NCBI GenBank assembly: GCA_902797795.1
Contig: CADBUF010000012.1
Location: 232 to 64,231 of the forward strand
Direction: 5' to 3'
Source: an uncultured Erysipelotrichaceae bacterium
Lineage (GTDB): Bacteria; Bacillota_I; Bacilli_A; RFN20; CAG-826
Length of the DNA stretch: 64,000 bases
In this document: positions 1 through 64,000 of the stretch, one piece after another
How positions within the stretch are numbered: the stretch's first letter is position 1
Layout: each line of letters begins with the position of its first letter
Notes under the pieces: generated by a model
Told to the model about the DNA's origin: nothing
Seen by the model: the letters and a program-made list of their open reading frames with translations, nothing else
The model's database searches: none
Position numbers and translations under genes: made by a program

Positions 1-564
1 TAAAAGTTCAAATTGGGCTAAAGTTCTATTCTTTGGATCTTTTTTGAGCTCATATGTTCTTTCAAGGGTAAGAATGACATCACTTTCACTACCTGGAGTT
101 AAATCGAGTTTTGCTCCATATTTTTGAATTCTTTGATATCTTTCTTTGGACATATTATCTGGCATAATGACAATCGCGTCATATTTCATTAAGTTAGTGA
201 TGTAAGAAACACCAATACCAAAGTTACCAGTACTTGGTCCTAAAATTGTGTGTTTGCCTGGGATGATTTCTTTATCAACACAACCTTCGATTAAAGTTGA
301 GTAGGCTGGTCCCACTTTGTGGGAGCCACTTGGGAAATATTTACCAAGTAAAACAACGATATTTGCATCAACTCCAGTAATTTCTTTTGGAAGAATAATC
401 TTATTAACTTCATTCTTTTCATTTTTCCAAGTGATATTGAATAAGTTAATTGGATCAAGTTCATTTTCATTTTTAGCTTTAAGAGCAGCTTTTCTTACTT
501 CTGGATCTTGATGATTTGGGTTCAACATTTCATCATATGTTGGACCAAATGGGATTTTTGACAT
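1..564 (-). CDS. PLP-dependent fold-II enzyme (cysteine synthase / TrpB-like family), N-terminal part; gene continues beyond window start
   Basis: Reverse-strand translation from ATG at 564-562: MSKIPFGPTYDEML...FPSGSHKVGPAY...GPSTGNFGIGVSY...PDNMSKERYQRIQKYGAKLDLTPG. Lys-containing PLP motif and Gly-rich loop typical of the beta-family. No stop before window edge. Confidence 0.5.
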   Translation of the reverse strand, partial: MSKIPFGPTYDEMLNPNHQDPEVRKAALKAKNENELDPINLFNITWKNEKNEVNKIILPKEITGVDANIVVLLGKYFPSGSHKVGPAYSTLIEGCVDKEIIPGKHTILGPSTGNFGIGVSYITNLMKYDAIVIMPDNMSKERYQRIQKYGAKLDLTPGSESDVILTLERTYELKKDPKNRTLAQFELL

Positions 565-567
565 ATT

Positions 568-1815
568 TTAAATTACTCCTTTTTCTTTTAAATAAATGTC
601 TAATTTTTTCATGTTTGGCTCCATGATTTCTGGTTTGACAATTGCCTTTTGAGCGTTGTTTGGATCTTTTAGTCCGTTACCAGTGATGATGACAGTGACA
701 CTTTCATCTTTACTAATAACTCCTTCTAATAGAGCCTTCTTTAATCCAGCAACAGAGGCTACTGCCGCTGGTTCGCCAAATATTCCTTCAGTTCTTCCAA
801 GTAATGACATAGCCTTTAATATGTCTTCATCTGGAACACTGATCCACGCGCCTTTAGAGTTTTCAATAGCTCTAAGAGCTTTAAGTGGATTACGAGGAAT
901 ACCTACGGCAATTGAATCAGCTAATGTGTTTTCTTCCGCTTCTTCTAGTGGCTTATGATTTCTACTAGCAATAACGAATGGTTCACATCCTTCTGATTGT
1001 ACCCCTAGAATTCGAGGAACCTTTTCAATTAGGCCCAACTTATATAATTCTAAGAAGCCTTTATAAACACCTCCAACTGTGCAGCCATCTCCTACTGAGA
1101 CCACTACCCAATCAGTGGGTTTAAAATTAAGTTGTTCTGCAATTTCTAAGGAAACAGTTTTCTTTCCTTCCACCATGTATGGGTTAATTGCAGCGTTACG
1201 GTTATACCAACCGTATTTGCTAATCGCCTCTTTTGATAAGCTGAAGGCAGCTTTATAATCACCATCAACAATCACAAGAGTTGCTCCATATAAGGAGATT
1301 TGTGTAAGTTTTCCTATTGGCGCACGTTTAGGAACAAATATTACAGCGGGTAAACCCATATGGGCAGCGTGACAAGCGCAACTACTAGCAGCGTTACCTG
1401 TAGAAGAACAGGCGATAACTTTAGCGCCACTTTCAATTGCTTTCAGTACCGCTACTCCACTAGCCCTATCTTTACTACTACCGCTTGGATTAAGTCCATC
1501 ATCTTTGATGTATAACTCTTTAAGTCCAAGCTCTTTAGCAAGATTATGACTCTTATTTAATGGAGTCCATCCAATTCTTAGCATCTCATCGATATGACTT
1601 TCTTCAATTCCCATCATTGGGGCGTATCTCCACATCGAATAATTCTTATTGTTTTGGAAATATTCTTTGGTGAGGACTTTCTTTAAAGCATCATAATCAT
1701 ATTCGACGTCTAAGATTCCTTTTTCTCCGCATACTGGACAAGTAAGTTCAGCTTCGCCAGGAGCGAAGAATTTGCCACATACTGTGCACCTATAACCACG
1801 TATGTATTTACTCAT
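568..1815 (-). CDS. threonine synthase-like PLP enzyme (ThrC family) with N-terminal Cys4 zinc ribbon
   Basis: 415 aa. N-terminal CxxC...CxxC (YRCTVCGK...CPVCGEKG). SSKDRASGV PLP-lysine motif and glycine-rich loops of fold-type II. 8-nt overlap with upstream gene. Confidence 0.6.
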   Translation of the reverse strand: MSKYIRGYRCTVCGKFFAPGEAELTCPVCGEKGILDVEYDYDALKKVLTKEYFQNNKNYSMWRYAPMMGIEESHIDEMLRIGWTPLNKSHNLAKELGLKELYIKDDGLNPSGSSKDRASGVAVLKAIESGAKVIACSSTGNAASSCACHAAHMGLPAVIFVPKRAPIGKLTQISLYGATLVIVDGDYKAAFSLSKEAISKYGWYNRNAAINPYMVEGKKTVSLEIAEQLNFKPTDWVVVSVGDGCTVGGVYKGFLELYKLGLIEKVPRILGVQSEGCEPFVIASRNHKPLEEAEENTLADSIAVGIPRNPLKALRAIENSKGAWISVPDEDILKAMSLLGRTEGIFGEPAAVASVAGLKKALLEGVISKDESVTVIITGNGLKDPNNAQKAIVKPEIMEPNMKKLDIYLKEKGVI

Positions 1816-2659
1816 TGATACCTCCTTCTTTTATATCCATAACGAACTTTTTAAGAAGATTCATCGCCACTTTATGACGATATTCTTTATTACTTCGTTG
1901 ATCAGTTATTGGAGTCACTAATGGAGCGTAGTCATTAATTACTTCATTAATATCAAGTTCGTTAATATTTCTACCAATGTATTTATTTTCAATTTCACGG
2001 TTTCTAACAGTTTTAATCGCAACTGAGCCAAAAGAGACACGGAAATCTTTAATAACTTTATTTTCAATTTTTACACCACCAAGGAAACTAACTTTGGTAA
2101 TGCTTTCAGCTTTACGAGAACCAACTTTGCGATAAAAATAACTGAGTTCTTGCGGCTTTAGGACAATTTCAGAAATGAGTTCATTCTTTTCTCTATGGAT
2201 TTTTCTTACCCCATAGACGAATTCATCGACTTTCATTTTTCTTTCTCCATTAGCACTAGTAAGGACGACTTCAGCGTCATTAAGAACAAGTGGCACTAAA
2301 GTGTCTCCAGCAGGAGATGCATTAGCGATATTGCCACTTATAGTTGCCATATTTCTAATGTTAGGAGAGGCAATCTCTTTGATTACTCTTTTATATATAT
2401 TAGGAATTAAAGGAGAATTTTCTATTTCTACATATCTAGTTGACGCACCGATATGAATCCCTTCCTCATCTTTTTTAATATAATCGAGTTCTTTCAAGTT
2501 ATTGATATATAAAACATCTTTATCAAATTTTGGTAATAAGCCAGTACTTACATGTTTTTGCACCATTAAATCAGTGCCACCATTCATAATGTAACAATCA
2601 TGTTTATTAAGAATTGTAAGAGCTTCTTTTAAATTTTTAGGAACGAAATGATTAATCAT
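1808..2659 (-). CDS. molybdopterin dehydrogenase FAD-binding subunit (xanthine dehydrogenase family, medium subunit)
   Basis: 283 aa. Size, position directly downstream of 2Fe-2S and Mo subunits with 4-nt overlaps, and GG-rich FAD-binding N-terminus (YIMNGGTDLMV). Confidence 0.75.
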   Translation of the reverse strand: MINHFVPKNLKEALTILNKHDCYIMNGGTDLMVQKHVSTGLLPKFDKDVLYINNLKELDYIKKDEEGIHIGASTRYVEIENSPLIPNIYKRVIKEIASPNIRNMATISGNIANASPAGDTLVPLVLNDAEVVLTSANGERKMKVDEFVYGVRKIHREKNELISEIVLKPQELSYFYRKVGSRKAESITKVSFLGGVKIENKVIKDFRVSFGSVAIKTVRNREIENKYIGRNINELDINEVINDYAPLVTPITDQRSNKEYRHKVAMNLLKKFVMDIKEGGINE

Positions 2660-3123
2660 AATTCAATTCCTTTCTTTGCAGCTAACATCACCGCGTCAAC
2701 AATTGCTTGATAACCTGTGCAACGGCATAAATTACCACTTAGGGCTAGTCTAGCTTCTTCTTCACTTGGATGAGGATTCTTCTTAAGTACAGCGTAAGTA
2801 GCAAGTATCATACCAGGTGTACAGAATCCACATTGGCTTCCACCTTGAGAAGCAAAGGCATCAGCAATAATGCGATATGATTTAGTTTCTCTAAATCCTT
2901 CAATTGTCATAACTTCTTTATTAGCGACATTTATAATAGGAGTAAGACAAGAATTATATGGTTCATCATTCACTAAAACAGTGCACGCTCCACATTCTCC
3001 TTCTCCACATCCTTCTTTTGTGCCGGTCAAACCCAAAACATCGCGAACTACATCAAGTAAACGCATCGATGGAGAAACATCAACTTCAACATTCTTTTTG
3101 TTTAAAATAAAACTAATCTTCAT
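2656..3123 (-). CDS. [2Fe-2S] iron-sulfur small subunit of molybdenum hydroxylase
   Basis: 155 aa. CGEGECGACTV plant-ferredoxin-type motif plus second cluster motif CGFCTPG...CRCTGY. Confidence 0.85.
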   Translation of the reverse strand: MKISFILNKKNVEVDVSPSMRLLDVVRDVLGLTGTKEGCGEGECGACTVLVNDEPYNSCLTPIINVANKEVMTIEGFRETKSYRIIADAFASQGGSQCGFCTPGMILATYAVLKKNPHPSEEEARLALSGNLCRCTGYQAIVDAVMLAAKKGIEL

Positions 3124-5209
3124 TTTCTAAAATCTCCATGATGTATTCTGGTGTTGCTGGAATCTTATGGACTTTGTGTTTAATTGCTTGCTCTAACGCA
3201 ATTGCAAAAGCCGGAGCGCCACCAGCAAAAGTTAATTCACCAGCCCCTTTGGCACCAAATGCTCCATAAGGGAATGGGTTATCAATTAAAGCAGTCTCCA
3301 TTTTTGGAAGATCGACCATTGTTGGAATCACATAGTCAGATAATGTTTTTTGCTTAAACATTCCGTTTTCTGCTTCTTCTTTTTCTAGATATGCCCATCC
3401 TAAAGCTTGAGCAAGCCCACCATCGGCTTGACCCATTAAAATTCTTTCATCAATTGCGTGTCCAACGTCATAAGTTGACCAGCAACCTTCAATATTTACT
3501 TCATAAGTTAGTGGGTCAAATGACACTTCAACAACATTTACTCCCCAAGCATAACCAGGATAAGCATCTCCTTGCATGGTGTCTTCATCCCACTTAATGA
3601 AATCTGGTCCCACATATGGTTCAACAATTTCTTGTTCTTCACCGTCTTTCCAGATTTCTTTAAGATGACGCGCTGCTTTAGCAGCTAATCCACCAACAAT
3701 AATAATTGTTCTGCTAGCAGCAGTTGGTCCGGTTGATAAAGTAATATCAGTATCAGGAGCGTCATAAATAACGTGATCTTCAGGAATACCTAAAGTATCA
3801 ACAACGATACGTTTAAGGGTAGTTCTATTACCTTGTCCAAAATCAACTTGTGATGTATAGAAGGTAACGATATCATTTTTATCTTTCTTAATTTTAAGTT
3901 GAGCGTTAATAATCGTACTTTCTCCACTTCCTGTAAAGCCACATCCATGTAGGAAAGTAGACATACCAATACCACGATTACTTCCAGGTTTAGAATATTC
4001 GGCAAGTTTACGTTTGTAATCACTCATCTCCATCGCTTTATCCATTAATTCTTTAAGAATAATTGGGTCGCGATAAATTCCGTTTGTAGGAGTAATATCA
4101 CCAGTTTTAACTAAATATTTATTACGTAAATCTAATGGTTTTACATGTAGGAAGTCCGCTAAATGGTTGATAAATAGTTCCATCGCAAAGATTGATTGAG
4201 GGGATCCAAATCCTCTAAAAGCAGCACTAGGAACTTTGTTTGTACAATATGCATCACCAATAACATGAACATTTTCGAATGTATATGTATTGTTACACGC
4301 GATTAAAGCGCGTGAAAGAACAACCATAGAACAGCCAACGTAGGCTCCTCCATCAATACCGACATGAATTTTAACTCCAAGGATATTGTCCTTTTCATCT
4401 AAGTAAGCAGTAATCTCCGTTTTACTTGGATGACGTTTGGTGGTAAAAGTAATATCTTCTTTACGATCAAAAATCATCTTCAAAGGTTTTTTTATCTTAA
4501 CAATTGCAATTGCAAGTTGAGCGGCCATTAAGGATGGATAATGTTCTTTACCTCCAAATGCTCCTCCAACTGCAGGTTGAATTACTCTAACTTTATCTTC
4601 AGAGCAATTTAAAACTCTAACAACAGCCTTCTTGATGTAGAAAGGACATTGCATTGATGCTTTAATGGTGATTTTTTCACCATCAAGATACATAAGCATC
4701 GCTTGTGGTTCTAAATAAATTTGTTCTTGATAGCCAGTTGAGAACGATTCAGAGAAAGTCTTTTTAGCGTTAGCGAAAACTTTATCTGGATTACCTTTTT
4801 TAAATTCTTTATGAACATAGGAATTCACCATTTCAAAGACTGGTTCAAATTCCTTATGTTCACACTCAACTAACGCAGCTAATTCCAAACATTTTTCTTT
4901 ATTTGGTCCGACGATTATACCAATGGTCTCGCCTTTATAGTGGACTTCTTTATCTGCGAAAACAGGCCAATCGGAAGCAATGATATTACAAACATTTTCT
5001 CCAGGAATATCTTTTGCAGAAATAAAGCTATAATCCTTAGGTAAATTAGGAACATTAATTTTTAATAATTTTCCATAAGAAATAGAAGATCTAACTGGAA
5101 TAGCAAAATAAGCATCATCCATTTTGATGTCACCAGTAAAGATTGCCATTCCTGACATCTTTTCTTCGTTATCTACTTTTTTAACTGAATCTTTATATTG
5201 ATGAATCAT
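3113..5209 (-). CDS. molybdopterin-binding large subunit, xanthine dehydrogenase / aldehyde oxidase family (enzyme 2)
   Basis: 698 aa. GGAFGGKE and other conserved Mo-hydroxylase motifs. Operonic with the 2Fe-2S and FAD subunits. Confidence 0.85.
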   Translation of the reverse strand: MIHQYKDSVKKVDNEEKMSGMAIFTGDIKMDDAYFAIPVRSSISYGKLLKINVPNLPKDYSFISAKDIPGENVCNIIASDWPVFADKEVHYKGETIGIIVGPNKEKCLELAALVECEHKEFEPVFEMVNSYVHKEFKKGNPDKVFANAKKTFSESFSTGYQEQIYLEPQAMLMYLDGEKITIKASMQCPFYIKKAVVRVLNCSEDKVRVIQPAVGGAFGGKEHYPSLMAAQLAIAIVKIKKPLKMIFDRKEDITFTTKRHPSKTEITAYLDEKDNILGVKIHVGIDGGAYVGCSMVVLSRALIACNNTYTFENVHVIGDAYCTNKVPSAAFRGFGSPQSIFAMELFINHLADFLHVKPLDLRNKYLVKTGDITPTNGIYRDPIILKELMDKAMEMSDYKRKLAEYSKPGSNRGIGMSTFLHGCGFTGSGESTIINAQLKIKKDKNDIVTFYTSQVDFGQGNRTTLKRIVVDTLGIPEDHVIYDAPDTDITLSTGPTAASRTIIIVGGLAAKAARHLKEIWKDGEEQEIVEPYVGPDFIKWDEDTMQGDAYPGYAWGVNVVEVSFDPLTYEVNIEGCWSTYDVGHAIDERILMGQADGGLAQALGWAYLEKEEAENGMFKQKTLSDYVIPTMVDLPKMETALIDNPFPYGAFGAKGAGELTFAGGAPAFAIALEQAIKHKVHKIPATPEYIMEILENED

Positions 5210-5211
5210 AA

Positions 5212-6303
5212 TTATTTGAAAAATTTAATCGCCTTAGTTGGACATTTAGAAGCACATAATCCGCATCTAAAGCATTTAGAAGCATCAAATTCAGGAACTT
5301 TTTGTTCATTTAATTTGATAGCGAAATATGGGCAATTTCTTTCGCACATTCCACAATGTGAGCATTTAGAGGAATCAACACTTGGCATTTCATGTTCATA
5401 TTCAACATCATTTTTAAGTTGTGTATCAATGACTTCTTGAATAGAGGAGAATCCATATTTTTCTAATTCTTTAGGAAGATCAGCAATGACTTTTGCGTAT
5501 AATTCTTTTCCTCTTAACATAGGAGCAGAAAGCATTCCTACTGCACTAGCGCCCGCTAAAAGGAATTCAATAACATCTTTAGCAGAAGCTACTCCACCAA
5601 CACCAATAACAGTTAATGATGGTTCGGCTTGTTTGATTGTGTAAACAGTGGCTAAAGCAAGTGGTTTAACAACTGGTCCGCTCATCCAAACAAAACCTTT
5701 GTCATTAGAGCAAAGCATTTTACGATGTTCAACGTCGATAACCATGCTTGGTCCAAGCGAGTTAATAGCAACAACACCATTAGCGCCATTCTCTTTGATG
5801 ATATGAGCAAATCCAGCAGGATCAGGAATATGTGGTGAAATCTTCATATAGAAGGGTTTCTTTGTATGTTTTCTAATGGTTCTAACAGTTTCAGCAACTT
5901 TGGCGTGGTCAGTACCAACATAGTGACAACTCACTTCAAAGGCATCAGCAAATTCATCTAATAGAGGAATAAGCTCTTCCATATCCTCTTTGGTATAACC
6001 AACAGAAATAATTAAAGGAGTGTCTCCCTTTTTAGCTTTAAGTTCTGGAAGGAATTCATTAATCCATTTTTCTTTTGGGTATTCTGTCCAGAGCTCACAG
6101 TTAAAAATCTTATCCATCCCTTCACCAACAATACATGGATGAGGAATGTGAGCATCTTTAGTGGAAATGGTTTTAGCAACTAAAGCACCTAAACCTTGAT
6201 CTTTGAGCCACAGCATTTTGTCTGCATCACCAACAAGTGGTCCTGCTGCTGGCATGAGGGGATTTTTGAGAACTAGTCCATCAAATTTTGTACTTAAATC
6301 CAT
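5212..6303 (-). CDS. dihydroorotate/dihydropyrimidine dehydrogenase-like flavoprotein (PreA family) with C-terminal 2x[4Fe-4S] ferredoxin domain
   Basis: 363 aa. DHOD-like TIM-barrel flavoprotein sequence. C-terminal CSHCGMCERNCP...CFRCGLCASKCP twin CxxCxxCxxxCP motifs. Confidence 0.7.
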   Translation of the reverse strand: MDLSTKFDGLVLKNPLMPAAGPLVGDADKMLWLKDQGLGALVAKTISTKDAHIPHPCIVGEGMDKIFNCELWTEYPKEKWINEFLPELKAKKGDTPLIISVGYTKEDMEELIPLLDEFADAFEVSCHYVGTDHAKVAETVRTIRKHTKKPFYMKISPHIPDPAGFAHIIKENGANGVVAINSLGPSMVIDVEHRKMLCSNDKGFVWMSGPVVKPLALATVYTIKQAEPSLTVIGVGGVASAKDVIEFLLAGASAVGMLSAPMLRGKELYAKVIADLPKELEKYGFSSIQEVIDTQLKNDVEYEHEMPSVDSSKCSHCGMCERNCPYFAIKLNEQKVPEFDASKCFRCGLCASKCPTKAIKFFK

Positions 6304-6306
6304 TGA

Positions 6307-7605
6307 TTATTTCTCCTTAACTTTGTTCCAAAGTTCTTTACTGTATTTTCTAGATTCGATTAATTCGTTTTTAAGTTTTTTAGAAGTCAACTCTTGATTA
6401 TGAACAACTCTTAAACCATCAACATAAACATCAACTGGTTTGAAATTTGGAAATAACCCAAAGAATAAATGGCCAAATGCATTAGATTTATTCATTTCAG
6501 TAAATGGAGTGTAATTAACAAGCATAAAATCACTCACAAAAGACTTCTTGATTTTACCAATGCGAATGCCTAATCTATCACTTACATATTTATAAGCATT
6601 ATTTATTATATCAATAATGGTACCTAAATTCATAGCAGTAGGATTAGAATTTTTTAAGTGAGTTAAATAATAGGCATTTAAATATTCTGTTGCCATTGAA
6701 CTACTTAGGCCATCATTGCCAATCATTACTGGTATATTTTTTGACAAATAATTGTTTATATCGGGGATGCCAACCGCGTTATTGAGATTGCTAGTTGTGT
6801 TAACAACCATATACGCGCCACGTTTTTTAACAATATCTAACTCTTCATCTTTAATATGCACGCCATGAACTATTAACGAATCTTTATTAATAAGATGATA
6901 TTTATCTAATCTTTCGATGATGTTCATATTATATTTTTGTTCACAATCTGCTTCATCCATAGCGCTTTCAGCAACATGAATATGAATTGGTACATCTTTC
7001 AATTTCTTAGAGATTAGTTTGTATGATTCGTTGCTTAAAGACATCGAAGCATGCATACCAAATAAGCCTGCGACATGCTCATTATGATTGCGAGCGGCAA
7101 AAGATGTGTTTTCCTTAATACAATCTTTAATTGGGAAACGATCACTAGTTTCAAAGCAGAGAATCGCTCTTAGGTGTCCAACATTGACCAGTGATTTCTT
7201 CAACTCATTTAAAGAACCAATAATGTCTGTTCCACTGGCGTGATGGTCAATAACAGTGGTCACACCATTGAGAAGGAATTCACTGCCAGCAGCAATACCA
7301 GAATAATAAGTAATTTTGTTATCAATCTTGCTATCCAGTTTCCACCACATTTGATCAAGGATCTCTTGGAAATTATGTGGATTAAATGGTAAAGCTAGTC
7401 CTCTTGCAAATATGGAATAGATATGTGAGTGAGCACAAACAAAGTTAGGAAGAAGCATTTTGCCCTTTCCATCAATAATTTGATATCCATTATTTTTGAA
7501 ATTAGACATTTGACCTACATCAACGATTGTTTTATCAAAAATGACATAGCCATTTTCAATATAATTTTCATAATCATAGATGCGTACATTGATTAAAGCC
7601 TTCAT
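6307..7605 (-). CDS. ssnA: SsnA-like aminohydrolase / chlorohydrolase-family amidohydrolase
   Basis: 432 aa. HxH metal motif (CAHSHIYS), amidohydrolase superfamily. Context with Mo hydroxylases as in ygeW-ygfM-type clusters. Confidence 0.6.
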   Translation of the reverse strand: MKALINVRIYDYENYIENGYVIFDKTIVDVGQMSNFKNNGYQIIDGKGKMLLPNFVCAHSHIYSIFARGLALPFNPHNFQEILDQMWWKLDSKIDNKITYYSGIAAGSEFLLNGVTTVIDHHASGTDIIGSLNELKKSLVNVGHLRAILCFETSDRFPIKDCIKENTSFAARNHNEHVAGLFGMHASMSLSNESYKLISKKLKDVPIHIHVAESAMDEADCEQKYNMNIIERLDKYHLINKDSLIVHGVHIKDEELDIVKKRGAYMVVNTTSNLNNAVGIPDINNYLSKNIPVMIGNDGLSSSMATEYLNAYYLTHLKNSNPTAMNLGTIIDIINNAYKYVSDRLGIRIGKIKKSFVSDFMLVNYTPFTEMNKSNAFGHLFFGLFPNFKPVDVYVDGLRVVHNQELTSKKLKNELIESRKYSKELWNKVKEK

Positions 7606-7608
7606 TTT

Positions 7609-8916
7609 TTATTCTCCTTCTTTGCAATTTATGAGACACCCTTTTCTTGGGAAAAATTTACCATCTTTGAGAACGAATTTTCCTCTTATAATTGTGCTTT
7701 CAACGGTGATATTAACAAGCATGTTCTCATATATTGAATAATCAACAGACCCATGTGGTTTTCCAATGGTTTGATTACGTCCAGAAATAATTGCAAAATC
7801 TGCAAAATTTCCAACTTTTATTTCACCTTTTCCGGCAAATCTCTCTAATTTTGCAACATTTTTGCTCATCTTATCAATTACCTTATCGCCAAAGATTTTG
7901 TGCATAACAACAAAGCTAGTTTCAATTCCACCAACACCTAATGGCATGCCTTTGAGATAGACATGACTCTTCTTATCTTCTATATTAAATGCGCAATGAT
8001 CTGTACCAATTGTAGAAACATAATCAATGCAGTCGATAAGTAGTTTTCTCTCAGATTCAGAACGAAGTGGAGGAGCAAAGGTAAATAAATAACCATTTTT
8101 ACCCTTCAATACATTATTGTTAAACACAAAATATTGTGGACAAGATTCAATAAATATATTAATTCCAAGGTTTTCACCATATTGATCATATATTTTCTTA
8201 AGCGTATCACCACTCGAGCAGTGGACCATGTATAAATAGCCACCTGTCTGTTTAGCAAATTTGCATAATTTCAATGCTTCTGAGGACTCAGCATAAGAGC
8301 TTCTAGCCTCAGAAAGTTCCATATAAGTCAATCGCTCATCACGATTAATCAAATCATCGTTTTCAATGTGAGCGCAAACCATGAAATTATATTTTTTGGA
8401 TAATCTTAATAATTTCTTAATATCCCTATCATATGTACGACGATGAGTTTCAGAATAAGTAGTAAATAATTTGATGGTGTTCATGCCAAGTTTTTTCATC
8501 ATTAATACATATTCTTCTAAATCACCATTAGGCTCGCGTATACACGCATGAAAATGGTAATCGCAATTACAGTTTTTCGCTTTTGCCAATCTTTCAAAGA
8601 AAGATTTCTTAAGTTCTTCAGCGTTTCTTGTAGGGTCCAAGAAATCTACGATGGTTGTAACTCCACCATAAATGGCGCTCTTTGAACCGTAATAAAAATC
8701 ATCTCTACTAGGAATAGTACCACAGAACAAATCAAAATGAACATGAGGGTCAATTAATCCAGGAATGACTTTTTTGTTCTTAGCATCAACCGTTTCTAAG
8801 GATTTGAAAACAGTTTTGCCTAAATAGACTATCTTTCCATTTCTGACTCCTATGTTAAGACGTTTAAAAACGCCTTCATGATAAACTAGACCATTCTTAA
8901 TAAAGAGATCAAACAT
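7609..8916 (-). CDS. cyclic amidohydrolase (dihydropyrimidinase / D-hydantoinase-like)
   Basis: 435 aa. IDPHVHFD metal-binding motif near the N-terminus, amidohydrolase fold. Paralogous to the 55768-57147 gene. Confidence 0.65.
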   Translation of the reverse strand: MFDLFIKNGLVYHEGVFKRLNIGVRNGKIVYLGKTVFKSLETVDAKNKKVIPGLIDPHVHFDLFCGTIPSRDDFYYGSKSAIYGGVTTIVDFLDPTRNAEELKKSFFERLAKAKNCNCDYHFHACIREPNGDLEEYVLMMKKLGMNTIKLFTTYSETHRRTYDRDIKKLLRLSKKYNFMVCAHIENDDLINRDERLTYMELSEARSSYAESSEALKLCKFAKQTGGYLYMVHCSSGDTLKKIYDQYGENLGINIFIESCPQYFVFNNNVLKGKNGYLFTFAPPLRSESERKLLIDCIDYVSTIGTDHCAFNIEDKKSHVYLKGMPLGVGGIETSFVVMHKIFGDKVIDKMSKNVAKLERFAGKGEIKVGNFADFAIISGRNQTIGKPHGSVDYSIYENMLVNITVESTIIRGKFVLKDGKFFPRKGCLINCKEGE

Positions 8917-8917
8917 A

Positions 8918-11242
8918 TTATTTCCTTAATTCTTTTAAGCCCTTGAGAATCTTTTCAGGGGTTATTGGAAGTTTATGAATACGAACACCAGTGGCATTAT
9001 AAATAGCGTTACAAATAACCGCTGGAGGTGTATCAATACCAATCTCACCAACAGACTTAGCTCCAAATGGACCAGTAGGTTCATAAGAATCGGCAAATTC
9101 CGTGGTTAATTTATGAATTTCTTTATGTGTAGGGATGTGGTAATTGAGGAAATTATTAGAAAGAAGGTTTCCTTTTTTATCATATTTAACATCTTCAAAA
9201 CACGCCATACCAAGTCCTTGAACAACACCACCTTCAACTTGTCCTCTAGCTAACATTGGGTTAATTGTTGTTCCACAGTCAGTAACTGTAACATAGTTAC
9301 AGATTTCATATTCTCCAGTTTCTAAATCGACTTCAACTTCAGCATAAGCAGACATAAATGGAGGAGGAGAAACATGTCCAAAATAAGATTCGGTAACTTG
9401 GACCTGTTGTTGATTTTTATTGTATAGAAGTTTGATTGATAATTCGTTTAAAGTGATAGATTTCTCACCAGAAATAAAGATTTTGCCGTCAAATTTAACA
9501 GTTTCTTCTTTTACTTCAAGGAATTCAGCAGCTTCTTTAATTAAACGTTTTCTCATCTTCTGAGCTGCTTTCCACGCAGCATTGCCAGAAACATATGTAG
9601 TACTAGAAGCATAAGCCCCACAATCAAATGGAGTTAAGTCTGTGTCAGAAGAATAGATGATAACTTTATCAACTGTAGTCTCTAATTCTTCAGCAACAAT
9701 TTGGCTAATAATTGTGTCGCTACCTTGACCAATATCAGTAGCACCGACAGTTACCATATAGGTACCGCCATCATTAAGTTTGATAGAACAGCTACCCATA
9801 TCCATGAATGGAATACCACTACCTTGCATAGCGATAGCCATACCATATCCTCTGACTTTAGTTGGGCTAATAACTTTTCTTGGCCAATTATGTTCCCAAT
9901 CAATTAATTCCGCACCACGTTTAATACAATATGGGAGCTTACATGATTCCATTATCATAGCTGTACCTTTGGTACCTTCACCCATAATCTCAAAGATAGG
10001 AGATGTTTCCTTTTCTCTCATGGAATTCAATTCTCGAATCTTTTTAGGATCCATTCCAAGCTTTTCAGCAAGAATATCTATAGTTGATTCAAGAGCATAG
10101 TTGCCTTGAATAGCACCATATCCTCTATAAGCACCAGCAGGGACGTGGTTAGTGTAAACGACACGGCCACCAAAACGTACCGCATCAACTTTGTTATATA
10201 AAGGAAGAACCTTACTACCAACAATCATAAAGACTGTTAAAGAGTGTTCTCCATAAGCTCCTGTGTCACTTAATGAACGACAATCAATCGCGTTGATTCT
10301 TCCATCTTTCATCGCTCCGATTTTAAGACTAATTTTCATTGGGTGACGAGTGTAAGAAGCACCAAAGACTTCTTCACGAGTATAAACAAATCTACTTGGC
10401 TTACCAGTTCTTAATGTTGTTAAAGCGCAGAAAAATTCACCATGGAAACATTGTTTTCCACCAAAACCACCGCCAACTCTCGGTTTAATAAAACGAATTT
10501 GGTGTAGAGGAATGCCTAAAGTTGTCGACATAATTCTTCTCATGTGGAATGGTGTTTGTGTAGAAGAATAAATAACTAATCTATTGTGTTCATCTAAACG
10601 TGCGTTACTACTATGAGTCTCAAGCATAGCATGCGCTTGAGCTTGTGAATAGAAAGTCTCTTCCACAACGACATCACTCTTAGCAAGTTCTTTTTCCACA
10701 TCGCCAACTTCCATCTCATAAGTGGCAGCAACATTCTTCTTTGGTTCGAAACCAATTGGGAACATTTCATAAATTCCATCTTCTGGATGGATAATTGATT
10801 TATTTTCATATGCGGTCTCAAAATCTAATACAGGTTCAAGGACCTCATATTCAACTTTTATTAATTTTAGAGCGTCTTCAGCAATTTCTTCATTAATAGC
10901 GGCAACCATTGCAACTTCATCACCAACATAACGAACATATTCATCTAAGATGAATTTGTCATGTGGAGATGGTTCTGGATACCCTTGTCCTGCTCTACTC
11001 ATAGAAACATGAGGGACATCTTTATAAGTTAAAACAAGGGCAACACCATTAAGTTTTTGAGCTTCGCTAACATCAATATTCTTAATATGAGCAAAGGCGT
11101 GTGGAGAACGTAAAATTTTAATGACTAAACTTCCTTGAACGGCTAAGTCATCTGTATAATAACTGCGGCCTTGCATTAAACCTTTTCCATCGACGGAGTG
11201 GGTTTTATTATTAACAACGCGCATCTTTTTCTTATCAACCAT
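8918..11242 (-). CDS. molybdopterin-binding large subunit, xanthine dehydrogenase family (enzyme 1)
   Basis: 774 aa. VGGGFGGKQ motif, Mo-hydroxylase large-subunit conservation throughout. Confidence 0.85.
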   Translation of the reverse strand: MVDKKKMRVVNNKTHSVDGKGLMQGRSYYTDDLAVQGSLVIKILRSPHAFAHIKNIDVSEAQKLNGVALVLTYKDVPHVSMSRAGQGYPEPSPHDKFILDEYVRYVGDEVAMVAAINEEIAEDALKLIKVEYEVLEPVLDFETAYENKSIIHPEDGIYEMFPIGFEPKKNVAATYEMEVGDVEKELAKSDVVVEETFYSQAQAHAMLETHSSNARLDEHNRLVIYSSTQTPFHMRRIMSTTLGIPLHQIRFIKPRVGGGFGGKQCFHGEFFCALTTLRTGKPSRFVYTREEVFGASYTRHPMKISLKIGAMKDGRINAIDCRSLSDTGAYGEHSLTVFMIVGSKVLPLYNKVDAVRFGGRVVYTNHVPAGAYRGYGAIQGNYALESTIDILAEKLGMDPKKIRELNSMREKETSPIFEIMGEGTKGTAMIMESCKLPYCIKRGAELIDWEHNWPRKVISPTKVRGYGMAIAMQGSGIPFMDMGSCSIKLNDGGTYMVTVGATDIGQGSDTIISQIVAEELETTVDKVIIYSSDTDLTPFDCGAYASSTTYVSGNAAWKAAQKMRKRLIKEAAEFLEVKEETVKFDGKIFISGEKSITLNELSIKLLYNKNQQQVQVTESYFGHVSPPPFMSAYAEVEVDLETGEYEICNYVTVTDCGTTINPMLARGQVEGGVVQGLGMACFEDVKYDKKGNLLSNNFLNYHIPTHKEIHKLTTEFADSYEPTGPFGAKSVGEIGIDTPPAVICNAIYNATGVRIHKLPITPEKILKGLKELRK

Positions 11243-11246
11243 AGCC

Positions 11247-11696
11247 TTACTCCTCCTTTAAATATGCTTTGATAGCCTTCAGTTGAGATTGAAGACCAGA
11301 ACAGCGGCAAAGATTACCGACAATATAATTATTAATTTCTTCTTCAGATGGATTTTTAAGTTCACGTTTTAAAGCATAAACAGTAAGAGCTAATCCAACA
11401 TTGCAGAATCCACATTGATCAGCCCCTTCTTCTCCAAAATAATGCGCAATTTTCGCGGCTTCTTCTTGAATTCCTTCAATAGTAGTAATGTGTTTGCCTT
11501 CAATTGAGGCACTTAAAATAGAACAGCTCATCATTGGTTTTCCATCAATTAAAAGGGTACAACTACCACATGATGATTCATTACATCCAACTTTGACACT
11601 TTTAATACCATGACTTCTTAAAGTTTTAGCAAGATATTCATTAGGCGCGACATCAAAGCTAACCTCTACATCATTTAAATAAAATTTAACTAACAT
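11247..11696 (-). CDS. [2Fe-2S] iron-sulfur small subunit of molybdenum hydroxylase
   Basis: 149 aa. CNESSCGSCTL and CGFCNVG...CRCSG motifs. Confidence 0.85.
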   Translation of the reverse strand: MLVKFYLNDVEVSFDVAPNEYLAKTLRSHGIKSVKVGCNESSCGSCTLLIDGKPMMSCSILSASIEGKHITTIEGIQEEAAKIAHYFGEEGADQCGFCNVGLALTVYALKRELKNPSEEEINNYIVGNLCRCSGLQSQLKAIKAYLKEE

Positions 11697-12481
11697 TATT
11701 TGCTAACCTCCTCAAGACCACGTCTAACATAGACTTTTGTTAAGTCTTGACGATATTCTTTACTAGCGTTCATATTATCTAAACAAGATAATTCCTCTAA
11801 GACAAGTTCAGCAGCTTTATTAAAATCTGGCTTGCTTTCTTTGTTTAAGTAATCCATGGCTTTATGTGCTAAGGAGGCCACCATTGGTCTAGAGCCAACA
11901 GCAACGGCATATTTACCATTTACTTTACTAATAGCAACATTAAGAATTGGGAAATCAAGAGCGGTTGTCTTTACTTTTTTAAAGTAACCTTTGCCGTTTC
12001 CCTTTTTAATATGAATGTTTACCAAAATAGCGTTAAGACGACCTTTATAATTTAAATAGTCTTCTAGACTCATCTTTTGAGATGGATAAAATTCCAAAGA
12101 AACATCATAAGGAAGTAATCCACAGATAACATCAGAGAATGTATACCTTCCCATGATAGAACCACCTATAGTGGCAATGTTACGGAAATTAACACCCATT
12201 ACTTCTCTAACTGCAAAAGCAAGAGAGTCATTAAATAAAGACTTAATAATAGGGGAGTTCTCAAAATCTCTTTGAGTAACCATGCTTCCCACTATAATTT
12301 CGTCTTTGGTTTCGCTAATTTTGTTTAAGCCAAGGGTAGATAAATCGATTAAGCAATTAACACTTAATCCCATTTTCTTGATCCAAAGTCCACCAGCGAG
12401 TAATGAGTTCTTAGGATCTTCTTGTAACTTATGGTACGCATCTTCTAAAGAAGATGGTCGGTAGTATTCATTAACTTTCAT
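11696..12481 (-). CDS. molybdopterin dehydrogenase FAD-binding subunit
   Basis: 261 aa. LLAGG...ATIGGSI FAD-binding motifs. 1-nt overlap with the Fe-S subunit. Confidence 0.7.
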   Translation of the reverse strand: MKVNEYYRPSSLEDAYHKLQEDPKNSLLAGGLWIKKMGLSVNCLIDLSTLGLNKISETKDEIIVGSMVTQRDFENSPIIKSLFNDSLAFAVREVMGVNFRNIATIGGSIMGRYTFSDVICGLLPYDVSLEFYPSQKMSLEDYLNYKGRLNAILVNIHIKKGNGKGYFKKVKTTALDFPILNVAISKVNGKYAVAVGSRPMVASLAHKAMDYLNKESKPDFNKAAELVLEELSCLDNMNASKEYRQDLTKVYVRRGLEEVSK

Positions 12482-12485
12482 ACTA

Positions 12486-13085
12486 TCATTTCCTTTCGTT
12501 AATATTTACCTTATGAACATCAAAAACATTATTAATGTTTAATAAAATGTTTTCGTCTTTCACGTTTATTATCTCATACTTTTTACTATCGCGAAATAAT
12601 TTTAGATTGTAATCTAACGGACACTTTAATAATTCATCTATATACTTCTTAGAAATATATATAGGGTGACCGTCTTTATCAAGATATCTCACTACTCTAA
12701 TATCTTTTGAGCCAGAGAGGATTTTTTTATAGGTATCAGCTTTAACAAAGGGACAATCACCAGGAATAAGTAAAAAGTCATTACTAACTTGTTTAACTCC
12801 AGCTAAAACACTTGAAAACATTCCAAGTTCAAAGTCAGGGTTGTAAACAAAAGTTACATCTTCATCTTTTAAAGCCGCTCTTATATCTTGATCATATTTA
12901 CCAGTAACTACAAAAATACGATTCACAAACTGCTTCATCCCATGAATCGTGTGCCATAAAAGAGGATGACCATCTATTTCTAGTAGCATCTTGTTGGTAT
13001 TCATTCTGGTTGATTTACCACCAGCAAGAATAATTCCATCAATCATTAATAAAATTATATTTTGAAAATGTTGATAAATCAACAC
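12486..13085 (-). CDS. mocA: MobA-like NTP transferase (molybdenum cofactor cytidylyltransferase MocA-like)
   Basis: IILAGGKSTRM nucleotidyltransferase motif. Likely true start at the internal Met (about 13046). Sits at the head of the Mo-hydroxylase operon. Confidence 0.6.
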   Translation of the reverse strand: MLIYQHFQNIILLMIDGIILAGGKSTRMNTNKMLLEIDGHPLLWHTIHGMKQFVNRIFVVTGKYDQDIRAALKDEDVTFVYNPDFELGMFSSVLAGVKQVSNDFLLIPGDCPFVKADTYKKILSGSKDIRVVRYLDKDGHPIYISKKYIDELLKCPLDYNLKLFRDSKKYEIINVKDENILLNINNVFDVHKVNINERK

Positions 13086-13107
13086 TATCTAAATATATAA
13101 CATGTAA

Positions 13108-13860
13108 TTATTCGTGGAAGTAACGTTCGTTACGCGTTAATACAAAGATATAAAGAATAACTCCATATATAACAGCAACAACGCCAATAACAATCGCCGT
13201 TATATATTTAGCAGCATCAGATAGTGTTATCGAATAGATATTTTCAACAAAAATTAAATTAAAGAAATTAAAGATGAAGTGAAATCCAATACATAGTGGT
13301 AATGAGTAGGTATATTCAAAAATCAATGCAAGTATTAAACCTAAGAAGAAAGAATAACCAACTTGAATTAAAACGCCGACCAACGCATTAACATTTGAAA
13401 CGTTAACAAGATTGAGCAAATGGAAGAGTGCAAAAATGCCTGCAGAAGCAAAAATTCTCTTTAAACTGCTGGCATTTACCAGTGAATTTTGAATAAATAG
13501 CCTAAAAAGAAACTCTTCGCAAATTACACCCAATAGGTGATAAATAATAACAAGAATTAAGAATTTGATCGAGCTGCCAGAAGCAAAATTTGCTCCACTA
13601 ATTCCCGCGGCAATTAGATTAGAAAAGCAAACTAGAACAAATGGAAGAAAGAGTAACCCGTTTCTATAATTAGCAAACTTAAATATGTTAATTCTATATG
13701 ACCATAATATATAAATGTAGTATAAAACTAACAAAAATCTAAGTCCGATTTGGATTAATAAACGATAAAAACTAGAAATATTAAGTAAATCAACAGGAAA
13801 AGAGCTAACAAAAATGAATAGAAGTGCAAATAAGAGAATGTCTAAAAATCTAAATTTCAT
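13108..13860 (-). CDS. CPBP family intramembrane glutamic endopeptidase (CAAX protease-like)
   Basis: 250 aa polytopic membrane protein with EEFLFR...FALFH motifs. Confidence 0.7.
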   Translation of the reverse strand: MKFRFLDILLFALLFIFVSSFPVDLLNISSFYRLLIQIGLRFLLVLYYIYILWSYRINIFKFANYRNGLLFLPFVLVCFSNLIAAGISGANFASGSSIKFLILVIIYHLLGVICEEFLFRLFIQNSLVNASSLKRIFASAGIFALFHLLNLVNVSNVNALVGVLIQVGYSFFLGLILALIFEYTYSLPLCIGFHFIFNFFNLIFVENIYSITLSDAAKYITAIVIGVVAVIYGVILYIFVLTRNERYFHE

Positions 13861-14626
13861 TATGATTATTCTCCTCTACTTTTTTAACATAATAATTCTT
13901 TAAGAAGAAACATAAAGGAACAGCTAAAACTACTAACACTATACACCAATATTGAGATGGAGATAAACCGTTTAACTGTCCTCTTTCATCACCTCTAAAA
14001 AATTCAATAATAAATCTAAAAGTTCCGTAAAAAACCATATAAATTACAAAATTAAAAGAAAAATTATGTTTAAATGCTAAATATATTAGGCACGCAGATA
14101 AGAGCAATAAAAATGCGCATTCGATAAGTTGAGTAGGTAATACTTTATGATCATGGCCAGGAAATAAAATACCTATCGACGAATCTGTATCAACGCCGTA
14201 GCAACACCCCGAAAGAAAACAACCGACTCTACCAATTGCGTGTCCCAAAGTAATAGAAGCTGGTGCAATAATTAAAACCTTGTCCATGATGGGTGAGTTA
14301 TGTCTTAAAAAGTAAAACTTATATATTAAAACAAATGTAGGAACGCCTAATATAAGCCCACCATAGAAAGTCATTCCCCATGTCCATTTTAAATTTGTAT
14401 GGTAAATTGACGATTTGATTGCTTCATATAAATTTTCAAATAAAATGGTGCCAATCATTCCCATTAGGGCTGTACCAACAATGATAAGAAGTACATCGAG
14501 ATAACATGACTTATCTACTTTTCTGAAGTGAAGATAAATAAATAAAAGAATAGTTGCAAAAACAAATCCTAAAAGAATCATTACAACCATCGAAAAACCT
14601 TTGATACCAAATAAATCAGGATACAT
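13850..14626 (-). CDS. lgt: prolipoprotein diacylglyceryl transferase
   Basis: 258 aa membrane protein. Lgt signature GRVGCFLSGCCYG. Confidence 0.8.
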   Translation of the reverse strand: MYPDLFGIKGFSMVVMILLGFVFATILLFIYLHFRKVDKSCYLDVLLIIVGTALMGMIGTILFENLYEAIKSSIYHTNLKWTWGMTFYGGLILGVPTFVLIYKFYFLRHNSPIMDKVLIIAPASITLGHAIGRVGCFLSGCCYGVDTDSSIGILFPGHDHKVLPTQLIECAFLLLLSACLIYLAFKHNFSFNFVIYMVFYGTFRFIIEFFRGDERGQLNGLSPSQYWCIVLVVLAVPLCFFLKNYYVKKVEENNHNEI

Positions 14627-14726
14627 AACTCTTATATTTTACACTGATTACTTTCTTTTTAAGAATAATTGTTGTTTCACATTTCAAAAATGATATAGTT
14701 ATTTTTGGATATAGGAGAAATTACAA

Positions 14727-15641
14727 ATGAGATATGTTGTCAGTTTAGGTGGCAATGCTTTAGGTAACAATGCTGAAGAGCAAAGACTTTTAGTTAGTAA
14801 TGTTGCTAAATACATTGTCAAATTAATGAAAGATGGTCATGAAGTTGTGATTGTCCACGGTAATGGGCCACAAGTCGGAATGATTAATAATGCATTCACA
14901 GAAGCAAAAGGCGTACCTGATATGCCATTCCCAGAATGTGGAGCAATGAGTCAAGGATATATTGGCTACCATTTGCAAAACGCATTACAAAACGAATTAA
15001 GAGCGCAAGGTGTAAAAAGAAATGTTGCTACAGTAGTAAGTCAAGTCCTTGTAGATAAAAATGATCCTCTCTTTTTAAATCCAACTAAACCAGTTGGCTC
15101 ATTTATGAGTAAAGAAGAGGCAGAAAAAGTAGCTAAAGAAAAAGGCTATACAATGAAAGAAGACGCTGGAAGAGGTTATAGAAGAGTAGTTCCTTCCCCA
15201 CTTCCAATCGATATTGAAGAAAAAGAAATTATCACCACTTTAGTAAAAAACGGTGATGTTGTTATCTGTGCTGGAGGAGGAGGAATTCCAGTCATTAAAG
15301 AAGGCAATAAATTAGAAGGTGTTGCCGCTGTTATTGATAAAGATTATGCTTCTGCTTTAGTAGCTGAACTCGTTAGTGCGGATTACCTTGTTATCCTTAC
15401 TGCGATTGATAATGTTTGTATTAATTACAAACAACCAGACGAAAAGAAACTTGGTAAAGTCAGTGTTGATGAAATCAAGGAATATCTAAAAGGCGACTAC
15501 TTTGCTAAAGGAAGTATGTATCCAAAAGTGAATGCCTGTGTGAAATTCTTAACACGTTGCCCAGGAAAAACCGCAATCATTGCTGCGCTAGAAAATGCTG
15601 CGTTAGCCTTTGAAGAAAAAAGCGGAACCATTATTCGCTAA
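14727..15641 (+). CDS. arcC: carbamate kinase
   Basis: 304 aa. VVSLGGNAL...IVHGNGPQVG amino-acid-kinase-family motifs. GGAG-type RBS. Divergent from the catabolic cluster. Confidence 0.85.
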   Translation: MRYVVSLGGNALGNNAEEQRLLVSNVAKYIVKLMKDGHEVVIVHGNGPQVGMINNAFTEAKGVPDMPFPECGAMSQGYIGYHLQNALQNELRAQGVKRNVATVVSQVLVDKNDPLFLNPTKPVGSFMSKEEAEKVAKEKGYTMKEDAGRGYRRVVPSPLPIDIEEKEIITTLVKNGDVVICAGGGGIPVIKEGNKLEGVAAVIDKDYASALVAELVSADYLVILTAIDNVCINYKQPDEKKLGKVSVDEIKEYLKGDYFAKGSMYPKVNACVKFLTRCPGKTAIIAALENAALAFEEKSGTIIR

Positions 15642-15653
15642 TAACATAAAGAA

Positions 15654-15687
15654 AAGTGCCTCACCATTCGGTCGGGGCACTTTTTTA
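15654..15687. terminator. rho-independent terminator (bidirectional, between convergent arcC and serA)
   Basis: GTGCCtcaCC...GGtcGGGGCAC imperfect hairpin followed by TTTTTT. Confidence 0.6.
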
Positions 15688-15702
15688 AAAGGATTTAAAA
15701 AT

Positions 15703-16848
15703 TTATTTGATTAAATGCACTTTTAAGACGCCAGAAACAAGCTCTAATCCGCTTGGTTCTTTTTCTAAATCAGCAATTAAAGCACCAAAGTTACCTTTGA
15801 CACCTTTTGCCATTTTTAATACTCCAGCTCCTTTTAATACTTTAGAAATTTCTTCTTCAGCGTTAGGAGTATTTTTAAATAAAACTGTCACTCTAATTCC
15901 ATGTGGAGTTCCTAAATCTAAATTAGGATAGTTAACAGAGTTAACAATATTACCATTTTCAATGAAATTAACAACTTGAGAAGCCGCCATATGGGCACAG
16001 TTATCTTCCGCTTCTTCAGTTGAAGCACCTAAGTGAGAAATTGCTACTACACCTTCCATATTAGCGGTTTTAGCATTTGGGAAGTCCGTAACATATTTTC
16101 TGACTTTGCCGTTTTTAAGAGCAACTTCTAAATCTGCATCATTAATTAAAGCGTCTCTAGCAGCGTTAATAATAATTACTCCATCTTTCATCTTATTAAA
16201 TGCTGCTTCATTTAACATGCCTCTTGTGGCATCTAATAAAGGTACGTGAACAGTGATATAATCACTCTCTTTTAATAATTCATCTAACTCGACAAATTTC
16301 ACATTTCCTAATAAGGAAGCATTTCGTTCTCTAGTCGCAGCACTTGGTTCAACGCCTAAGACTCTCATACCAAGTTTACTAGCAGCGTCAGCAACTAAAG
16401 CACCAATCGCGCCACAGCCAATAACACCTAAAGTCTTTCCCATGATTTCCGTTCCAGCATAGGCTGCTTTGGCTTTTTCCATGGTTTTATTGATTTCAGG
16501 ATCTCCTTTATTAGCTTTTACCCACTCCATTGATCCTCTTAGATCACGAGCAGCAAGAAGCATCATTGCAATGGTTAATTCCTTGACCGCATTAGCATTA
16601 GCGCCAGGAGTGTTAAAAACGACAATCCCTTTTTCTGCGAATTTTTCTAATGGAATATTATTAACACCTGCTCCTGCTCTAGCAACACAAAGAACGCTTT
16701 TTGGGAGTTCCATTTCATGCATTGCAGCGCTTCTTACTAATATAGCAGACACTTTATCATCTAAAGTATCAACTACTTTGTAGTTATTAGGGAGAGCTTT
16801 TAATCCAACAGGAGAAATCTTATTTAAACAATGTACATTTCTTTCCAT
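15703..16848 (-). CDS. serA: D-3-phosphoglycerate dehydrogenase (2-hydroxyacid dehydrogenase family)
   Basis: 381 aa. GVIGCGAIG Rossmann motif, catalytic His/Glu region. Adjacent to serC. Confidence 0.75.
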   Translation of the reverse strand: MERNVHCLNKISPVGLKALPNNYKVVDTLDDKVSAILVRSAAMHEMELPKSVLCVARAGAGVNNIPLEKFAEKGIVVFNTPGANANAVKELTIAMMLLAARDLRGSMEWVKANKGDPEINKTMEKAKAAYAGTEIMGKTLGVIGCGAIGALVADAASKLGMRVLGVEPSAATRERNASLLGNVKFVELDELLKESDYITVHVPLLDATRGMLNEAAFNKMKDGVIIINAARDALINDADLEVALKNGKVRKYVTDFPNAKTANMEGVVAISHLGASTEEAEDNCAHMAASQVVNFIENGNIVNSVNYPNLDLGTPHGIRVTVLFKNTPNAEEEISKVLKGAGVLKMAKGVKGNFGALIADLEKEPSGLELVSGVLKVHLIK

Positions 16849-17933
16849 TATTTGTGTGCCTCTTCAAATTCTTTCAAGTATTTGACTAAAGCTTTAACAC
16901 CTTCAATAGGCATCGCGTTATAAATGGACGCTCTTAATCCACCAGTGGATCTATGACCTTTGAGGTTGGTAAATTTATATTTTTTCGCGCCTTCTAAGAA
17001 TTCAGCGTCAAGTTCATCACTTGGAGTTCTAAAAGTAACGTTCATTAATGAACGAGAACCCTTTTCAACTGATGTTTGATAGAAATCAGAACTATCTAAA
17101 TAGTCATATAAAACTTTGGCTTTTTCTTCATTTAAGATACGACGTTTTTCAAGACCACCATTTTTAAGTAACCATTTGAAAACTTTGCCACAAATATAAA
17201 TACCATAAGTTGGTGGAGTGTTATACATAGAGCCATTTTCCACGTGTGGTAAATATCTTAAATATACTGGAAGAGGAAGTTCAGCAGAACGAGCCACTAA
17301 ATCATCACGAATGATAACAATAGTAACTCCAGCAGGGCCAACATTCTTTTGCGCTCCAGCGTAAATCATGCCAAATTTACGGACATCGATTGGTTCGCTT
17401 AAGAAGCAGCTACTCATATCACAAATTAGAGGAATCTTACCAGTATCTGGATATTCTTTAAATTTGGTACCATAAATTGTGTTGTTATCACACATGTAAA
17501 CATAATCTGCATCTTCATTGATATGAAGGTTCTTCATAGAAGGAATATAAGAAAATTTCTTATCTTCACTACTAGCAATAACTCTTACTTCGCCAAATAA
17601 TTTCGCATCTTGAATAGCCTTTTTAGTCCATACACCAGTGTTGATAAAATCAGCTTTCTTATTGATGGTCATTAAATTCATTGGAATCATTCCAAATTGA
17701 AGTGTTGCCCCACCTTGAAGGAAGAGAACTTTGTAATTCTCAGGAATACCGACTAATTTACGAAGGTCAGCTTCTGCTTCATCAATAATTTGTTGATATA
17801 CTTTGGAACGGTGACTCATTTCCATGACGGACATGCCACATCCACGGTAATCAAGCATTTCTTCTGCGGCTTCTTTTAATACTTCTTCTGGAAGCATTGC
17901 TGGGCCGGCAGAAAAGTTATAAATTCTTGCCAT
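16848..17933 (-). CDS. serC: phosphoserine aminotransferase
   Basis: 361 aa. FSAGPAMLP N-terminus, class-V aminotransferase motifs. Confidence 0.9.
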   Translation of the reverse strand: MARIYNFSAGPAMLPEEVLKEAAEEMLDYRGCGMSVMEMSHRSKVYQQIIDEAEADLRKLVGIPENYKVLFLQGGATLQFGMIPMNLMTINKKADFINTGVWTKKAIQDAKLFGEVRVIASSEDKKFSYIPSMKNLHINEDADYVYMCDNNTIYGTKFKEYPDTGKIPLICDMSSCFLSEPIDVRKFGMIYAGAQKNVGPAGVTIVIIRDDLVARSAELPLPVYLRYLPHVENGSMYNTPPTYGIYICGKVFKWLLKNGGLEKRRILNEEKAKVLYDYLDSSDFYQTSVEKGSRSLMNVTFRTPSDELDAEFLEGAKKYKFTNLKGHRSTGGLRASIYNAMPIEGVKALVKYLKEFEEAHK

Positions 17934-17945
17934 ACTTTTTTCTCC

Positions 17946-19169
17946 TTATTTTGTTATTTTTTTGGCTTCTAAATAATATCTTTTTTCACTTGCGTGTCCC
18001 ATCGAGAAAGATTTACGTGGGAGGACAAGGTCGCCAGCGATGTAATCAAAGAGATCATCTTTAGTTAACGCGGGCATTTTAATCGCTACTGAATTTGTAT
18101 TTTTATCAGTAACAGAAAGTAATTCATCTTCATCATGAATGAAGTCGATTTTTATTTCTTTATGTTTAGACATATATTCATCTAAAAATGATTGAATTTC
18201 TTTATACGCTTTCGGAGCGTTTTTGTTCATTTTAAACGCTTTCTTTCCAGTTTTAGAAGAATAAATATAAGTAGAGAAGTCGCCTTTACTTATTTTATTA
18301 AGTTCATTTATAAATTCATCATCAACGTTAAATAAGACGCGGTGAATTGGTTCAAAAATGATCCCTTCATCATACAAATTATTAGCTTCCACTAATGCAA
18401 ATCTTGCAGGATGATTTTTTCTTTCTTCTTCATTAAGATCTTTTTTAATCAAATCCCAGTGTGCTTTCGCGGTCGCTAAAGAGTGATTCCCATCACCAAC
18501 GATAAAGAGTAACCCGTTATTATTTTTGTTAAATAATGCATCAAATTTAGTGATTACTTCTTTAGTGTTATTAATCTTATAACCACGGATATGACCACCG
18601 TCTTTATTGAGTTCAAAGTCATAAACTTTTTCTAAAGAATTTCTATTCTTATATAATTCTTCAACAATGCTCTTTTCTTTGTCATCAAAAAGAACAAGGA
18701 TGTGTGGTAATTCAATAGGGGCGTTCTTTCTAATCTTTAGTCGAGGTGGGATACGTTCAACGATCGTTGCTTCACTAGCCTTAATAGAAGCTTTATTTCC
18801 TTTTTCATAAGAATAATCTTCTAAATCAATGGCAAGCATTAACCCAAGACGACGAACTCCAAAAGAAGTAACACGTTCCACTAATATGAAGCATTCACCA
18901 ATATCCACTAAATCGCCATTAGCTAAATAAGAAGAAATATTCTTATTAATATTAGCGATATATGCATCATTATCAGTGGTTTCTAAATATGCTTCTGGAT
19001 AAATCATATGAAGTGTAGAAACACTGTCACCAACGTATTTACTTAAAGAATCCCAATATTGTAAATTAGAAGTATATTGGTCACAGGCAATGACCGCATA
19101 TTTAGACATATCCACACCTTTTCTAGGTAGATATATATGAGGGGCTTTAATGGTCCCAATCATTAGCAA
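17946..19169 (-). CDS. DUF1015-type conserved protein commonly linked to serA/serC
   Basis: 407 aa. Call based on size and conserved genomic association with serA-serC in Firmicutes. No catalytic motif identified by eye. Confidence 0.4.
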   Translation of the reverse strand: MLMIGTIKAPHIYLPRKGVDMSKYAVIACDQYTSNLQYWDSLSKYVGDSVSTLHMIYPEAYLETTDNDAYIANINKNISSYLANGDLVDIGECFILVERVTSFGVRRLGLMLAIDLEDYSYEKGNKASIKASEATIVERIPPRLKIRKNAPIELPHILVLFDDKEKSIVEELYKNRNSLEKVYDFELNKDGGHIRGYKINNTKEVITKFDALFNKNNNGLLFIVGDGNHSLATAKAHWDLIKKDLNEEERKNHPARFALVEANNLYDEGIIFEPIHRVLFNVDDEFINELNKISKGDFSTYIYSSKTGKKAFKMNKNAPKAYKEIQSFLDEYMSKHKEIKIDFIHDEDELLSVTDKNTNSVAIKMPALTKDDLFDYIAGDLVLPRKSFSMGHASEKRYYLEAKKITK

Positions 19170-20509
19170 ACTCCTTGCGCAAGCATCGCATCATACACTT
19201 TTAAGAATCCAGCGATATTAGCGCCTAAAGCTAAGTTACGTGGTTGACCAAATTTAACCGCAGTTTCATGACATGCTTTAAAGATTTTCTTCATGATCTC
19301 TTCAAGCTTTTGATCGACTTCTTCAAATGTCCAGCTTAAATGCATAGCGTTTTGACTCATTTCAAGGCCACTAACAGCAACTCCGCCAGCATTACTAGCT
19401 TTACCAGGAGCGAATAAGACATCATGAGTGTTGAAGTATCTAATTGCTTCAACGTCTGTAGGCATATTAGCGCCTTCAACTAACATAAAACAGCCATTCT
19501 TTTTAAGTTCTTCGGCTTCTTTAAGAGCAATTTCACCTTGTGTAGCACATGGGAGAGCAATATCGCAAGGAACGGACCATAATCCTCTAGGACCTTCAAC
19601 AAATTTGGCGCCTTTATGAGTTGAAGCATATTCTTTAGAGAACATTCCTTTGGCTTTAGATAATTCGACGATATATGGAACATCTAATCCGTTTGGATCG
19701 CTAACATAACCATCAATATCGCTCATACCGACAAGGATTGCGCCTAATTGATGGGCTTTTTCTGCCGCCATACCACCGACTTTGCCACAGCCAGAAATTA
19801 TTACTCTTTTACCTTTGAAATCGGTGTTGAAATAGGTCTTTAACATTTCTCTAGCGTAATAAAGTAAGCCATAACCAGTAGCCTCAGGTCTAGCTAAAGA
19901 ACCACCATAAGAGATGCCTTTACCAGTAAAGACTCCACTCCATTCATCACGGAGTTTCTTATAATAACCAAACATATAACCAACTTCACGAGCCCCAAAA
20001 CCTAAATCACCAGCAGGTACGTCAGTGTCTGGTCCAATATGACGATAAAGTTCACTCATAAAGGATTGACAGAATCTCATCACTTCCCCATCGCTTTTAC
20101 CACGTGGATCAAAGTCCGCGCCACCTTTACCGCCACCCATTGGAAGGCCAGTTAAACTGTTTTTAAATGTTTGTTCAAAACCTAAGAATTTTAAAATTGA
20201 TAAGTTGACAGATGGATGGAATCTCATTCCACCTTTATATGGGCCAATCGCGGAATTAAATTGCACACGATATCCAGTGTTCACTCTGATTTTTCCACTA
20301 TCATCAACCCAAGGGACTCTCATTTGGATAACTCTTTCAGGAACGATAAGTCTTTCAAGAATTGAATATTGTTCAATCTTTGGATCTTTTTCCACTAAGA
20401 AATCCATGGAATCGAAGAATTCTTCAACCGCACTAACGAACTCTTTTTCATGTCCATATTTGGTTTTAACTTCTTCAAGCAATCTGTTTAGATAAGCACT
20501 TTTATACAT
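19163..20509 (-). CDS. gdhA: NADP-specific glutamate dehydrogenase
   Basis: 448 aa. GLPMGGGKGGADFDP catalytic lysine motif, Rossmann GCGKVGG. Confidence 0.9.
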   Translation of the reverse strand: MYKSAYLNRLLEEVKTKYGHEKEFVSAVEEFFDSMDFLVEKDPKIEQYSILERLIVPERVIQMRVPWVDDSGKIRVNTGYRVQFNSAIGPYKGGMRFHPSVNLSILKFLGFEQTFKNSLTGLPMGGGKGGADFDPRGKSDGEVMRFCQSFMSELYRHIGPDTDVPAGDLGFGAREVGYMFGYYKKLRDEWSGVFTGKGISYGGSLARPEATGYGLLYYAREMLKTYFNTDFKGKRVIISGCGKVGGMAAEKAHQLGAILVGMSDIDGYVSDPNGLDVPYIVELSKAKGMFSKEYASTHKGAKFVEGPRGLWSVPCDIALPCATQGEIALKEAEELKKNGCFMLVEGANMPTDVEAIRYFNTHDVLFAPGKASNAGGVAVSGLEMSQNAMHLSWTFEEVDQKLEEIMKKIFKACHETAVKFGQPRNLALGANIAGFLKVYDAMLAQGVC

Positions 20510-20668
20510 TTTCTCCTCCTATCCATAGCAAAAAAGTATTTTGAAGCAAGCCAAAATAACTAGCTATGAATTTTATATATATGTTTCATCAACACATTAA
20601 CTTTAACACTTTAAATTTTATTTTCAATGAGAAAAGAAAAAAGGGCGTCATAGTTAGAGAGCAAAAGA

Positions 20669-20688
20669 AAGGTCCTTTAGTCAGGACC
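20669..20688 (-). terminator. rho-independent terminator downstream of GT28-like gene
   Basis: GGTCCTttagtcAGGACC hairpin. On the minus strand it is followed by TTTCTTTTGCT. Confidence 0.5.
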
Positions 20689-20696
20689 AATCACAT

Positions 20697-22130
20697 TTAT
20701 TTTTTTCCCTTAACAGCGAGTTTAACGCATTCATAGGCTCCATCATAATGACCTTGAGCTTTTAGTTCATTAATGCGCCTACACATATGAGGAATTAGTT
20801 CTTTATCACTTATTAATCTATCAAGCATCGCGTTAGCCTCTTTTTTAGTAGGACATTCAGGAGTGGAGTCACCATTTTCTCTACCGTTTATCGCTCCATA
20901 TACTTCATGACCACCGATGTGTCTCATGAATAATTTTGGAATTGGATAATAAGCTAATTCACTTGGTTTAGTCACTAATAAATCAGTAACAGGCATTAAT
21001 AAGTTTGTCGAATAAACAGCCTCAAAGATATTCTTATTGTATATACAATAAACACCTTCCGCATCTCCATTTTTAATCTCTTTGACTAAGTCTAAGAGTT
21101 TGCCATATTCGTTAAAATAATTCTTGGTCTTAAGTTCAACCTTTTTAATGAGTTTATTATAAACAGTTAAGTGATCACCAAAGTTGATGAATAAGGCCAC
21201 TTTCTTCTCTTTTACATAAGGAAGAAGATATTTGACCATTGAGAGGAACATATCAAAACCCGCTCCCGCTCCTCCTACTGTCATAAGGATACGAATTGGT
21301 TTACCATTAACAACTCGATTAATTCTTCTTTCGTTATCTTCTTCTAAATTAACAAGTAATTCATGGTCGATGAAGCAACCCACCATTTTGAGTTGATCTT
21401 CAGGAATGCCATTGAGTGGTTTTTTATCAAACCCGTTAAGAGTCTTATAACCGAAATAGGCAAAAGGAGTTTGTACAGTGTGAATTGCTCCTTCAGAAAG
21501 ATGTAAGCCCATTGGCCAATTATCAGGAATGGCATTAACGACATGTGTCATACCAGCATGAATTGCGGCTTGGCTAGGCCATACGTGAGTGGCAATATAA
21601 GGGATTTCTTTAGGGATATTTCTAAAAATTGGAACGAGTAGTTCACTATTAGCTTGATCTTTCGCATTGTAGGAAATCTTTTTAAATCCTTCAGAGTTAA
21701 GTGGTTCCCAAACAAGTTTGTTAAATAGTTTAGATTTTTGAGAAATACGACTCGCTAAAGAATATAAATCGTTTTGTTCTCTTATCATTTTACTACCAGT
21801 TGCGTCAAAAGAAGCGAGGTCTAACCAATATGGTTTATAACCAAGCGCTTTAGCGGCACTGGCCATGGCAATAGAGATACGGTAATGTCCAAAACCCATA
21901 CGGATGTTACCAACAATTAAGGCTTTATCATCAAACTTTTGGTTCTCTTTTCCAAAGATGATATTATCCGCATTAATGAAATCTAAAGTTGGAATTGATT
22001 CGAAACTAATCTTGTATTCTTTAGAAGAATCATCACCATATTTTTTTATGTATTTCTTTTTGCTTTTATATGCACCCTTAACCACTTTCTTTGGTTGAGG
22101 ATTATTAAATATTGATTGAGATTTATTCAT
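20697..22130 (-). CDS. GT-B fold glycosyltransferase (GT28 / MGDG-synthase / UgtP-like)
   Basis: 477 aa. N-terminal ALIVGNIRMGFGHYRIS (GxGH motif as in MurG/UgtP) and C-terminal MTVGGAGAG donor-binding-domain start. Confidence 0.5.
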   Translation of the reverse strand: MNKSQSIFNNPQPKKVVKGAYKSKKKYIKKYGDDSSKEYKISFESIPTLDFINADNIIFGKENQKFDDKALIVGNIRMGFGHYRISIAMASAAKALGYKPYWLDLASFDATGSKMIREQNDLYSLASRISQKSKLFNKLVWEPLNSEGFKKISYNAKDQANSELLVPIFRNIPKEIPYIATHVWPSQAAIHAGMTHVVNAIPDNWPMGLHLSEGAIHTVQTPFAYFGYKTLNGFDKKPLNGIPEDQLKMVGCFIDHELLVNLEEDNERRINRVVNGKPIRILMTVGGAGAGFDMFLSMVKYLLPYVKEKKVALFINFGDHLTVYNKLIKKVELKTKNYFNEYGKLLDLVKEIKNGDAEGVYCIYNKNIFEAVYSTNLLMPVTDLLVTKPSELAYYPIPKLFMRHIGGHEVYGAINGRENGDSTPECPTKKEANAMLDRLISDKELIPHMCRRINELKAQGHYDGAYECVKLAVKGKK

Positions 22131-23736
22131 CGTGTAGCACTCCTTTTTCCGTGTTATAAACTAGTTTATGATTCTTATTATCAAGTTCATAAATGATATC
22201 TATATATTTTCTACCTCTTCGAGAAATAGAAACAACTTTCGCATTCTTAAATAAATTTAAAGCATTAGATAAAACGTCTTTCTTCTCTTCATCATAACTA
22301 GCGATATTGTCACTAGTCATAAGCACGCTTCCAAATAGAGCATTTATAATTGTTAAAGCTTTTCTTTGTTCTTTGCTCAAAGAGATATTGGTGTCTCTTA
22401 GTAAGAATACGTCAGGATCATTTCCAAATAGATGTTGGTCAAAGATATGTCGATATATCGTATTTTGTAACGTCACTTTAGTGGATATTCTTTCTCTATG
22501 GAACATCCTCATAAAGGCGACGTCATCAAAGGATAAAGAGACATCTGGTCCCACTCTTAGATAATCGAATTCTCCGTAGGAATCAATAATATTTGCTCCA
22601 CATCCAAGGATGAGTTTGTCTTTTAAAACTTCTCTAAGAAAATGGTAGGCTTCTTTTTGGCTCATTGAACGACTCTTGCCTTTAGTAGGGAGAAGAGCAC
22701 AAGCATAAAGGAAATCGAGTTTAAAGAAATCAAAGCCAAGATCGACATAATGTAACAAACACTTTTTGATATATTCTCTAGCGTCCTTATTATAAATATC
22801 TAAAGAATAGAAACCTGACCAGTTACCACCAGCCTTAAGTGGTTTGCCGTGTTTATCTTTTACTAGCCAATCTTGATGCTCTTTAAAGGTTTTGGAATTT
22901 GTTTCCACTGCGAAAGGAGCAAGCCATATACCAGCCTTATATCCTTTAGAGTGGATTTTATCCACAATTCCTTCTAGCCCATTAGGGAATTTCTTTTGAT
23001 CAATTTCTAACCAATCACCAACAAAGCTTTCATAACCATCATCAATTTGGAAGATATTAAATCTTTCATCTAATGCATCTAAATCTCTTAAAATGATTTC
23101 CTCATTGATGTTTTGATAATAGTTATACCAAGATGTATAACCAAATAATTTTTCTTTATTTAAAATAGGGAAGTCTATATTAAATCCTTCAATACCTTCT
23201 TCATATGAATTGAAATAACGGTAATCAAAGACATTAATTTCTTCACCTTTTTTTAGTTCAATTCCTTTAATGTCACTCACTAAATGGAGACATCTTTGGT
23301 TTTTGATGAGTTCAATAATTAGATAAGCGTTAGAGTAATTGAGTGAATATAAGAAGCATTCATATTTCCCTCTCGCATAGAAAATATCATAACCATGGCT
23401 CTTGTTAATAGAGTAATGGTAAAAAGAACTGTCACCATATTTATCCATAGCGTACATATGTGTAATGATGTGTGGAGATTTTTTAATGTTTCTTAATCTT
23501 TTTAATAAATAAAACTCTTTGGTGTCTGTCCAAGATTGATAACCATTAAGGAAATAATGATCGAAATAATTCACAAAGAAGGCAATTTTAGTATCCGCGC
23601 TTACTAAAGTGATATCTTTTTTTGCTTTAATAGAAACAACGTGACGATTATCTTTGTGAAAGGAAAAGACTTCCATGTCCATGTTAGACATAGAAGTTTT
23701 CATATGCTTATTATTTACTAAATAATGAACAAACAT
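22123..23736 (-). CDS. GH36-like glycoside hydrolase (alpha-galactosidase / raffinose-synthase-like)
   Basis: 537 aa. FQIDDGYESFVGDW...KGYKAGIWLAPF motifs typical of GH36/melibiase catalytic domain. Confidence 0.55.
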   Translation of the reverse strand: MFVHYLVNNKHMKTSMSNMDMEVFSFHKDNRHVVSIKAKKDITLVSADTKIAFFVNYFDHYFLNGYQSWTDTKEFYLLKRLRNIKKSPHIITHMYAMDKYGDSSFYHYSINKSHGYDIFYARGKYECFLYSLNYSNAYLIIELIKNQRCLHLVSDIKGIELKKGEEINVFDYRYFNSYEEGIEGFNIDFPILNKEKLFGYTSWYNYYQNINEEIILRDLDALDERFNIFQIDDGYESFVGDWLEIDQKKFPNGLEGIVDKIHSKGYKAGIWLAPFAVETNSKTFKEHQDWLVKDKHGKPLKAGGNWSGFYSLDIYNKDAREYIKKCLLHYVDLGFDFFKLDFLYACALLPTKGKSRSMSQKEAYHFLREVLKDKLILGCGANIIDSYGEFDYLRVGPDVSLSFDDVAFMRMFHRERISTKVTLQNTIYRHIFDQHLFGNDPDVFLLRDTNISLSKEQRKALTIINALFGSVLMTSDNIASYDEEKKDVLSNALNLFKNAKVVSISRRGRKYIDIIYELDNKNHKLVYNTEKGVLHDE

Positions 23737-23737
23737 A

Positions 23738-25276
23738 TTATTCTTTTTCGTTTTCGATAGCTTTTAAGAATTCTTTGTCTTCTTCTTTAGCGATGGTCTT
23801 CATAATGTGTTTTTCACGATAGAACATGAGAAGAATCGCACCTAAAACACAGAATCCAACCGCAACACAGGCAACGATAATCATTCCAGACTTGTCTGGA
23901 TAGACTTCATCTGCACTTGATCCTTTAGAGGACATTGCGACCGCTAAAGAGGTAAAAAGGATCATAGCGATTGATTGGCCAAATTTCATTGCAAATGTAC
24001 GAGCGGCAAAGAACATACCTTCTCTATTTTGACCTGTTGTCTTAGCTTCAGCTTCAGCAACATCGGCAACGATGGATTGAGGAATGATACCAAGTAAGGC
24101 CATTGGTAAAGCAGAAATAACCATGATTGCAATACCGAATGCCCAGCTTAATCCGTTGGCTCCAGCGCCTTCTTCAGGACAGAATCCTGGAATAGAACAT
24201 AAGGCCGCAATCGCATAACATAACGCTAAGCCCAAGAAACCAGCAATAACGAGTTTCTTTTTGCCAAACTTCTTAACAAATTTAGTAACGAATGGATAAA
24301 AGACAGCGGCCAAGATAGACATTCCACCCATGAAGAGCATGACCATACCTGCATCAAAGCCCATTGAAACTTTAACAAAATATGGTAAACCAGTTTGGAA
24401 CATTGTAAGTCCAACCCAGTACATGATGTCACTAGCGGAGAACGCTCCGAAATCTTTGTTTTTAAATGTCGAAGCTAAGGATCTGAAAACATTTTCGTTT
24501 GATGGTTTTGGATCGATGAAATCTGTTTCCTTTAAAGCAAAGGAAGGAATTAACATCGCTACGCAAGCAATGACAGCTAAAACAATGAAGCAAATTCTAA
24601 AGCTCCAAGCATATGCACTTGCTTGATCCATACCGCCATTAACTAGCATGGAAGTAACCATTTTATTAGTTATTACACCTGTATCAGTATTCATACTTGC
24701 CCCAGCAACAACGAATGGAATATAGGCAAATAATGTACCGAATAAATAAGTAAAGGAAATAGAGGTAGAAATAAACATTCTATCTTCTTGGTTTTGTCCA
24801 AATTCAGAAATTAATGCATTGTAAGGTGTGCAATACATTGTCATGAATAAATAAAACAAAACAATCATGATGGAAACCCATAAAATGTTGAGCCAGTTTT
24901 CTGCTCCAAAATCAATGCAGAATAATAAAACTGTGACAACTGCAAATGGAATAGCGGCAACTTGCATAAATGGGATACGACGTCCTCTTTTACATTTACT
25001 GCTATCACTTAAAGAAGCAATTAAAGGATCAGTAACCGCATCAAAAATACGGCTAGTCGCAGTAATTAAACCGATGATTGTTAAAAAACCACCAATAGCT
25101 AACCCACCAATAATATATTGAGTTGCTCCAAGTTGAGCGTCGGCTTTTGTTGGCATAAAGAATGTAACAAGCCACGCAGAGATGATACCACCAAGCAAGG
25201 ACCAACCAAATTGTCCAAGGGAGAAGATAATCATCTGTTTCTTTGATAATCTTTTTTTCATAAATATTTCGTGCAA
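23738..25276 (-). CDS. glycoside-pentoside-hexuronide (GPH)-type MFS sugar:cation symporter
   Basis: 512 aa, 12-TM-like hydrophobicity, GPH/MelB-like N-terminus. The listed start codon is TTG. An in-frame ATG at 25261 is an alternative start. Confidence 0.7.
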   Translation of the reverse strand: MHEIFMKKRLSKKQMIIFSLGQFGWSLLGGIISAWLVTFFMPTKADAQLGATQYIIGGLAIGGFLTIIGLITATSRIFDAVTDPLIASLSDSSKCKRGRRIPFMQVAAIPFAVVTVLLFCIDFGAENWLNILWVSIMIVLFYLFMTMYCTPYNALISEFGQNQEDRMFISTSISFTYLFGTLFAYIPFVVAGASMNTDTGVITNKMVTSMLVNGGMDQASAYAWSFRICFIVLAVIACVAMLIPSFALKETDFIDPKPSNENVFRSLASTFKNKDFGAFSASDIMYWVGLTMFQTGLPYFVKVSMGFDAGMVMLFMGGMSILAAVFYPFVTKFVKKFGKKKLVIAGFLGLALCYAIAALCSIPGFCPEEGAGANGLSWAFGIAIMVISALPMALLGIIPQSIVADVAEAEAKTTGQNREGMFFAARTFAMKFGQSIAMILFTSLAVAMSSKGSSADEVYPDKSGMIIVACVAVGFCVLGAILLMFYREKHIMKTIAKEEDKEFLKAIENEKE

Positions 25277-25316
25277 TTTCGCACGCCTCCTCTTTTTTAT
25301 TTATGCTCGCATGATT

Positions 25317-25940
25317 TTACGAGTTTTTAAGTGCGTTTAGGAATGTATCAATGAGACATTTGATCTCTTCATCTTTATTAATTTGTTCATCTTGATGAAG
25401 GACACTTCTCTCATAAGATAATTTTTTGCAGAGTTCGATCAATGCGTGCGTGGAAGTGAAATAAAATAGCTCTAAATCACTCAGAACACGCACGCTTTGA
25501 TCTTTTAATCCCAATTCATAGGCTCTTATATAGGCATTTTTAAAGAAGGCAAGACCGTCCTCATAGGCTTCAAGATTTTTGTCATCTTCTTTAATCATTA
25601 ATAAATCAAATTCACGAATAAATCTGAAATAGTTAGGACGTGTTTTAAAAACATCAAGATAAGAATTATAGAAAATCGCTAATTTCTCATAGCCAGTAAC
25701 GCCTGAATCCATTTTGAAAAAATCTTGGGAAACTGAATTTTGTAATGTCATCACTGCTTCATAGACAATTGCTTGTTTCTTGCCAAAATAACGATAGATA
25801 GTCATTTCACCAACATTAGCAGCTTTAGCAATGTCTTCAATTGCGATGTTTTCGATTCCGTGTTCAAGAAATAGACCGGTCGCGGTCTCAATAAAAAATT
25901 TTCTCTTAACATCTCTTAATGTCATAATTCTGATAGTCAA
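25317..25940 (-). CDS. TetR/AcrR family transcriptional regulator
   Basis: 207 aa. N-terminal HTH (IENIAIEDIAKAANVGEMTIYRYF) typical of TetR. Confidence 0.8.
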   Translation of the reverse strand: MTIRIMTLRDVKRKFFIETATGLFLEHGIENIAIEDIAKAANVGEMTIYRYFGKKQAIVYEAVMTLQNSVSQDFFKMDSGVTGYEKLAIFYNSYLDVFKTRPNYFRFIREFDLLMIKEDDKNLEAYEDGLAFFKNAYIRAYELGLKDQSVRVLSDLELFYFTSTHALIELCKKLSYERSVLHQDEQINKDEEIKCLIDTFLNALKNS

Positions 25941-26064
25941 ACTACCATTTTGATAACTTGTCTATCACTATTCTATTCTTTTATCCATATTTTAAACAAG
26001 AAAAAAGTGTTTTAAAGAAAAAAGAATTGCAAAGCAATTCTAATTTTTTTAAGTAATTAAAATT

Positions 26065-27210
26065 CTAATAAAAAACTTTTCTGATAAACGGAATCATCTT
26101 CAGTAGTTGAACGATATAAGTATCAACATATGATAATAAGAACGATCCCACTAAAGTGCAAATTGCAACAATTGGAATATATAACGCCGCGCTTAATGGT
26201 TCAAAGATTGGACCAAGCCAGATTTGGAAAATGAACATCACAAAGACATGTAACAAATAAATACCAAACGATTGTTTGGAAACGAGGTTAATACCTTTTC
26301 TAAACCATCCAGCGTTTTCCTTATTCTTTAAATATTGTTTAGCAAGAACAAAGGCCACCATTGCATTACCAACAATATTGATAGAGCAGAATTCATAGAA
26401 TAAGTAATCTGGATGACCGACGTGAAAAGTTAAACCCGCCGCGCCAAAAATCGTAGTTAGTAAACATATTCCACCCAAAATATAGAAGATCTTTTTATGT
26501 TTGATATCAAATTCAGATAGGTACCATCCTAAAACAAAATAGCCAATATAACCAAGTACTTGATATACTTTGACTTTGTCTAAAACAATAACAAAAGAAG
26601 CAAGGACATTATTTTCAGGACTAGATAAACGAGTAATCATCAATATGGCTTGAGCAAAAACACTTTGGAAAATGATAGCTAATATGAGGAAATATTCAAC
26701 GTATTTCCTATTATCCTTTTTCACCAACAATCTAAAGATTGGAGTGATGAGGTATAGACCAATTAACATTGGGATAAACCACAAGTGATAATGTCCATCT
26801 CTAAATGCGTTCCAGAAAAATTCACTAATGACAGGTTTGCCATCTATTGAAGGCATAATGATTTCAAAGAAAATAGCGTACAATAGCGACCAAACAACAT
26901 AAACTATACACATTCTAACAATGTGCTTTGCCATTTTCTTTCCAGTAAAATGATAAGATTCGTTTAAAAATAACGCTCCTGAAATCATGATGAATAAAGG
27001 AACAGAAATTCGACAAATAGAGTCTAAAATATTAGCGATCCAATAATCTGGACTTGATAAATAGTTTGGTAGTCCATTAAAAGAAATTGGCAAATTCGCG
27101 GGATTGATATTAAAAAGCACTGTCGCTGCAGTGTGAACAATGATAACCATGAAGCAAGAGATTGCTCTAAGGAAATCGAAATAGAATAAGCGCTCTTTCT
27201 TTTCTCCCAT
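26065..27210 (-). CDS. acyltransferase family 3 membrane protein (OatA/OafA-like)
   Basis: 381 aa, about 10 TM. FDFLRAISCFMVIIVHT N-terminal motif of Acyl_transf_3. Confidence 0.75.
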   Translation of the reverse strand: MGEKKERLFYFDFLRAISCFMVIIVHTAATVLFNINPANLPISFNGLPNYLSSPDYWIANILDSICRISVPLFIMISGALFLNESYHFTGKKMAKHIVRMCIVYVVWSLLYAIFFEIIMPSIDGKPVISEFFWNAFRDGHYHLWFIPMLIGLYLITPIFRLLVKKDNRKYVEYFLILAIIFQSVFAQAILMITRLSSPENNVLASFVIVLDKVKVYQVLGYIGYFVLGWYLSEFDIKHKKIFYILGGICLLTTIFGAAGLTFHVGHPDYLFYEFCSINIVGNAMVAFVLAKQYLKNKENAGWFRKGINLVSKQSFGIYLLHVFVMFIFQIWLGPIFEPLSAALYIPIVAICTLVGSFLLSYVDTYIVQLLKMIPFIRKVFY

Positions 27211-27357
27211 AAGCCTTGATAATTATATCATTTTATATAAAATGTACTACTTTTATTTGATGCAGTTTGGAAAAAATAATTATATAAGTGGTGAAATAGA
27301 CACCTAGAATATACGTAATTGTTTGTTTTTTTGTTATAACAAAATATAATTAATGGG

Positions 27358-28383
27358 ATGGAAGAAAAAATAGTAAGTAAACCAGTTAGAAAGCAAAGAG
27401 ATATATTTGATTTAACCAAATATGTTTTGTGTTTCATTGTTATCATGGTCCACAGTTCTTTTTTAAGAGAATATTTGTATCCATGGACTAGAATCATTGT
27501 TCCTATCTACTTCATGATCAGCGCTTTCTTATTTTGTGAGAAATTAAATAGAACTCCAGAAGCAGAACACTGGAAAGTCACGAAGAAATATATATGGAGA
27601 AACGTTACATTATATTTGTTCTGGTTTATTGTCCTCAGCCCAATTACCTTCATTTTTAGAGAAGGGGTGTGGAGTGGAGAAAATAGTCTATTAAGCATCA
27701 CAAAAGTTTTGGAGACTTTATTCTTAACAAATTCATTCTTTTCATCTTGGTTTATCACCGGCTGTATCTATGGGGCTTTAGCAATCTTTTTAACACGTAA
27801 AGTTCCTACTTGGGTATTAGTGACGATTATTTGTGTGGCGTTCACTATATTTTGTTTCTTCTCTTCCTATTCCTTTGTGTTTGGAAGAGTGAACGAATTT
27901 GCTACATTTTATGCGCCTAATGCGATTGTGTGGATGTTACTTGGTGCCTTAGTAGTGAGACATAACATCGAAATAAAGAGCAAAAAAGGATTTATCATTG
28001 TTGGTTCTCTTACCGCTTTAACCTTAGGTTTACTATTTGTAGAATGGTATTTTGTTAGAAGAACTACTGGAGTATTTACCTGGGATACACTTTTCTTTGT
28101 GTTACCACTAAGTTTTCTCACTTTTGTTTTAATTAAGGATATCCCTGTTAAAGTTAAACATGCGAAAACAATGAGAAAACTAAGCACTACTCTTTACACT
28201 ACACATTTTTCACTTATTGCAGTTTTTAATTTTATATTAGAAAAGATCTGCCCTGATTTGAACGCATACCTTTATACATTTATCCTCTTTGCGGCCTCCG
28301 CAATAGTGGCTCATCTCATCTCATATTTAATTTTCTATCTCGAAAAGAAACCGCATCTTAGCTTTTTGCGTTACTCATATTAA
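27358..28383 (+). CDS. acyltransferase family 3 membrane protein (second, divergent copy)
   Basis: 341 aa. FDLTKYVLCFIVIMVHSSF motif, polytopic. Confidence 0.7.
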   Translation: MEEKIVSKPVRKQRDIFDLTKYVLCFIVIMVHSSFLREYLYPWTRIIVPIYFMISAFLFCEKLNRTPEAEHWKVTKKYIWRNVTLYLFWFIVLSPITFIFREGVWSGENSLLSITKVLETLFLTNSFFSSWFITGCIYGALAIFLTRKVPTWVLVTIICVAFTIFCFFSSYSFVFGRVNEFATFYAPNAIVWMLLGALVVRHNIEIKSKKGFIIVGSLTALTLGLLFVEWYFVRRTTGVFTWDTLFFVLPLSFLTFVLIKDIPVKVKHAKTMRKLSTTLYTTHFSLIAVFNFILEKICPDLNAYLYTFILFAASAIVAHLISYLIFYLEKKPHLSFLRYSY

Positions 28384-28395
28384 GGAGAGAATCTT

Positions 28396-30267
28396 ATGGA
28401 ACATTCAAAACTATTCTTTTTAGCCTTATTCCCACTTTTATTGACTTCTTGTGGAAATGAACCTACCCCAACCCCCACTCCAGGATATATTCCTGTGACT
28501 AGTATCACTACGATGGAGCCAGAATTCACTCTTGAAATCGGTGAAGAACATGAACTCCAATACGAAATCAAACCAGAAAATGCGACTTATAAGTCTGTTA
28601 TCACCTCAACGTTATCTACAAATATCGCTCTTGAAGGAACAACAGTTACCGCATTGTCCGCCGGAGAAGCCACTATTGTTCTTGAAACCGTAGATGGAGG
28701 CTATACGCTTATTTATACAGTCACTGTTAATGATGATGAACCAGTATTACAGGAAATTGATATTACTGGCGATTACAAATCTGTTTATTTTGTTGGCGAA
28801 GAATTTGACCCAACTGGTTTAATGGTTATGGCAATTTATGACGAAGGTGAACCAGTTGATGTCACTAGCGAATGTGAATTCAGTGGCTTTGATTCTTCTG
28901 AAGTTGGAATTATCACTATTACCGCTACTTATAAAGATAAGTCAGCAGACTTTGAAGTAGCTATTGAAGAAAAAAATCCTACAAGAGGTGTGGTTACTTT
29001 TAAACTAGGTTCAAAAGCTTCTAAAACTCCAAAAGGATATTTCTTATCTTTTAATCATGACAATGAATATTTCACTAACTCTGCTAAAGTGCTTAATAAT
29101 GACTTAAAAAAACTTTCTTATGGTGTAGCTTTATGTAACGTAACTGCAAAAAGCGGCGAATATTTCTATACTGCTATGGGATACGAAGATTATCTTTCTG
29201 AAGGTTACGACGAAGAGTCATTTGACAAGGTATCTTATTCTATCGCTCATAAAAATATTGGCGATTATGATTTAGTAGCCCTTTCTATTCGTGGCCAGGG
29301 TTATGGCACTGAATGGGCTAATAACTTTATTGTCGGAAAAGAAGGCAACCACAAAGGATTTGATGAATGCGCAAATAAGATTTATGACACATTAAAAGAA
29401 TATATTTCAAATCACTCAACCTCTAATTTCAAACTATGGGTCAGTGGTTATTCAAGAGGTGGCGCAATTGCTAACGTTTTAGCAAGTAAACTCTTAAAAG
29501 AACGTAACGAAATCGAAATTAGCCAAGATAACTTATTTGTTTATACTTATGAAGCTCCAAATGCTTTAACTCTAGAGAATGCTGTTGCGTATGAAAACGT
29601 TTTTAATTTCATTACTGAAAAGGATTTCGTACCTAATGTTGCTCCAAGTAAATATGAACTATATAGATGCGGTGTTGATATAAGTATCGATGAAGGAAAA
29701 GATATCGATGAATGTTTTGCCAAATTCGATCCAGAAGTCACTCTTCCTAAATTCACACCAGTTAGTCCTGAAGAATCTTCTAGTTTCTATTACGCTAGCG
29801 AAGAAGAATTAATCGACAAATTAATGGATGCCCTAGTTGAAGATGTTGAACTTGATGTTAAACATAAAATTTCAACTAGAGAACTCTACGCAGATACCTT
29901 TGAAAATGAAATTGCTTATTTCTTTGAAGTCTTTATGTCATTAAATGACGAAACCTTTAGTGATATCATCGCTAAGGCAAAAGCATTAGATATGTCCAAA
30001 ATTTTTACGATGATTACCACTGATAGCGGTATCTATAATTTCATTGAACCTATCTTAAGAGAGCATGAATTCCCTTATGATGAGGCAAAATTAACCGCGA
30101 CATGTGATGCAGCTAGGGATTTAATCCAATCAAAAGTATCTTTCTTCATTAGTAATTTTGTTGATTTCTCTACTATGTCACTCAAACAAAATCGTATTGA
30201 TAGCGTTATGCGCTGCGCCTATATCCATTTTCCAGAGGTTATCTATTCTCTAATTGCTGATTTATGA
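28396..30267 (+). CDS. secreted lipoprotein: Ig-like (Big_2-type) domains + class-3 lipase domain
   Basis: AAGGAGAG RBS. Signal peptide with lipobox LLTSC. Beta-rich repeats (TALSAGEATIVLETVDGGYTLIYTVTV). Lipase_3 motifs YDLVALSIRGQGY and nucleophile elbow VSGYSRGGAIA. Confidence 0.7.
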   Translation: MEHSKLFFLALFPLLLTSCGNEPTPTPTPGYIPVTSITTMEPEFTLEIGEEHELQYEIKPENATYKSVITSTLSTNIALEGTTVTALSAGEATIVLETVDGGYTLIYTVTVNDDEPVLQEIDITGDYKSVYFVGEEFDPTGLMVMAIYDEGEPVDVTSECEFSGFDSSEVGIITITATYKDKSADFEVAIEEKNPTRGVVTFKLGSKASKTPKGYFLSFNHDNEYFTNSAKVLNNDLKKLSYGVALCNVTAKSGEYFYTAMGYEDYLSEGYDEESFDKVSYSIAHKNIGDYDLVALSIRGQGYGTEWANNFIVGKEGNHKGFDECANKIYDTLKEYISNHSTSNFKLWVSGYSRGGAIANVLASKLLKERNEIEISQDNLFVYTYEAPNALTLENAVAYENVFNFITEKDFVPNVAPSKYELYRCGVDISIDEGKDIDECFAKFDPEVTLPKFTPVSPEESSSFYYASEEELIDKLMDALVEDVELDVKHKISTRELYADTFENEIAYFFEVFMSLNDETFSDIIAKAKALDMSKIFTMITTDSGIYNFIEPILREHEFPYDEAKLTATCDAARDLIQSKVSFFISNFVDFSTMSLKQNRIDSVMRCAYIHFPEVIYSLIADL

Positions 30268-31778
30268 AAAAAATAACCCTATTTATTACTTCATTACTAT
30301 TTAGCGCACTGTCTTTTTCAGCGTGCTCTTCATCAATGAATGGAAGTAATAACCCTATTATTCCTCAAGGAGAAACTAACCCTGAAGAAGGAACTCCTGA
30401 AGATAGTGGCGAACAAGGTCAAGGAGAAGAACAAGGACAAGGTGAAGAAGAAAATCCACCAGAGGATGACGATCCTGCTAACTATAAAGTGATCGACACA
30501 TTCTCAAAAAGAATGCCCGCTGAATTTGAACCAGTGTCAATGGTTAAAGTGGTCTATCCAAACATGATGCCACTAAGCGCATATAAAACAATATCAGAAG
30601 ATATTCCTCTTCTTGTTTTGGTTAATCCTGATAACAGTAATAAATCAAGAATCTCAAAAGCAAAAAGTGAATTCGCTAACGCTGGCATAACTAACGCAAC
30701 ATATATCGATATGCCGCTTGATTATGATTATGCTGCCTGGGTTAGAGATTTTTCACCGTTTTATATCTTTGATGATAAATCAGTAACCGCTGTTGATTTC
30801 ACTTATAATCGTAATCGTTATGAACAAAACGCTGTTCCTAAAAAAATAGCGGAATATTTAAATATCCCATATAGCAAAATGAACATCACCCATACCGGTG
30901 GTAATTTAATGCAAGATGGAAGAGGCACCGCTTTTAGTGATGACCTTGTTGTTAGTGAAAACGGCAATAATAAAAGTAATGTAATTAATAAAATGAAAGA
31001 ATATACCGGTACTGATAACTATGTTATCACTATCGATCCTCAGGGTGACTATATTGCTCATATTGATTGCTGGGCAAAAATAGTAGCCCCAGATAAAATC
31101 ATCGTTGCTAAACTACCAAAGTCTAATAATAGATATCAATATTACGAAGATGTCGCTAATGAACTTGCTAACACCACTTGTGCATATGGATATAAATATA
31201 AAATCTATCGTGTTGAAGAACCTGGTGGAACTACTGTTGCCCCATACACCAATTCATTAATCGTGAACAATAACGTTTATATGCCTTTAGGCGACAATGA
31301 AACATATAATCAAAAAGCTCTTGCGGTTTATAAAGAGGCATTGCCTAGTTATAACATTAAAGGAATCAAAGGTTATAATTCTGGACATGATCAAGAATTT
31401 TTGAATACTGACGCACTTCATTGCCGCACTCATGAAATTCCAAATCAAGATATGCTCTTTATTGATTCAAGAGAAGTTTATCAAGGTTCTGTCGTGTTAA
31501 AGGATGAATATGTCGTTAAAACAAACATTGTTAGCTATGCAAGCAAAGATGTAAATGAAGAAGATGTGAATATCTATTATTCCATCAATGATGGTGAATA
31601 TGTTAAAGCTAACATGAATAAATATAAAGACACTACTAACTTCACATTCTCATTTACTAATCTCACCATAGGTGATGATGTTAAATATTATATTGAAGCC
31701 ACTGACAGTGGAAGCAACTATTCAATCGATCCAACTTGCGGAAAACTTGATCCACATCACTTCACAATATCAGCATAA
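30264..31778 (+). CDS. secreted lipoprotein of the PAD_porph family (agmatine deiminase / peptidyl-arginine deiminase-like) with acidic low-complexity linker and extra C-terminal domain
   Basis: ATGA overlap with lipase gene. Lipobox SFSAC. GEQGQGEEQGQGEEENPPEDDD linker. Guanidino-modifying fold motifs WVRDFSP, HIDCW, and catalytic-Cys motif TDALHCRTHEIP near the C-terminus of the catalytic domain. Confidence 0.6.
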   Translation: MKKITLFITSLLFSALSFSACSSSMNGSNNPIIPQGETNPEEGTPEDSGEQGQGEEQGQGEEENPPEDDDPANYKVIDTFSKRMPAEFEPVSMVKVVYPNMMPLSAYKTISEDIPLLVLVNPDNSNKSRISKAKSEFANAGITNATYIDMPLDYDYAAWVRDFSPFYIFDDKSVTAVDFTYNRNRYEQNAVPKKIAEYLNIPYSKMNITHTGGNLMQDGRGTAFSDDLVVSENGNNKSNVINKMKEYTGTDNYVITIDPQGDYIAHIDCWAKIVAPDKIIVAKLPKSNNRYQYYEDVANELANTTCAYGYKYKIYRVEEPGGTTVAPYTNSLIVNNNVYMPLGDNETYNQKALAVYKEALPSYNIKGIKGYNSGHDQEFLNTDALHCRTHEIPNQDMLFIDSREVYQGSVVLKDEYVVKTNIVSYASKDVNEEDVNIYYSINDGEYVKANMNKYKDTTNFTFSFTNLTIGDDVKYYIEATDSGSNYSIDPTCGKLDPHHFTISA

Positions 31779-31796
31779 GAAAAGCCCACAAATGGG

Positions 31797-32720
31797 CTAT
31801 TTCTTTTTCTTTTTCTCTGTGTCTTCTTTATGAATCTGTTTCATTTCTTCTGTGTCTTGTTTGCCAGAAGTTTCGTTATAGAAGTTAACAATAATAGAGG
31901 TGATGACCGCCACAACGACAATGCCGTACATACCAAGAAGCACAGTAACTACTCTACCAATTAACGTTTTAGCAGTGAAATCGCCAAAACCAATCGTAGT
32001 GACAACCGCAAAAGAGTACCATAATCCATCACCAAAAGTTGTAATCGATTCTTCAAAATAGGCAAAGACAATCGCAGAAGCCACTACCATGGTTAATAAA
32101 CCAAGGAGAACTTCTAAAGCGAAAGTACGGATGATGATTTTTAATAATGTCTTTAGTTTTAATTGTAAGAAAGCGTTTGCAAGAACTTCGATTAAAGAAG
32201 CAATAATGACAATAAAACAAACTATCATAATTGGGGCAAACATTTCCGTAGGTCCATAAGGCACAAATAAACCAAGAGCGAGTAAAGCAAATAAAGTAAT
32301 AATAAGAGCGTTTAAAACAATACTTCTAACCGTCGGCTTTTGAATGATTTTAAAGATACGGGAAATAATAATAGAGATACAGAATATTCCCCCGCATGCA
32401 GAATAACAATAGGAGTTATCTTTACCAAAGTAGGCAATTACGCCTAGAGAAATATTTAGAACAAATAAAAAGGCAAATCTTATTAAATTAGTTCTTGTTC
32501 GATCTCTTAAATACGTAACGAATCTTGATAAACCTAAAACAATAAAGATTAAAAACATATAAACCGACACCATAGTAGCGTCAGGTGGAGTTAATCTTGC
32601 GTAATATAAGGCCATGATTGAAAAGGCCATGATGATAGTTGAAATAGCACTACCAAGAGTGAGCAAAAGCACCCTTACAGTGGTTTCAGTTAATTTTATT
32701 CTTCCGTGTTTTTTACTCAT
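31797..32720 (-). CDS. potassium-channel-like membrane protein (paralog A)
   Basis: 307 aa. Multi-TM N-terminus, pore helix + selectivity filter WYSFAVVTTIGFGD followed by an inner helix, Lys-rich C-tail. Confidence 0.65.
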   Translation of the reverse strand: MSKKHGRIKLTETTVRVLLLTLGSAISTIIMAFSIMALYYARLTPPDATMVSVYMFLIFIVLGLSRFVTYLRDRTRTNLIRFAFLFVLNISLGVIAYFGKDNSYCYSACGGIFCISIIISRIFKIIQKPTVRSIVLNALIITLFALLALGLFVPYGPTEMFAPIMIVCFIVIIASLIEVLANAFLQLKLKTLLKIIIRTFALEVLLGLLTMVVASAIVFAYFEESITTFGDGLWYSFAVVTTIGFGDFTAKTLIGRVVTVLLGMYGIVVVAVITSIIVNFYNETSGKQDTEEMKQIHKEDTEKKKKK

Positions 32721-32741
32721 GCTATCACCTCAACTTGTCGC

Positions 32742-34586
32742 TTATTTATTATACGCGTTAGAAAGATATTCTCCAATCGCGTTAAAATCATAGAATTTAG
32801 AAACATCTGGCAAATCTGGGTTTAGTGGGTTTTCTTTAATCTCTAATTCAAAGTCAACAGGAACACCACTATCAATGTTTTCACCTTTGGCGTTAGATAA
32901 ACATTTTTCAGATGAATGGGAGAACATTAATCCTTCCACTGTGGTGTTAAGCTCAACAGTGCAACTACCGCCACCACTTCTCTGGCCTAATGTTTTATAA
33001 CCCATTTCTTTTAATAAAGAAGGTAATAAGTTACCACAAGAGAAAGAGAAATTAGTGGTAATGATTCCATAATTAAAGTTAAAGTTAATCGCTTCTTCGT
33101 AATCTAAAGAATCCCATTTACCATCTAAATTAATATCGACAAGAACGTGTTCAGTGTTACGGTTATGGTGACTCACATTATTTAAACTAATTGAGGATCT
33201 CGCCCCATTCATTAAACCGATAATGCCGTGGACAATAGCAGTGCTGCCTCCTCCGTTAGCGGATAAATCTAAGACGAGGTTTTTCGCATTATCTTCTTTA
33301 GCTTGATAGAGTTTTGATCTCACAAAAGCATATGTATCAGTATTAACAGGCGCTTCACTTGGATCTTTGCTTTTTTTATAGAATTCATCCCAACTACGAG
33401 CGTCATACGCAAAGCTATCAAAACCAATATAAGCGGTTTCTGTCGCGTTATCGTAATAATAATAGTTAGCCCCATCAGTGTAACCTGGGAAAAGATTTCT
33501 TCTTTGGGCAACTAAAAGCATTGCTAACATATGTTTTTTAGCATCAACTTTAAACGCACCATCTATAGCCATCGCGATTTCTTTAGCGTATTCTTCTTGA
33601 TCGAGTTTATCGATAGAGTATTGTCCTAAATCTACATCAGCGTTACTAATTAATGACTTAGTGTGACCTCCATCATACATCCCACCCATAAACAAGTTAT
33701 AGCCTTCGTAATATTTTTCTTTGTCACTAGAAAGAAGGAGTTCTCTAATTTTTGGGTAATATTCTAAAAGTAATCCATTCGTACCTAAAGAAAGGAGATT
33801 GTTATCGCCAAAATTAAGTTGAGAAGTTAAACCACGGAAATGATCAAAGGTGAGACATATTTGTCCATAGTTATAAGTGATAATATCGTTTTCTCTAGGA
33901 GAAGAAAAATCTTTAAGAATTGAATAATAACCTTCGTAATAATCAGGAACGCGTTTCACTCCATTAGAGAGGATTCCTTGATAATCAATCACGTAGATAT
34001 CTTTACCATTATAAGCAACGTTATATAACCAACTCGCACCAGAGAAGATGCCTAGTAATTGAAGAGGAACATAAACGTTATCCCCTTCTGAATGGATATC
34101 AATCTTGTAGTCATTGAGATTGATGATTTTTTCAACGTAACCATGGCTAGAAGAATAATCCAGTTTTAAAAAAGATTGTCCGTTAAAATTAATTGCCTCT
34201 TTATGATTAGAAAATGAATCAGTGCCACTAAAGGCAAAGATGTTATATTTGGAATCAAATCTTAAATAGTCATCGTTATTATTGATGAGTTGATAAACAT
34301 AATCATCTCTTAGTAAGAGATAGTCATCATGAGCAAAGAATTCCTTATAATATTCTTTAACATTAACATAAGGGATATTTGGAGTGTTTTGATAAAACCT
34401 CACTGGGAACAATTTGTCGACTTTATTATTTTCACGGTAGATGTTAACCCCTTTTATCACATATGGCTCAACATCGATATAGGCGACAGTGATGTAATTA
34501 TCAAGAGAATCACTACACCCAGTTAAAAACATCATTGGAGAAGATAATAACGCGGTTAATAAAGCTAATTTTGATTTGATTTTCAT
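32742..34586 (-). CDS. S41-family (tail-specific/C-terminal processing-like) peptidase lipoprotein
   Basis: 614 aa. Lipobox LTGCSD. LDLSANGGGS motif resembling the S41 IDLRxNxGG catalytic-region motif. Confidence 0.5.
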   Translation of the reverse strand: MKIKSKLALLTALLSSPMMFLTGCSDSLDNYITVAYIDVEPYVIKGVNIYRENNKVDKLFPVRFYQNTPNIPYVNVKEYYKEFFAHDDYLLLRDDYVYQLINNNDDYLRFDSKYNIFAFSGTDSFSNHKEAINFNGQSFLKLDYSSSHGYVEKIINLNDYKIDIHSEGDNVYVPLQLLGIFSGASWLYNVAYNGKDIYVIDYQGILSNGVKRVPDYYEGYYSILKDFSSPRENDIITYNYGQICLTFDHFRGLTSQLNFGDNNLLSLGTNGLLLEYYPKIRELLLSSDKEKYYEGYNLFMGGMYDGGHTKSLISNADVDLGQYSIDKLDQEEYAKEIAMAIDGAFKVDAKKHMLAMLLVAQRRNLFPGYTDGANYYYYDNATETAYIGFDSFAYDARSWDEFYKKSKDPSEAPVNTDTYAFVRSKLYQAKEDNAKNLVLDLSANGGGSTAIVHGIIGLMNGARSSISLNNVSHHNRNTEHVLVDINLDGKWDSLDYEEAINFNFNYGIITTNFSFSCGNLLPSLLKEMGYKTLGQRSGGGSCTVELNTTVEGLMFSHSSEKCLSNAKGENIDSGVPVDFELEIKENPLNPDLPDVSKFYDFNAIGEYLSNAYNK

Positions 34587-34632
34587 ACTTAAACCTCAGC
34601 AATAAGATTATACATTATCTTATTTTCTCTGT

Positions 34633-35475
34633 TTATATAAATAATTGTTTGATTGTTTTGACAATCTTTCGTCTTTTTCCTTGATATATTCCATCACCAG
34701 AATATAGAACCTTAAATCCACACTTATCTAAAACCCTTAAGCTTGCCTTGTTGTTTTCAAGAACAACACCATAGACTTCTTTTAAATTTGTGTTTCTCTT
34801 TAAATATCCTAAGAAAAGATTTACGGCTTCTGTTGCATACCCTTTTTTGGTAAATAGTTTAGCGATGTGATAGCCTATTTCCCATCCTTCTTTTATTTTT
34901 ACTAATTGAATGTAACCAATATTTGCATTATCGTCTTTTCTAATAATTACGTATACAAACGGACCGTTTTCGCTACCATAGTTTTTAATAATTTGATCTA
35001 CCACTTCGCTAGCTTCTTCTAAAGATTCAAAGACTTCATCTGGAGAAAATTTTCTGTTGTCTTCGTCTTGTGAATTACGAAACACATCATAATACATGGA
35101 TTGATTCATTTTAGCTATATAGAGTCTATTTCCATCAATAAGTTTTTCACTTGTGTTTAATAACTCTTTGTTAACAATGTCTTTCCAATCTTGAAAATGA
35201 GAAAGAACACGTAATATAAATACGGTTTTTGTTGATTCGTTAATTTGATAAATAGCAATGTGATTTAAGCAAACTAAATAGTAAGACCTTGCATAATCAA
35301 ATAATGAATTTCTAATTTTGATTCCGCGGCTTGGAAAAGTAGATAAAGATTCCAATTTATCAAATATTTTTTCAATGTAATGAGTCGCAGCATTTATATT
35401 ATCAGCAGAAATAAAAGACTTGATGTTCTCCAAGTCTTTAAAGGCAGAATTAGAAATAATAACATTATATGTCAT
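34633..35475 (-). CDS. fusion protein: ParE/RelE-family type II toxin domain (N-term) + GNAT N-acetyltransferase domain (RimL/Acetyltransf_3-like, C-term)
   Basis: N-terminal about 95 aa has ParE/RelE hallmarks (FPSRGIKIRNSLFDYARSYYLVCLNHIAIYQINESTKTVFILRVLSH). C-terminal part has GNAT motifs (IGYIQL...GYATEAV...NKASLRVLDKCGFK). 4-nt overlap with the upstream antitoxin gene. Confidence 0.65.
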   Translation of the reverse strand: MTYNVIISNSAFKDLENIKSFISADNINAATHYIEKIFDKLESLSTFPSRGIKIRNSLFDYARSYYLVCLNHIAIYQINESTKTVFILRVLSHFQDWKDIVNKELLNTSEKLIDGNRLYIAKMNQSMYYDVFRNSQDEDNRKFSPDEVFESLEEASEVVDQIIKNYGSENGPFVYVIIRKDDNANIGYIQLVKIKEGWEIGYHIAKLFTKKGYATEAVNLFLGYLKRNTNLKEVYGVVLENNKASLRVLDKCGFKVLYSGDGIYQGKRRKIVKTIKQLFI

Positions 35476-35720
35476 AGCAATTTCTTTTTTGCCTCGGACA
35501 AAGGCATCATTCTTCCATTTGCAATATCCGCAATACCTTCATTAATTTTTTGCATTAAATCAATACTTCGATATAGTTCGTCTAAAACATGAGAAGCGAC
35601 AATAGCGGTATCTTCTTTACCATTTACAGTAATATATACAGGCTCTTGCGTTAATTTGCACAGCTCACTTATTTCTTTGTATTTGTTTCTTAAGTCTGCA
35701 CTTGGTCTAATAATCGCCAT
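35472..35720 (-). CDS. Phd/YefM-RelB-like type II antitoxin
   Basis: 82 aa. MAIIRPSADLRNKYKEISE...PVYITVNGKEDTAIV resembles Phd/YefM antitoxin fold. Overlaps the toxin gene by 4 nt. Confidence 0.55.
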   Translation of the reverse strand: MAIIRPSADLRNKYKEISELCKLTQEPVYITVNGKEDTAIVASHVLDELYRSIDLMQKINEGIADIANGRMMPLSEAKKKLL

Positions 35721-35880
35721 AAAGATGCCTCCTTTTTATATCATAATTATATCATATATATCATTTTTTGCAATTCAAGCAACACGAAATTTGATTTTGC
35801 CAAAAGTAGATGCTTTATGAACAGAAAATGAAAAAAGTCACCTTAAGGTGACTCTAATCTAATCGTTAATTTTGATTAAA

Positions 35881-36393
35881 TTATTCTTCTTTTGATAATA
35901 AAGCGCTGAGTAAGAAGAATAAACCATAAACAGCGACAAGTACGCCGATAATAATCCAGAATACTTTGTAGAAGCTTGGAATATAGATGTAGCAGAAACC
36001 TAAAGCAAAAACGCCACCACCAATAACGATTTGGCCAAGGCCAGCAAATAAACCTTGTTTGAAGATAGTGTAAATGCCATATAAGACTAATGCTGCACCA
36101 GCGGCAATCATGATTAAGATAAATGCTTCAATAAAACGATCGAAACTGTAATATCTAGCAATCAAGAATGAACCGATTAATAAACCTGCTAAAGCGGCAA
36201 ATACTGAACCAAAAGCTAAGACTTTTGTTTTAACTAATCCAACAATTGAGAGGATTAAGAATAATGCACCAGCAACAACAAGCAAGACACCGAAATAGAT
36301 ATCTAAAACAGTTTGTCCACCGAAGCACGCCATAAGTACACCGATAACAATAGCAAGGGCACCTTCACAAATAGCGAGTAATTTCTTTTCCAT
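35881..36393 (-). CDS. small 4-6 TM membrane protein (HdeD/DUF308-like)
   Basis: 170 aa, Gly/Ala-rich repeated TM pairs. No enzymatic motifs. Confidence 0.35.
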   Translation of the reverse strand: MEKKLLAICEGALAIVIGVLMACFGGQTVLDIYFGVLLVVAGALFLILSIVGLVKTKVLAFGSVFAALAGLLIGSFLIARYYSFDRFIEAFILIMIAAGAALVLYGIYTIFKQGLFAGLGQIVIGGGVFALGFCYIYIPSFYKVFWIIIGVLVAVYGLFFLLSALLSKEE

Positions 36394-36496
36394 TTTTATC
36401 TCCTTTCAATGCGATATTATATTCTTAATTATTAAGAATTAAAATAGTTGAATGTGATATCTTATTATTTAATAATATTGTTTAGGGGAAACAATT

Positions 36497-38020
36497 ATGA
36501 AACTATTAAGGATTATCTTTTCTAAATGGAGTATTTCCATCATTTTACTTTTAGCCCAAGTTGCGGCGATTGGACTAATTATTTATTTCTTAAATGCCTA
36601 CTATTACATTTTCCAAATCGTCTCTCTTGTCATTGGAATAATTGTCTTCTTTGTTCTTATAAATCGAAAAGAGAACCCAGAATACAAAATTCCTTGGCTC
36701 TTCTTAGTTCTCATTCTTCCTCTATTTGGTGTCCTTTTCTATTTGATGTTTTCCAAACAACACGCGAGTAAAAAAACGAGAAAATTCTATAAAGAAGCCT
36801 TAGATAAACTCGCCCCATATGTCGAAAATAATGAAGACAATGAAAAAGTCTATGAATATATGGGTGAATATCAAGGTGTTGCTAAATATTTAAAACAAAC
36901 ATCTGGCTTAGGTGGCCAACTTAATAACGACATCAAATACTACCCAGTAGGTGAAAAGATGTGGGTTGATATGTTAGAAGCACTTAACTCCGCGAAGAAA
37001 TTCATCTTAATGGAATATTTCATTATTGATCCAGGAATCATGTGGGATTCAATTCATGAAATTTTAGTCAAAAAAGCGAAAGAAGGCGTCCGCGTTCACC
37101 TTGTCTATGATGATTTAGGAACGATGACAATGCTTAAAAGTAGTTACTATAAGAAGCTTCGTAAAGAAGGTATCGATGCGCACAAATTTAATCCATTCAC
37201 TCCAATTGTGAGTGCAGTATATAATAACCGCTCACACCGTAAAATTATGGTGGTTGATGGAGAAGTTGCCTTCACTGGTGGTATTAACCTTGGTGACGAA
37301 TATATCAATAAAAATGATCGACTTGGTCACTGGAAAGATACTGGTATTAGAGTTAAAGGAAGTGCTGTAAATACTTTAACCGCTTTATTCTTCTTTGATT
37401 TCATCGTTGCTAAAAGAAAAATTCCAGAATTTGATTTCTACTTCAATCCAAATCCAAAGAAATTTAATCAAGAAGGGGCAATCGTTCCTTTTGGAGATGG
37501 TCCAAAGCCAATGTATGAAGACCAAATTGGTGAAGAGAGTTTAATAAGTGTTATTGGTAGAGCCACTAAATATTTCTATATCACAACCCCATATCTCATC
37601 ATTGATTATCATCTCACTATGGCGCTTAAAGACGCCGCTAAAAGAGGGGTTGATGTTAGACTAGTAACTCCTCATATTCCAGATAAGAAAGCAGTTTTCT
37701 GCTTAACAAGAAGTTCGTATAAATTCTTAAGAGAATCAGGTGTAAAGGTTTATGAATACACTCCTGGATTCATCCACGAAAAAACATATCTATGTGATGA
37801 TGTAATAGGATTTGTAGGAACAATTAACCTTGATTATCGTAGCTTAACCCATCACTATGAATGTGGCGCGATTATTTATAAACACGAATGCTTAAAAGAT
37901 ATCAAAGAAGACTTTGAACATATATTCTCCATTTCGCAATACATTGATGACAGCTTTAAATTGTCAGTGGGTGCGAAGTTAGTAAATGCATTGCTCGCTG
38001 TCTTTAGAGCGTTGTTCTAA
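36497..38020 (+). CDS. cls: cardiolipin synthase
   Basis: 507 aa. Two N-terminal TM helices and two PLD HKD motifs (HRKIMVVDGEVAFTGGINLGDEY and HEKTYLCDDVIGFVGTINLDYRS). Confidence 0.9.
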   Translation: MKLLRIIFSKWSISIILLLAQVAAIGLIIYFLNAYYYIFQIVSLVIGIIVFFVLINRKENPEYKIPWLFLVLILPLFGVLFYLMFSKQHASKKTRKFYKEALDKLAPYVENNEDNEKVYEYMGEYQGVAKYLKQTSGLGGQLNNDIKYYPVGEKMWVDMLEALNSAKKFILMEYFIIDPGIMWDSIHEILVKKAKEGVRVHLVYDDLGTMTMLKSSYYKKLRKEGIDAHKFNPFTPIVSAVYNNRSHRKIMVVDGEVAFTGGINLGDEYINKNDRLGHWKDTGIRVKGSAVNTLTALFFFDFIVAKRKIPEFDFYFNPNPKKFNQEGAIVPFGDGPKPMYEDQIGEESLISVIGRATKYFYITTPYLIIDYHLTMALKDAAKRGVDVRLVTPHIPDKKAVFCLTRSSYKFLRESGVKVYEYTPGFIHEKTYLCDDVIGFVGTINLDYRSLTHHYECGAIIYKHECLKDIKEDFEHIFSISQYIDDSFKLSVGAKLVNALLAVFRALF

Positions 38021-38028
38021 TGCACAAG

Positions 38029-38054
38029 AAAAGCGGGATTCCCGCTTTTTCTCT
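38029..38054 (+). terminator. rho-independent terminator after cls (possibly bidirectional)
   Basis: AAGCGGGAttCCCGCTT hairpin followed by TTTTTCTCTT. Confidence 0.7.
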
Positions 38055-38971
38055 TATTCCTTCTTGTTTTGTTCTTCAAGTTCCTTGATTTGTTTTTCAA
38101 GTCGCTCAATATCTCTTTGTTCTCTTTTCTTGTTCATTTCGTTATAGAAGTTAACGATGAAGGAAGTGAATACCGCGACAACGGCGATGCCACTTATTCC
38201 CAAGAAAACTGATAGAATTCTTCCAAAAGTAGTAACTACATATACATCACCAAAACCAATCGTGGTGATAACCGCAAATGAATACCACAAAGAATCAACA
38301 TAACTCACAATATTTGGTTCCACTAAAGTGAAATATAAGGAACATAAAATAACAAGGATAGATAGAGTTAAGATAATCTCATTAATAAGTGACTTTTTAA
38401 TGATGTTACTAATGACATTGAATTTTAATATGTTTTGATAAGGGAAGAGCAAATTCTTACCACTAGAAACAATGATCATCGAAGAAAAACATAGAACGAT
38501 AAAATTAGAATTACTAACTGAGGTAGCGTGTTTACCATAGATTTCTGGGAAAAAGAACACAAAAGAGAAGAGGAACGCTAAAGTGATACATAAACAGTTG
38601 AATATGATTGATTGTAAAGAACGATCTTCTCTTATCTTAAGTAAACGATAAACAACGATTGTTAAAGAATATAAGAACATCGAAGTAATAAGGAAATATA
38701 TGCTATATTTAGTAAGTGAGACTAAGACAGCAAGAACAAAAATAAAGGCGGTTAAGAAAATGTTTTCAAACATGTTCTTTTTAAAATTTGAAAGGTGTAA
38801 ACCAACGCGATTAATACCTAAACATACTAAGGCAATTGATAATGTGTAAAGACCAACGTAACTATCCTCCACTGAAAAAGCAACTGTGGCTATACAAAAA
38901 CCAATCGCGATTATTCCACTAATTAAGCCAAATATGTAGTAAGGGTTTTTTCTGTTTCCAACTTTTTCCAT
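38054..38971 (-). CDS. potassium-channel-like membrane protein (paralog B)
   Basis: 305 aa. WYSFAVITTIGFGD filter, same architecture as 31797-32720. Charged coiled-coil-like C-tail (EQRDIERLEKQIKELEEQNKKE). Confidence 0.65.
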   Translation of the reverse strand: MEKVGNRKNPYYIFGLISGIIAIGFCIATVAFSVEDSYVGLYTLSIALVCLGINRVGLHLSNFKKNMFENIFLTAFIFVLAVLVSLTKYSIYFLITSMFLYSLTIVVYRLLKIREDRSLQSIIFNCLCITLAFLFSFVFFFPEIYGKHATSVSNSNFIVLCFSSMIIVSSGKNLLFPYQNILKFNVISNIIKKSLINEIILTLSILVILCSLYFTLVEPNIVSYVDSLWYSFAVITTIGFGDVYVVTTFGRILSVFLGISGIAVVAVFTSFIVNFYNEMNKKREQRDIERLEKQIKELEEQNKKE

Positions 38972-39050
38972 AATTAATCTTCTATATTATATATAAAAAC
39001 GTCAACTAATGTTATTTTCTTGTAATGTAGTCAATTAATAATTCAAATGA

Positions 39051-41162
39051 TTACATTTTAATAATAAGGATATTTTTGTTATTAGAGTAATAATAATCAA
39101 TAGCCTTACTAATGTTACGAATAATAGAGATACCTAATCCTCCAACAATCCCTTCTTCAACGTTTTCTTGAACGGTTCTATTTTTCATTTTCAAAGGATT
39201 GAATGGGTGAGAATTATCAATAAAGATTAAGGTAATATCATCTTTTTTCTTTTCTACTTGGATAGTAATCTTTTTATTTGTTTTAGCCTTGCCGTAGGAG
39301 ATGATATTATTCAAAGCATCATCGATGATAACTCCAATTTTACTAACGACATCAACTGGTGACTCACTTAAATATTCACCAACTTGATTTGTGACTTTTT
39401 CAATATCGTCATAACAAGGATTTTCAATTTCAATATTTAAGATCTCTGGTCTAATTTTTAAAGAGAGAATTGTAATATCATCAAATTGTTCTTCCTTACC
39501 TCTAAATTTAGTAATGTCATCAATCGTATTATCGATTTTTTCTTTGATTTCTTTGTCATTATTCAAATCATCAAAAATTCTTTGATAACCATATTCTTCT
39601 TTTTTCTCATTAATCGCTTCATTTAATCCATCGGTGTGTAAGAATATTTCATCATTTTTATCAAGTTGGATAGATTCTTGTTCATAAATGAAATCTTCTT
39701 CTAAACCTAAAACAAAGTTAGAGTTAACTTTTAATTGTTGAAGTTTGCCTTTGTGTTTTACAAACGGACGTTCATGACCAGCGTTTACAAATTCAAATTT
39801 ATAAGTTTTCACATTAAGTACACCTAAGAAGACAGTGACAAAATATCCTTCTTTATTATTGATGCACAAACTGTTATTAACTTTGTTAAGTACTTCAGAT
39901 AAGCTTCTTTCAATGTGACATGCGGCTTTAATTTTTTCTTTCGCTCGCATCATAAATAAGCTAGCAGGAATACCTTTACCAGAGACATCAGCGATAACGA
40001 CCGCTAAGTGGTCTTTATCAACGAAGAAATAATCATAGAAATCCCCACCTACTACTTTAGCAGGAAGAATGAGGGTTCTAACTTCAATGTTATGTTCAAA
40101 ATATGTTGTGTCTGGTAAAGAATCCAATTGAATCTTACTAGCGATTTCTACTTCCGTATTAAATTGTTGCTCTTTAGCTTTAGCCTTTTTGATATTATCA
40201 ACATATTCAATGATTTGGTGTTGCATCTCATTAAATTCATTAGATAAGTCTCTAACTTCATCATTAGATTTGATGTTACTATTAATAACTTCTAAAGGTT
40301 CATCATTTTTCATCTTCTCAACGAAAGAAGTTGTCGCTTTTGATAATTTGCGGAAATTCTTAATAAGGAAAAATTTCGTAAATAAAGCATATATAACAAC
40401 TAGAACAATCGCTGCTCCAATAGTGATTAATAATTCAGTGGTTAATTGTTGATTGAATGTTTTATTAAATTCATATAGAGGATATTGAGTAACGATATAG
40501 CAACGGTATTTACTATCATCAACCCCCTCGGTGTAATATTTTAAGTAGGCATAAGAAGCATAATCATCCGCATATTTAGTGCTTGCTTGATTAGATGAAA
40601 GGAAAGATAATTCCGTATTATTAGTGACCCGATACGCTAATCCAACCACCCCGTAATTACCAGTAAGAGGGATACTACCTTCGACTAAATCGATGATCTT
40701 TCCTCTAAGAGCGTCATAAACAAACATTCGACTATTAACTGAAGTATAACGTTCGCTCACAGATTGAATGCTCGTAATAATTGAACCATAAAAGTTATTT
40801 CTAGCAGCCTGAATAAAAGATAAGCCCATTCCGCTGGTGCTACCAAATAAAGAAATTCGAGTATCTCCTTGATATTTAGCTAATTCAGTAGGGTCTAATT
40901 GCTCATAAGTATCCGCGACTGTTTCATATCTACTAATGAGCTCTTCAATAATCGATTGAAAGCCGTTATTTGGATCTGGAATAACTCTTACAACATCGTT
41001 AATAGAATTAGTGACTTGCTCACAAGTATTTGTGTAATTGTTTTTAGTGTTTTTATGGGAAATTAATAAGTTTACAGTTAGACTTGTGGTCACAATTAAA
41101 ATCGTCAACCCACCGGTTAACAAAATAATCTTACCAAGTAAACCAAGTCTAATTTTTTTCAT
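39051..41162 (-). CDS. membrane sensor with extracytoplasmic domain, HAMP linker, PP2C/SpoIIE-type Ser phosphatase domain and C-terminal RsbW-like HATPase_c_2 Ser-kinase domain
   Basis: 703 aa. TM1 (aa about 10-33), about 210-aa extracellular region, TM2 (LLITIGAAIVLVVIYALFTKFFLI), HAMP-like helices. PP2C motifs VGGDFYDYFF...ADVSGKGIPASLFM...HTDGLNEA. RsbW-like N/G boxes (IIDDALNNIISYG, IFIDNSHPFNP, GGLGISII). Confidence 0.75.
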   Translation of the reverse strand: MKKIRLGLLGKIILLTGGLTILIVTTSLTVNLLISHKNTKNNYTNTCEQVTNSINDVVRVIPDPNNGFQSIIEELISRYETVADTYEQLDPTELAKYQGDTRISLFGSTSGMGLSFIQAARNNFYGSIITSIQSVSERYTSVNSRMFVYDALRGKIIDLVEGSIPLTGNYGVVGLAYRVTNNTELSFLSSNQASTKYADDYASYAYLKYYTEGVDDSKYRCYIVTQYPLYEFNKTFNQQLTTELLITIGAAIVLVVIYALFTKFFLIKNFRKLSKATTSFVEKMKNDEPLEVINSNIKSNDEVRDLSNEFNEMQHQIIEYVDNIKKAKAKEQQFNTEVEIASKIQLDSLPDTTYFEHNIEVRTLILPAKVVGGDFYDYFFVDKDHLAVVIADVSGKGIPASLFMMRAKEKIKAACHIERSLSEVLNKVNNSLCINNKEGYFVTVFLGVLNVKTYKFEFVNAGHERPFVKHKGKLQQLKVNSNFVLGLEEDFIYEQESIQLDKNDEIFLHTDGLNEAINEKKEEYGYQRIFDDLNNDKEIKEKIDNTIDDITKFRGKEEQFDDITILSLKIRPEILNIEIENPCYDDIEKVTNQVGEYLSESPVDVVSKIGVIIDDALNNIISYGKAKTNKKITIQVEKKKDDITLIFIDNSHPFNPLKMKNRTVQENVEEGIVGGLGISIIRNISKAIDYYYSNNKNILIIKM

Positions 41163-41165
41163 TAT

Positions 41166-41465
41166 CTATTCCACTGTTAAGAATTTATCAAAACCAGTGA
41201 CGGAGAAAATTTCTTTAATGACGTCGTTACAGTTTTTAATCACTAATTTCTTATTAGTGGCTTGTGCGTCTTTTTTAAAGGCGATTAATAGTCTTAATCC
41301 AGCAGAAGAGATGTATTCGAGTTTTGCAAAATCCAAAACAACATCTAAATCATTTCTTTCTTCATGAGGAACTTTTTCAGTTAATTCTTGGGAAGTAACG
41401 GTGTCTAATCTTCCTTCTAAGGCGATTGTGATAACACCTTTTTCTTTAGTTGTTTTAATAGTCAT
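41166..41465 (-). CDS. STAS-domain anti-sigma-factor antagonist (SpoIIAA/RsbV-like)
   Basis: 99 aa. ITIALEGRLDTVTSQEL...LDFAKLEYISSAGLRLL with conserved phosphorylatable Ser in the YISSAGL motif. Confidence 0.8.
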   Translation of the reverse strand: MTIKTTKEKGVITIALEGRLDTVTSQELTEKVPHEERNDLDVVLDFAKLEYISSAGLRLLIAFKKDAQATNKKLVIKNCNDVIKEIFSVTGFDKFLTVE

Positions 41466-41467
41466 AA

Positions 41468-43234
41468 TTACGCTCCTTGTAAATTAATTTCTAAATATGT
41501 ATTGTTGGTATTTAACACTCTTGTGTAAGACATGTTAGATATCACTTTTCTCACTAATAATATACCACTAGTGGAGAATTCATGTTCATCTTCTTTATAT
41601 TGGGTTGGATCGAAGATGATTCCATCATCTCTAATAGAGAGTAACATTTTATCATTACTTATTCTTAAGGTGACGTCGATATAATAACGATGATTTTTAA
41701 AGCGATAACCATATTGGATGATATTAGCCACCATTTCTTCAGCGCCAATAGAAATCATCGTCGCATCTCTTTTATTCGCCCCATGTTTTAAGGCATATTC
41801 TTTTACTTCCATTGATAATTCTTCAACTTCATTGATGTCGTTAGTAATCGTGACATCATATTTATCTTGAATTTCAATATTAGGAATCATTAATAATCCT
41901 TCGGAAGTAGTTTTCTTCTTCTTGTTATAAATATAAATAAAGATATAAGTGATAAAGACAGTTCCTAATTCTGTTGCCGCTTGAGACACACAATATCCCT
42001 TTAAACCATAAGAGAATAATAGGCCTAAAGTTAAAGGAATAACTAAAATTAATTCTCGACATAATACAGTGACATAGGCAGGAACATTTTTAGTAATAGT
42101 CGGGTAATACATTTGATTGTATTTAGAAATCTCATAAGGAATAAAAGCAGCGAGATAAATCCAAATACATGTAAAGGTAAGACCGCTATTAGAGGTATAT
42201 TCACTAAATCCAAAGACTGTGCAATAAACTCCAGGGAAGATGGCAATAAGAGCGGTTAAAAAGACAGTTACCGCTAAATTAATAATGAAGATTTTTTTCG
42301 CTATTTTTCTTAAGGCGTAATAATCTCTTTCCCCATAAAGCACCCCACAAATATTTGGAATGGTTTGGATAATTCCACCTGCAAATAAATCAAAGACAAA
42401 GACCATGTTGGCAAGAATTCCAAAGATCATAATCTCAAAATTATCTTCAATTACTTTTGAAACATAGATCGAACAAATCGACATCTGTATCGCCGTTAAA
42501 AACATATTAAGGGCAAGCGAACTACTAGCCTTCAATGAATCAATCAAGCACTCCTTAGATGAGTCAAATTTAAAGGTCAATGAAAGCATACGTTTTTTGC
42601 TCTTAATATAGAAAAATACGAGCAAAATGCCGACAAAATATCCAAAACCGGTAGATAAAGCCGCTCCATACATCCCCATATCGCACCACTTAATAAAGGC
42701 GTATTCGGAACCAATTTTAAAGATATTAGCGACGATATACATCGCTGAAGCAAGACGTGGATTATTGTCTGCGCCAATGAAAGATCCTAAAAGTAAAGCA
42801 AGGGTGATAATTGGATCAGTGAGCATGAAGATAAGAATATATTGTCTAGCGTATTCAACGATATCGTTTGGGCAGAATAATTTCGCTAATGGTTCAGCAG
42901 TTAAATAGGCTAGTCCAGCAAATAAAAGAGAAAAAGCCATACCAATAATTAAACATAACGAGAATGTTGTTTTGGATTTAGAGACATTCCGTTTGCCTAA
43001 ATAATTAGCCACTACAATAGCACCACCCGTACCGATAGCAAATCCAGGCAATTGAATGATATATAAAATCGGTAAAACAAGAGAGGAAGCACTTAAAGCG
43101 TCATTACCAATGAAGTTACCAACAAAGATACCATCCACAAGCGAGCCAAATTGCATCGCAAAAATCATGAACATTGAAGGAAGAAGATATTGGATAAGTT
43201 TTTTATCCATCAATTTAGAATTACGAGCAAGCAT
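41468..43234 (-). CDS. MATE-family transporter fused to C-terminal RsbW/SpoIIAB-like HATPase_c_2 (anti-sigma-factor-type Ser kinase) domain
   Basis: 588 aa. N-terminal about 440 aa 12-TM MATE hallmark (LLPSMFMIFAMQFGSLVDGIFVGNFIGNDALSASSLVLPI...GTGGAIVVANYLGKRN). C-terminal about 140 aa with kinase N-box EMVANIIQYG, G1 IRDDGIIFDP, G2 STSGILLV. Confidence 0.65.
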   Translation of the reverse strand: MLARNSKLMDKKLIQYLLPSMFMIFAMQFGSLVDGIFVGNFIGNDALSASSLVLPILYIIQLPGFAIGTGGAIVVANYLGKRNVSKSKTTFSLCLIIGMAFSLLFAGLAYLTAEPLAKLFCPNDIVEYARQYILIFMLTDPIITLALLLGSFIGADNNPRLASAMYIVANIFKIGSEYAFIKWCDMGMYGAALSTGFGYFVGILLVFFYIKSKKRMLSLTFKFDSSKECLIDSLKASSSLALNMFLTAIQMSICSIYVSKVIEDNFEIMIFGILANMVFVFDLFAGGIIQTIPNICGVLYGERDYYALRKIAKKIFIINLAVTVFLTALIAIFPGVYCTVFGFSEYTSNSGLTFTCIWIYLAAFIPYEISKYNQMYYPTITKNVPAYVTVLCRELILVIPLTLGLLFSYGLKGYCVSQAATELGTVFITYIFIYIYNKKKKTTSEGLLMIPNIEIQDKYDVTITNDINEVEELSMEVKEYALKHGANKRDATMISIGAEEMVANIIQYGYRFKNHRYYIDVTLRISNDKMLLSIRDDGIIFDPTQYKEDEHEFSTSGILLVRKVISNMSYTRVLNTNNTYLEINLQGA

Positions 43235-43236
43235 AA

Positions 43237-46200
43237 TTAATCGTCCCTTTCAAAGTAATCTAAGGAAATCAAAGACTTAATAGCCTTAGTTAAATATTCT
43301 TGGTCAGTAATTGGCCATTTATAGCCTAAGCGGTAAAGCGCTTTAATCGAAAATGAATTATCGGTAAGGATATAAGAGTGAGAATGATTATCACTACTTG
43401 TATAAGTAATTAAAGCAGACACTTTCTTGCTCTTAACGTCATCATTTGTAGCTTTAATAACCTCATCCATAAATTCTTTATCCCCAACTTTTTCAATCTT
43501 TAAGCCACAGTCATTCATTGCTTCAATCACATCACCCATTTCTACAGGATGAGAATTTGCACTATGGAAGACGGTGAATTCTTTTGGAGCGGTCGCTAAA
43601 ACGAGAATGCTCTTAGCGACTTCATCAATTGGAGAGAAGTCGGTCGTTTCATCCAAAGAAGAGATTGGGAATTTTCCTAAAGCGTAATAACCTCGTAGAG
43701 ATCGCATAAATCCGTTAGTAATAGAGTTAATTTGGAATTCTCCATCGCTTTGACGTGACATCAAATTACCGACACGAACAATCTTTCCATCTAATCCATC
43801 TTTATTAATTGCCTCTAACATCGCTGCTTCCGCCATAAACTTAGAATGGATATATTTGTTAGAAATATCTTGTCCGATGTCTAATTGGTTTTCTTTCATA
43901 CGGAAGTTTTCAGCGAACTTATGGTCAATATTTTCGCCCGCAACTGATAAAGTGGAGATTTGAATCATTCTCGCATTATGCTTTAAAGCGATTCCAATGA
44001 GGTTTTTCACCCCTCCAACATTAATTTTTTCAATGATATCATCATTTGAGAAATGTTTAACAATCGCTGCTGAATTAATAAGTGTGTCAAATTTGATATC
44101 TTTGAGTTTATCGGTTAAGTTCTCGTCTGCAATATCTCCATCAACGATATGAATAAAGCTATCAAGTTCTTCAGTAAATGGAGAATCGAAATAATATTCA
44201 AGTAATAGAGAAAGTCTACTATGTAAGGAGATTTGTTTACTTCTTACTAACACATATGTTTCTATGTGCTGATCAATTAATTCTTTAAGAATATGAATTC
44301 CTAAAAAGCCAGTCGCACCAGTTAAAAGGACAACACCTAAATCTCTTTCTTTATGAATATCATCAACATATTCAATCGTGTTTTTATTAAGCGCTGCATA
44401 TTTATTATCCTTAGATTCTTCTACTGCTTTTTCTTCTTCCACCACCTCTTCATCTTTATTAATTAATGAAGCAAGTTCAAGGGCAGTAGAATGTTCAAAA
44501 ACATCTTTATAGGCAATTGGTAAGCCCTCTTTAAGAGCGAGCATTGCAACTTTTGAAGCGCTTAAAGAAGTACCACCTAATTCAAAGAAATCTTCATCGA
44601 TTCCGATATCTTGTTTTCCAAGGGCTTTAGCAAAGATTTCACAAATCGTTTTTTCAGTTTTGTTTCTAGGTGCTTTCTTTTCTTTATTAGAGGAAGTAGA
44701 AACAATTTCTGGTAATGATTTCTTATCAATCTTGCCATTAGGAGTAAGAGGGATACGATCAAGTTGCATCATTGCTTTAGGAATCATATATGGGGTAAGT
44801 GATTTTGCCATATATGAAGTTAAAGTTTCTTTATCTAAAGGTTTTGACGCGGTGTAATAAAGCGCTAAATAGTCGCCATCAACATCATTATTTTTCACTA
44901 AAATGACGCATCTAGTGACGTCTGGATGAGAATTACAAACGTTTTCAATCTCATCTAATTCAATTCTTAATCCATGTAATTTTATTTGGTTATCAAGACG
45001 TCCAAAGAATTCGGTGTTACCTTCATTATTCATTCTAGCAAGGTCACCACTTCGATAGGCTCTTTTACCGTTTAAATCAATAAATGAGGCTTTGGTTTTT
45101 TCTTCAAGTTTATAATAGCCAATACCAACACTATCACCGGCAATAGTTAAATCACCAATCGCATTAATTGGTAAAATATGACCAGCCTTATCCAAGATGT
45201 AATAGCTAGTGTTAGCAACAGGTTTACCAATAGTGACATATTTATCAGTAATAAAGGTCATTGATGAAGTAATCGTTGTTTCTGTTGGACCATAACCATT
45301 ATCAATCAGGCAATCAATGCCATGTTTTCTTATACGATCCACTAATTCATAAGGAACAGCCTCTGCTCCCATATCAAGCACTTTGAAGTTCTTTAATGCT
45401 TCAACAAATTCTAGAGTATCTAAAACGTTAGAAACGTATGAAGGAGTTAAGAACATAATGTTAACTCCATATTTCTTTAATGTTTGTGATAATAAAAGTG
45501 GGTTTTCAATCTCTTCTTCACTAGCGATCACTGCTTGATAACCATGAGAGAGAATGACACATTCTTCTTGTAAAGAAGCATCAAAAGCAAAAGAAGCAAA
45601 CGAGCAGCTAGACACTTTGTCTTTAATAATGCGATATTCGTTAGTGGCTAAATTAGCGCCATCTAAGACATAATTTGATAAATTCTTATGACTAATCATC
45701 ACCCCTTTAGGTTTACCAGTGCTACCAGAGGTATAGATGATGTAACATAGTGAATCTAGTGGGATACCAATATTTAAATTGCTTGTCTTATTAGATTTCA
45801 AAATGTCTTCAATTAAAAGAACTTTAATCTTTGTCTTTTTAATGAGGTCATGTTTTTCTTTTTCAATATCTTTAGTGGTTATTAAAATCTTCGCGTCACT
45901 ATCGGTGATGATATATTCAATACGATCATCAGGATATTTAGGATCAATAGCGACAAAGGCTCCACCCGATTTAAGAATACCTTCTCTAACGAAATAAGCA
46001 CTTACTCTTCTAGGCATGAGCATGATTACTCTTTCACCAAGAGCGACTTTATCTTCAGACAAAGCATGAGCGACTTTATTCGCGTTTTCGTTAAATTGTT
46101 TATATGTATATTCTCCATCAACACCCGCTAAAGCGAGTCTATTTGGATATTTCTCCACTATTTCTTCTACGATCTTAGGGTAGGCTTTATTTGAAGGTTT

Positions 46201-49200
46201 AACATATGTTTGGTTAAATTCTTCATATAACTTTTTATCAACTTCTGGTAAGCAGTTAATTTCACTGATGTGTTTTTTAGATGTCACTTCCAGTAACGCC
46301 AATTCAAATAATCTAGCAAATGATTCAATCGTATTCTTGTTATACATTGATTCATCATATTCAAAATGAAGTTTGAATTTATTATCTTCGATGAAAACAT
46401 CTAAAGAGAATAGTGATTTCGCATCATCTGAATCCAATATCACACTTTCAGCTTTCTTATTACCGATTTCATTAAATTCAAATAAGTCTCCTTGATAAGC
46501 AAACATCACATCACTAGTGATATTAAAGGCTGAGGCTATTTCTTGGAAAGAATAGATGTCGTTTATTTGTGAAGACTCTAATTGTTTCTTCATCTCTTCT
46601 AGTAGAGATAACACTTCATCATTTTCTTGATATTTAACATAAACTGGTAAAGTTTTTACCATCATCGAAACAGTGTTCATGTTCTTAGATGAATTTCTCC
46701 CATTATAGATAGTGACAAACAAAGCATCCTGCTTATAAATAAATTTAGAGAAGGTAAAACCAAATACGAAGTTAGTGATCGCATTTAGGGTTAAATTGTT
46801 CTTACTAGCGAATTCTTTAATCGCTTTGACATCAATATTAGAATAGATATCTTCAACATGTAATTTAGCGACTTCTTCAGTCTTTAAATCTTTCTTCATG
46901 AGATATCCATCTTCGACATCTTTCAATAAAGTAGCGTAATATTCTTTCGCATTTTCATAGGCTTTTGAATTACGTTTATCGTTCTCTTCTAAAGCAAGTT
47001 CATAGCCAGTGAAGGTTTCTTTTTCAAGCTTTTCACCAGAATAAGCTTTATTAATATCATTTAAAAGGATATTTTCACTAGTGCCATCACAGATAAGATG
47101 ATGAACATCTAAGAAGAGGTAATTATTATCTTTACATTCATAGATTTCAACACGATATAAAGGACCACCAACGATTTCAAAAGGTCTAACCAAAGATTTT
47201 TGATCGAGCTTATTAGCTTTAATAATTTCAACTTTTGGTTCAGCTTCTTTTCTTATAGCCTTGATGTTCCCATCATCGTCCATCTTCAAAGTTGTTAAAA
47301 GATATTCATGAGCCTTTAAGGCCTTAATCACACTTTCATTAAGTTTATTGATATCGATAGACTTATCAATTTTAAATAATAAAGGAATGTTATAATTTGT
47401 ACTTCCAACTTTAGCGATTGATTCAATAAAGATACCTTCTTGAGTCTTGGTTAATGGGTATTCACTTAATAAATCATAAGTCTTGTTTTCATCTTGTTCT
47501 TCCATCAAAGAAGCGAGTTCTTTAATGTTAGGGTGCTCGTTTAAATCTTGAGAAGAGATCTCTTTATTAAATGCTTTAGATAATCTCACAGTTAAAGTGA
47601 TAGAAGAAATAGAGGTAATACCAGCCTCATATATATCAGTAGTCACTCCAAAAGAATCATGACCTAAAATCTCTTTTATAATATCAAAGATCTTTTGTTC
47701 ATTTTCAGTGCTAGGTTTAACGACATCCTCCACTTTCAATTCAGGAACTGGTAAAGCTTTTTTATTCACTTTTTGGTTTTGATTAAGTGGAATTGCATCT
47801 ATTTGCATAATATATGGGGGGACCATATAAGGTGGCTTTTTACTTTTAATGAAAGCTTTTAAGTCATCAACGTCAATCTTTTTATCACTGACGATATAAC
47901 CCACGATATATTTAACTCCAGCGGGGTCCGCAAAATCTTTAACAGTCGCGTCTTTAATGTCTGGATATTGTCTAATAACTTGTTCGACTTCACTTAATTC
48001 CACACGGAAGCCACGTATTTTCACTTGGAAGTCTTTTCTTCCAATAAAATCGATATCTCCATTTGGAAGGAATCTTACGATATCACCAGTCTTATAAAGT
48101 TTTTTAAATCGAGGATCATCATCGAAAGGATTAATCAAGAAGGCCTTTTTATTTTCTTCGTCTCTATTTAGATATCCACGAGACACTTGAGGACCAGAAA
48201 TATATAACTCACCTTTAGCAAGATATGGTAATCTCTTTTTATTTTCGTCTAATACATAGAATTTATAATCGCTTAAAGCGTGACCAATTGGGATACGATG
48301 ATAAAGTTTATCAACATGATATCCGGAACAATATATTGTTCCTTCTGTTGGTCCATATAAATTGAATAGCTTATAGTTTTTAGGTGGGTCAAGAGGGACT
48401 AACTTTTCTCCTCCTACAGAAATAGTTCTAATCGTTTCAAATGTTAATTCACTCACTAATTGTCGACCTACTTGAGTAGTAAAGAAGGCATCAGTAATTT
48501 TATTTTCATTTAAATATTTATTTAGTCCAATGAGATCTAATCGCATCTCTTCAGGAATGATATAAATAGTTCCCCCGACCACGATAGTTGGATATAAATC
48601 AAGCATATCAGCGTCAAATCCATATGAAGCATAGGCACTCACTCTCGCGTCATGTTGGAGATTTCTAAAATTAATATCAACATTACAAACTGACATGATG
48701 TTTTGGTGTTCTAACATTACTCCTTTAGGAACACCAGTGGAGCCAGAAGTATATAACATGATAAAAAGGTTTTCAGGTCTAGGTCTATTTGTAGGTCGAG
48801 ATTCATCTTTCAATTTATCAAATTCATCAAGATAAATAACTGGGCCTTTATATTCATCGAGTAAATCAATATATTGTCTTTCGGCGATAACAACTTTACT
48901 AGATGCATCCTTAACCATGAAGTTAAGTCTTTCTTTAGGATAAGAAACATCTAATGGTTGATAGGCTGCACAAGATTTAATAACTCCTAAAGAGGCAATA
49001 ACAATATATTCACTTTTCGAAATAAGGATTGAAACTTTGTCTTCCTCTTTAACACCAAGTCTAATCAATTCATTAGCGATTCTATTTGAATAGAGGTCAA
49101 CTTCCTTATAGGTGTAACTCTTATCTTTATAGACCACTAAGGTTTTATTGGGCTCCTTATTAAGCCAATAATCAAATTTATCAAGAATTGTTTTTCCCTG

Positions 49201-50472
49201 TTCAAGTTGACTCATATCAACATGATTAAAGTCATCTAAAATCTTGATTTGTTTTTCATCTAAAAGTTCAATTTCTTCAAGTTTTAATGGTGATTTGAGC
49301 AGTTTTTTAAGAATTATGTCATATAAATCAATGATTTGATTAATCGAGTCATCACTATATAAATCACTTCTAAATTCAAACCAAATATAGAACTTATTTC
49401 TATCTCTATGGATCTCAATAGACATGATTCCTTTTCCATCTTTTTCTTCGATTTGTTTAGCCACTACTTCTTTGTCGTTGAATGTTGTTTTAAACATATA
49501 ATCACCTTGATAGGCAAATAAGATTTCAGGAGAGACACCTAAATTTGTAACAACTTGAGAGAAGGAATATAAATCATGTTTAACATTATTAATCAATTCG
49601 TCATTAACCTTATTAAACATTTCTTTGGAAGTTTTGATATTTTCTAAATTGAGATAAAGAGGGAATGTCCTTACAAACATACCAAAAGTATTTTCTAATG
49701 TTTCATCTCTACCATTATGAATGGAAGCAATTATTACTTCTTTGTCCATGTTCACTTTTGAAAGGAGGAACATAAAACAAGAGATAAAATAGCTTGATGT
49801 TTTAATTCCTTGCTTATGAGTAAATTCACGAACCTCACTAGCGTCAACTTTTAATTCTTTTTTAATCGTATGATGACTAATTTCTTCTTTTTTATAGTCC
49901 TCGACTATTGTACTTTCAGTGTCGATTCCACCATAGTTGTCTTTATAATATTTTTCAGCTTCTTTAAATTCCTTGGATTTTAGAAGTTTTTGTTCGCGCT
50001 TACAGTAGGAGAAGACATCTTCTTTTTCAGAAGGTATTTTCTTTCCTTTATATAAAGCATCTAAGGAATCAATGAATAATTTAATTGTGTTACCATCAGC
50101 GATGATGTGATGGAAATCAAAAAATAGATAATATTCTTTATTAACTTTTAAAAGCTCAAAACGATATAAGTGATGGTTAAATAGATCAAATTCCTTCACC
50201 AACCCTTTTTCATTAATCTTTTTTAATTCTTTAAGAGGGACTTTGATATCTTCTACATGACATTCTTTGTAGAAGTTTCCTTCATCATCTTTTTTAATGA
50301 TCGTAAATATCCCTTGATGGACTTTACTAAACTCATTAATAGCGGCCTCTATTTTCTTGGCGTCAACATCTTCTCCTAAAGGTAATAAAGAAGGGAGGTT
50401 ATATTTAGTTGTCGGTTTTAAACATTCAAACAAAATCCCTAATTCAGATTGCGATAAAAGATACTTTTCCAT
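43237..50472 (-). CDS. dimodular non-ribosomal peptide synthetase, C-A-T-C-A-T-R (terminal thioester reductase)
   Basis: 2411 aa. C1 HHIIADG (aa 121-127). A1 cores LYTSGSTGVPKGV / NLYGPTEG / YKTGDIVRF...GRKDFQVKIRGFRVEL with FDAD (Asp235). T1 GITSIS. C2 HHLICDG. A2 YTSGSTGKPKGV / NGYGPTET / YRSGDLARM...GRLDNQIKLHGLRIEL with FDAS. T2 LGGTSLSA. R domain Rossmann VVLLTGATGFLGIHIL. Confidence 0.95.
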   Translation of the reverse strand: MEKYLLSQSELGILFECLKPTTKYNLPSLLPLGEDVDAKKIEAAINEFSKVHQGIFTIIKKDDEGNFYKECHVEDIKVPLKELKKINEKGLVKEFDLFNHHLYRFELLKVNKEYYLFFDFHHIIADGNTIKLFIDSLDALYKGKKIPSEKEDVFSYCKREQKLLKSKEFKEAEKYYKDNYGGIDTESTIVEDYKKEEISHHTIKKELKVDASEVREFTHKQGIKTSSYFISCFMFLLSKVNMDKEVIIASIHNGRDETLENTFGMFVRTFPLYLNLENIKTSKEMFNKVNDELINNVKHDLYSFSQVVTNLGVSPEILFAYQGDYMFKTTFNDKEVVAKQIEEKDGKGIMSIEIHRDRNKFYIWFEFRSDLYSDDSINQIIDLYDIILKKLLKSPLKLEEIELLDEKQIKILDDFNHVDMSQLEQGKTILDKFDYWLNKEPNKTLVVYKDKSYTYKEVDLYSNRIANELIRLGVKEEDKVSILISKSEYIVIASLGVIKSCAAYQPLDVSYPKERLNFMVKDASSKVVIAERQYIDLLDEYKGPVIYLDEFDKLKDESRPTNRPRPENLFIMLYTSGSTGVPKGVMLEHQNIMSVCNVDINFRNLQHDARVSAYASYGFDADMLDLYPTIVVGGTIYIIPEEMRLDLIGLNKYLNENKITDAFFTTQVGRQLVSELTFETIRTISVGGEKLVPLDPPKNYKLFNLYGPTEGTIYCSGYHVDKLYHRIPIGHALSDYKFYVLDENKKRLPYLAKGELYISGPQVSRGYLNRDEENKKAFLINPFDDDPRFKKLYKTGDIVRFLPNGDIDFIGRKDFQVKIRGFRVELSEVEQVIRQYPDIKDATVKDFADPAGVKYIVGYIVSDKKIDVDDLKAFIKSKKPPYMVPPYIMQIDAIPLNQNQKVNKKALPVPELKVEDVVKPSTENEQKIFDIIKEILGHDSFGVTTDIYEAGITSISSITLTVRLSKAFNKEISSQDLNEHPNIKELASLMEEQDENKTYDLLSEYPLTKTQEGIFIESIAKVGSTNYNIPLLFKIDKSIDINKLNESVIKALKAHEYLLTTLKMDDDGNIKAIRKEAEPKVEIIKANKLDQKSLVRPFEIVGGPLYRVEIYECKDNNYLFLDVHHLICDGTSENILLNDINKAYSGEKLEKETFTGYELALEENDKRNSKAYENAKEYYATLLKDVEDGYLMKKDLKTEEVAKLHVEDIYSNIDVKAIKEFASKNNLTLNAITNFVFGFTFSKFIYKQDALFVTIYNGRNSSKNMNTVSMMVKTLPVYVKYQENDEVLSLLEEMKKQLESSQINDIYSFQEIASAFNITSDVMFAYQGDLFEFNEIGNKKAESVILDSDDAKSLFSLDVFIEDNKFKLHFEYDESMYNKNTIESFARLFELALLEVTSKKHISEINCLPEVDKKLYEEFNQTYVKPSNKAYPKIVEEIVEKYPNRLALAGVDGEYTYKQFNENANKVAHALSEDKVALGERVIMLMPRRVSAYFVREGILKSGGAFVAIDPKYPDDRIEYIITDSDAKILITTKDIEKEKHDLIKKTKIKVLLIEDILKSNKTSNLNIGIPLDSLCYIIYTSGSTGKPKGVMISHKNLSNYVLDGANLATNEYRIIKDKVSSCSFASFAFDASLQEECVILSHGYQAVIASEEEIENPLLLSQTLKKYGVNIMFLTPSYVSNVLDTLEFVEALKNFKVLDMGAEAVPYELVDRIRKHGIDCLIDNGYGPTETTITSSMTFITDKYVTIGKPVANTSYYILDKAGHILPINAIGDLTIAGDSVGIGYYKLEEKTKASFIDLNGKRAYRSGDLARMNNEGNTEFFGRLDNQIKLHGLRIELDEIENVCNSHPDVTRCVILVKNNDVDGDYLALYYTASKPLDKETLTSYMAKSLTPYMIPKAMMQLDRIPLTPNGKIDKKSLPEIVSTSSNKEKKAPRNKTEKTICEIFAKALGKQDIGIDEDFFELGGTSLSASKVAMLALKEGLPIAYKDVFEHSTALELASLINKDEEVVEEEKAVEESKDNKYAALNKNTIEYVDDIHKERDLGVVLLTGATGFLGIHILKELIDQHIETYVLVRSKQISLHSRLSLLLEYYFDSPFTEELDSFIHIVDGDIADENLTDKLKDIKFDTLINSAAIVKHFSNDDIIEKINVGGVKNLIGIALKHNARMIQISTLSVAGENIDHKFAENFRMKENQLDIGQDISNKYIHSKFMAEAAMLEAINKDGLDGKIVRVGNLMSRQSDGEFQINSITNGFMRSLRGYYALGKFPISSLDETTDFSPIDEVAKSILVLATAPKEFTVFHSANSHPVEMGDVIEAMNDCGLKIEKVGDKEFMDEVIKATNDDVKSKKVSALITYTSSDNHSHSYILTDNSFSIKALYRLGYKWPITDQEYLTKAIKSLISLDYFERDD

Positions 50473-50477
50473 AATTG

Positions 50478-51092
50478 TTATTCCTCCAAAGAATTGATTT
50501 TCTTAATATTTATATTAAATGGTTTTTCCTCTTTTAAAGTAAGAGATAACGAATAGCCATCATATATCATCGATTTAGTGTAACCACCATATCTATTTCC
50601 TTCTAAAGGAAGGCCCTTTATTTTTCTTATATCCATAAGCGAATTAGAGAAACATTTAATAAGGCTTTCTTTATTAGACCAAAGAAGGAATAAATCATTG
50701 ATATCATTAATTTCTTTTTCTTCATCCACTAATGAATATTTAATCGCCCCAATTTTGCTTTGATCAATGCGTTCAATATCCACTCCAACATCTCTATCTA
50801 TAGAGACAGCAAGAACAACATATTCCCCTGAATGTGACAAATTAAAATATGGTCCATTTTCCATATAAGGCTTACCATTATCGGTAAATTTAATCTCTTT
50901 ATGTGGAAGAAATTTATATAGTAAATACCCTCCACCCAAGGAGAGAATTTGATCCTTTTTTTGAACGAACCTATTAGCTTTTTCAATTCGACTTTTATCA
51001 ATATGAGAAACAATAAAAGAATAATTGTCGTTTACAAAAGAAGTATGAAGAATATAGACATTAATTTCATTCATTAAAAAATATTCTAACAC
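50478..51092 (-). CDS. Sfp-type 4'-phosphopantetheinyl transferase
   Basis: 204 aa. VGVDIERI and WSNKESLIKC (W..KE...K) motifs. 5-nt gap to the NRPS start. Confidence 0.8.
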   Translation of the reverse strand: MLEYFLMNEINVYILHTSFVNDNYSFIVSHIDKSRIEKANRFVQKKDQILSLGGGYLLYKFLPHKEIKFTDNGKPYMENGPYFNLSHSGEYVVLAVSIDRDVGVDIERIDQSKIGAIKYSLVDEEKEINDINDLFLLWSNKESLIKCFSNSLMDIRKIKGLPLEGNRYGGYTKSMIYDGYSLSLTLKEEKPFNINIKKINSLEE

Positions 51093-51149
51093 ACCTATGT
51101 ATTACGCGTTAATAATTTCCGTTCAATAAATTGAAAGAGGATTATATAA

Positions 51150-51929
51150 CTAATATTTTCCGAAAAGAAGAACCGCTACGACGAGAATTTGGCTTTTTGA
51201 CAATGAATCAGTGATTTCATATTTTATTGATAAGTCATAAAGAGTGATATAGTTACCACTAATAGAGGCATAAAAACCACCAAAAATTTTATTGATGTTA
51301 CTACCACTCAATTCATAAAGATAGCCACCGAAAGCGTTTTTAATTTGATTGCCTCTAATTTCAAAAACTGGTCCATATCCTTCTTGATTAACCATATCAT
51401 TTTCAATACGGTAATATGTATTTGTTCGCATATCTAAAATACGGCTACCATCAATTCTTAATATCGGTCCATAACCAACTTGTTTAACATATATAGTGGA
51501 AATAGAAGAATAACGGTAAGAGGTTCTTTCATCTCTTTCTGCTTTATAAAAATATTCATTATTTTTCTCTATTTCAATCTCACTTTTTTCATTAAAAGAA
51601 GAGGTTTCTTTCGCGTCTTTATTCTCTTCTATATCTTTTTCTTCTTTAAATTCGCTTGGTATTGGAGCGTTTATTTTGTTCTTATTTGACACATATTGGA
51701 TAGTAAAAAAGACTAGAAAAACAAGTAAGGCAATAATTCCGATAATGAGCAAAATTAAACCAGAAATAAATAGACCTTCGCCTTTTTTAAAATTGTAAAT
51801 TAAAGAAGACGCTCCATAGGCGGTTCCAATAATTCCAAACACCGCAATTGTCCAAAGAAAATATCGTCTTCTCATAACTAATAAAAGTTTATCATAAGTA
51901 ATACTTATTCTATATATAAAATGTAACAC
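51150..51929 (-). CDS. membrane-anchored hypothetical protein with C-terminal Gly/aromatic-rich tandem repeats
   Basis: 259 aa. N-terminal TM segments. C-terminal imperfect about 14-22 aa repeats (YGPILRIDGSRILD / YGPVFEIRGNQIKNAFGGYLYELSGSNINKIFGGFYASISGNYI). No known motif recognised. Confidence 0.35.
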   Translation of the reverse strand: MLHFIYRISITYDKLLLVMRRRYFLWTIAVFGIIGTAYGASSLIYNFKKGEGLFISGLILLIIGIIALLVFLVFFTIQYVSNKNKINAPIPSEFKEEKDIEENKDAKETSSFNEKSEIEIEKNNEYFYKAERDERTSYRYSSISTIYVKQVGYGPILRIDGSRILDMRTNTYYRIENDMVNQEGYGPVFEIRGNQIKNAFGGYLYELSGSNINKIFGGFYASISGNYITLYDLSIKYEITDSLSKSQILVVAVLLFGKY

Positions 51930-52028
51930 CGCTTTTATAAAAAGACAGTAGATGAATTAGTGGACTACATCGATAAAATGATTGCTATGATCATTAATAT
52001 TTAAAATATCGGAAAAAATAATTATACC

Positions 52029-52931
52029 TTAAATTAATCCCGCTAAAGTATTTAACGCCATCCCTATAGAAACAAGGATAATGATTAATAATAACTGGAG
52101 TTTATTTTTGCTTTTAAAGAATAATACTGTACCTAAAGAAACGATGATGAAATCTAATCCAACAATCACATTAACAATCGCAGGAATCGAATTAGAATAA
52201 GAGAAGGCTCTATATTTTGCCACTACTGTTAAAGCGTTAAATACCGCTCCTAAGAAGATAAATAAATGACCCTTCCAATTAATAGTTACCACTTCTTTTA
52301 TTGATTTAGTGAAAATAGAAGATAAAAGCATCGCTATAAATAAGATGAAGGTTTGATGAAAAGAAATAACGTCAGATGGTAAATCACTTAACTTTAATTT
52401 GACGATTAATAAAACAAAGGCAAAAGCAATAACAGACACGAGAGCAAATATCACCCAATGTGCCTTCGCTTTAGAATTGATCTTTTTATTAAAAACAATA
52501 TAGATAAGGGCCGCTAATAAAAGGGCTAAACCAATAAAATATAAAGCGATATTTGCTGGTTTACCACCACCAGTAACAAGTGAAAAAGTAAAGATTATAA
52601 ATAAAGAGTTAGCGAAAAACAAAGTTCCCGCACTACAAAATGGTGAGAAAGCTTCTAAATGAGACCTTTTAATAGCGAGGAAATAAAATAACCAGTTTAT
52701 CGCCATTAAAATTCCAACCAAAGAAATCCAAAGCCACTGTTCTAGTGACAAGTTATATAAAGTTGGAACGTGGCCAAGAGCTAAACATATAAAGAAACAA
52801 GCAATAACCATAAAAAATGATTTAAGAGCTGCATTTGTTATGGCCGAAGCTTTATTCGCGCCCAATTTATTAAAAATAGTGTTGCCACTAGAGGCAAGCA
52901 AAGCTAGAAAAGCAAATAAAATATATTCCAC
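52029..52931 (-). CDS. DMT-superfamily (EamA-like) transporter
   Basis: 300 aa, about 10 TM. Two-half internal symmetry typical of EamA. Confidence 0.45.
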   Translation of the reverse strand: MEYILFAFLALLASSGNTIFNKLGANKASAITNAALKSFFMVIACFFICLALGHVPTLYNLSLEQWLWISLVGILMAINWLFYFLAIKRSHLEAFSPFCSAGTLFFANSLFIIFTFSLVTGGGKPANIALYFIGLALLLAALIYIVFNKKINSKAKAHWVIFALVSVIAFAFVLLIVKLKLSDLPSDVISFHQTFILFIAMLLSSIFTKSIKEVVTINWKGHLFIFLGAVFNALTVVAKYRAFSYSNSIPAIVNVIVGLDFIIVSLGTVLFFKSKNKLQLLLIIILVSIGMALNTLAGLI

Positions 52932-53022
52932 GATTAATAGGATACTCTTTTTTATAAAAAGGCGATAGAAAAAGGACTCTTTAATAACCTATTTTGAATA
53001 AGAGGTTAATAGGAGTAAATCG

Positions 53023-54501
53023 TTATTGCTCTTCGTTTTTCTCTACGTTATCTTCATTTAACGATTCAACATCTTTTTCAATTTTCTTTTTTGAAAGGAA
53101 TTGCCACAAAAAGAAGGCCGCTCCTAAAACAATCCAAACCGCAAAGATGATGTAAGACGGAATAGAGAAGTTAACTCCTAGTCCACCAATAGGAACTAGT
53201 TGGATAACAATAAAGACAATCGAAAAAGCTAACCCTGACAGGGTTATGATTTTCATAAAGATGCTTCCATCTTTTTCTTTTTTCATTGTGATGAAAGCCG
53301 CTAAACAGGTAAATCCAAAGCCAATAGAAGTACCAATCGAAGCCATATCCACAAACCAGCTTAAGGCGTTTCTTCCTAAAAATGGTCCGACCAAAGAAAT
53401 GATTAAACAGAATAAAATAGCAAATTGTGGGACGCTATGTTTTTTATCAACTGTGCCAAATCTTTTTGGTAGATATCCTTCTCTTCCCATAGAGAATATT
53501 AGTCTACTAGAGGCCATATAAAAGCCCATGATACCCGATAAAATAGCGCTTAATACAGCTACCGCTAAAATGATTGTTCCAGGGATCTTTCCTAAGATTT
53601 GTTGAGCAGCATATAATAGTGGCCAACTACCACCGCTAGCGATGTATTCTGGCCATTTTTCAATCACTAAGGCAGTAATCGTATTATTAGCAACATAGAC
53701 AAATGTTCCAAACAAAATAGCGATCACCATGATAAAGATAACTTTTTTAAAGCTGAATTTAAATTCTTCCGCAGCTTGAGGAATTGTTTCAAAACCAACG
53801 AATGCCCAAGGGGCAATTGCTAAAGTCGCAAATATTGATGAAGTAATTCCGATGCCACCTAATTTAGGATCATCAGGCAATTTGAAATATCCCCAAATGT
53901 TACCCATATTGCTCCATTTAGTAAGTGGAGAGGCTAAAGCGGCTATAACTAAAACAATAACCGTCGAACCTAATAACACCGCTAGAATGGTTTGTACAAT
54001 CCCAGCCTTTTTAGTTCCTAACATATTAATGACAGCGAAAAGTATTAACACTCCACACGCTAATAAGATTTCACCTAAATAAATTGTTTTCCCGGCTATT
54101 TCATAAGAAAAGCCAAAATGTAATGATCCTGGAGCAATGCCATCCACCACAAGCCCTAAGGCTGTTGAATTAAGTGGGACATTAGATAAATAAGCAGCAA
54201 TTAAAAACCAACCACATATATAAGCAGGAATTCTACCAAAACATTGCTTAGCAAAAATAAATTCTCCGCCTGCTTTTGGATGTTTTTTAATCATATAGGC
54301 ATAGCTAAAGGAGATAATTATCATAATTATTGCTCCTATTGCTATAGCAATTGCAGTACCTAAAACACCAGAATTAGGAAGGAACTTTTCTCCAGGATTG
54401 ATGAAAGCTCCCCAACCGATGATACAACCAAACGCAATGGCCCATACGTCCATTGGGTTAAGTTTCTTTTTAAATTGTTGCTGTCCTTCTGGTTTATTCA
54501 T
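53023..54501 (-). CDS. APC-family amino acid permease
   Basis: 492 aa, 12-13 TM. APC-type N-terminal region (WAIAFGCIIGWGAF), acidic C-tail. Confidence 0.7.
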   Translation of the reverse strand: MNKPEGQQQFKKKLNPMDVWAIAFGCIIGWGAFINPGEKFLPNSGVLGTAIAIAIGAIIMIIISFSYAYMIKKHPKAGGEFIFAKQCFGRIPAYICGWFLIAAYLSNVPLNSTALGLVVDGIAPGSLHFGFSYEIAGKTIYLGEILLACGVLILFAVINMLGTKKAGIVQTILAVLLGSTVIVLVIAALASPLTKWSNMGNIWGYFKLPDDPKLGGIGITSSIFATLAIAPWAFVGFETIPQAAEEFKFSFKKVIFIMVIAILFGTFVYVANNTITALVIEKWPEYIASGGSWPLLYAAQQILGKIPGTIILAVAVLSAILSGIMGFYMASSRLIFSMGREGYLPKRFGTVDKKHSVPQFAILFCLIISLVGPFLGRNALSWFVDMASIGTSIGFGFTCLAAFITMKKEKDGSIFMKIITLSGLAFSIVFIVIQLVPIGGLGVNFSIPSYIIFAVWIVLGAAFFLWQFLSKKKIEKDVESLNEDNVEKNEEQ

Positions 54502-55765
54502 AATGTTTATCTGCCTTTAAAACAGCATTGAGCATGACACTAGCTCCTAACATACAGTGTTTAGGATCGGAATATTCTTCTTCACAATGTGATAAACCTT
54601 TTTTTGATTGCACAAAAATCATTGTGGTAGGAATGATATAAGAAACAAATTGTGCATCATGTCCTGCTCCACTATGGATGTATTGATGTTTAACATCAAG
54701 TTCTTCACATGATTCTTTGACAAATTTCACTAAATCTTTGTCCCAATAGACTGTATCTCGATTCCACATTGGAATAACTTTACATGTACATTTAGCGAAT
54801 TCTTTTCCATCAAATGATTTAACAATTTCTAACACTTTATCTAAAACTTTAGGATCTTCATGTCTAACATCTAAAGAGAAATTGACATAATCAGGAACAC
54901 AAGTATGAACATCTGGGTGACAAACAATCTCACCAGTTGTGTACACTAATTCGGGTCTATTTAAGGCATCAATTTTTTGATGTAATTCGATTAACGCTAA
55001 ACTTGCCGCATATAAAGCATCTTTTCTTTTATGCATTGGGAAAGTTCCCGCGTGAGTAGTTTGACCATGGAATTCTAAGCGATAATTAAACATTCCAAGA
55101 ACACAATCAACAACTCCGATTTCATTACCCGCATCTTCTAAGATTGGGCCTTGTTCAATATGGGTTTCAAAATTACAAACATATTTGTCTCTAGATAATC
55201 GATTTTCTTTTTTGCCTTTATATTTAAAGGCTTCTAAAGCTTCTTTATAGGTTGTGGTTTTATCTAAGACATTGATTGAGGCCATCATCTTATGATATTC
55301 CACACTAGGTTTAATATAATCAGGCAAATATTCATAAGCCACCATTCCACTTGTCATAATTGCTGGTGGATATAAAGAGCCTTCTTCATTAGTCCAAATC
55401 ATCGCGGTGATTGGATGTTTATGAGGTATTTTCTTTTCAACGATTGTCTCTAAGACTTCCATCGCTGACATAACTCCTAAAATGCCGTCATAATTACCAC
55501 CGTTTTTCACAGAGTCACAATGTGAACCCATCACAATTCTTTTGGCTTTTGGGTCACTTCCTTCAATTGTCGCATACATATTGGCCAAATCATCTACTTC
55601 GATTTTTGCCCCAATCGCTGTCATTCTTTTAACGAATTCATCACGCGCCATCTCGTCTTCTTTACTTAATGCATATCGAGTAATACCGCCGTGCCCAGCA
55701 TCACCAAATTTGGAGAATGTTTTAATCTTATCTTCCATTCTCTTTAAATCACATAAATAGGCCAT
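54494..55765 (-). CDS. M20-family Zn amidohydrolase (N-carbamoyl-amino-acid amidohydrolase / allantoate amidohydrolase family)
   Basis: 423 aa. N-terminal GDAGHGGITRYALSKEDEMARDEF...MGSHCDSVKNGGNYDGILGV matches the hydantoinase/carbamoylase-family amidase signature. 8-nt overlap with the permease gene. Confidence 0.8.
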   Translation of the reverse strand: MAYLCDLKRMEDKIKTFSKFGDAGHGGITRYALSKEDEMARDEFVKRMTAIGAKIEVDDLANMYATIEGSDPKAKRIVMGSHCDSVKNGGNYDGILGVMSAMEVLETIVEKKIPHKHPITAMIWTNEEGSLYPPAIMTSGMVAYEYLPDYIKPSVEYHKMMASINVLDKTTTYKEALEAFKYKGKKENRLSRDKYVCNFETHIEQGPILEDAGNEIGVVDCVLGMFNYRLEFHGQTTHAGTFPMHKRKDALYAASLALIELHQKIDALNRPELVYTTGEIVCHPDVHTCVPDYVNFSLDVRHEDPKVLDKVLEIVKSFDGKEFAKCTCKVIPMWNRDTVYWDKDLVKFVKESCEELDVKHQYIHSGAGHDAQFVSYIIPTTMIFVQSKKGLSHCEEEYSDPKHCMLGASVMLNAVLKADKHYE

Positions 55766-55767
55766 AA

Positions 55768-57147
55768 TTATTTTCCTTTATACCTTTCTCTTTTAATAAA
55801 TTTACCATAGCCACGTTCACCAAGGAACTCACCATCTTTAAAGACTAATTTGCCTCTTAAATATGTAGAAGTTACATATCCGTGACATTTATAGCCTTCC
55901 CAGATTGTGTGGTCATAATTAGAATGCATATTTTTTACGGAAACAGTGAATTCTTTCTTTGGATCAAATAGAACAATATCTGCATCTTTTCCGACTTCTA
56001 AGCTTCCCTTATCTTTGCAGCCAAAGATTTTAGCAGGATTATAAGAACAAACTCTCACCACTGTTTCATATGTGGTCTTTCCTTCGTTAGCTTTAGCGAG
56101 CATATAAGGATACATGTTTTCAATACCTGCACATCCATTAGGGATTTTCGTAAAATCATCTTTGCCCCATAATTTTTCACTTTGTTGGAATGGACAATGA
56201 TCTGTCGCTACTGTATCAATATAGCCTTCATTTAATGCTTTCCATAATGCTTCAAGGGAATCTTGACCTTTCATTGGTGGAGAACAAACGAAGTTGATTC
56301 CATTTTCTCTTTTAAATACTTCGTTAGTGAATTCTAAATAATGTGGACAAGTTTCAACTTTAACGTCATACCCTTTCTTTTTGGCGTCAATAATTGCGTC
56401 AAGTCCTTCTTTATCTGACATATGAACAATATAAACAGGGGTATTAAGATGAGTGGCCCAATGAACCGCTCGTTTATCTGCTTCGGCAGCCACAAATTCT
56501 GGTCGAGATAAATAGTGGTACCAGGCGCTAGTCTTGCCTTCTTTTAGGAATTGTTCACTTCGAACATCGATGATGTCTGGATTTTCAGCGTGTAAGTTGA
56601 GCATCGCACCCACTTCTTTACATCTTAAAAGGAGTTGATAAATCATTCCGTCATCCACCATCATTCCTTCTTTTTTATAGACCATATAACCTTTAAAAGA
56701 AGTGATACCAGATTCACAAGCTTCATCCATCTCTTTTAATATTTCTCCATCATTGAAATTAGTGATCGCAACGTGGAAAGAATAATCACAGCAGGCATCT
56801 TTTTCACACATTTCAAATCTTGGTTTAAGTGTTTCTTTAATTGAATTGCCCTTTCTTTGGCATGGGTAATCAATAATTGATGTCGTTCCACCACATAAGG
56901 CCGCTCTTGTACCAGTAAAATAATCATCAGCGGAAATCGTTCCACCAAAAGGCATCGCTAGATGGGTGTGAACATCAATTGCTCCAGGAACAACTATCTT
57001 TCCTGAGGCGTCCACCACTTCTTTTGCAGGCTCTAAAATGCTTTCTTTAATTAAAGCAATCTTTCCTTCCTTAACAGCGATATCTACTTTTTTTATTCCA
57101 TTAGGTAAAACAACTTGGCCATTTTTAATCAAAAGATCAAATTCCAT
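55768..57147 (-). CDS. hyuA: D-hydantoinase / dihydropyrimidinase
   Basis: 459 aa. GAIDVHTHLAMPFGGT metal-binding motif, carboxylated-Lys region and amidohydrolase fold. Confidence 0.8.
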   Translation of the reverse strand: MEFDLLIKNGQVVLPNGIKKVDIAVKEGKIALIKESILEPAKEVVDASGKIVVPGAIDVHTHLAMPFGGTISADDYFTGTRAALCGGTTSIIDYPCQRKGNSIKETLKPRFEMCEKDACCDYSFHVAITNFNDGEILKEMDEACESGITSFKGYMVYKKEGMMVDDGMIYQLLLRCKEVGAMLNLHAENPDIIDVRSEQFLKEGKTSAWYHYLSRPEFVAAEADKRAVHWATHLNTPVYIVHMSDKEGLDAIIDAKKKGYDVKVETCPHYLEFTNEVFKRENGINFVCSPPMKGQDSLEALWKALNEGYIDTVATDHCPFQQSEKLWGKDDFTKIPNGCAGIENMYPYMLAKANEGKTTYETVVRVCSYNPAKIFGCKDKGSLEVGKDADIVLFDPKKEFTVSVKNMHSNYDHTIWEGYKCHGYVTSTYLRGKLVFKDGEFLGERGYGKFIKRERYKGK

Positions 57148-57330
57148 AAATAGTTTTCCTTTAATAAATTATATTTATTTTATCATTTAGTTCTTATGGC
57201 GTCAAAGACGCTCATATAGAAATGAGCAAGTTGTTATAGCAAAACAAACAACGCTAACTATGGTTAGTTATTTTTGAACTCATCAATTTTTTAATAGTTC
57301 ATTCTATAGTGTTGAAGCTGCCACGAACAA

Positions 57331-57356
57331 GAAAAAAACCGAGCTTTTACACTCGG
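57331..57356 (-). terminator. rho-independent terminator ending the minus-strand accessory island
   Basis: On the minus strand: CCGAGtgtaaaagCTCGG hairpin followed by TTTTTTT. Confidence 0.6.
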
Positions 57357-57629
57357 CATTTACTTAATTAGATTGCGCCAATAGGTATATCGCTCCACAC
57401 TAAATAGTCAATAAGCAATTTATAACGGAGTTAATAATATAGAGCATTTAACAAAATTCCATCAAAATACTTAAGCGACGAAATCAAATATCTTTTAGCT
57501 ATATATTTGTTCCCACCATGCCTAAATCTTGGAAAAAAGAAAATTCACATCTTTTTAACACTTTTTTCATTTGCTGGTGCGGTTAATACATAATATTCGT
57601 TTTTTCAGGTGTTTAATGTCATTAAACAA

Positions 57630-58862
57630 TTATTTAAGAAGAGAAGTTAGAAATACCTCGGCTTGGACAGCATTAACACTTTTGTCTATTCTACTTGTAT
57701 CCGTTAGTATCTCAACATAAATCAAGGACTTTTTGCAATCATCATTAATCGCAACCAAATTTCCTATTTCTCTATCGAAATTATCTCCAGTAAGAGAATA
57801 AGCTACCTGAACATGATTACCTGAATAATTAAAATCAATTTCGCCTTCAACGTTGTTTTTCTCACCAATTATTAATAAACCAGTCGAGTCAATCTTATTT
57901 TGCTTTAAATGTAGAAATACGGCAGTTTCTAATGCGGAAGTTAGTTTATGATTCGGAACTTTGCATTGTTCATACGCAATGCCACTATCACAGCAGTAAT
58001 ATTTTTTATTTAGGCCAATCATTTCTAGTGGTGTTTTTCTGCCATACGATTCGTTGTCAAAAGGACTAAATAAGAAAGATTTAGTTACAATGTCTAAATA
58101 ATCTTTAACTTCCCTTCGTAATTGAGCTTTTTGACTTTTATCAAAGCCATAATGTTTGCACATTTCATCGACAACTCTAACAGTACTAAAAGGAGTAGAG
58201 CCCGAGAATAGATTAGACATAATACTATCCATGTCTTCTTTTGATAGATATAAAAAGTTTTCTTTTATTGTTCTATCCACAATATCTAATTGATATATCT
58301 GTTTGTAAATATAATCTATCTCTGTATCTTTTGATTTTGTATTTACAACTGTTGGCAGACCACCATATTTCAAATAATCAAGCAAAGAGTATGTTTTCTT
58401 AACAGCTCTAATTTCTTTGAAAGTTAAAGGATAGAGATATACTATATCCGCTAATTCTTTAAAACTTTCAACTATATCAGCGGACAAAGTATTGCTGTTC
58501 GAACCAGTAACATACAAATCAATATTTGGATAATCATAGATAAAATCTTTAAGAACTTTGTGATAGTTTTCTGCTTCTTGAACTTCATCTATGAAAATGA
58601 TTTCTGGATTGCTGTCTACGACGGTTTTTAATAGTGATCTGAACAACTCTTCGCTTTTATATTTCTTGTGCTTTCCAGTTAAATATATTTTTGTAAAAGA
58701 ATTCTTACCGAGCTTATCTTTTTCAGAAACATATTCATAAAATAAAGTATCTAGAAGATATGTCTTGCCACATCTTCTAACTCCGGCAACAATTTTAATC
58801 TTTCCATTATGAAGTTTTTTGTATAATTCTTTTACTTTGGTGTTTCTTTTAAATTTGCTCAT
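57630..58862 (-). CDS. AAA_14 + DUF4143-type P-loop ATPase
   Basis: Walker A GVRRCGKTY, Walker B IIFIDEVQ. Probable start ATG at 58862 (GGAG 9 nt upstream, 1 nt after the upstream TAA) rather than the ORF-track start 58877. Confidence 0.7.
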   Translation of the reverse strand: MSKFKRNTKVKELYKKLHNGKIKIVAGVRRCGKTYLLDTLFYEYVSEKDKLGKNSFTKIYLTGKHKKYKSEELFRSLLKTVVDSNPEIIFIDEVQEAENYHKVLKDFIYDYPNIDLYVTGSNSNTLSADIVESFKELADIVYLYPLTFKEIRAVKKTYSLLDYLKYGGLPTVVNTKSKDTEIDYIYKQIYQLDIVDRTIKENFLYLSKEDMDSIMSNLFSGSTPFSTVRVVDEMCKHYGFDKSQKAQLRREVKDYLDIVTKSFLFSPFDNESYGRKTPLEMIGLNKKYYCCDSGIAYEQCKVPNHKLTSALETAVFLHLKQNKIDSTGLLIIGEKNNVEGEIDFNYSGNHVQVAYSLTGDNFDREIGNLVAINDDCKKSLIYVEILTDTSRIDKSVNAVQAEVFLTSLLK

Positions 58863-58863
58863 A

Positions 58864-59958
58864 TTATTGGACTCCATAAGTTAAAAAGTTTTTTACGCTC
58901 ATATATGTAACACCGTGTTCATCGACATAAGTATCAATATCGTCCATGATAATAATGAATCTTGGATACAGCGATCTATATCTATAGTATCTCTCCAAAG
59001 AATCTTGATTTTCTGTAAAATATAATTTCAATAAAAATTGTTTGGTTTTTGAAACCACGAAATATGTATTTGCTAAAGCGTTAGAATGCTTATTCTCGCT
59101 ATTGCGATAGACCGCTTTGTATGTGAGATTATTATCATTAATTAATTTAGCAATAATCGCAGTTTCATAAACGCTTCTTCTTTGCTTATCTATATTAGTT
59201 ACACTCCTACATATTTGTGATATGTCCGCTGGATAACAGTATAAATAATTGGGTAGTTTGTCCATTTTTTTTAAATCAAATCTGTTTAATGCATAGAAGA
59301 ATCTATGATGTGCAGCGTAATTGAAAATGCCAACAAATGTATTTAAACTAACGTCTGGCGACATATTCTCAAACATTCCTCTAAAGTTTACAGGATAGCC
59401 GACATTTTTCGCTATATAATCGCATATCTTTTCCACTTCGTTTTTATACTTGAATGTTGGAATATAATCAAATAGTTTTTCATCAGTGTCTTCAACATAA
59501 TTAAGTAAATCAAAAGTATGATGATTATCCAAGAAATCGCTATACAAAAAAGGTGGAAATGCAATATACTGTACTCTTCCTCTAATCACGGTTGATCGAT
59601 TACCTAACAAATCTTCTAAATGAATATTGGATGAAGCGATTAAATCAACATTCGAATTACCAGCAAATAGATTGATAATCCCATCTATATCGTTATAATC
59701 TGGTAGCCTATCAATTATAAAAATCTTTTTTACACTATCTTCTGTTGAAAGGTTTTCTGAAAGATGTTCTAACAAATCAACCTTTGTAAATACACTGCCT
59801 ATATAATAAACATTCTTAAAAGTTTGTCTAATTTCATCCACTAGAAATTCTTTCATGGTTTTTGAATAAGCGCCACAAAGGATTTTTACTTTTCCATTTC
59901 CTAAGCTACTCTTTATTTCTTTTTTAATATTATCTCTCATGATTAAACTATAAAGCAT
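58864..59958 (-). CDS. degenerate paralog of the downstream AAA_14-type ATPase (pseudo-ATPase; Walker A/B not conserved)
   Basis: 364 aa, alignable with the downstream ATPase (KVKILCGAYSKT vs KIKIVAGVRRCGKT; IFIIDRLP vs IIFIDEVQ). Translationally coupled to the downstream gene. No convincing SD at either candidate start. Confidence 0.5.
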   Translation of the reverse strand: MLYSLIMRDNIKKEIKSSLGNGKVKILCGAYSKTMKEFLVDEIRQTFKNVYYIGSVFTKVDLLEHLSENLSTEDSVKKIFIIDRLPDYNDIDGIINLFAGNSNVDLIASSNIHLEDLLGNRSTVIRGRVQYIAFPPFLYSDFLDNHHTFDLLNYVEDTDEKLFDYIPTFKYKNEVEKICDYIAKNVGYPVNFRGMFENMSPDVSLNTFVGIFNYAAHHRFFYALNRFDLKKMDKLPNYLYCYPADISQICRSVTNIDKQRRSVYETAIIAKLINDNNLTYKAVYRNSENKHSNALANTYFVVSKTKQFLLKLYFTENQDSLERYYRYRSLYPRFIIIMDDIDTYVDEHGVTYMSVKNFLTYGVQ

Positions 59959-60113
59959 CTGTAAAATAATTTCAATTTTTAATTATTGTTTTTGATTTTT
60001 TTGACATTTTTTGCAAAATAATTCAGTACAATAACTGTCTAATCAAAAGCAGAGAGCTCAAAATAATTGATACCTTTAAAAACCAATGCAAGGAAACAGA
60101 GTGCTTCAATCCA

Positions 60114-63113
60114 TTAATCCTTCTTTTTTGGGCTACTGCAGAATTCAAGCAGTTTTAGTTGAGGGATTCCTGTTATTTTAGAAATATTAGCACACTGCTC
60201 ACTATTTAAACCATTTTTTATGGCAAACACACGCACAACTCTATTAATAATTAATAATTTTTCTTTATTCTTTTCTGGTTCTTTATAGAAATATTTTATT
60301 TGGCTACAGAAAGCATCAAAGTTTCCTGTCTCAGCATAAGTAATAATCTTAAATAATTTTTTAAAGAAAACATCATCCTCTAGTTTATTAATTATTGGCA
60401 ATGATACTCTCGAACTAATGATGTTTGACATTGTTGTTTCAATATTCAAAACAAAAGTAATTAGCATATCATAAAAAGCGTGAACGATATCCATATCTTC
60501 AACTTGTTTAATAATGCGTTCATTAATACCATTTTCTTTTGCGTTGTCAATCCATTGCTTTTTGGCATTATTAAAATCTTCTTCAACTTCTTTGATTTCT
60601 TCTTCACTGCTAAAGCTGAAAAGCAAGTTCACAATTTTCAAAGATGCAGAGATTGTTTTATCCAAAAACAAATATCTTGTCTCGGAATCTATTTCGCTAG
60701 GAAAACCAGCAATTACTTTGCAAGATATCTCAATTAATTTTGCAATTTTATTAATGGCGTTGATTTCTTTATCTTCTTCTACATCAAAAGCCTTCCTTTC
60801 ATTATCTCTTGCTGATTCGATTCTTCTTCTATTTTCTGTATCCAATCTTTCATATAAAGCTTTCTTGTTCTCAGCTTGTCTTTTGGTTTCGGGAATCAAC
60901 TTTTTATTAAGTTTTAGAATAGGATTATTTTTTGTTTCAAAGTTTATTTCCTCAAACTTGCTTAAAAGCTTGTCTAAAGTGTCATGGATATCAAAAAACA
61001 CGTTGATAGTTTTAAGCTGGTAAACGACGAAAACAAAGATGTCGCCATTTATTCCGTAAACAATATTATCAACAATCTTATTGAAATAATCTGTTTTGCC
61101 AGATTGGTAAAGCCTGATAATTTCTAGCGATGCAAAATAAGCTAAAAATGAATTTCTTTCAAACCTATACTCGTTGTCTTCTTTATAGACAAGTTTTGAA
61201 CCAACTAGAATTCTAAGAACATCTTCGTCGGTTAATTTGATATGAGTAAAGTCTTTGCGTCTTTCTTTTACACATTTTGAAATATCTGCAAAGTCAAAAG
61301 AAGATCCTTGCTTAACAAACACCGTGTGCAAAGCAAGAAGCTGGATAACGCTTATACAATCATCTAAAGACTCTCCGTTAGATGCGTTTAATATGGCGCT
61401 TCTCAAAGAATGTTCAAAAATAATGGTGAAAGCGTTTTGGGTATCACGTTCTTGGTAGAGTTTATTGTTATATATTTGAGAAATTAATGGTAGCAAATAG
61501 CTCGGATCAGAAATATCCAAAACACTACAGGTTGAAATAGAAGCCTCAATAGCATTTGTAATTAATGACAATTCATTTTCGCTAATAATATTCTTTTGTT
61601 TTAAATATTTGTTATAGAATTCGATTCTTTGCTTAATTGAGAAACCACCTATGATGAACGTTTCGTTTTCTTCGAAATATCTCTTTATTAAATTACTTAG
61701 TGATTCGTTCTTTTGAATAGAGGAAACGATAATAATGCCAAACTTTTCTTTCAAATAATCCAGTATTTCATTCTTTTTGTAATCCTTTTCAACACAATCA
61801 AAATTATCAATTAAAATAATCTTTTCATCTAATGGTGATTCAATAAAATCATCATATACATTGATTGCACTTCTATATTCCTCATTAAAAGCGTTTTTAA
61901 TCGCTGTCTCAATGTTGTTAGGATATTCATATTTGACATCAAGGTATATGCACCATTTGTCATTTTTAAAATATTCAAACAACCTATGCAGCAAGATACT
62001 TTTTCCACAATTTGGATTTCCGAACAAATAAACTTTATGTTGCTTTCCGATATGGTCTACAAAAGATTGAAAATCGTTAATGTTTTCCTGCTTGCCGGAA
62101 GCTTTCAATAAAGGCATTACAAAAATGTCTCTCTCACGAACATCATCTTTCAACAAAGGGTTGATAATAGTCGAAATAAAAGTGTCTTTAATTAATAAAG
62201 GCGTGTTAGTTTTTAGATTCTCTTTTTCAAAATGGTGCCTTTTGAATTTATTCTTTTTATAATCAAACACAAATTTAAACATTTCGCAACGGCTGCAATC
62301 ATCGTTGACATAATAAGCGGCCAAACTACCAGTTATTGCTCCTGAGTTTACATTTAATTCGCCGCCTTTTGAAATGATTGTCGAGCCTTCTTCATAATCA
62401 ATTCTTACTTCTTTAATTTCACAAGTATGCTCATGACCATAAAATCCAAATGTAGCAACAGTATTCTCAAAGTCTTCAAGAGCTGTTTTTGCACTGTACA
62501 CAAACCAATCTGGTCTATGATGTGAAACAAGTATCTCTATGGTTGTCTTTCCTTTTTGAGGATCTCCATGAATTGGATAATTGTTTGGTAGCAAATAATG
62601 AATTCCTTTATCTTTATCATTAGAGCCCAACATAGAAAAAGGCGCAGAATTGACTAATACAAAATGGAATCTTGTTTTATTGGTATCAAACGTCTTATAG
62701 ACAATACTATTTTTTGAAAAATCAATGCCGTATTTCTTGCAATAATTGATTGACTGTTTTTGGTTTTTAAGCGTTTCAACATACAGTTTCTTAACGTCGC
62801 CACTTTTCATGTTTGTGATGGAACGATACTGTTCTTGCTTGCTTTCATCAATTGATATGTCATGATTCCCAGGGACAAGGATTAATTGGCAATCAACACC
62901 ATATTTTCTGTCTATTAATCCTTTTATGTTGTTAATCAAAACATCAAAAGCAGATATCTCTTCATCAAGATGTTGTTGGCTAAAGTCACCAGTAAAAATA
63001 ATAAAGCAATTCTCAACCGCAATACCTGATGGCAATTCAGAAACAATGCCATTGATATCAACCGTAGAAGAATCCCCAATATGTATATCGCTTAAATGTA
63101 ATAATAGAGTCAT
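60114..63113 (-). CDS. calcineurin-like metallophosphoesterase domain fused to STAND/AAA-type P-loop NTPase and C-terminal alpha-helical region
   Basis: Likely start at 63113 (MTLLLHLSDIHIG; AGGGGAG RBS), not the ORF-track 63197. Phosphoesterase motifs DIH / FTGD / PGNHD / GHEHT. Walker A LFGNPNCGKS, Walker B IILIDNFD. About 400-aa helical C-terminus. Confidence 0.65.
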   Translation of the reverse strand: MTLLLHLSDIHIGDSSTVDINGIVSELPSGIAVENCFIIFTGDFSQQHLDEEISAFDVLINNIKGLIDRKYGVDCQLILVPGNHDISIDESKQEQYRSITNMKSGDVKKLYVETLKNQKQSINYCKKYGIDFSKNSIVYKTFDTNKTRFHFVLVNSAPFSMLGSNDKDKGIHYLLPNNYPIHGDPQKGKTTIEILVSHHRPDWFVYSAKTALEDFENTVATFGFYGHEHTCEIKEVRIDYEEGSTIISKGGELNVNSGAITGSLAAYYVNDDCSRCEMFKFVFDYKKNKFKRHHFEKENLKTNTPLLIKDTFISTIINPLLKDDVRERDIFVMPLLKASGKQENINDFQSFVDHIGKQHKVYLFGNPNCGKSILLHRLFEYFKNDKWCIYLDVKYEYPNNIETAIKNAFNEEYRSAINVYDDFIESPLDEKIILIDNFDCVEKDYKKNEILDYLKEKFGIIIVSSIQKNESLSNLIKRYFEENETFIIGGFSIKQRIEFYNKYLKQKNIISENELSLITNAIEASISTCSVLDISDPSYLLPLISQIYNNKLYQERDTQNAFTIIFEHSLRSAILNASNGESLDDCISVIQLLALHTVFVKQGSSFDFADISKCVKERRKDFTHIKLTDEDVLRILVGSKLVYKEDNEYRFERNSFLAYFASLEIIRLYQSGKTDYFNKIVDNIVYGINGDIFVFVVYQLKTINVFFDIHDTLDKLLSKFEEINFETKNNPILKLNKKLIPETKRQAENKKALYERLDTENRRRIESARDNERKAFDVEEDKEINAINKIAKLIEISCKVIAGFPSEIDSETRYLFLDKTISASLKIVNLLFSFSSEEEIKEVEEDFNNAKKQWIDNAKENGINERIIKQVEDMDIVHAFYDMLITFVLNIETTMSNIISSRVSLPIINKLEDDVFFKKLFKIITYAETGNFDAFCSQIKYFYKEPEKNKEKLLIINRVVRVFAIKNGLNSEQCANISKITGIPQLKLLEFCSSPKKKD

Positions 63114-63596
63114 CAAGTACTCCCCTATCTCGTATCTATAAAATATTATGTTATAAGAAATCTTATTAATAAAGAAAATAAGCATACAAATGAACAATAA
63201 TAAGAATAATAATCTTTAAATAATAAAATTTCGGAAACACGACAATCATCTTCGTGAGTAATCATATGTTAACATATGTAAGATTTAAACCATAGCTAGT
63301 AGACTTCATAGATCATATCTTGCGATATTGGATCGAGAAAGGCCCATTTCATCCGCGAATTGTGTTTGGCTTAAGTTGAATAGTTTTCTAATTGTTTTTT
63401 ATGTCTTTTTTACATTGAATGTTTTCACAAACAAATTGTAGCATTTGCTACATTTTATTTTAAGATTGCACTGATTAAATAGAAAAGACCTATTTATAGG
63501 TCTTTAATATCTATATCAGTAGTAATTGTGGTTGTCTAAGGTCAGTTATTCAATTTGATCTAAAAATTCGTATAGTTTTTGAAATTAAAGGCATTA

Positions 63597-63646
63597 AAAA
63601 AGTACCTCTAGTTCTAGAAATTAGATAGAGGTACCTTTTATTATTT
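63597..63646 (-). terminator. rho-independent terminator for the minus-strand gene ending at 63657
   Basis: On the minus strand: AGGTACCTCTAtctaatttctagaacTAGAGGTACT hairpin followed by TTTTTT. Confidence 0.6.
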
Positions 63647-63656
63647 TTTAAGATTA

Positions 63657-64000
63657 TTATTTTTCAGTGATTACTACTTTAATCTCACTAACTCCTTTAA
63701 CAGGAATTAAAGTAAAGGAATAATCTTGTTCATTAAATGGAACATTAGCCCCGTTATAAGTAATAACGATATTCTTATCAAATAAAGAGTGTTCATCATC
63801 ATTACCCGCTAATTTGTAGCTAACAGGTTCTCCAACATTAACTGGTTCACTAGTTAATCCTTCGATTTTATATCCTTCGCTGATATTTGCAGTTAGGACT
63901 ACTTTTTGATTAATAGTTTGGACTAAGAATTCATATTCGCTTCTAGAAGCGTCAAAAACATAAGTTGCAACTCCTAATTCATTAACTAAGTAATCAGTTC
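63657..64000 (-). CDS. C-terminal part of an unknown (probably surface/beta-rich) protein; gene starts beyond window end
   Basis: Open frame to window edge ending ...NIVITYNGANVPFNEQDYSFTLIPVKGVSEIKVVITEK, stop TAA at 63657-63659, followed by a terminator. Confidence 0.35.
   Translation of the reverse strand, partial: TDYLVNELGVATYVFDASRSEYEFLVQTINQKVVLTANISEGYKIEGLTSEPVNVGEPVSYKLAGNDDEHSLFDKNIVITYNGANVPFNEQDYSFTLIPVKGVSEIKVVITEK

Follow-up and report, generated by a model that had tools for sequence, protein, structure and literature searches.

A putative PPAD-type peptidylarginine deiminase lipoprotein encoded next to a class-3 lipase-type lipoprotein in an uncultured gut bacterium of the Bacilli

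The stretch of DNA analyzed here, referred to as the window, covers 64 kb of a contig from an uncultured Erysipelotrichaceae bacterium. It contains two lipobox-bearing open reading frames on the + strand, ORF A (28396-30267, 623 aa) and ORF B (30264-31778, 504 aa), related respectively to class-3 lipases and to PPAD, the peptidylarginine deiminase of Porphyromonas gingivalis. The features of the locus, along with the evidence on which each was assigned, are the following:

27216..27243, + strand: candidate promoter TTGATA-16-TAAAAT (10/12 matches), the best-scoring + strand site, 5' of three co-directional genes
27358..28383, + strand: Acyl_transf_3 membrane acyltransferase, 341 aa (Pfam PF01757, 65 bits)
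28384..28389, + strand: RBS GGAGAG, 6 nt upstream of the lipase start codon (read from the sequence)
28396..30267, + strand: ORF A, lipoprotein with two Ig-like domains, a class-3 alpha/beta-hydrolase body and a helical C-terminal region, 623 aa (Pfam, homologue alignment, model)
28492..28962, + strand: Big_2-like (residues 33-95) and Big_3 (residues 126-189) domains of ORF A (Pfam)
30264..30267, + strand: ATGA overlap between the deiminase start codon and the lipase stop codon (visible in the sequence)
30264..31778, + strand: ORF B, putative PPAD-type peptidylarginine deiminase lipoprotein, 504 aa (Pfam, NCBIfam, alignment, structure model)
30264..30326, + strand: lipoprotein signal peptide of ORF B, lipobox SFSA-C21 (motif kept across the Bacilli clade)
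30327..30509, + strand: disordered acidic tether of ORF B, residues 22-82, with an EQGQGE repeat (pLDDT <50 at residues 18-62)
30510..31448, + strand: catalytic alpha/beta-propeller domain of ORF B, residues 83-395 (residue mapping to PPAD)
31449..31775, + strand: C-terminal IgSF-type beta-sandwich of ORF B, residues 396-504 (pLDDT >95, alignment, Foldseek)
31783..31798, no strand assigned: hairpin AGCCCAcaaaTGGGCT, flanked by T-runs on both strands, terminator-like and bidirectional, between convergent genes

An earlier, sequence-only reading of this DNA had described two lipobox genes overlapping by ATGA, and both the lipoboxes and the overlap are borne out; the identical 4-nt overlap is also present in two related loci, L081 and L082. 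With an RBS, this overlap and one terminator-like site 3' of ORF B, no + strand terminator-like site being found ahead of 31783, the lipase and the deiminase are likely co-transcribed in this species and likely share one transcription unit. This unit probably starts with the Acyl_transf_3 gene, one gene before the lipase, a point omitted from the sequence-only reading. The stop codon of this gene (TAA, 28381-28383) lies 12 nt 5' of the lipase ATG, and the order acyltransferase, lipase, deiminase is also found in L082. The promoter call is weak, as promoter-like sites are not more frequent in the region than in shuffled sequence. Purifying selection acts on both genes, with strain-to-strain dN/dS values of 0.24 for the lipase and 0.088 for the deiminase.

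The N-termini read MEHSKLFFLALFPLLLTS-C19 for the lipase, with the lipobox LLTS-C19, and MKKITLFITSLLFSALSFSA-C21 for the deiminase. When a PROSITE-style lipobox pattern was applied to all ORFs of at least 100 aa in the 64-kb window, only three passed: the lipase, the deiminase and the adjoining S41 peptidase. The lipobox cysteine is conserved among homologues of the lipase and of the deiminase alike, and an lgt gene is located in the same window (PF01790 LGT, 109 bits, 13850-14626). Both proteins bear the sequence hallmarks of an Lgt/LspA-type lipoprotein, with a basic n-region and a hydrophobic h-region ahead of the lipobox, in line with the lipid anchoring predicted earlier. Downstream of the anchor, the number of EQGQGE copies varies between the window, L081 and L082, and the proteins of the Bacilli clade range from 421 to 669 aa with a linker of variable length.

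ORF A contains a Lipase_3 domain (PF01764, residues 320-417, 47 bits versus a cut-off of 22) preceded by the two Ig-like domains, of which Big_3 scores 42 bits and Big_2 20.5 bits, just under its gathering score. These Ig-like domains are found only in relatives 96% and 90% identical, other family members being about 450 aa long and devoid of them. Across 75-78 homologues, the nucleophile elbow G351-Y-S353-R-G355 is invariant, and D410 (at least 93% conserved) and H611 (invariant or nearly so) are the candidate partners of a catalytic triad. The model is confident over residues 193-623 (pLDDT >90), and its fold neighbors are the Rhizomucor miehei lipase (4TGL), the Aspergillus niger feruloyl esterase A (1UWC) and plant DAD1-like PLA1 (7X0C/7X0D), all scoring equally and matching only loosely (E about 2e-6, TM about 0.5, 14-19% identity). 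ORF A shares with them the Lipase_3 domain, the GYSRG elbow and a matching alpha/beta-hydrolase core; it differs by its N-terminal lipid anchor, its two Ig-like domains and the position of the candidate histidine H611, about 200 residues past the aspartate and beyond a large helical insertion. ORF A would thus be a separately anchored class-3 alpha/beta-hydrolase, with lipids, phospholipids and feruloyl esters as candidate substrates.

[quoted passage not shown] The best PDB matches obtained with phmmer are the PPAD entries 4yt9/5ak7 (E=7e-76, 259 bits, query residues 83-502 versus chain residues 13-419), an alignment that reaches residue 462 of PPAD, and BLASTP to PPAD gives 35% identity over 421 residues. 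With the AlphaFold2 model (pLDDT 89.1, pTM 0.84), the top seven Foldseek matches are all PPAD (E about 6e-50, TM 0.91, rmsd 2.1 Å, about 427 columns) and extend over both domains. As judged by these alignments, the deiminase is a full-length PPAD homologue spanning the catalytic and IgSF domains, with the same succession of a five-bladed alpha/beta-propeller and an IgSF beta-sandwich. The sequence-only reading had noticed an additional C-terminal domain and called for its structure prediction; AlphaFold2 confirms it as a confident beta-sandwich over residues 396-504. This domain also shows a weak resemblance to CBM_56, below threshold. The same reading had placed the protein architecturally closer to PPAD than to AguA, and the evidence is stronger than it claimed. 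Agmatine deiminases in the PDB reach at most 38 bits (versus 259), and their fold matches (E about 1e-21, TM 0.71-0.79, about 360 columns) concern the catalytic domain only. By score comparison, both sequence and fold place the deiminase nearer to PPAD than to any of the agmatine deiminases.

All 12 PPAD residues which have been probed by mutation or assigned from structures are identical in the window deiminase. The pairs (window/PPAD) are W159/W127, D162/D130, R183/R152, R185/R154, T211/T180, G213/G182, Y263/Y233, H266/H236, D268/D238, C269/C239, N330/N297 and C387/C351. They include the Cys351-His236-Asn297 triad with the Asp130/Asp238 guanidinium clamp (C387, H266, N330, D162 and D268 here), the carboxylate site Arg152/Arg154/Tyr233 (R183, R185 and Y263 here), the gatekeeper cysteine and the equivalents of Gly182 and Trp127. 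The motifs listed by the earlier reading could all be located, WVRDFSP carrying W159 and D162, HIDCW carrying H266, D268 and C269, and ALHC carrying C387; a lack of conservation of the catalytic residues, which it had named as grounds for refutation, was not observed, all being identical to those of PPAD. The Michaelis loop is similar to that of PPAD, its sequence DPxG[DE]YIxH being conserved. In PPAD, R152 is indispensable and forms a salt bridge to the substrate carboxylate, R154 and Y233 completing the site; Y233 sterically blocks endo-substrates, and R154 is credited with favoring peptidyl-Arg over free Arg (PMC4487231).

Like PPAD, the window deiminase has an extracellular location, predicted here from its lipoprotein signal. 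Its host is a monoderm gut organism of the Bacilli class, in contrast to the oral Bacteroidota pathogen P. gingivalis, and export differs as well. The last residue of the deiminase (504) corresponds to about residue 464 of PPAD, where the IgSF domain ends; as the protein stops there, it has no T9SS C-terminal domain. A PPAD-type pro-peptide is likewise absent, the N-terminus being instead a lipobox anchor followed by the acidic disordered tether. The T9SS domain and the pro-peptide are marks of the Porphyromonas secretion route, not of the catalytic family. In P. gingivalis, Arg-gingipains create the substrates of PPAD, which depends on them (PMC4487231). No gingipain partner is visible within the 64-kb window, neither Peptidase_C25 (the gingipain family) nor trypsin-like genes being found among its ORFs of at least 150 aa, a point against the reading of ORF B given below.

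The PPAD-type family extends far beyond this locus: clustering at 50% identity gives 341 groups (E<=1e-30), and databases label its members "agmatine deiminase family protein". The homologues from 31 ruminant-gut Bacilli MAGs form one clade amid Bacteroidales homologues, and every close relative is from a MAG of rumen or forestomach digesta. The nearest Bacteroidales homologues (P0122-P0125 and neighboring representatives) are 43-48% identical to the window deiminase. Although from another phylum, rumen and hindgut Bacteroidales proteins, for example L030 and the P0125 cluster (labeled [quoted passage not shown]), possess the two-domain core and 12/12 residues, and P0125 and P0131 start with a lipoprotein-type signal, as in the window deiminase. 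Many Bacteroidales homologues are 560-2500 aa long with additional C-terminal regions, and at least one human (Hadza) Bacteroidales MAG encodes a homologue with 12/12 residues. The 12 functional residues are near-invariant in 150 representatives of the 50% identity clusters and identical in all 80 genome loci, except for R154, replaced by glutamine in 8 Bacilli loci. Glutamine takes the place of this second arginine in roughly one in four members of the Bacilli clade, and substrate preference may therefore vary within it.

[quoted passage not shown] From the sequence and established lipoprotein biology, the protein would be exported by the Sec pathway, lipidated by Lgt on Cys21 and cleaved from its signal peptide by signal peptidase II, the mature enzyme being held at the outer face of the membrane through a flexible acidic linker about 60 residues long. 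By homology, Cys387 would act as the nucleophile and His266 as the acid/base residue, together with Asn330, while Asp162 and Asp268 would clamp the guanidinium group. Arg183, Arg185 and Tyr263 would select peptide C-termini; their PPAD counterparts hold the substrate by its free C-terminal carboxylate and its last peptide carbonyl. By analogy with PPAD, the enzyme is expected to be calcium-independent and inactive on internal arginines and on agmatine. Trypsin-like proteolysis, in the lumen of the gut or rumen or at the surface of the cell itself, could supply its substrates as peptides with a terminal Arg. The cell may benefit from the ammonia set free, from a loss of charge on peptides or on its own surface proteins, or from peptide conditioning.

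Other activities can be envisaged for this fold. Agmatine deiminases (AgDI/AguA; TIGR03380; PDB 2JER, 3HVM, 6B10, 6NIB) belong to the same superfamily and to the same PF04371, which includes both activities, and they share the catalytic Cys/His/Asn and the two aspartates with the window deiminase. An extracellular enzyme converting luminal agmatine into N-carbamoylputrescine, for polyamine scavenging (as the sequence-only reading had suggested) or for energy, would also agree with the database labels of close homologues, with weak NCBIfam matches to agmatine deiminase models (E about 1e-14) and with an AA_kinase (carbamate-kinase-like) gene about 14 kb away. This kinase gene, however, adjoins a purine-degradation-type cluster and not the deiminase, and an AguA-type agmatine deiminase was ruled out at 51.1 bits versus a cut-off of 381.8 for the AguA equivalog TIGR03380 (for PRK13551, 52.4 bits versus 483), PPAD having seven times the bit score of any solved agmatine deiminase and a fold that is clearly more similar. 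Unlike ORF B, agmatine deiminases are single-domain enzymes (PMC4487231) with no signal peptide and a closed active site. They also lack equivalents of R152, R154 and Y233 (PMC4487231), all three of which are conserved here as R183, R185 and Y263, although agmatine has no carboxylate for this arginine pair to bind. Neither putrescine carbamoyltransferase, carbamate kinase nor an agmatine/putrescine antiporter adjoins the deiminase in the window, and no agmatine-pathway gene occurs among the 10 most recurrent neighbor families of the 31 related loci. Polyamine scavenging is thus unsupported, and we regard agmatine deimination as very improbable. An ecto-arginine deiminase acting mainly on free L-arginine or very short Arg compounds at the cell surface, whose ammonia and citrulline would be taken up and used for ATP, is unlikely as well, though less so. 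In its favor, PPAD shows some activity on free L-arginine (PMC9453162), the residue favoring peptidyl-Arg is a glutamine in 26 of 120 close homologues, and the window contains the carbamate-kinase-like gene mentioned above. Against this, R185, the R154 equivalent, is retained in the window protein, no ornithine carbamoyltransferase was found within the window, and the open, solvent-exposed PPAD-type active site is conserved with its Michaelis loop.

The gene pair itself could be taken as a dedicated host-directed surface module acting on host lipids and proteins, given the ATGA translational coupling, the lipoprotein nature of both products, their likely common transcription unit and the maintenance of this arrangement in L081 and L082. 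Beyond the window, adjacency occurs only in these two loci which, being about 95-96% identical to it at the DNA level, are from the same species and thus add no independent support. The lipase is next to the deiminase in none of the 31 related Bacilli MAG loci, in which the genes on either side of the deiminase mostly run the other way, and distant lipase homologues (40-46% identity) stand alone, without a neighboring deiminase. The linkage is recent and lineage-specific and not a conserved functional module; with a pairing limited to such nearly identical contigs, the partnership and the host-facing role put forward by the sequence-only reading are both unsupported, the latter being speculative for relatives that derive from rumen or forestomach digesta and not from host tissue. 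A dedicated host-directed module is accordingly very improbable. In the rumen or forestomach, feed and microbial peptides are more obvious deiminase substrates than those of the host.

Reviews describe the protein-citrullinating PPAD as unique to P. gingivalis, and the 2015 structure paper proposed that domain fusion and exo-citrullination arose in the Porphyromonas/gingipain setting (PMC4487231). Here, a gut bacterium of the Gram-positive type, without T9SS sorting or a visible gingipain, encodes a two-domain PPAD-type enzyme in which no functional residue is missing, and the family of this enzyme comprises hundreds of sequence clusters derived from MAGs of the rumen and gut. A tentative, and so far rather doubtful, extension is that the catalytic and IgSF module is the core of a large and old family of surface exo-citrullinating enzymes of gut anaerobes, not a gingipain/T9SS-tied invention of Porphyromonas, and that it crossed between Bacteroidota and ruminant-gut Bacilli, where it gained a lipid anchor. 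Direct medical relevance is low for the source organism, probably a ruminant commensal. If the predicted activity is true, the label "agmatine deiminase family protein" would need to be changed, protein citrullination would be known from a wider range of bacteria, and differently anchored, calcium-independent C-terminal-Arg deiminases would become open to study. If the family is active, C-terminally citrullinated peptides would be made continuously in gut communities without P. gingivalis, which would reopen the question of the bacterial sources of citrullinated antigens.

Both ORFs lie on the + strand at the positions proposed by the sequence-only reading, and the ATG of the deiminase overlaps the TGA of the lipase, as an ATGA at 30264-30267.

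Gene layout of the lipase-deiminase locus
27358-28383, + strand, Acyl_transf_3 gene, its stop 12 nt upstream of the lipase start
28396-30267, + strand, lipase ORF, 623 aa
30264-31778, + strand, deiminase ORF, 504 aa
31783-31798, terminator-like hairpin just 3' of the deiminase stop, the sole + strand candidate

A ribosome-binding site (GGAGAG) is found between the end of the Acyl_transf_3 gene and the lipase start, and the acyltransferase, lipase and deiminase genes form a + strand block surrounded by genes mostly on the - strand. The Acyl_transf_3 gene, upstream of the lipase, is probably the first of the transcription unit. A scan of the window for Rfam families (gathering threshold) and tRNAs returned zero matches. 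The same gene order is found in two further genome loci, L081 and L082, both sharing 95-96% DNA identity with the window and thus belonging to the same species. The deiminase gene has a dN/dS of 0.088 when the window is compared with a strain whose DNA is 96% identical.

The deiminase was compared with the peptidylarginine deiminase of Porphyromonas gingivalis (PPAD). Pfam assigns residues 84-393 to PAD_porph. In a search of all PDB sequences, five different sequences of P. gingivalis PPAD rank first; the strongest (E=7e-76, 259 bits) aligns query residues 83-502 with chain residues 13-419, whereas agmatine deiminases reach 38 bits at most in the same search. By BLASTP, the deiminase shares 35% identity with PPAD over 421 residues. 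A 101-sequence alignment was the input for an AlphaFold2 model (pLDDT 89.1, pTM 0.84; residues 80-504 above 95). When this model was compared with the PDB using Foldseek, the seven top matches are all PPAD (E ~6e-50, TM 0.91, rmsd 2.1 Å, ~427 columns), followed by agmatine deiminases (E ~1e-21, TM 0.71-0.79, ~360 columns). Bit scores and TM values thus agree with the earlier proposal of an architecture nearer to PPAD than to the agmatine deiminase AguA. The extra C-terminal domain noticed in that reading matches the PPAD IgSF domain in the confidently modeled region. Since the PPAD alignment spans this domain and stops two residues short of the deiminase end, its end coincides with that of PPAD's IgSF domain, without the CTD of the T9SS, PPAD's secretion route. 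This C-terminal beta-sandwich (residues 396-504, window 31449-31775) also weakly resembles CBM_56, with a score below threshold for the deiminase (18 bits) and above the gathering score of 27 for the homologue P0014 (35 bits), and BhCBM56 (5t7a) is likewise among the Foldseek matches.

PPAD numbering was transferred to the deiminase via a phmmer alignment with PPAD as the anchor sequence, covering all residues that Goulas et al. mutated or assigned from the substrate complex (PMC4487231). All 12 are identical, among them those in the motifs noticed by the sequence-only reading (W159 and D162 in WVRDFSP, H266, D268 and C269 in HIDCW, and C387 in the HC motif).

Functional residues of PPAD and their equivalents in the deiminase
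W127, W159: substrate binding and structure
D130, D162: guanidinium binding
R152, R183: salt bridge to the C-terminal carboxylate; indispensable
R154, R185: binding of the carboxylate and last peptide carbonyl
T180, T211: contact with D130 and H236; not essential
G182, G213: closure of the pocket bottom
Y233, Y263: carboxylate binding; block of endo-substrates
H236, H266: acid/base
D238, D268: guanidinium binding
C239, C269: channel gatekeeper
N297, N330: nucleophile support
C351, C387: nucleophile

In PPAD, R152, R154 and Y233 hold the free C-terminal carboxylate and the last peptide carbonyl, making it an exo-deiminase, and lie outside the positions given as equivalent in the Enterococcus faecalis agmatine deiminase (PMC4487231). 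They are hence the residues that discriminate between the two enzymes. By homology, the predicted catalytic apparatus and carboxylate-recognition site are those of PPAD. The deiminase displays every catalytic-site and architectural feature of the PPAD type, whereas the Porphyromonas-specific T9SS CTD and pro-peptide are missing, with a predicted lipid anchor in their place.

Two other activities have to be weighed against this assignment. The few named proteins among the best 120 of 2,470 homologues are called 'agmatine deiminase family protein [Bacilli bacterium]', and a carbamate-kinase-like AA_kinase gene (14727-15641, + strand) was considered as a possible component of a pathway for agmatine or arginine deimination. 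This reading was rejected, since the gene lies 14 kb away and neighbors a large gene cluster of a type associated with anaerobic purine/xanthine degradation, and no carbamoyltransferase was found within the window. The AguA equivalog model of NCBIfam scores the deiminase at 51 bits for a cut-off of 382. An agmatine deiminase is highly improbable and, as judged from its sequence, the protein is not one in the AguA sense. The possibility of an ecto-deiminase of free arginine is raised by variation at R154, a residue credited with the preference of PPAD for peptidyl-arginine over free arginine (PMC4487231). At the equivalent position (deiminase residue 185, window 30816-30818), 8 of the 31 Bacilli MAG loci and 26 of 120 close homologues have Gln, and Arg is retained in the window protein. 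The 12 residues are otherwise kept in all 80 genome loci, and they are near-invariant in the best 150 of 341 cluster representatives. We consider an ecto-deiminase acting mainly on free arginine unlikely.

The purine-type cluster itself (568-13085, - strand) encodes a PALP enzyme, two xanthine-dehydrogenase-like sets (FAD, 2Fe-2S and molybdopterin subunits), a DHODH/DPD-like protein with 4Fe-4S domains, two amidohydrolases and a MobA-like transferase.

The assignment of the deiminase to the PPAD type leaves its location to be considered. Each protein has a basic N-terminus, then a hydrophobic segment, then a lipobox (LLTS-C19 for the lipase, SFSA-C21 for the deiminase). When a PROSITE-style lipoprotein pattern was applied to all window ORFs of at least 100 aa, only three passed. 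These are the lipase, the deiminase and, next to them, an S41 peptidase (614 aa, opposite strand), all neighbors within 28396-34586. The lipobox Cys is kept in homologues of each of the two proteins, in line with the signal peptides recognized at first reading, and an Lgt gene (13850-14626) is encoded within the window. Bacilli-clade deiminases have a conserved lipobox, then a low-complexity linker of variable length and a conserved start of the catalytic domain. In the window, this acidic tether (30327-30509) contains an EQGQGE-type repeat whose copy number varies among the window, L081 and L082 (~95% identical strains), and residues 18-62 are disordered in the AlphaFold2 model. From these sequence features and established lipoprotein biology, the deiminase would be exported, lipidated at Cys21 and displayed on a disordered acidic tether of ~60 residues.

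The lipase contains Big_2 (just below threshold), Big_3 and Lipase_3 domains (Pfam) and belongs to a family of ~80 lipoproteins, most of them ~450 aa long, with Lipase_3 and without Ig domains. The two Ig-like domains are limited to the 96% and 90% identical relatives. Conservation is complete or almost complete at G351-Y-S353-R-G, D410 and H611. For residues 193-623, which make up the body of the protein, the model has pLDDT above 90, whereas the N-terminal Ig domains fall below 50 because just two homologues carry them. The closest folds, Rhizomucor lipase, Aspergillus niger feruloyl esterase A and plant PLA1, are loose matches (TM ~0.5, E ~2e-6). The protein is a class-3 alpha/beta-hydrolase and, in a rumen setting, could equally well be a feruloyl esterase or a lipase.

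The sequence-only reading also took the two genes as a co-operonic, host-facing unit. Co-transcription is likely in the window's species. The lipase adjoins the deiminase in 0 of 31 Bacilli MAG loci, the pair was found in none of the 80 genome loci searched, and lipase homologues of 40-46% identity are standalone, with no deiminase beside them. A conserved operon partner was likewise sought in the 31 Bacilli loci and none was found, the recurrent neighbors being unrelated genes mostly on the opposite strand (DUF349, ThrE, DUF3810, DUF3737, ZIP, ABC ATPase, thioesterase and TetR). Given such neighbors, a conserved lipase-deiminase functional module is unsupported, and a dedicated host-directed module, as the gene overlap and shared lipobox signals might suggest, is very unlikely. 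The S41 peptidase lipoprotein was considered as a substrate-generating partner and rejected, since the two genes lie on opposite strands and, of the 31 loci, a single one (L018) has an S41-like gene alongside the deiminase.

Other genes surround this locus. Paralogous ~305-aa membrane proteins with an Ion_trans_2 domain (K+ channel pore) are encoded 5 kb apart at 31797-32720 and 38054-38971 (both - strand). Within 34633-35720 (- strand), a 280-aa protein fuses a ParE toxin domain to a GNAT acetyltransferase, and an 82-aa ORF overlapping upstream is possibly a Phd-type antitoxin; L081 has an extra PhdYeFM antitoxin gene (3336-3581) between the deiminase and the ion-channel gene. A two-module NRPS of 2,411 aa (43237-50472, - strand) with 2 condensation, 2 adenylation and 2 carrier domains and a NAD_binding_4 reductase end has the layout of dipeptide-aldehyde-type synthetases and adjoins a 4'-phosphopantetheinyl transferase gene (50478-51092, - strand). 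The locus at 57630-63197 (- strand) may be of defence type: it encodes a 1,027-aa protein with a calcineurin-like phosphoesterase and a sub-threshold nSTAND3 NTPase (25 bits for a cut-off of 27), with an AAA_14 ATPase gene and an ORF of 364 aa without Pfam match nearby. A 477-aa protein (20697-22130, - strand) consists wholly of DUF6937 and DUF6938, its gene flanked by those of a melibiase-like glycoside hydrolase and a glutamate dehydrogenase.

The deiminase family is large. An exact look-up of the window protein returned zero records, and the nearest homologue, P0001 (97% identical), was used as stand-in. A word-indexed search recovered 2,470 proteins at E<=1e-10, the others among the best 120 being 58-71% identical. 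Among representatives clustered at 50% identity, an exhaustive search gave 341 clusters at E<=1e-30, and nearly all of the best 150 align to the query end to end, across the catalytic and Ig domains. Copies 60-70% identical occur in 31 MAGs (species-representative genomes) labeled Bacilli, Erysipelotrichaceae or Bacillales, the closest being just 70% identical. Where named, their hosts are all ruminants (buffalo, sheep, goat, yak and water deer), and the source organism is probably a ruminant commensal. Homologues with 32-45% identity are encoded by at least 49 Bacteroidales MAGs, whose sources are rumen, horse and reindeer samples plus a single Hadza human-gut sample. PPAD-type homologues are thus present in horse-faeces and reindeer MAGs and in the Hadza MAG (L059, 8001-9431, CAKUVI010000004.1), which retains 12/12 functional residues.

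A neighbour-joining tree, midpoint-rooted and without support values, groups the query with all 31 Bacilli sequences in a single clade. Closest to this clade are Bacteroidales/Bacteroidaceae sequences (L030, P0125) and unlabelled metagenomic representatives, and P0125, like P0131, starts with a lipoprotein-type signal. P. gingivalis PPAD falls in the opposite half with most rumen Bacteroidales. The pattern is compatible with, and no proof of, a single old transfer between Bacteroidota and the Bacilli lineage.

[quoted passage not shown] By analogy with PPAD, it would be calcium-independent and attack neither internal arginines nor agmatine. In P. gingivalis, PPAD relies on Arg-gingipains for exposing C-terminal arginines (PMC4487231). 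As no gingipain-like Arg-specific protease was found among window ORFs of at least 150 aa, substrates would probably be supplied by community proteolysis.

PPAD has been called 'unique among prokaryotes for P. gingivalis' (PMC9453162), with homologues given only for P. gulae and P. loveana (PMC13539308), and a phylogenomic study confined to Porphyromonas assigned the PAD lineage to these three species (PMC10394638). According to a 2020 preprint, just one bacterial PAD had been characterised to date. Our literature search retrieved no characterised PPAD-like enzyme outside Porphyromonas and no description of a Gram-positive, lipoprotein-anchored or rumen PPAD-type enzyme; the bacterial PADs of the citrulassin type were set aside as kin since they belong to a different family (PF03068). 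The deiminase appears to be a PPAD-type enzyme that occurs in a phylum where none was expected and is anchored in another way. By homology, it would contradict both the much-repeated claim of PPAD uniqueness and the proposal that the domain fusion arose in connection with gingipains.

Follow-up and report, generated by a model that had tools for sequence, protein, structure and literature searches.

The locus described here is probably a chromosomal type II toxin-antitoxin (TA) operon of the Phd/YefM-ParE kind, carried by uncultured rumen/gut Bacilli, in which the toxin of a canonical Phd-ParE module would have captured a resident, catalytically intact GNAT acetyltransferase as a passenger domain. 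The ParE-GNAT fusion itself is real and conserved, beyond what chance or sequencing error could produce, and was found only in uncultured rumen/gut Bacilli. TA toxins are nearly always small single-domain proteins, and neither a ParE-GNAT nor a RelE-GNAT fusion came up in full-text searches of the literature.

Organisation and conservation of the fused toxin

The system consists of two minus-strand open reading frames, 35472..35720 (82 aa) and 34633..35475 (280 aa), within the window (the whole 64,000-nucleotide stretch of DNA that was analysed). A first, sequence-only reading had described the longer product as a ParE/RelE-fold domain covalently fused to a RimL-type GNAT and had paired its gene with that of a Phd/YefM-like antitoxin through a 4-nt overlap. 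Both parts of this description held: PF05016 and PF13302 matched the two halves of the 280-aa protein, a profile of antitoxin homologues matched RelB1, and the two genes share an ATGA start/stop overlap at 35472-35475, which was also present at the homologous loci L001, L022, L023, L025, L026, L028, L030 and L034. The coding features are as follows.

35472..35720, minus strand: Phd/YefM-type antitoxin, 82 aa (Pfam, family profile)
35164..35475, minus strand: ParE-type toxin domain, aa 1-104 (Pfam, PDB profile matches, Foldseek)
35128..35163, minus strand: junction/linker, aa 105-116, variable in sequence and invariant in length
34636..35127, minus strand: GNAT acetyltransferase domain, aa 117-280, RimL-MccE-SpeG-like (Pfam, PDB sequence and fold matches)
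34834..34851, minus strand: acetyl-CoA pyrophosphate-binding loop T209-K-K-G212-Y-A214 (Q/R-x-x-G-x-G/A motif), from conservation

The same fusion, which the earlier reading had proposed to look for in related genomes, recurred across sequence collections. The best 120 of 2048 database matches (clusters), drawn from ENA, NCBI, JGI and Logan collections, were 62-95% identical to the window protein and 277-282 aa long, and all carried both domains; the identical protein was present on at least 10 contigs. The spacing between W97 and M123 was 26 residues in 113/113 sequences scored; across 122 sequences, the linker took 59 different forms. Mean column entropy was 0.93 in the linker versus 0.54-0.62 in the two domains, and dN/dS in the linker was 0.3-1.2. 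Both domains and the antitoxin were under strong purifying selection, with dN/dS of about 0.1 (0.07-0.15 for the ParE domain, 0.06-0.10 for the GNAT domain and 0.07-0.12 for the antitoxin). An AlphaFold model of the full-length protein reached a pTM of 0.85, with the linker as its lowest-pLDDT block (73). Taken together, this pTM and the invariant linker length suggest that the modelled domains pack rigidly against one another, which would be easier to reconcile with functional coupling than with a pure passenger. The fusion probably arose in a single event, when parE lost its stop codon and the spacer that separated it from a GNAT gene downstream, and has probably been reversed at least once since then.

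Antitoxin, promoter and candidate operator

The window antitoxin scored 28.3 bits against PF02604 PhdYeFM_antitox, slightly below the 29.8 cutoff in Pfam, and precomputed domain assignments placed PF02604 in 117/120 listed antitoxin homologues. A profile built from 22 homologues matched Mycobacterium tuberculosis RelB1 (9g12_C), a YefM-fold protein, over residues 5-80 (E=6e-7). Judged by these profiles, the 82-aa protein belongs to the Phd/YefM antitoxin family. Its N-terminal 38 aa, corresponding to the dimerisation/DNA-binding part, were almost invariant and its C-terminal half, corresponding to the toxin-binding part, was variable; overall, the antitoxin was more conserved than the toxin. 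Upstream of the antitoxin gene, the following features were identified.

35834..35855, minus strand: terminator-like hairpin AGAGTCACCTTAAGGTGACTTT followed by a T-run, which ends the upstream membrane-protein gene and delimits the TA operon on its 5' side
35768..35773, minus strand: -35 hexamer TTGCAA of the predicted operon promoter
35746..35751, minus strand: -10 hexamer TATAAT, extended -10 TGATATAAT, inside the invariant 18-mer
35737..35754, minus strand: putative operator TGATATAATTATGATATA, 18 nt, overlapping the -10 hexamer and the likely transcription start
35728..35733, minus strand: Shine-Dalgarno AGGAGG, read off the sequence, 7 nt ahead of the ATG of the antitoxin gene

The predicted promoter matches consensus at 10/12 positions, with a 16-nt spacer and a TG preceding the -10 hexamer, and a -35-like TTGNNN was seen at the equivalent position in homologous loci. 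The putative operator TGATATAATTATGATATA is built from a palindrome, ATAATTAT, flanked by two TGATATA heptads 11 bp apart. It was unchanged in all cassettes examined (15 loci and the window), and its exact copy lay upstream of the antitoxin gene at 13/13 loci holding that region, including a GNAT-less cassette, L030, in which phd (82 aa) is followed by a parE of 114 aa. A cassette with a pseudo-GNAT (L034) also carried it exactly. Toxins at the loci bearing the motif were just 32-95% identical, whereas the motif was 100% identical, and in five aligned upstream regions it was the same throughout while the intergenic flanks were unconserved. Within the 64-kb window it occurs once, against 0.03 matches expected at ≤2 mismatches. 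Since it is identical in every examined cassette and contains the -10 hexamer, TGATATAATTATGATATA is likely to act as an autoregulatory operator.

The upstream hairpin has a 9-pair stem with 4 GC pairs and coincides with a perfect 9-nt inverted repeat (I6); five terminator-like sites were found versus 0.6 expected. A further terminator-like hairpin lies inside the toxin gene, in its 5' part (35414-35439); as only the window and a sister of 95% identity have it, it was considered incidental.

The cassette's neighbours in the window are an S41 peptidase, a PLD-type (phospholipase D family) enzyme, K+ channels and SpoIIE/STAS genes. No integrase or transposase lay within about ±9 kb of the cassette in the window, and no second GNAT or ParE copy was found in it. 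A plasmid origin was rejected, as 72,556 plasmids held 0 fused homologues and only distant GNAT-only matches at <38% identity, and so was a phage origin (0 matches in 50,697 phages).

The ParE-type toxin domain

PF05016 (ParE_toxin) covered aa 5-97 along the entire Pfam profile (positions 1-89 of 89; 54.5 bits, cutoff 23), and profile matches in the PDB were to 7etr, 6x0a and 3kxe. When an AF2 model of the domain (pLDDT 83) was compared with solved structures using Foldseek, ParE structures came first (TM 0.70-0.75), ahead of RelE and YoeB (0.59-0.64), and all 32 PDB matches at E≤1e-3 were ParE, RelE, YoeB or RelE-fold proteins. The earlier reading had allowed that the N-terminus might fail to match this fold; instead, ParE structures were its best matches.

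In the model, the domain runs from strand 4-7 through a long hairpin of two helices (9-23, 27-45) to three strands within 64-92 and a short helix at the C-terminus, and D14, Y33, N56, H72, R89, S92, Q95, W97 and K103 are near-invariant. Hallmarks of ParE are an extended helical hairpin at the N-terminus, which separates it from RelE, and an Asp conserved in helix 1 (PMC10886550). The domain has both: the hairpin is present in the model, and D14, in helix 1, showed ≥90% conservation in alignment A1.

Two resemblances pointed towards other families. The closest solved antitoxins by profile, RelB1 (of the M. tuberculosis RelBE1 system) and RelB2 (of RelBE2), have RelE-type toxin partners, which counts against the ParE assignment. 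In addition, S92-H93-F94 (S-H-F/Y) near the end of the toxin domain aligns with the S-H-Y of YoeB from the Staphylococcus aureus YefM-YoeB system, including the catalytic H-Y. Unlike in these systems, however, the fold and profile of the toxin rank ParE higher, and several members of the family have K, R or Q at the H93 position, with F often in place of Y, so that the case for a YoeB-like RNase active site was weakened. On its hairpin, helix-1 Asp and fold rank, the domain is more probably of the ParE than of the RelE/YoeB type, and by analogy gyrase is its most likely target; ribosome-dependent RNase action of the RelE/YoeB type is less likely.

The acetyltransferase domain

The C-terminal domain matched the full length of PF13302 (Acetyltransf_3) in Pfam (aa 117-255, profile positions 1-138 of 138; 80.9 bits, cutoff 25.4). 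PDB matches were 3fbu, SpeG and RimJ by sequence and 3fbu, RimL, PA3944, MccE, BlmB and SpeG by fold, with the Bacillus anthracis GNAT 3fbu as the nearest solved structure. In 122 fusion proteins, G212, Y213 and A214 of the acetyl-CoA loop, together with W198, E199, G201, Y202, H203, N242 and S245, were at least 98% conserved. The domain shares with the RimL/RimJ/MccE/PA3944/SpeG clade its fold, the complete match to Acetyltransf_3, and an acetyl-CoA loop and a beta-4 motif that are both intact. Those enzymes differ in carrying no toxin-domain fusion, and the NCBIfam equivalog scores obtained here were far below cutoff (25.2 versus 218 bits for SpeG; 18.6 versus 190 bits for RimJ), so that it is neither of the two proper. 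Family membership and comparative evidence make it probable that the fused GNAT is catalytically competent and acetylates amines.

Like TacT, AtaT, KacT and ItaT, the domain is a GNAT-fold enzyme encoded within a TA operon. Those toxins are partnered by antitoxins with a DUF1778/RHH (or DUF4065) domain (PMC9177977). Here, by contrast, the GNAT belongs to the Acetyltransf_3, RimL/MccE/SpeG-like subfamily, it has no DUF1778/DUF4065 partner, the toxin-fold part of the protein is ParE, and stand-alone GNAT orthologues exist that have no antitoxin. TacT, AtaT and KacT chains were absent from the 21 PDB sequence matches and from the Foldseek top 50. NCBIfam gave no toxin-family match, and PADLOC returned only a weak, unrelated match to Csm3. 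A TacT/AtaT-like GNAT toxin was ruled out by sequence, fold, antitoxin partner and stand-alone orthologues. An internal start yielding a separate GNAT product was likewise rejected: M123 and M127 are also conserved in stand-alone GNATs and sit within the first GNAT strand and helix, and nothing indicates internal initiation.

Relatives with one half of the fusion

Three orthologues of the GNAT domain (L003, L011 and P0121), 72-75% identical to it, are stand-alone proteins with no adjoining antitoxin, and fall inside the clade of fused proteins with bootstrap frequencies of 97-100%. No antitoxin-like neighbour was found beside the stand-alone GNATs L003, L011 and L031 (72-75% identical). Because such orthologues persist without any antitoxin, the GNAT itself is probably not toxic. 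Stand-alone and fused GNATs were equal in dN and dN/dS; given this unchanged rate and the nesting, the GNAT does not appear to have been re-tooled upon fusion. The converse loss was also seen. Besides the GNAT-less cassette, a sister lineage (P0136/P0390) has kept phd and ParE (80% identical) and has lost the acetyl-CoA loop from a GNAT part that is 52% identical. Stand-alone GNATs, the GNAT-less cassette and the loop-less lineage together show that the TA and acetyltransferase functions are separable, and the halves of the protein resemble independent modules, not a novel toxin with a double action.

The neighbourhoods of the stand-alone GNATs, inspected as a clue to substrate, held no conserved partner. 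One such gene follows rimM-trmD, and another follows a small leader-like peptide.

Alternative explanations

It is doubtful that the fusion is a coupled toxin with two activities, in which the ParE fold docks on gyrase or the ribosome and the GNAT acetylates this target, its antitoxin or its own ParE domain; equally doubtful is the corollary that growth arrest, or its control, would then depend on acetyl-CoA. Such coupling is consistent with the fixed domain arrangement implied by the model's pTM and the linker length, with the equal constraint on both domains and with the intact catalytic motifs. In its favour, too, the substrates of RimL/MccE-type GNATs, as structure descriptions also indicate, are protein N-termini and aminoacyl-nucleotides. 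There is also a precedent in TacT, which is known to acetylate the antitoxin that partners it (PMC5449658). Against coupling stand the stand-alone orthologues, which nest in the fused clade with no change of rate, the survival of the cassette both without a GNAT and with one that lacks the acetyl-CoA loop, and the absence of kinship with the known toxin GNAT clade or of a DUF1778 partner. The sequence-only reading had raised two possibilities of this type, a chimeric dual-activity toxin and self-modification, in which the GNAT would acetylate or neutralise the toxin domain attached to it. Neither found support: the GNAT is not of the TacT/AtaT type, and the two functions are separable.

Alternatively, the module may have been domesticated, the fusion having blunted ParE toxicity and left the ParE domain as a handle through which the Phd-like repressor controls the level or activity of the GNAT; we regard this as unlikely. 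ParE toxicity reportedly depends on the last ~10 residues, normally a free C-terminus, and is attenuated in a ParE in which this end is shortened (PMC10886550). In the fusion, the C-terminal helix is conserved (W97, I100, N102, K103) but continues into the GNAT, so that its end is not free; as this end runs into a 170-aa domain, toxicity could be reduced or altered. The chromosomal setting, with mobile-element genes absent nearby, and the greater conservation of the antitoxin also favour domestication. However, purifying selection on the ParE domain is strong and extends to the C-terminal helix, the pseudo-GNAT lineage conserves ParE while its GNAT decays, the opposite of what a GNAT-centred explanation predicts, and the GNAT orthologues work without any such handle.

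Very unlikely is the stricter form of coupling, in which a rigid ParE-GNAT unit would be a single two-step effector: ParE would dock on gyrase or the ribosome and the GNAT would then acetylate the target, antitoxin or toxin in an acetyl-CoA-dependent manner. If true, this would give the first example of a TA toxin in which action, or release from inhibition, is wired to a covalently attached acetyltransferase and thus to the metabolic state of the cell. Finally, an assembly or sequencing artefact, such as the frameshift that the earlier reading had considered, or a recent pseudogene-like read-through of adjacent genes, has a negligible chance of being correct: apart from its prior possibility and a junction exactly at the end of stand-alone ParE and the start of stand-alone GNAT, nothing speaks for it, and the architecture shared by the best 120 clusters from independent collections, the identical protein on separate contigs, the invariant spacing and the low dN/dS across both domains speak against it.

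Proposed mode of action

For the passenger reading, which we consider the most probable, we propose the following sequence of events. Judging by the sequence, a single sigma-70-type promoter would transcribe both genes, and the antitoxin N-terminal domain would bind the TGATATA-N4-TGATATA operator over the -10 hexamer and repress the operon. From family knowledge and comparative evidence, the variable C-terminal half of the antitoxin would wrap and neutralise the ParE domain and, once the antitoxin is depleted, the ParE domain would poison its target, by analogy most likely DNA gyrase. The C-terminal GNAT, on similar grounds, would be non-toxic and retain the amine-acetylating function of its stand-alone orthologues, riding as a passenger whose expression is coupled to TA autoregulation. 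A neutral passenger does not by itself explain why the fusion has been kept in hundreds of lineages.

Relation to known systems

Among the closest known systems are type II modules of the ParDE or Phd(YefM)-ParE kind (Caulobacter ParDE1, 3kxe; Mesorhizobium ParDE, 5ceg/6x0a; E. coli O157 PaaA2-ParE2; M. tuberculosis ParDE1). As in these, two genes form the operon, that of the antitoxin leading and overlapping the next by 4 nt; the toxin is ParE-folded, its N-terminus forming a long hairpin of helices, with a conserved helix-1 Asp; the antitoxin combines a conserved DNA-binding N-terminus with a variable toxin-binding C-terminus; and a conserved operator, putative here, overlaps the promoter. 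It differs in the 170-aa GNAT on the toxin C-terminus, which studied ParE proteins keep free and need for toxicity, and in an antitoxin of Phd/YefM type rather than an RHH ParD. Cami1 (8phb), a CARF-RelE protein found among the fold matches, similarly holds a RelE/ParE-fold effector within a larger multi-domain protein; unlike the present protein, however, Cami1 does not belong to a TA system and lacks an acetyltransferase, being a CRISPR ancillary nuclease activated by cyclic oligoadenylate.

What sets the family apart is that the C-terminus of a ParE toxin, critical for its function, has borne a complete and active-looking enzyme across hundreds of lineages. If the passenger reading is correct, it is chiefly an instructive case of gene capture by a TA cassette. 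The family also contains a natural control set of fused, GNAT-less, dead-GNAT and GNAT-alone forms, and is therefore a convenient system in which to ask how free the C-terminus of ParE needs to be, whether TA modules can capture and stabilise cargo genes, and whether toxin activity can be tied to acetyl-CoA. The NCBI label for these toxins is just "GNAT family N-acetyltransferase", which serves as a warning for annotation.

A phd–parE cassette carrying an acetyltransferase domain

The cassette and its upstream region have the following layout in the window.

Features of the gene pair and its upstream region
35855–35834, minus strand: terminator-like hairpin at the 3' end of the upstream membrane-protein gene
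35773–35768, minus strand: −35 element TTGCAA, with a 16-nt spacer to the −10
35751–35746, minus strand: extended −10 TGATATAAT, TATAAT
35737–35754: putative operator TGATATAATTATGATATA, occurring once in the window
7 nt 5' of the antitoxin ATG: Shine-Dalgarno sequence AGGAGG
35472–35720, minus strand: antitoxin ORF, 82 aa
34633–35475, minus strand: toxin–GNAT ORF, 280 aa, downstream of the 82-aa ORF

The sequence-only reading had described a ParE/RelE–GNAT fusion paired with a Phd/YefM-like antitoxin through a 4-nt overlap, and the ORF coordinates and Pfam domains show that description to be correct. The two ORFs share the four bases ATGA, and the 280-aa protein contains a complete ParE_toxin domain (aa 5–97; 54.5 bits; profile 1–89 of 89) and a complete Acetyltransf_3 GNAT domain (aa 117–255; 80.9 bits; profile 1–138 of 138). 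The 82-aa protein scored 28.3 bits against PhdYeFM_antitox, slightly under the 29.8 cutoff; for the gene pair, NCBIfam matches (RelE/StbE, SpeG and RimJ) were all sub-threshold, and PADLOC gave no relevant match. The antitoxin family profile matched the YefM-fold M. tuberculosis RelB1 (E=6e-7) and also RelB2. Residues 1–38 of the antitoxin are almost invariant and its C-terminal half is variable.

In the putative operator, two TGATATA heptads spaced by a single turn of the helix flank the palindrome ATAATTAT, and the −10 hexamer falls within the motif. It was identical in five of five aligned upstream regions, where the remaining intergenic DNA was unconserved; exact copies lay 5' of the antitoxin in 13 of the 13 loci covering that region, and also in a distant cassette at locus L034. 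The gene pair would thereby match the textbook layout of a type II toxin–antitoxin (TA) operon under autorepression. Separately, a perfect 9-bp hairpin with a T-run, terminator-like, lies within the 5' part of the toxin coding sequence (35414–35439, minus strand); among the homologues it was found only in the window and in L025, the 95%-identical sister strain locus, and is therefore probably incidental.

Conservation and constraint of the fusion

A search of 5.8 billion proteins yielded 2048 relatives, of which the best 120 (clusters, 62–95% identity) were all 277–282 aa long with both domains in each. Many database copies were already present, annotated only as GNAT (labels included "GNAT family N-acetyltransferase [Bacilli bacterium]"), and an identical copy of the 280-aa protein was found on at least 10 contigs. 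The hosts are uncultured rumen/gut Bacilli, part of the records being labelled Acholeplasmatales; the plasmid and phage collections searched yielded no fused homologues. The distance from W97 (ParE anchor) to M123 (GNAT anchor) was exactly 26 residues in 113 of 113 scored sequences, and the linker sequence occurred in 59 different versions among 122 proteins. Across pairs with unsaturated dS (0.37–0.74; Nei-Gojobori), dN/dS was 0.07–0.15 for the ParE part, 0.06–0.10 for the GNAT part, 0.07–0.12 for the antitoxin and 0.3–1.2 for the linker. Together, the 120 best clusters, the contig copies, the fixed spacing and these ratios exclude sequencing error or recent read-through, so that the fusion artefact considered in the sequence-only reading can be set aside and the fusion taken as real.

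Between the window and L025, its nearest relative, the ParE domain (35164–35475) showed a dN of 0.034 vs a dS of 0.017, counts too few for calling positive selection; dN/dS of the GNAT domain was 0.20.

The two domains resemble ParE toxins and generic acetyltransferases

The N-domain family profile placed solved ParE-type toxins at the top (7etr at 6e-8, 6x0a, 3kxe), with S. aureus YoeB next. In Foldseek, the AlphaFold model of residues 1–108 (pLDDT 83) best matched ParE structures (Mesorhizobium ParE, PaaA2-ParE2, M. tuberculosis ParE1, PrpT, Caulobacter ParE1 and Vibrio ParE2; TM 0.70–0.75), vs 0.59–0.64 for RelE and YoeB structures. Both a long helical hairpin and a helix-1 Asp are named as ParE hallmarks in a 2024 review (PMC10886550); the model has such a hairpin (helices 9–23 and 27–45), and D14 in helix 1 is near-invariant across the family. 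In alignments, the catalytic His-Tyr of YoeB falls opposite S92-H93-F/Y94 at the C-terminal end of the domain; several family members, however, carry K, R or Q in place of H93, which makes a YoeB-like active site unlikely. A ParE-like, gyrase-directed activity is reasonably favoured over a RelE-like one.

The GNAT domain was nearest by sequence to 3fbu (a functionally uncharacterised Bacillus anthracis GNAT), followed by SpeG and RimJ; with the full-length model as query, its nearest folds were 3fbu, RimL, PA3944, MccE, bleomycin acetyltransferase, lasso-peptide acetyltransferase, SpeG and AAC(6')-Ie. TacT, AtaT and KacT were absent from both the sequence-match and fold-match lists. The enzyme looks active, because the acetyl-CoA loop T209-K-K-G212-Y-A214, the beta-4 motif W198-E199-x-G-Y-H-I and N242/S245 are at least 98% conserved in 122 fusion proteins. 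Most members of this GNAT subfamily in a 50%-identity library stand alone (~170 aa); others are fused to NUDIX, HAD, APH, a second GNAT or a Mor-like HTH, a distribution typical of a generic small-molecule or peptide acetyltransferase.

Two genomic contexts of stand-alone orthologues were recorded. Immediately 5' of the orthologue P0121, a gene at L031:1–195 encodes a leader-like 64-aa peptide with a Gly-Gly motif (MRKELLKGLTKEQIAKIKKF...LNAISGGGCDNSS...), which may hint at peptide modification because the GNAT fold neighbours include MccE and the lasso-peptide acetyltransferase. In a Clostridia MAG (L002:986–2775), a 50%-identical orthologue lies 3' of, and overlaps, trmD in the rimM–trmD ribosome-maturation operon; four other stand-alone contexts did not show this linkage.

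Toxin and acetyltransferase appear separable

Judged by sequence comparison, four observations say that the ParE and GNAT halves would be functionally separable. First, a cassette at L030 is without any GNAT and has the same 82-aa antitoxin, putative operator and 4-nt overlap; its stand-alone ParE (114 aa, 46% identical) has the same L-R-V-L-S-H-F-Q-D-W end. Second, stand-alone GNATs at L003, L011 and L031 (P0121) are 72–75% identical to the fused domain, and their neighbours are unrelated genes, with no antitoxin. In 97–100% of 200 neighbour-joining bootstrap replicates these GNATs nested within the clade of fused proteins, which implies that a fused GNAT became a separate gene again at least once. 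Third, stand-alone and fused GNATs have equal divergence and equal dN/dS (about 0.1), which argues that the GNAT is neither toxic nor ParE-dependent. Fourth, a sister lineage (P0136/P0390; 269 aa; two clusters known, at L034:1672–2726 and L035) has phd and the identical putative operator and retains 80% identity in its ParE part; its GNAT part, 52% identical and free of indels, has lost the glycine (acetyl-CoA) loop, so the cassette persists without GNAT catalysis.

Three features argue for functional coupling of the halves. The full-length model (pLDDT 91.4) reaches a pTM of 0.85, which would be hard to attain unless the placement of the 105-aa domain relative to the 170-aa domain were confidently predicted. 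The linker length never varies, and the ParE C-terminus, reported to be necessary for toxicity and normally free (PMC10886550), is buried in the junction with the GNAT. Given the separability of the halves, we regard a real two-activity ParE–GNAT toxin as improbable.

Instead, it is somewhat probable that the antitoxin would repress the promoter and neutralise the ParE domain, that ParE would be the toxic moiety, and that the GNAT would go on with its usual function, its expression being governed by TA autoregulation. In the most likely history, a phd–parE cassette inserted immediately 5' of a GNAT gene that was already in place, or vice versa, after which the stop codon and spacer between parE and GNAT disappeared; the fusion point coincides with the position where stand-alone ParE ends (6–7 residues or more past W97) and stand-alone GNAT starts. 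The three-part unit would then have spread through related Bacilli, and is found in different chromosomal neighbourhoods (window/L025, L001, L022, L023/L026 and L028).

The locus is predicted to work like a Phd/YefM–ParE type II TA system and shares the membership features of such systems that sequence and fold can test, whereas it departs from the GNAT-toxin family in every testable one (a DUF1778 or DUF4065 partner, toxin GNAT clade membership and obligatory antitoxin pairing; PMC9177977). Full-text literature searches turned up no description of a ParE–GNAT or RelE–GNAT fusion. The locus offers a clean natural experiment in how modular such toxins are and how TA cassettes capture genes.

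Genomic surroundings

Convergent to the GNAT-less cassette lies an Acetyltransf_5/FeeM-type acyltransferase gene (L030:1186–1917, minus strand), an unrelated GNAT type whose adjacency may be coincidental. On the 3' side of the degenerate-GNAT cassette (P0136/P0390 family) is a gene for a 653-aa LRR protein, which gave a faint match to TIR.

In the window, Ion_trans_2 K+ channel paralogues (31797–32720 and 38054–38971, both minus strand) bracket a ~5-kb segment holding an S41 peptidase gene, the TA cassette, the membrane-protein gene and a PLD-type (phospholipase D family) gene. The paralogues are only 33% identical to each other and thus old, so a role as recombination repeats was rejected. 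In L025, a RelB-family antitoxin gene (863–1117) lies between the K+ channel and PLD-type genes, and the same site in the window (38020–38054) is only a 34-nt gap; the strains therefore differ in TA content there. Further along, a 2411-aa ORF (43237–50472, minus strand) lies 3' of a MatE/HATPase gene and a SpoIIE–STAS partner-switching cluster.

Follow-up and report, generated by a model that had tools for sequence, protein, structure and literature searches.

A reductase-terminated peptide synthetase operon with a kinase-fused MATE exporter and a partner-switching module possibly directed at export

The window studied here, a 64,000-nucleotide (64-kb) stretch of DNA from an uncultured Erysipelotrichaceae bacterium, carries a non-ribosomal peptide synthetase (NRPS) gene in one row with the components of a partner-switching module, and this raises the question of what output such a module could serve inside a biosynthetic operon. 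The first-pass annotation had placed five genes on one strand with gaps of 2-5 nt, and both coordinates and gaps were confirmed: the five minus-strand ORFs are separated by 5, 2, 2 and 3 nt, and at each junction an RBS-like sequence lies within the 3' end of the upstream gene. One translationally coupled operon would be the best explanation of this sequence arrangement. The Pfam domain calls for the five proteins all exceed the gathering scores, and the earlier domain assignments proved right for every one of them. From upstream to downstream the features are:

51083..51112, minus strand: candidate sigma-70-type promoter 5' of the PPTase gene (TTAACG, 18 nt, TAGAAT, extended -10 TG; consensus scan only)
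50478..51092, minus strand: Sfp-type 4'-phosphopantetheinyl transferase (PPTase), 204 aa; Pfam AASDHPPT_N and ACPS
43237..50472, minus strand: dimodular NRPS of C-A-T-C-A-T-R order, 2411 aa; Pfam
41468-43234, minus strand: MATE-kinase fusion, 588 aa; Pfam MatE and HATPase_c_2
41166..41465, minus strand: STAS protein, 99 aa; Pfam STAS 2.7e-16
39051-41162, minus strand: membrane PP2C-kinase protein, 703 aa; Pfam SpoIIE/PP2C and HATPase_c_2
38054..38971, minus strand: K+-channel-like gene, 79 nt downstream of the PP2C-kinase gene; Pfam Ion_trans_2

The promoter is a weak prediction, since in the consensus scan the region contained fewer promoter-like sites than shuffled sequence. At the other end, the interval from 39051 to 38971 showed no terminator-like site, a strong hairpin occurring first at 38028-38050, and the K+-channel-like gene may be co-transcribed with the operon in the present genome. 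It is not part of the conserved cassette: a homologue directly downstream of the PP2C-kinase gene occurred in none of 46 related loci, with weak matches elsewhere in two of them (L024 and L027).

For the PPTase the true start is probably the ATG at 51074, which is residue 7 of the ORF as listed, since the orthologue in locus L002 has a called start that aligns with this position. The PPTase gene adjoins that of the NRPS in most, not all, related loci. The NRPS is composed of the following domains, all on the minus strand:

aa 1-430, 49183-50472: C1 (Pfam Condensation)
aa 445-915, 47728-49140: A1 (Pfam AMP-binding)
aa 926-988: T1 (Pfam PP-binding)
aa 1004-1413: C2 (Pfam Condensation)
aa 1436-1914, 44731-46167: A2 (Pfam AMP-binding)
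aa about 1940-2005: T2 (Pfam PP-binding)
aa 2048-2350, 43423-44331: R (Pfam NAD_binding_4)

The HHxxxDG motifs of the C domains (aa 121 and 1124) and the serine motifs of the T domains are intact, as are GATGFLG (aa 2052) and YxxxK (aa 2207) in the R domain, which is of the GxxGxxG type. With its two modules, a terminal T-R and undamaged catalytic motifs, the protein agrees with the AusA-like reductase-terminated NRPSs. The best NCBIfam families were AusA for the NRPS (1118.9 bits, cut-off 2500) and AusB for the PPTase (47.7 bits, cut-off 225); these scores are far under the equivalog cut-offs, so that orthology was rejected and both proteins are relatives only. The specificity codes read DALFSGLIYK for A1 and DAQFDGGITK for A2.

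Because the NRPS ends in an R domain, its product is predicted to be a peptide aldehyde, probably protease-inhibitor-like. Four-electron reduction to the alcohol by R domains is also possible, and the uncertainty of such assignments from sequence has been discussed (PMC8024701). A peptide aldehyde or pyrazinone had been expected at first pass; the aldehyde agrees with the R domain, and the pyrazinone appears the poorer choice. N-acylation is to be expected because the NRPS begins with a C domain, this would block pyrazinone formation, and a linear N-acyl dipeptide aldehyde is thus the more likely product.

The protein encoded immediately downstream of the NRPS consists of two parts:

41915..43234, minus strand: MATE (DinF-type) transporter domain, aa 1-440, about 12 TM helices; Pfam MatE 1.6e-25
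41468..41872, minus strand: RsbW/SpoIIAB-like GHKL kinase domain at the cytoplasmic MATE C-terminus, aa 455-588

The twelve-helix fold and the sequence-family match assign the transporter part to the MATE family (MOP superfamily). The Pfam MatE score was 90.1 bits against a cut-off of 24.9, the profile matched DinF-BH with E 2.7e-50, and the AF2 model (pLDDT 84.6, pTM 0.84) gave Foldseek TM values of 0.81-0.86 to PfMATE, VcmN and DinF-BH. The TIGR00797 match (88.6) falls below its cut-off of 147.4, and the protein is therefore regarded as belonging to a divergent subfamily. The C-terminal part, earlier described as an RsbW-like kinase domain, is indeed a HATPase_c_2 domain above the Pfam cut-off (6.4e-11, aa 464-572). 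It has the ATP-binding motifs of an RsbW/SpoIIAB-type GHKL domain, namely the N-box E499/E500...N504 and the G1 element R535-D-D-G538...FDPT, and its family profile matches the PDB entries of SpoIIAB (E 0.004-0.006) and RsbW (0.014). Among 135 related MATE-fused domains the N-box E..N is kept in about 128, and D-x-G in all but 5. Kinase activity is predicted and is not assured, since the G2/ATP-lid motif is atypical (T-S-G-I). Judged from its alignments the fusion is an old family, 65 full-length representatives of 50%-identity clusters aligning with it end to end at 21-48% identity.

The 99-aa protein was confirmed as the STAS antagonist that it had been taken for: besides the Pfam STAS match it scored 65.6 bits with TIGR00377, above the cut-off of 53.45. 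Its predicted phospho-acceptor, Ser53, lies in the motif I-S-S-A-G-L (codons within 41295-41312), which we take to align with Ser58 of SpoIIAA, and 104 of 107 related STAS proteins have this serine. The protein is thus a single-domain antagonist of the anti-sigma-factor-antagonist type with a conserved phosphorylatable serine. In the 703-aa protein three domains were recognised:

40434..41057, minus strand: extracytoplasmic single-Cache (PDC) sensor domain, aa 36-243, between TM1 and TM2
39453..40016, minus strand: PP2C (PPM/SpoIIE-family) serine phosphatase domain, aa 383-570; Pfam SpoIIE 7.4e-43
39051..39368, minus strand: second RsbW-like HATPase_c_2 domain, aa 599-703; Pfam 7e-11 (aa 599-701)

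By hydropathy, two TM segments (TM1 at aa about 10-34, TM2 at aa about 244-266) flank a loop of about 205 aa, and the sensor domain has a Cache small-molecule-binding fold. The motif GGDFYD (aa 372-377), just upstream of the Pfam-matched phosphatase region, is essentially invariant in 36 orthologues together with DVSGKG, AGHE, TDGLNE and FDD, the metal-binding motifs included; the PP2C/PPM component of a partner-switching module is thus present, with a predicted role in resetting the antagonist. The second HATPase_c_2 domain is only 22% identical to the MATE-fused one. Its N-box D/E..NN and G2 GG(L/F)G are invariant; its G1 D-x-G is not intact in nearly all members, reading 'DNS' in the clade of the window and 'S/T-N-G' in most others. 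The PP2C domain, the HATPase_c_2 domain and the extracytoplasmic sensor reported at first pass were all found, and the term 'phosphatase/kinase' may overstate the case on account of this broken motif. The domain may be a pseudokinase or serve for docking, and the MATE-fused domain is the sole kinase-like domain of the cassette with an intact D-x-G.

The comparison set consisted of 132 non-redundant related loci, 122 of them informative for NRPS adjacency and 58 with flanks long enough for STAS and PP2C; the identity of the MATE-kinase was 29-98% among those of the 132 with a measured value. The NRPS stands beside the MATE-kinase in 118 of the 122 informative loci (in 102 the R domain lies directly upstream, in 13 an NRPS follows directly downstream, and in 3 one is found within 1.7 kb), an association far beyond chance. 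Only four informative loci have no NRPS, and there the MATE-kinase is also without STAS or PP2C. Two of these four adjoin an alpha-2-macroglobulin gene.

STAS was present in 51 of the 58 long-flank loci (88%) and PP2C in 47 (81%). Seven have neither nearby and still retain an intact MATE-fused kinase domain, which may therefore work without STAS or have partners whose genes lie at another site. The invariant core is therefore the NRPS R domain with the MATE-kinase, STAS and PP2C being frequent but locally dispensable. The terminal A domains of the related NRPSs show 25 different specificity codes; as far as these codes tell, the pairing is independent of amino-acid specificity, and the common trait of the NRPSs is release by a reductase domain. 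The cassette was found in MAGs labelled Erysipelotrichaceae, Bacilli, Clostridia, Christensenellales and Acholeplasmatales. The first-pass proposal was to be given up if homologous NRPS clusters never co-occurred with the signalling genes; it survived, the combination recurring at more than 100 loci, in more than 100 uncultured gut microbes of dozens of species. The flanking genes differ completely between loci, which together with the varied host lineages indicates that the cassette carries its own function; the best explanation would be a unit complete in itself that moves horizontally and combines synthesis, export and sensing.

All the components of a partner switch are thus encoded in the operon, apart from the classical sigma-factor output partner. 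The earlier statement that no sigma factor is encoded here was borne out within the 64-kb window, where no ORF of at least 110 aa contains a sigma-factor domain. Moreover, neither a sigma factor nor a recurrent DNA-binding protein was found in the window or among the called genes of 17 loci with gene tables, the other loci of the 132-locus set being covered by cassette-domain models only. Archaea do not use bacterial sigma factors, and a sigma output could therefore not work in a methanogen. The lack of a conserved DNA-binding or sigma partner in the searched loci and the report of the same gene set in archaea argue against feedback on cluster transcription.

We tentatively favour a partner switch that is complete in itself and has the exporter as its post-translational target, a reading that stops somewhat short of being probable. 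In the form that we find possible, with rather more doubt than belief, the MATE exporter is itself the switch partner, and a Cache-fed phospho-relay directly gates the secondary transporter or its docking to the synthetase, thereby controlling aldehyde release. From the domain order, the PPTase would prime the NRPS, which would build an N-acylated dipeptide and release it reductively as a reactive peptide aldehyde; from adjacency, the MATE encoded immediately downstream would export it. The RsbW-like domain on the cytoplasmic C-terminus of the MATE would be the hub of a switch whose output is not a sigma factor. Binding of unphosphorylated STAS to this domain would change how the transporter behaves or how it is coupled to the synthetase, phosphorylation of Ser53 by the domain would then release STAS, and the membrane PP2C would reset STAS once a small molecule occupies the extracellular Cache domain of the phosphatase protein. 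On that protein, the degenerate kinase-like domain would probably dock STAS or regulate the phosphatase rather than act as a second kinase. The net effect would be that an external chemical cue gates the release of a reactive, protease-inhibitor-like aldehyde. The exporter-directed switch is supported by the strong conservation of the ATP-binding motifs, the STAS phospho-serine and the PP2C metal-binding motifs, and by the precedents of non-sigma partner switches (SiaABCD and the Anabaena glycosyltransferase module). STAS proteins and domains are also known to regulate transporters, as in MlaB-MlaF and SLC26/SulP. If true, this would be the first partner switch with a transporter as output and the first case of natural-product export under a post-translational control of its own, and the portable module could function even in archaea, which are without sigma factors.

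The same components could be wired differently. The switch may be aimed at the synthetase, unphosphorylated STAS binding the NRPS (at a carrier or adenylation domain, for instance) and activating or inhibiting it, and the MATE-fused kinase sequestering or phosphorylating STAS according to transporter state, so that stalled export would throttle aldehyde synthesis and protect the producer. In favour of this reading, E. coli YchM uses its STAS domain to bind acyl carrier protein, which is related to the NRPS T domains; also in favour are the translational coupling of the NRPS and MATE-kinase genes and the position of the STAS gene immediately upstream of the NRPS gene, away from the MATE, in five loci of several clades (L080, L090, L098, L102 and L135). 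In locus L050 STAS and an adenylation domain even share one ORF, but this is a single contig and may be an assembly or frameshift artefact, and in the canonical cassette STAS is free-standing and adjoins the kinase and phosphatase genes; a synthetase target is on balance unlikely. We consider quite unlikely a classical switch with a remote output, in which the membrane-tethered RsbW-like domain would sequester a distant sigma factor or regulator until STAS frees it, with a change in how the cluster or a stress regulon is transcribed. Its three components match those of Rsb/SpoIIA systems exactly, the family profile matches SpoIIAB and RsbW, regulation of NRPS expression was likewise proposed by Leahy et al., and the inspected span of 20-64 kb per cassette leaves room for distant partners. 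Against it stand the sigma-factor search described above and the reported occurrence of the gene set in methanogenic archaea, which are without sigma factors; movement of the cassette between distant lineages with different flanks is hard to square with dependence on a host-specific sigma factor, and the kinase-exporter fusion and its lock to reductase-terminated NRPSs would be left unexplained.

A fused GHKL domain acting mainly as an ATPase or nucleotide sensor that regulates or energises the MATE alone, with STAS and PP2C as a later, optional addition, would fit the invariant core, the absence of STAS and PP2C from 7 of the 58 long-flank loci, the retention of N-box and D-x-G in the STAS-less loci, and the four loci where the MATE-kinase stands without NRPS, STAS and PP2C. 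MATE transporters, however, are ion-coupled and require no ATP, only the MATE-fused domain has an intact D-x-G, and the frequency of STAS (88%) with its near-invariant phospho-serine argues for a genuine substrate or partner of the cassette kinase, which makes this alternative distinctly improbable. Mere neighbourhood by chance, or a common promoter with no functional coupling, has a negligible probability and is effectively refuted by the comparative data: the NRPS is kept beside the MATE-kinase at 29%-98% identity amid unrelated flanks (118/122), the fusion itself is conserved, and the genes lie 2-5 nt apart.

The belief that this operon organisation was undescribed has to be withdrawn. Leahy et al. 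2010 reported the cluster mru0066-mru0071 of Methanobrevibacter ruminantium M1, from the rumen, with the same gene set around the NRPS mru0068, proposed a bacterial origin and suggested roles in sensing, regulation and export (PMC2812497), a speculation similar to the earlier one here. Going by the published description, a C-A-T-C-A-T-R NRPS, a MatE protein, an antagonist of an anti-sigma factor and a serine phosphatase are co-located as in the window; unlike the present order, the phosphatase and antagonist genes are upstream of the NRPS gene, and no kinase domain is mentioned on the MatE protein (mru0069). The M1 layout, phosphatase-antagonist-NRPS-MATE-...-phosphatase, recurs in one locus of our set (L031). 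Homologous NRPSs are Swol_1094 of Syntrophomonas wolfei and sm9_0755 of M. millerae (PMC4987999). No published description was found of the conserved fusion of MATE and kinase and of its near-obligate linkage to NRPSs that end in a reductase, and the 2010 report gives neither the breadth of the family nor the rule linking the fused exporter to such NRPSs.

Reductase-terminated NRPSs for dipeptide aldehydes or pyrazinones include AusA/AusB of S. aureus, a family of gut Clostridia (Guo et al. 2017) and the ruminopeptin system of Ruminococcus bromii (Schneider and Balskus; summary in PMC12327764). The present NRPS resembles them in its release chemistry at a terminal T-R and in its predicted product, an N-acyl dipeptide aldehyde that would inhibit proteases, and the habitat is likewise that of gut-associated anaerobes. 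The ruminopeptin synthetase reportedly has the same C-A-T-C-A-T-R order, whereas AusA is without the starter C domain found here. No report of a partner-switching module or kinase-fused MATE in these three groups of clusters was found by a search outside which the primary papers lay. ClbM, the MATE exporter dedicated to the colibactin NRPS-PKS product, is a structural match to the present MATE model, but it has no fused cytoplasmic kinase domain and no STAS or PP2C module.

In MlaB-MlaFEDB and in SLC26/SulP (PMC8256260 for SulP) a STAS fold contacts a membrane transporter at its cytoplasmic face and regulates it, and MlaB was a weak NCBIfam match for the 99-aa protein. These systems have no phosphorylation cycle of RsbW-type kinase and PP2C, and their transporters are of the ABC and SLC26 type instead of MATE. 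In SulP the fused element is STAS, and in the present system it is the kinase.

Bordetella BtrU/V/W is a partner switch with a non-sigma output. Other such switches are SiaABCD of P. aeruginosa (PMC8457831, PMC7647112), SypE/SypA of V. fischeri (PMC10120452) and the HenR module of Anabaena, which controls a glycosyltransferase (PMC13555669). These systems combine, as here, a membrane PP2C with a sensor region, an RsbW-like kinase and a STAS-type switch protein, their output being an enzyme or machine, and SypE, like the 703-aa protein, unites kinase and phosphatase domains. SiaA was the best NCBIfam match of the 703-aa protein at 61.5 bits, far under the equivalog cut-off of 700, and the 64-kb window contains no GGDEF protein (SiaD-type diguanylate cyclase), so that membership in SiaABCD was rejected and the analogy is one of logic only. 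The present module differs from the known non-sigma switches in that neither a diguanylate cyclase nor a type III secretion system nor polysaccharide genes are involved; here a secondary transporter carries the kinase as a covalent fusion, and a biosynthetic operon encloses the whole module.

The five cassette genes all lie on the (-) strand at exactly the positions assigned by the first-pass annotation, and its domain calls for the five proteins were each borne out by Pfam.

Genes of the cassette, with Pfam matches above the gathering score, and the gene that follows it (window coordinates)

50478-51092, (-), Sfp-type PPTase
43237-50472, (-), NRPS of 2411 aa with two Condensation, two AMP-binding and two PP-binding domains and a terminal NAD_binding_4 reductase (R) domain
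41468-43234, (-), MATE-kinase of 588 aa, MatE followed by HATPase_c_2
41166-41465, (-), STAS protein of 99 aa
39051-41162, (-), phosphatase protein of 703 aa, SpoIIE/PP2C followed by HATPase_c_2
38054-38971, (-), K+-channel-like gene 79 nt downstream of the cassette, encoding about 305 aa with a multi-TM N-terminus and Ion_trans_2 at the C-terminus

The gaps between the five genes are 5, 2, 2 and 3 nt, and an RBS-like sequence is found within the 3' end of the upstream gene at every junction, so that no space is left for internal promoters or terminators; the matches obtained inside the genes in a promoter and terminator scan were weak consensus matches. The probable start of the PPTase is the ATG at 51074, not the GTG at 51092. 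No terminator was found in the scan between the cassette and the K+-channel-like gene, which may be co-transcribed with it, and a homologue directly after the cassette was present in none of 46 related loci. A second similar K+-channel-like gene (about 305 aa) is located at 31797-32720 (-), 6 kb from the first. Just upstream of the PPTase, a single-TM protein of 259 aa (51150-51929, (-)) has a weak NCBIfam match to the MAG0920 family and no Pfam family; a search of 46 related loci found no copy of it, and it was therefore placed outside the cassette. No tRNA was found in the window.

When the MATE-kinase was used as the query of a homologue search, over 120 clusters 51-98% identical to it were obtained, each combining the two Pfam domains of the window protein. 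Contigs at 69%, 61%, 53% and 51% identity carry NRPS, MATE-kinase, STAS and PP2C-kinase genes in identical order between flanking genes unrelated among them. A scan of species-representative genomes gave 41 species; none of them is cultured, and nearly all come from the rumen or ruminant gut. They are labelled Erysipelotrichaceae, Bacilli, Clostridia, Christensenellales or Acholeplasmatales, and tblastn on these loci placed the NRPS directly upstream of the MATE-kinase wherever upstream DNA exists. In an exhaustive search with the kinase domain only, most of the nearest relatives, even those at 26-30% identity, were 570-606 aa long and had the domain C-terminally. For 65 cluster representatives (clustering at 50% identity) the alignment with the window MATE-kinase spans the whole protein (21-48% identity), two of them being named 'Na+-driven multidrug efflux pump/anti-sigma regulatory factor' by the JGI pipeline.

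The comparison was extended to 132 non-redundant loci, including distant members and 80 loci from a metagenome scan, annotated by domain HMMs built from family alignments. An R domain is directly upstream (<400 nt) of the MATE-kinase in 102 of the 132, an NRPS is directly downstream in 13 and lies 1.4-1.7 kb away in three; ten are uninformative, as the contig begins at the MATE gene, and by the domain HMMs the NRPS is truly missing in four. Homologous NRPS clusters thus co-occur with the switch genes, as the first-pass annotation needs, and chance adjacency is ruled out by these comparative data. Among the 58 loci with at least 7 kb of upstream and at least 4.5 kb of downstream sequence, STAS was present in 51, PP2C in 47 and neither in seven; both are common near the MATE-kinase and not universal. 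The cassette is real and conserved.

The transporter half of the fusion is a genuine MATE as judged from profile and model: its profile matches DinF-BH (E 2.7e-50), its AF2 model (pLDDT 84.6, pTM 0.84) aligned in Foldseek with PfMATE, VcmN and DinF-BH at TM 0.81-0.86, and ClbM was also matched. The kinase domain comprises the C-terminal 135 residues and starts about 15 residues past the last helix. It contains an N-box (E499, E500, N504) and an RsbW-like G1 motif, R-D-D-G...FDPT. Single-sequence phmmer of this domain against the PDB gave no matches, and only the family profile reached SpoIIAB (E 0.004-0.006) and RsbW (0.014), together with Rv1364c. About 128 of 135 domain hits retain the N-box, and all but five the D-x-G element (RDDG or RDNG), loci without STAS included. 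The STAS protein carries the I-S-S-A-G-L motif and scores above the cut-off of TIGR00377, 'anti-sigma factor antagonist'; its Ser53, which we take to occupy the position of SpoIIAA Ser58, is retained in 104 of 107 related STAS proteins. Of the two kinase-like domains of the cassette, the MATE-fused one appears the likelier true kinase from its motifs, and the phosphatase-fused one is possibly a pseudokinase with a docking or regulatory function. Their identity of only 22% rules out a recent internal duplication. Recognition of a conserved product by the Cache sensor of the phosphatase protein was not supported: in the window clade this sensor is the least conserved part and the NRPS with its A2 code the most conserved, a pattern that is suggestive only.

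The motifs of the window NRPS are intact (two HHxxxDG, the carrier serines, and GATGFLG and YxxxK of the R domain), and from the domain order the predicted product would be an N-acyl dipeptide released as an aldehyde. The pyrazinone also named in the first-pass annotation seems unlikely, because residue 1 would be N-acylated. Specificity codes were extracted with a GrsA reference, which reproduced DAWTIAAICK. The code of the second adenylation domain (A2), DAQFDGGITK, occurs in 32 NRPSs of the window clade with a single I-to-V change, and the codes of the first (A1) vary there among hydrophobic codes. No substrate is assigned to A2, since its code is not known to match any other; one acidic residue in the pocket gives a hint of a polar or basic one. 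The NRPSs adjoining MATE-kinases vary in architecture (C-A-C-A-R, A-C-A-C-A-R and longer forms) and their terminal A domains show 25 distinct codes among 90; every complete adjoining NRPS terminates in R. Because architectures and terminal codes vary, reductive release, and not any particular peptide, is the common denominator. PAD_porph (agmatine/peptidyl-arginine deiminase-like) and S41 peptidase genes recur near the cassette in the window (30264-31778, (+); 32742-34586, (-)) and also in two loci among its closest relatives (L002:1-1197; L001:322-2532). Close relatives probably still share this synteny as a remnant; the genes could also matter should the product contain a basic residue.

RsbW-type proteins are the hubs of partner switches and alternate between an antagonist and an output. 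Since the hub is here fused to a MATE, the transporter would be the most economical output, and a reactive aldehyde needing prompt export fits the translational coupling of an R-terminated NRPS to a dedicated MATE. In the model preferred by us, albeit tentatively, a ligand at the Cache domain would control PP2C; the dephosphorylated STAS protein would bind the MATE-fused domain and alter transporter activity or the NRPS-transporter coupling; the same domain would then phosphorylate STAS and let it go, and PP2C would reset it. An action of STAS on the NRPS itself is an unlikely rival, towards which point STAS genes adjoining NRPS genes and a single STAS-A fusion (L050). That the output lies inside the cassette, in exporter or NRPS, is somewhat probable.

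The absence of an encoded sigma factor, remarked in the first-pass annotation, holds for the window, where no sigma-factor domain was found in any ORF of at least 110 aa, and for the genes called in 17 related loci supplied with gene tables. The sole classical regulator in the window is a TetR, 14 kb from the cassette. The lack of a sigma factor in the window and in these gene tables, the mobility of the cassette across lineages and the archaeal occurrence of the gene set reported in the literature all argue against a remote sigma factor or regulator elsewhere in the genome as the output, which is improbable. A STAS-independent ATPase or sensor role of the fused domain would account for the seven loci devoid of both STAS and PP2C and for the four NRPS-less ones, and is likewise given a low probability. 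The cassette reads as a partner switch with a non-sigma output, apparently the fused exporter, inside a peptide-aldehyde NRPS operon.

Several loci depart from this plan. PP2C and the kinase-like domain are encoded as separate genes in L047, and in some variant loci the STAS gene is upstream of the NRPS. One clade (L047:12699-14492, L083, L086, L089, L091, L107, L109, L116) has two MATE-kinase paralogues per cluster, the second with degenerate ATP-binding motifs (RNSG; N-box Asn to Val) and placed after the STAS gene with glyoxalase-like and GH3 amido-synthetase genes. In L050 a 626-aa ORF (768-2648) with an N-terminal STAS (aa 8-100) fused to a stand-alone adenylation domain heads an NRPS cluster ending A-T-R, followed by the MATE-kinase and, in place of PP2C, by FHA and VWA proteins; on a single contig, this fusion may be an artefact. 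STAS fusions are too few to serve as general Rosetta-stone evidence, comprising this one same-ORF STAS-A and one STAS-PP2C cluster (P0148). In L025 (8765-13995) and L042 (12185-17428) the PP2C-kinase is replaced after STAS by response-regulator-like, radical-SAM-like and C39-peptidase-type ABC exporter-like genes, a bacteriocin-like set called from N-terminal sequences, and two further STAS genes lie farther downstream. Among loci lacking an NRPS neighbour, L093 and L108 have the MATE-kinase (3303-5096 after 2-3163; 3132-4979 after 2-3094) immediately behind a gene for a bacterial alpha-2-macroglobulin with A2M, MG2 and bMG3 domains, and in L126 (6345-9083) it is convergent with, and abuts, an M4 peptidase gene of the thermolysin-like type. 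For the fused exporter family, a theme of proteases or protease inhibitors that extends past NRPS clusters is hinted at here.

Elsewhere in the window, a 280-aa protein (34633-35475, (-)) has a ParE-toxin domain at its N-terminus and a GNAT acetyltransferase domain at its C-terminus, so that two domains of toxin type are unusually combined; the overlapping 82-aa ORF before it (35472-35720, (-)) could be an antitoxin. The region 57630-63197 (-) encodes a 1027-aa calcineurin-like phosphoesterase and nSTAND3 NTPase protein adjoining a 364-aa ORF without Pfam match and an AAA_14 ATPase, a set that looks like a defence island. The regions 568-12481 (-) and 20697-22130 (-) encode molybdenum hydroxylase subunits of xanthine-dehydrogenase type in two sets, along with amidohydrolases and a DHODH-like Fe-S protein, all probably serving purine or pyrimidine catabolism, and a 477-aa DUF6937 and DUF6938 protein with very strong Pfam scores.

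The regulation of natural-product biosynthesis is nearly always studied at the level of transcription. A conserved exporter-kinase fusion locked to reductase-terminated NRPSs suggests another layer, in which the export of reactive aldehydes is gated by a signal or their synthesis is coupled to export, and this widespread, experimentally tractable module could reveal post-translational control of natural-product export. Its four proteins form a compact, testable system for how partner switches evolve non-sigma outputs, and MATE with HATPase_c_2 is a simple genome-mining marker for peptide-aldehyde clusters. Metagenomes of the rumen and animal gut are rich in members of the family, and its gene set is reported to reach rumen methanogens (PMC2812497); it may therefore have a role in microbe-microbe or microbe-host protease biology of ruminants.

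No description of the operon organisation was known to the first-pass annotation; it had been noticed and similarly interpreted in the Methanobrevibacter ruminantium M1 genome paper (Leahy et al. 2010, PMC2812497), so that the reading of a real, conserved cassette, sigma-less in the window and gene-table loci, stands and its being previously unnoticed does not. Full-text literature searches for the gene combination gave no mechanistic or comparative study, nor any description of the kinase fusion to MATE, of the age and breadth of the family, of its near-obligate pairing with reductase-terminated NRPSs, or of the Cache sensor and degenerate second kinase domain. The M1 NRPS mru0068 has two C-A-T modules and, by the legend of Figure S8, a reductase domain (Leahy et al. 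2010, PMC2812497); it and an NRPS of Syntrophomonas wolfei align full-length, and its origin is probably bacterial (PMC2812497). M. millerae has an NRPS 81% identical to that of M1 (PMC4987999), and for the M1 NRPSs no product was yet known in 2021 (PMC8024701). The release chemistry predicted for the window NRPS is that of ruminopeptin/AusA, but with 1119 bits, where the cut-off is 2500, the protein does not count as an orthologue of AusA. The predicted cassette products share their chemical class with dipeptide aldehydes from human gut Clostridia that inhibit proteases.
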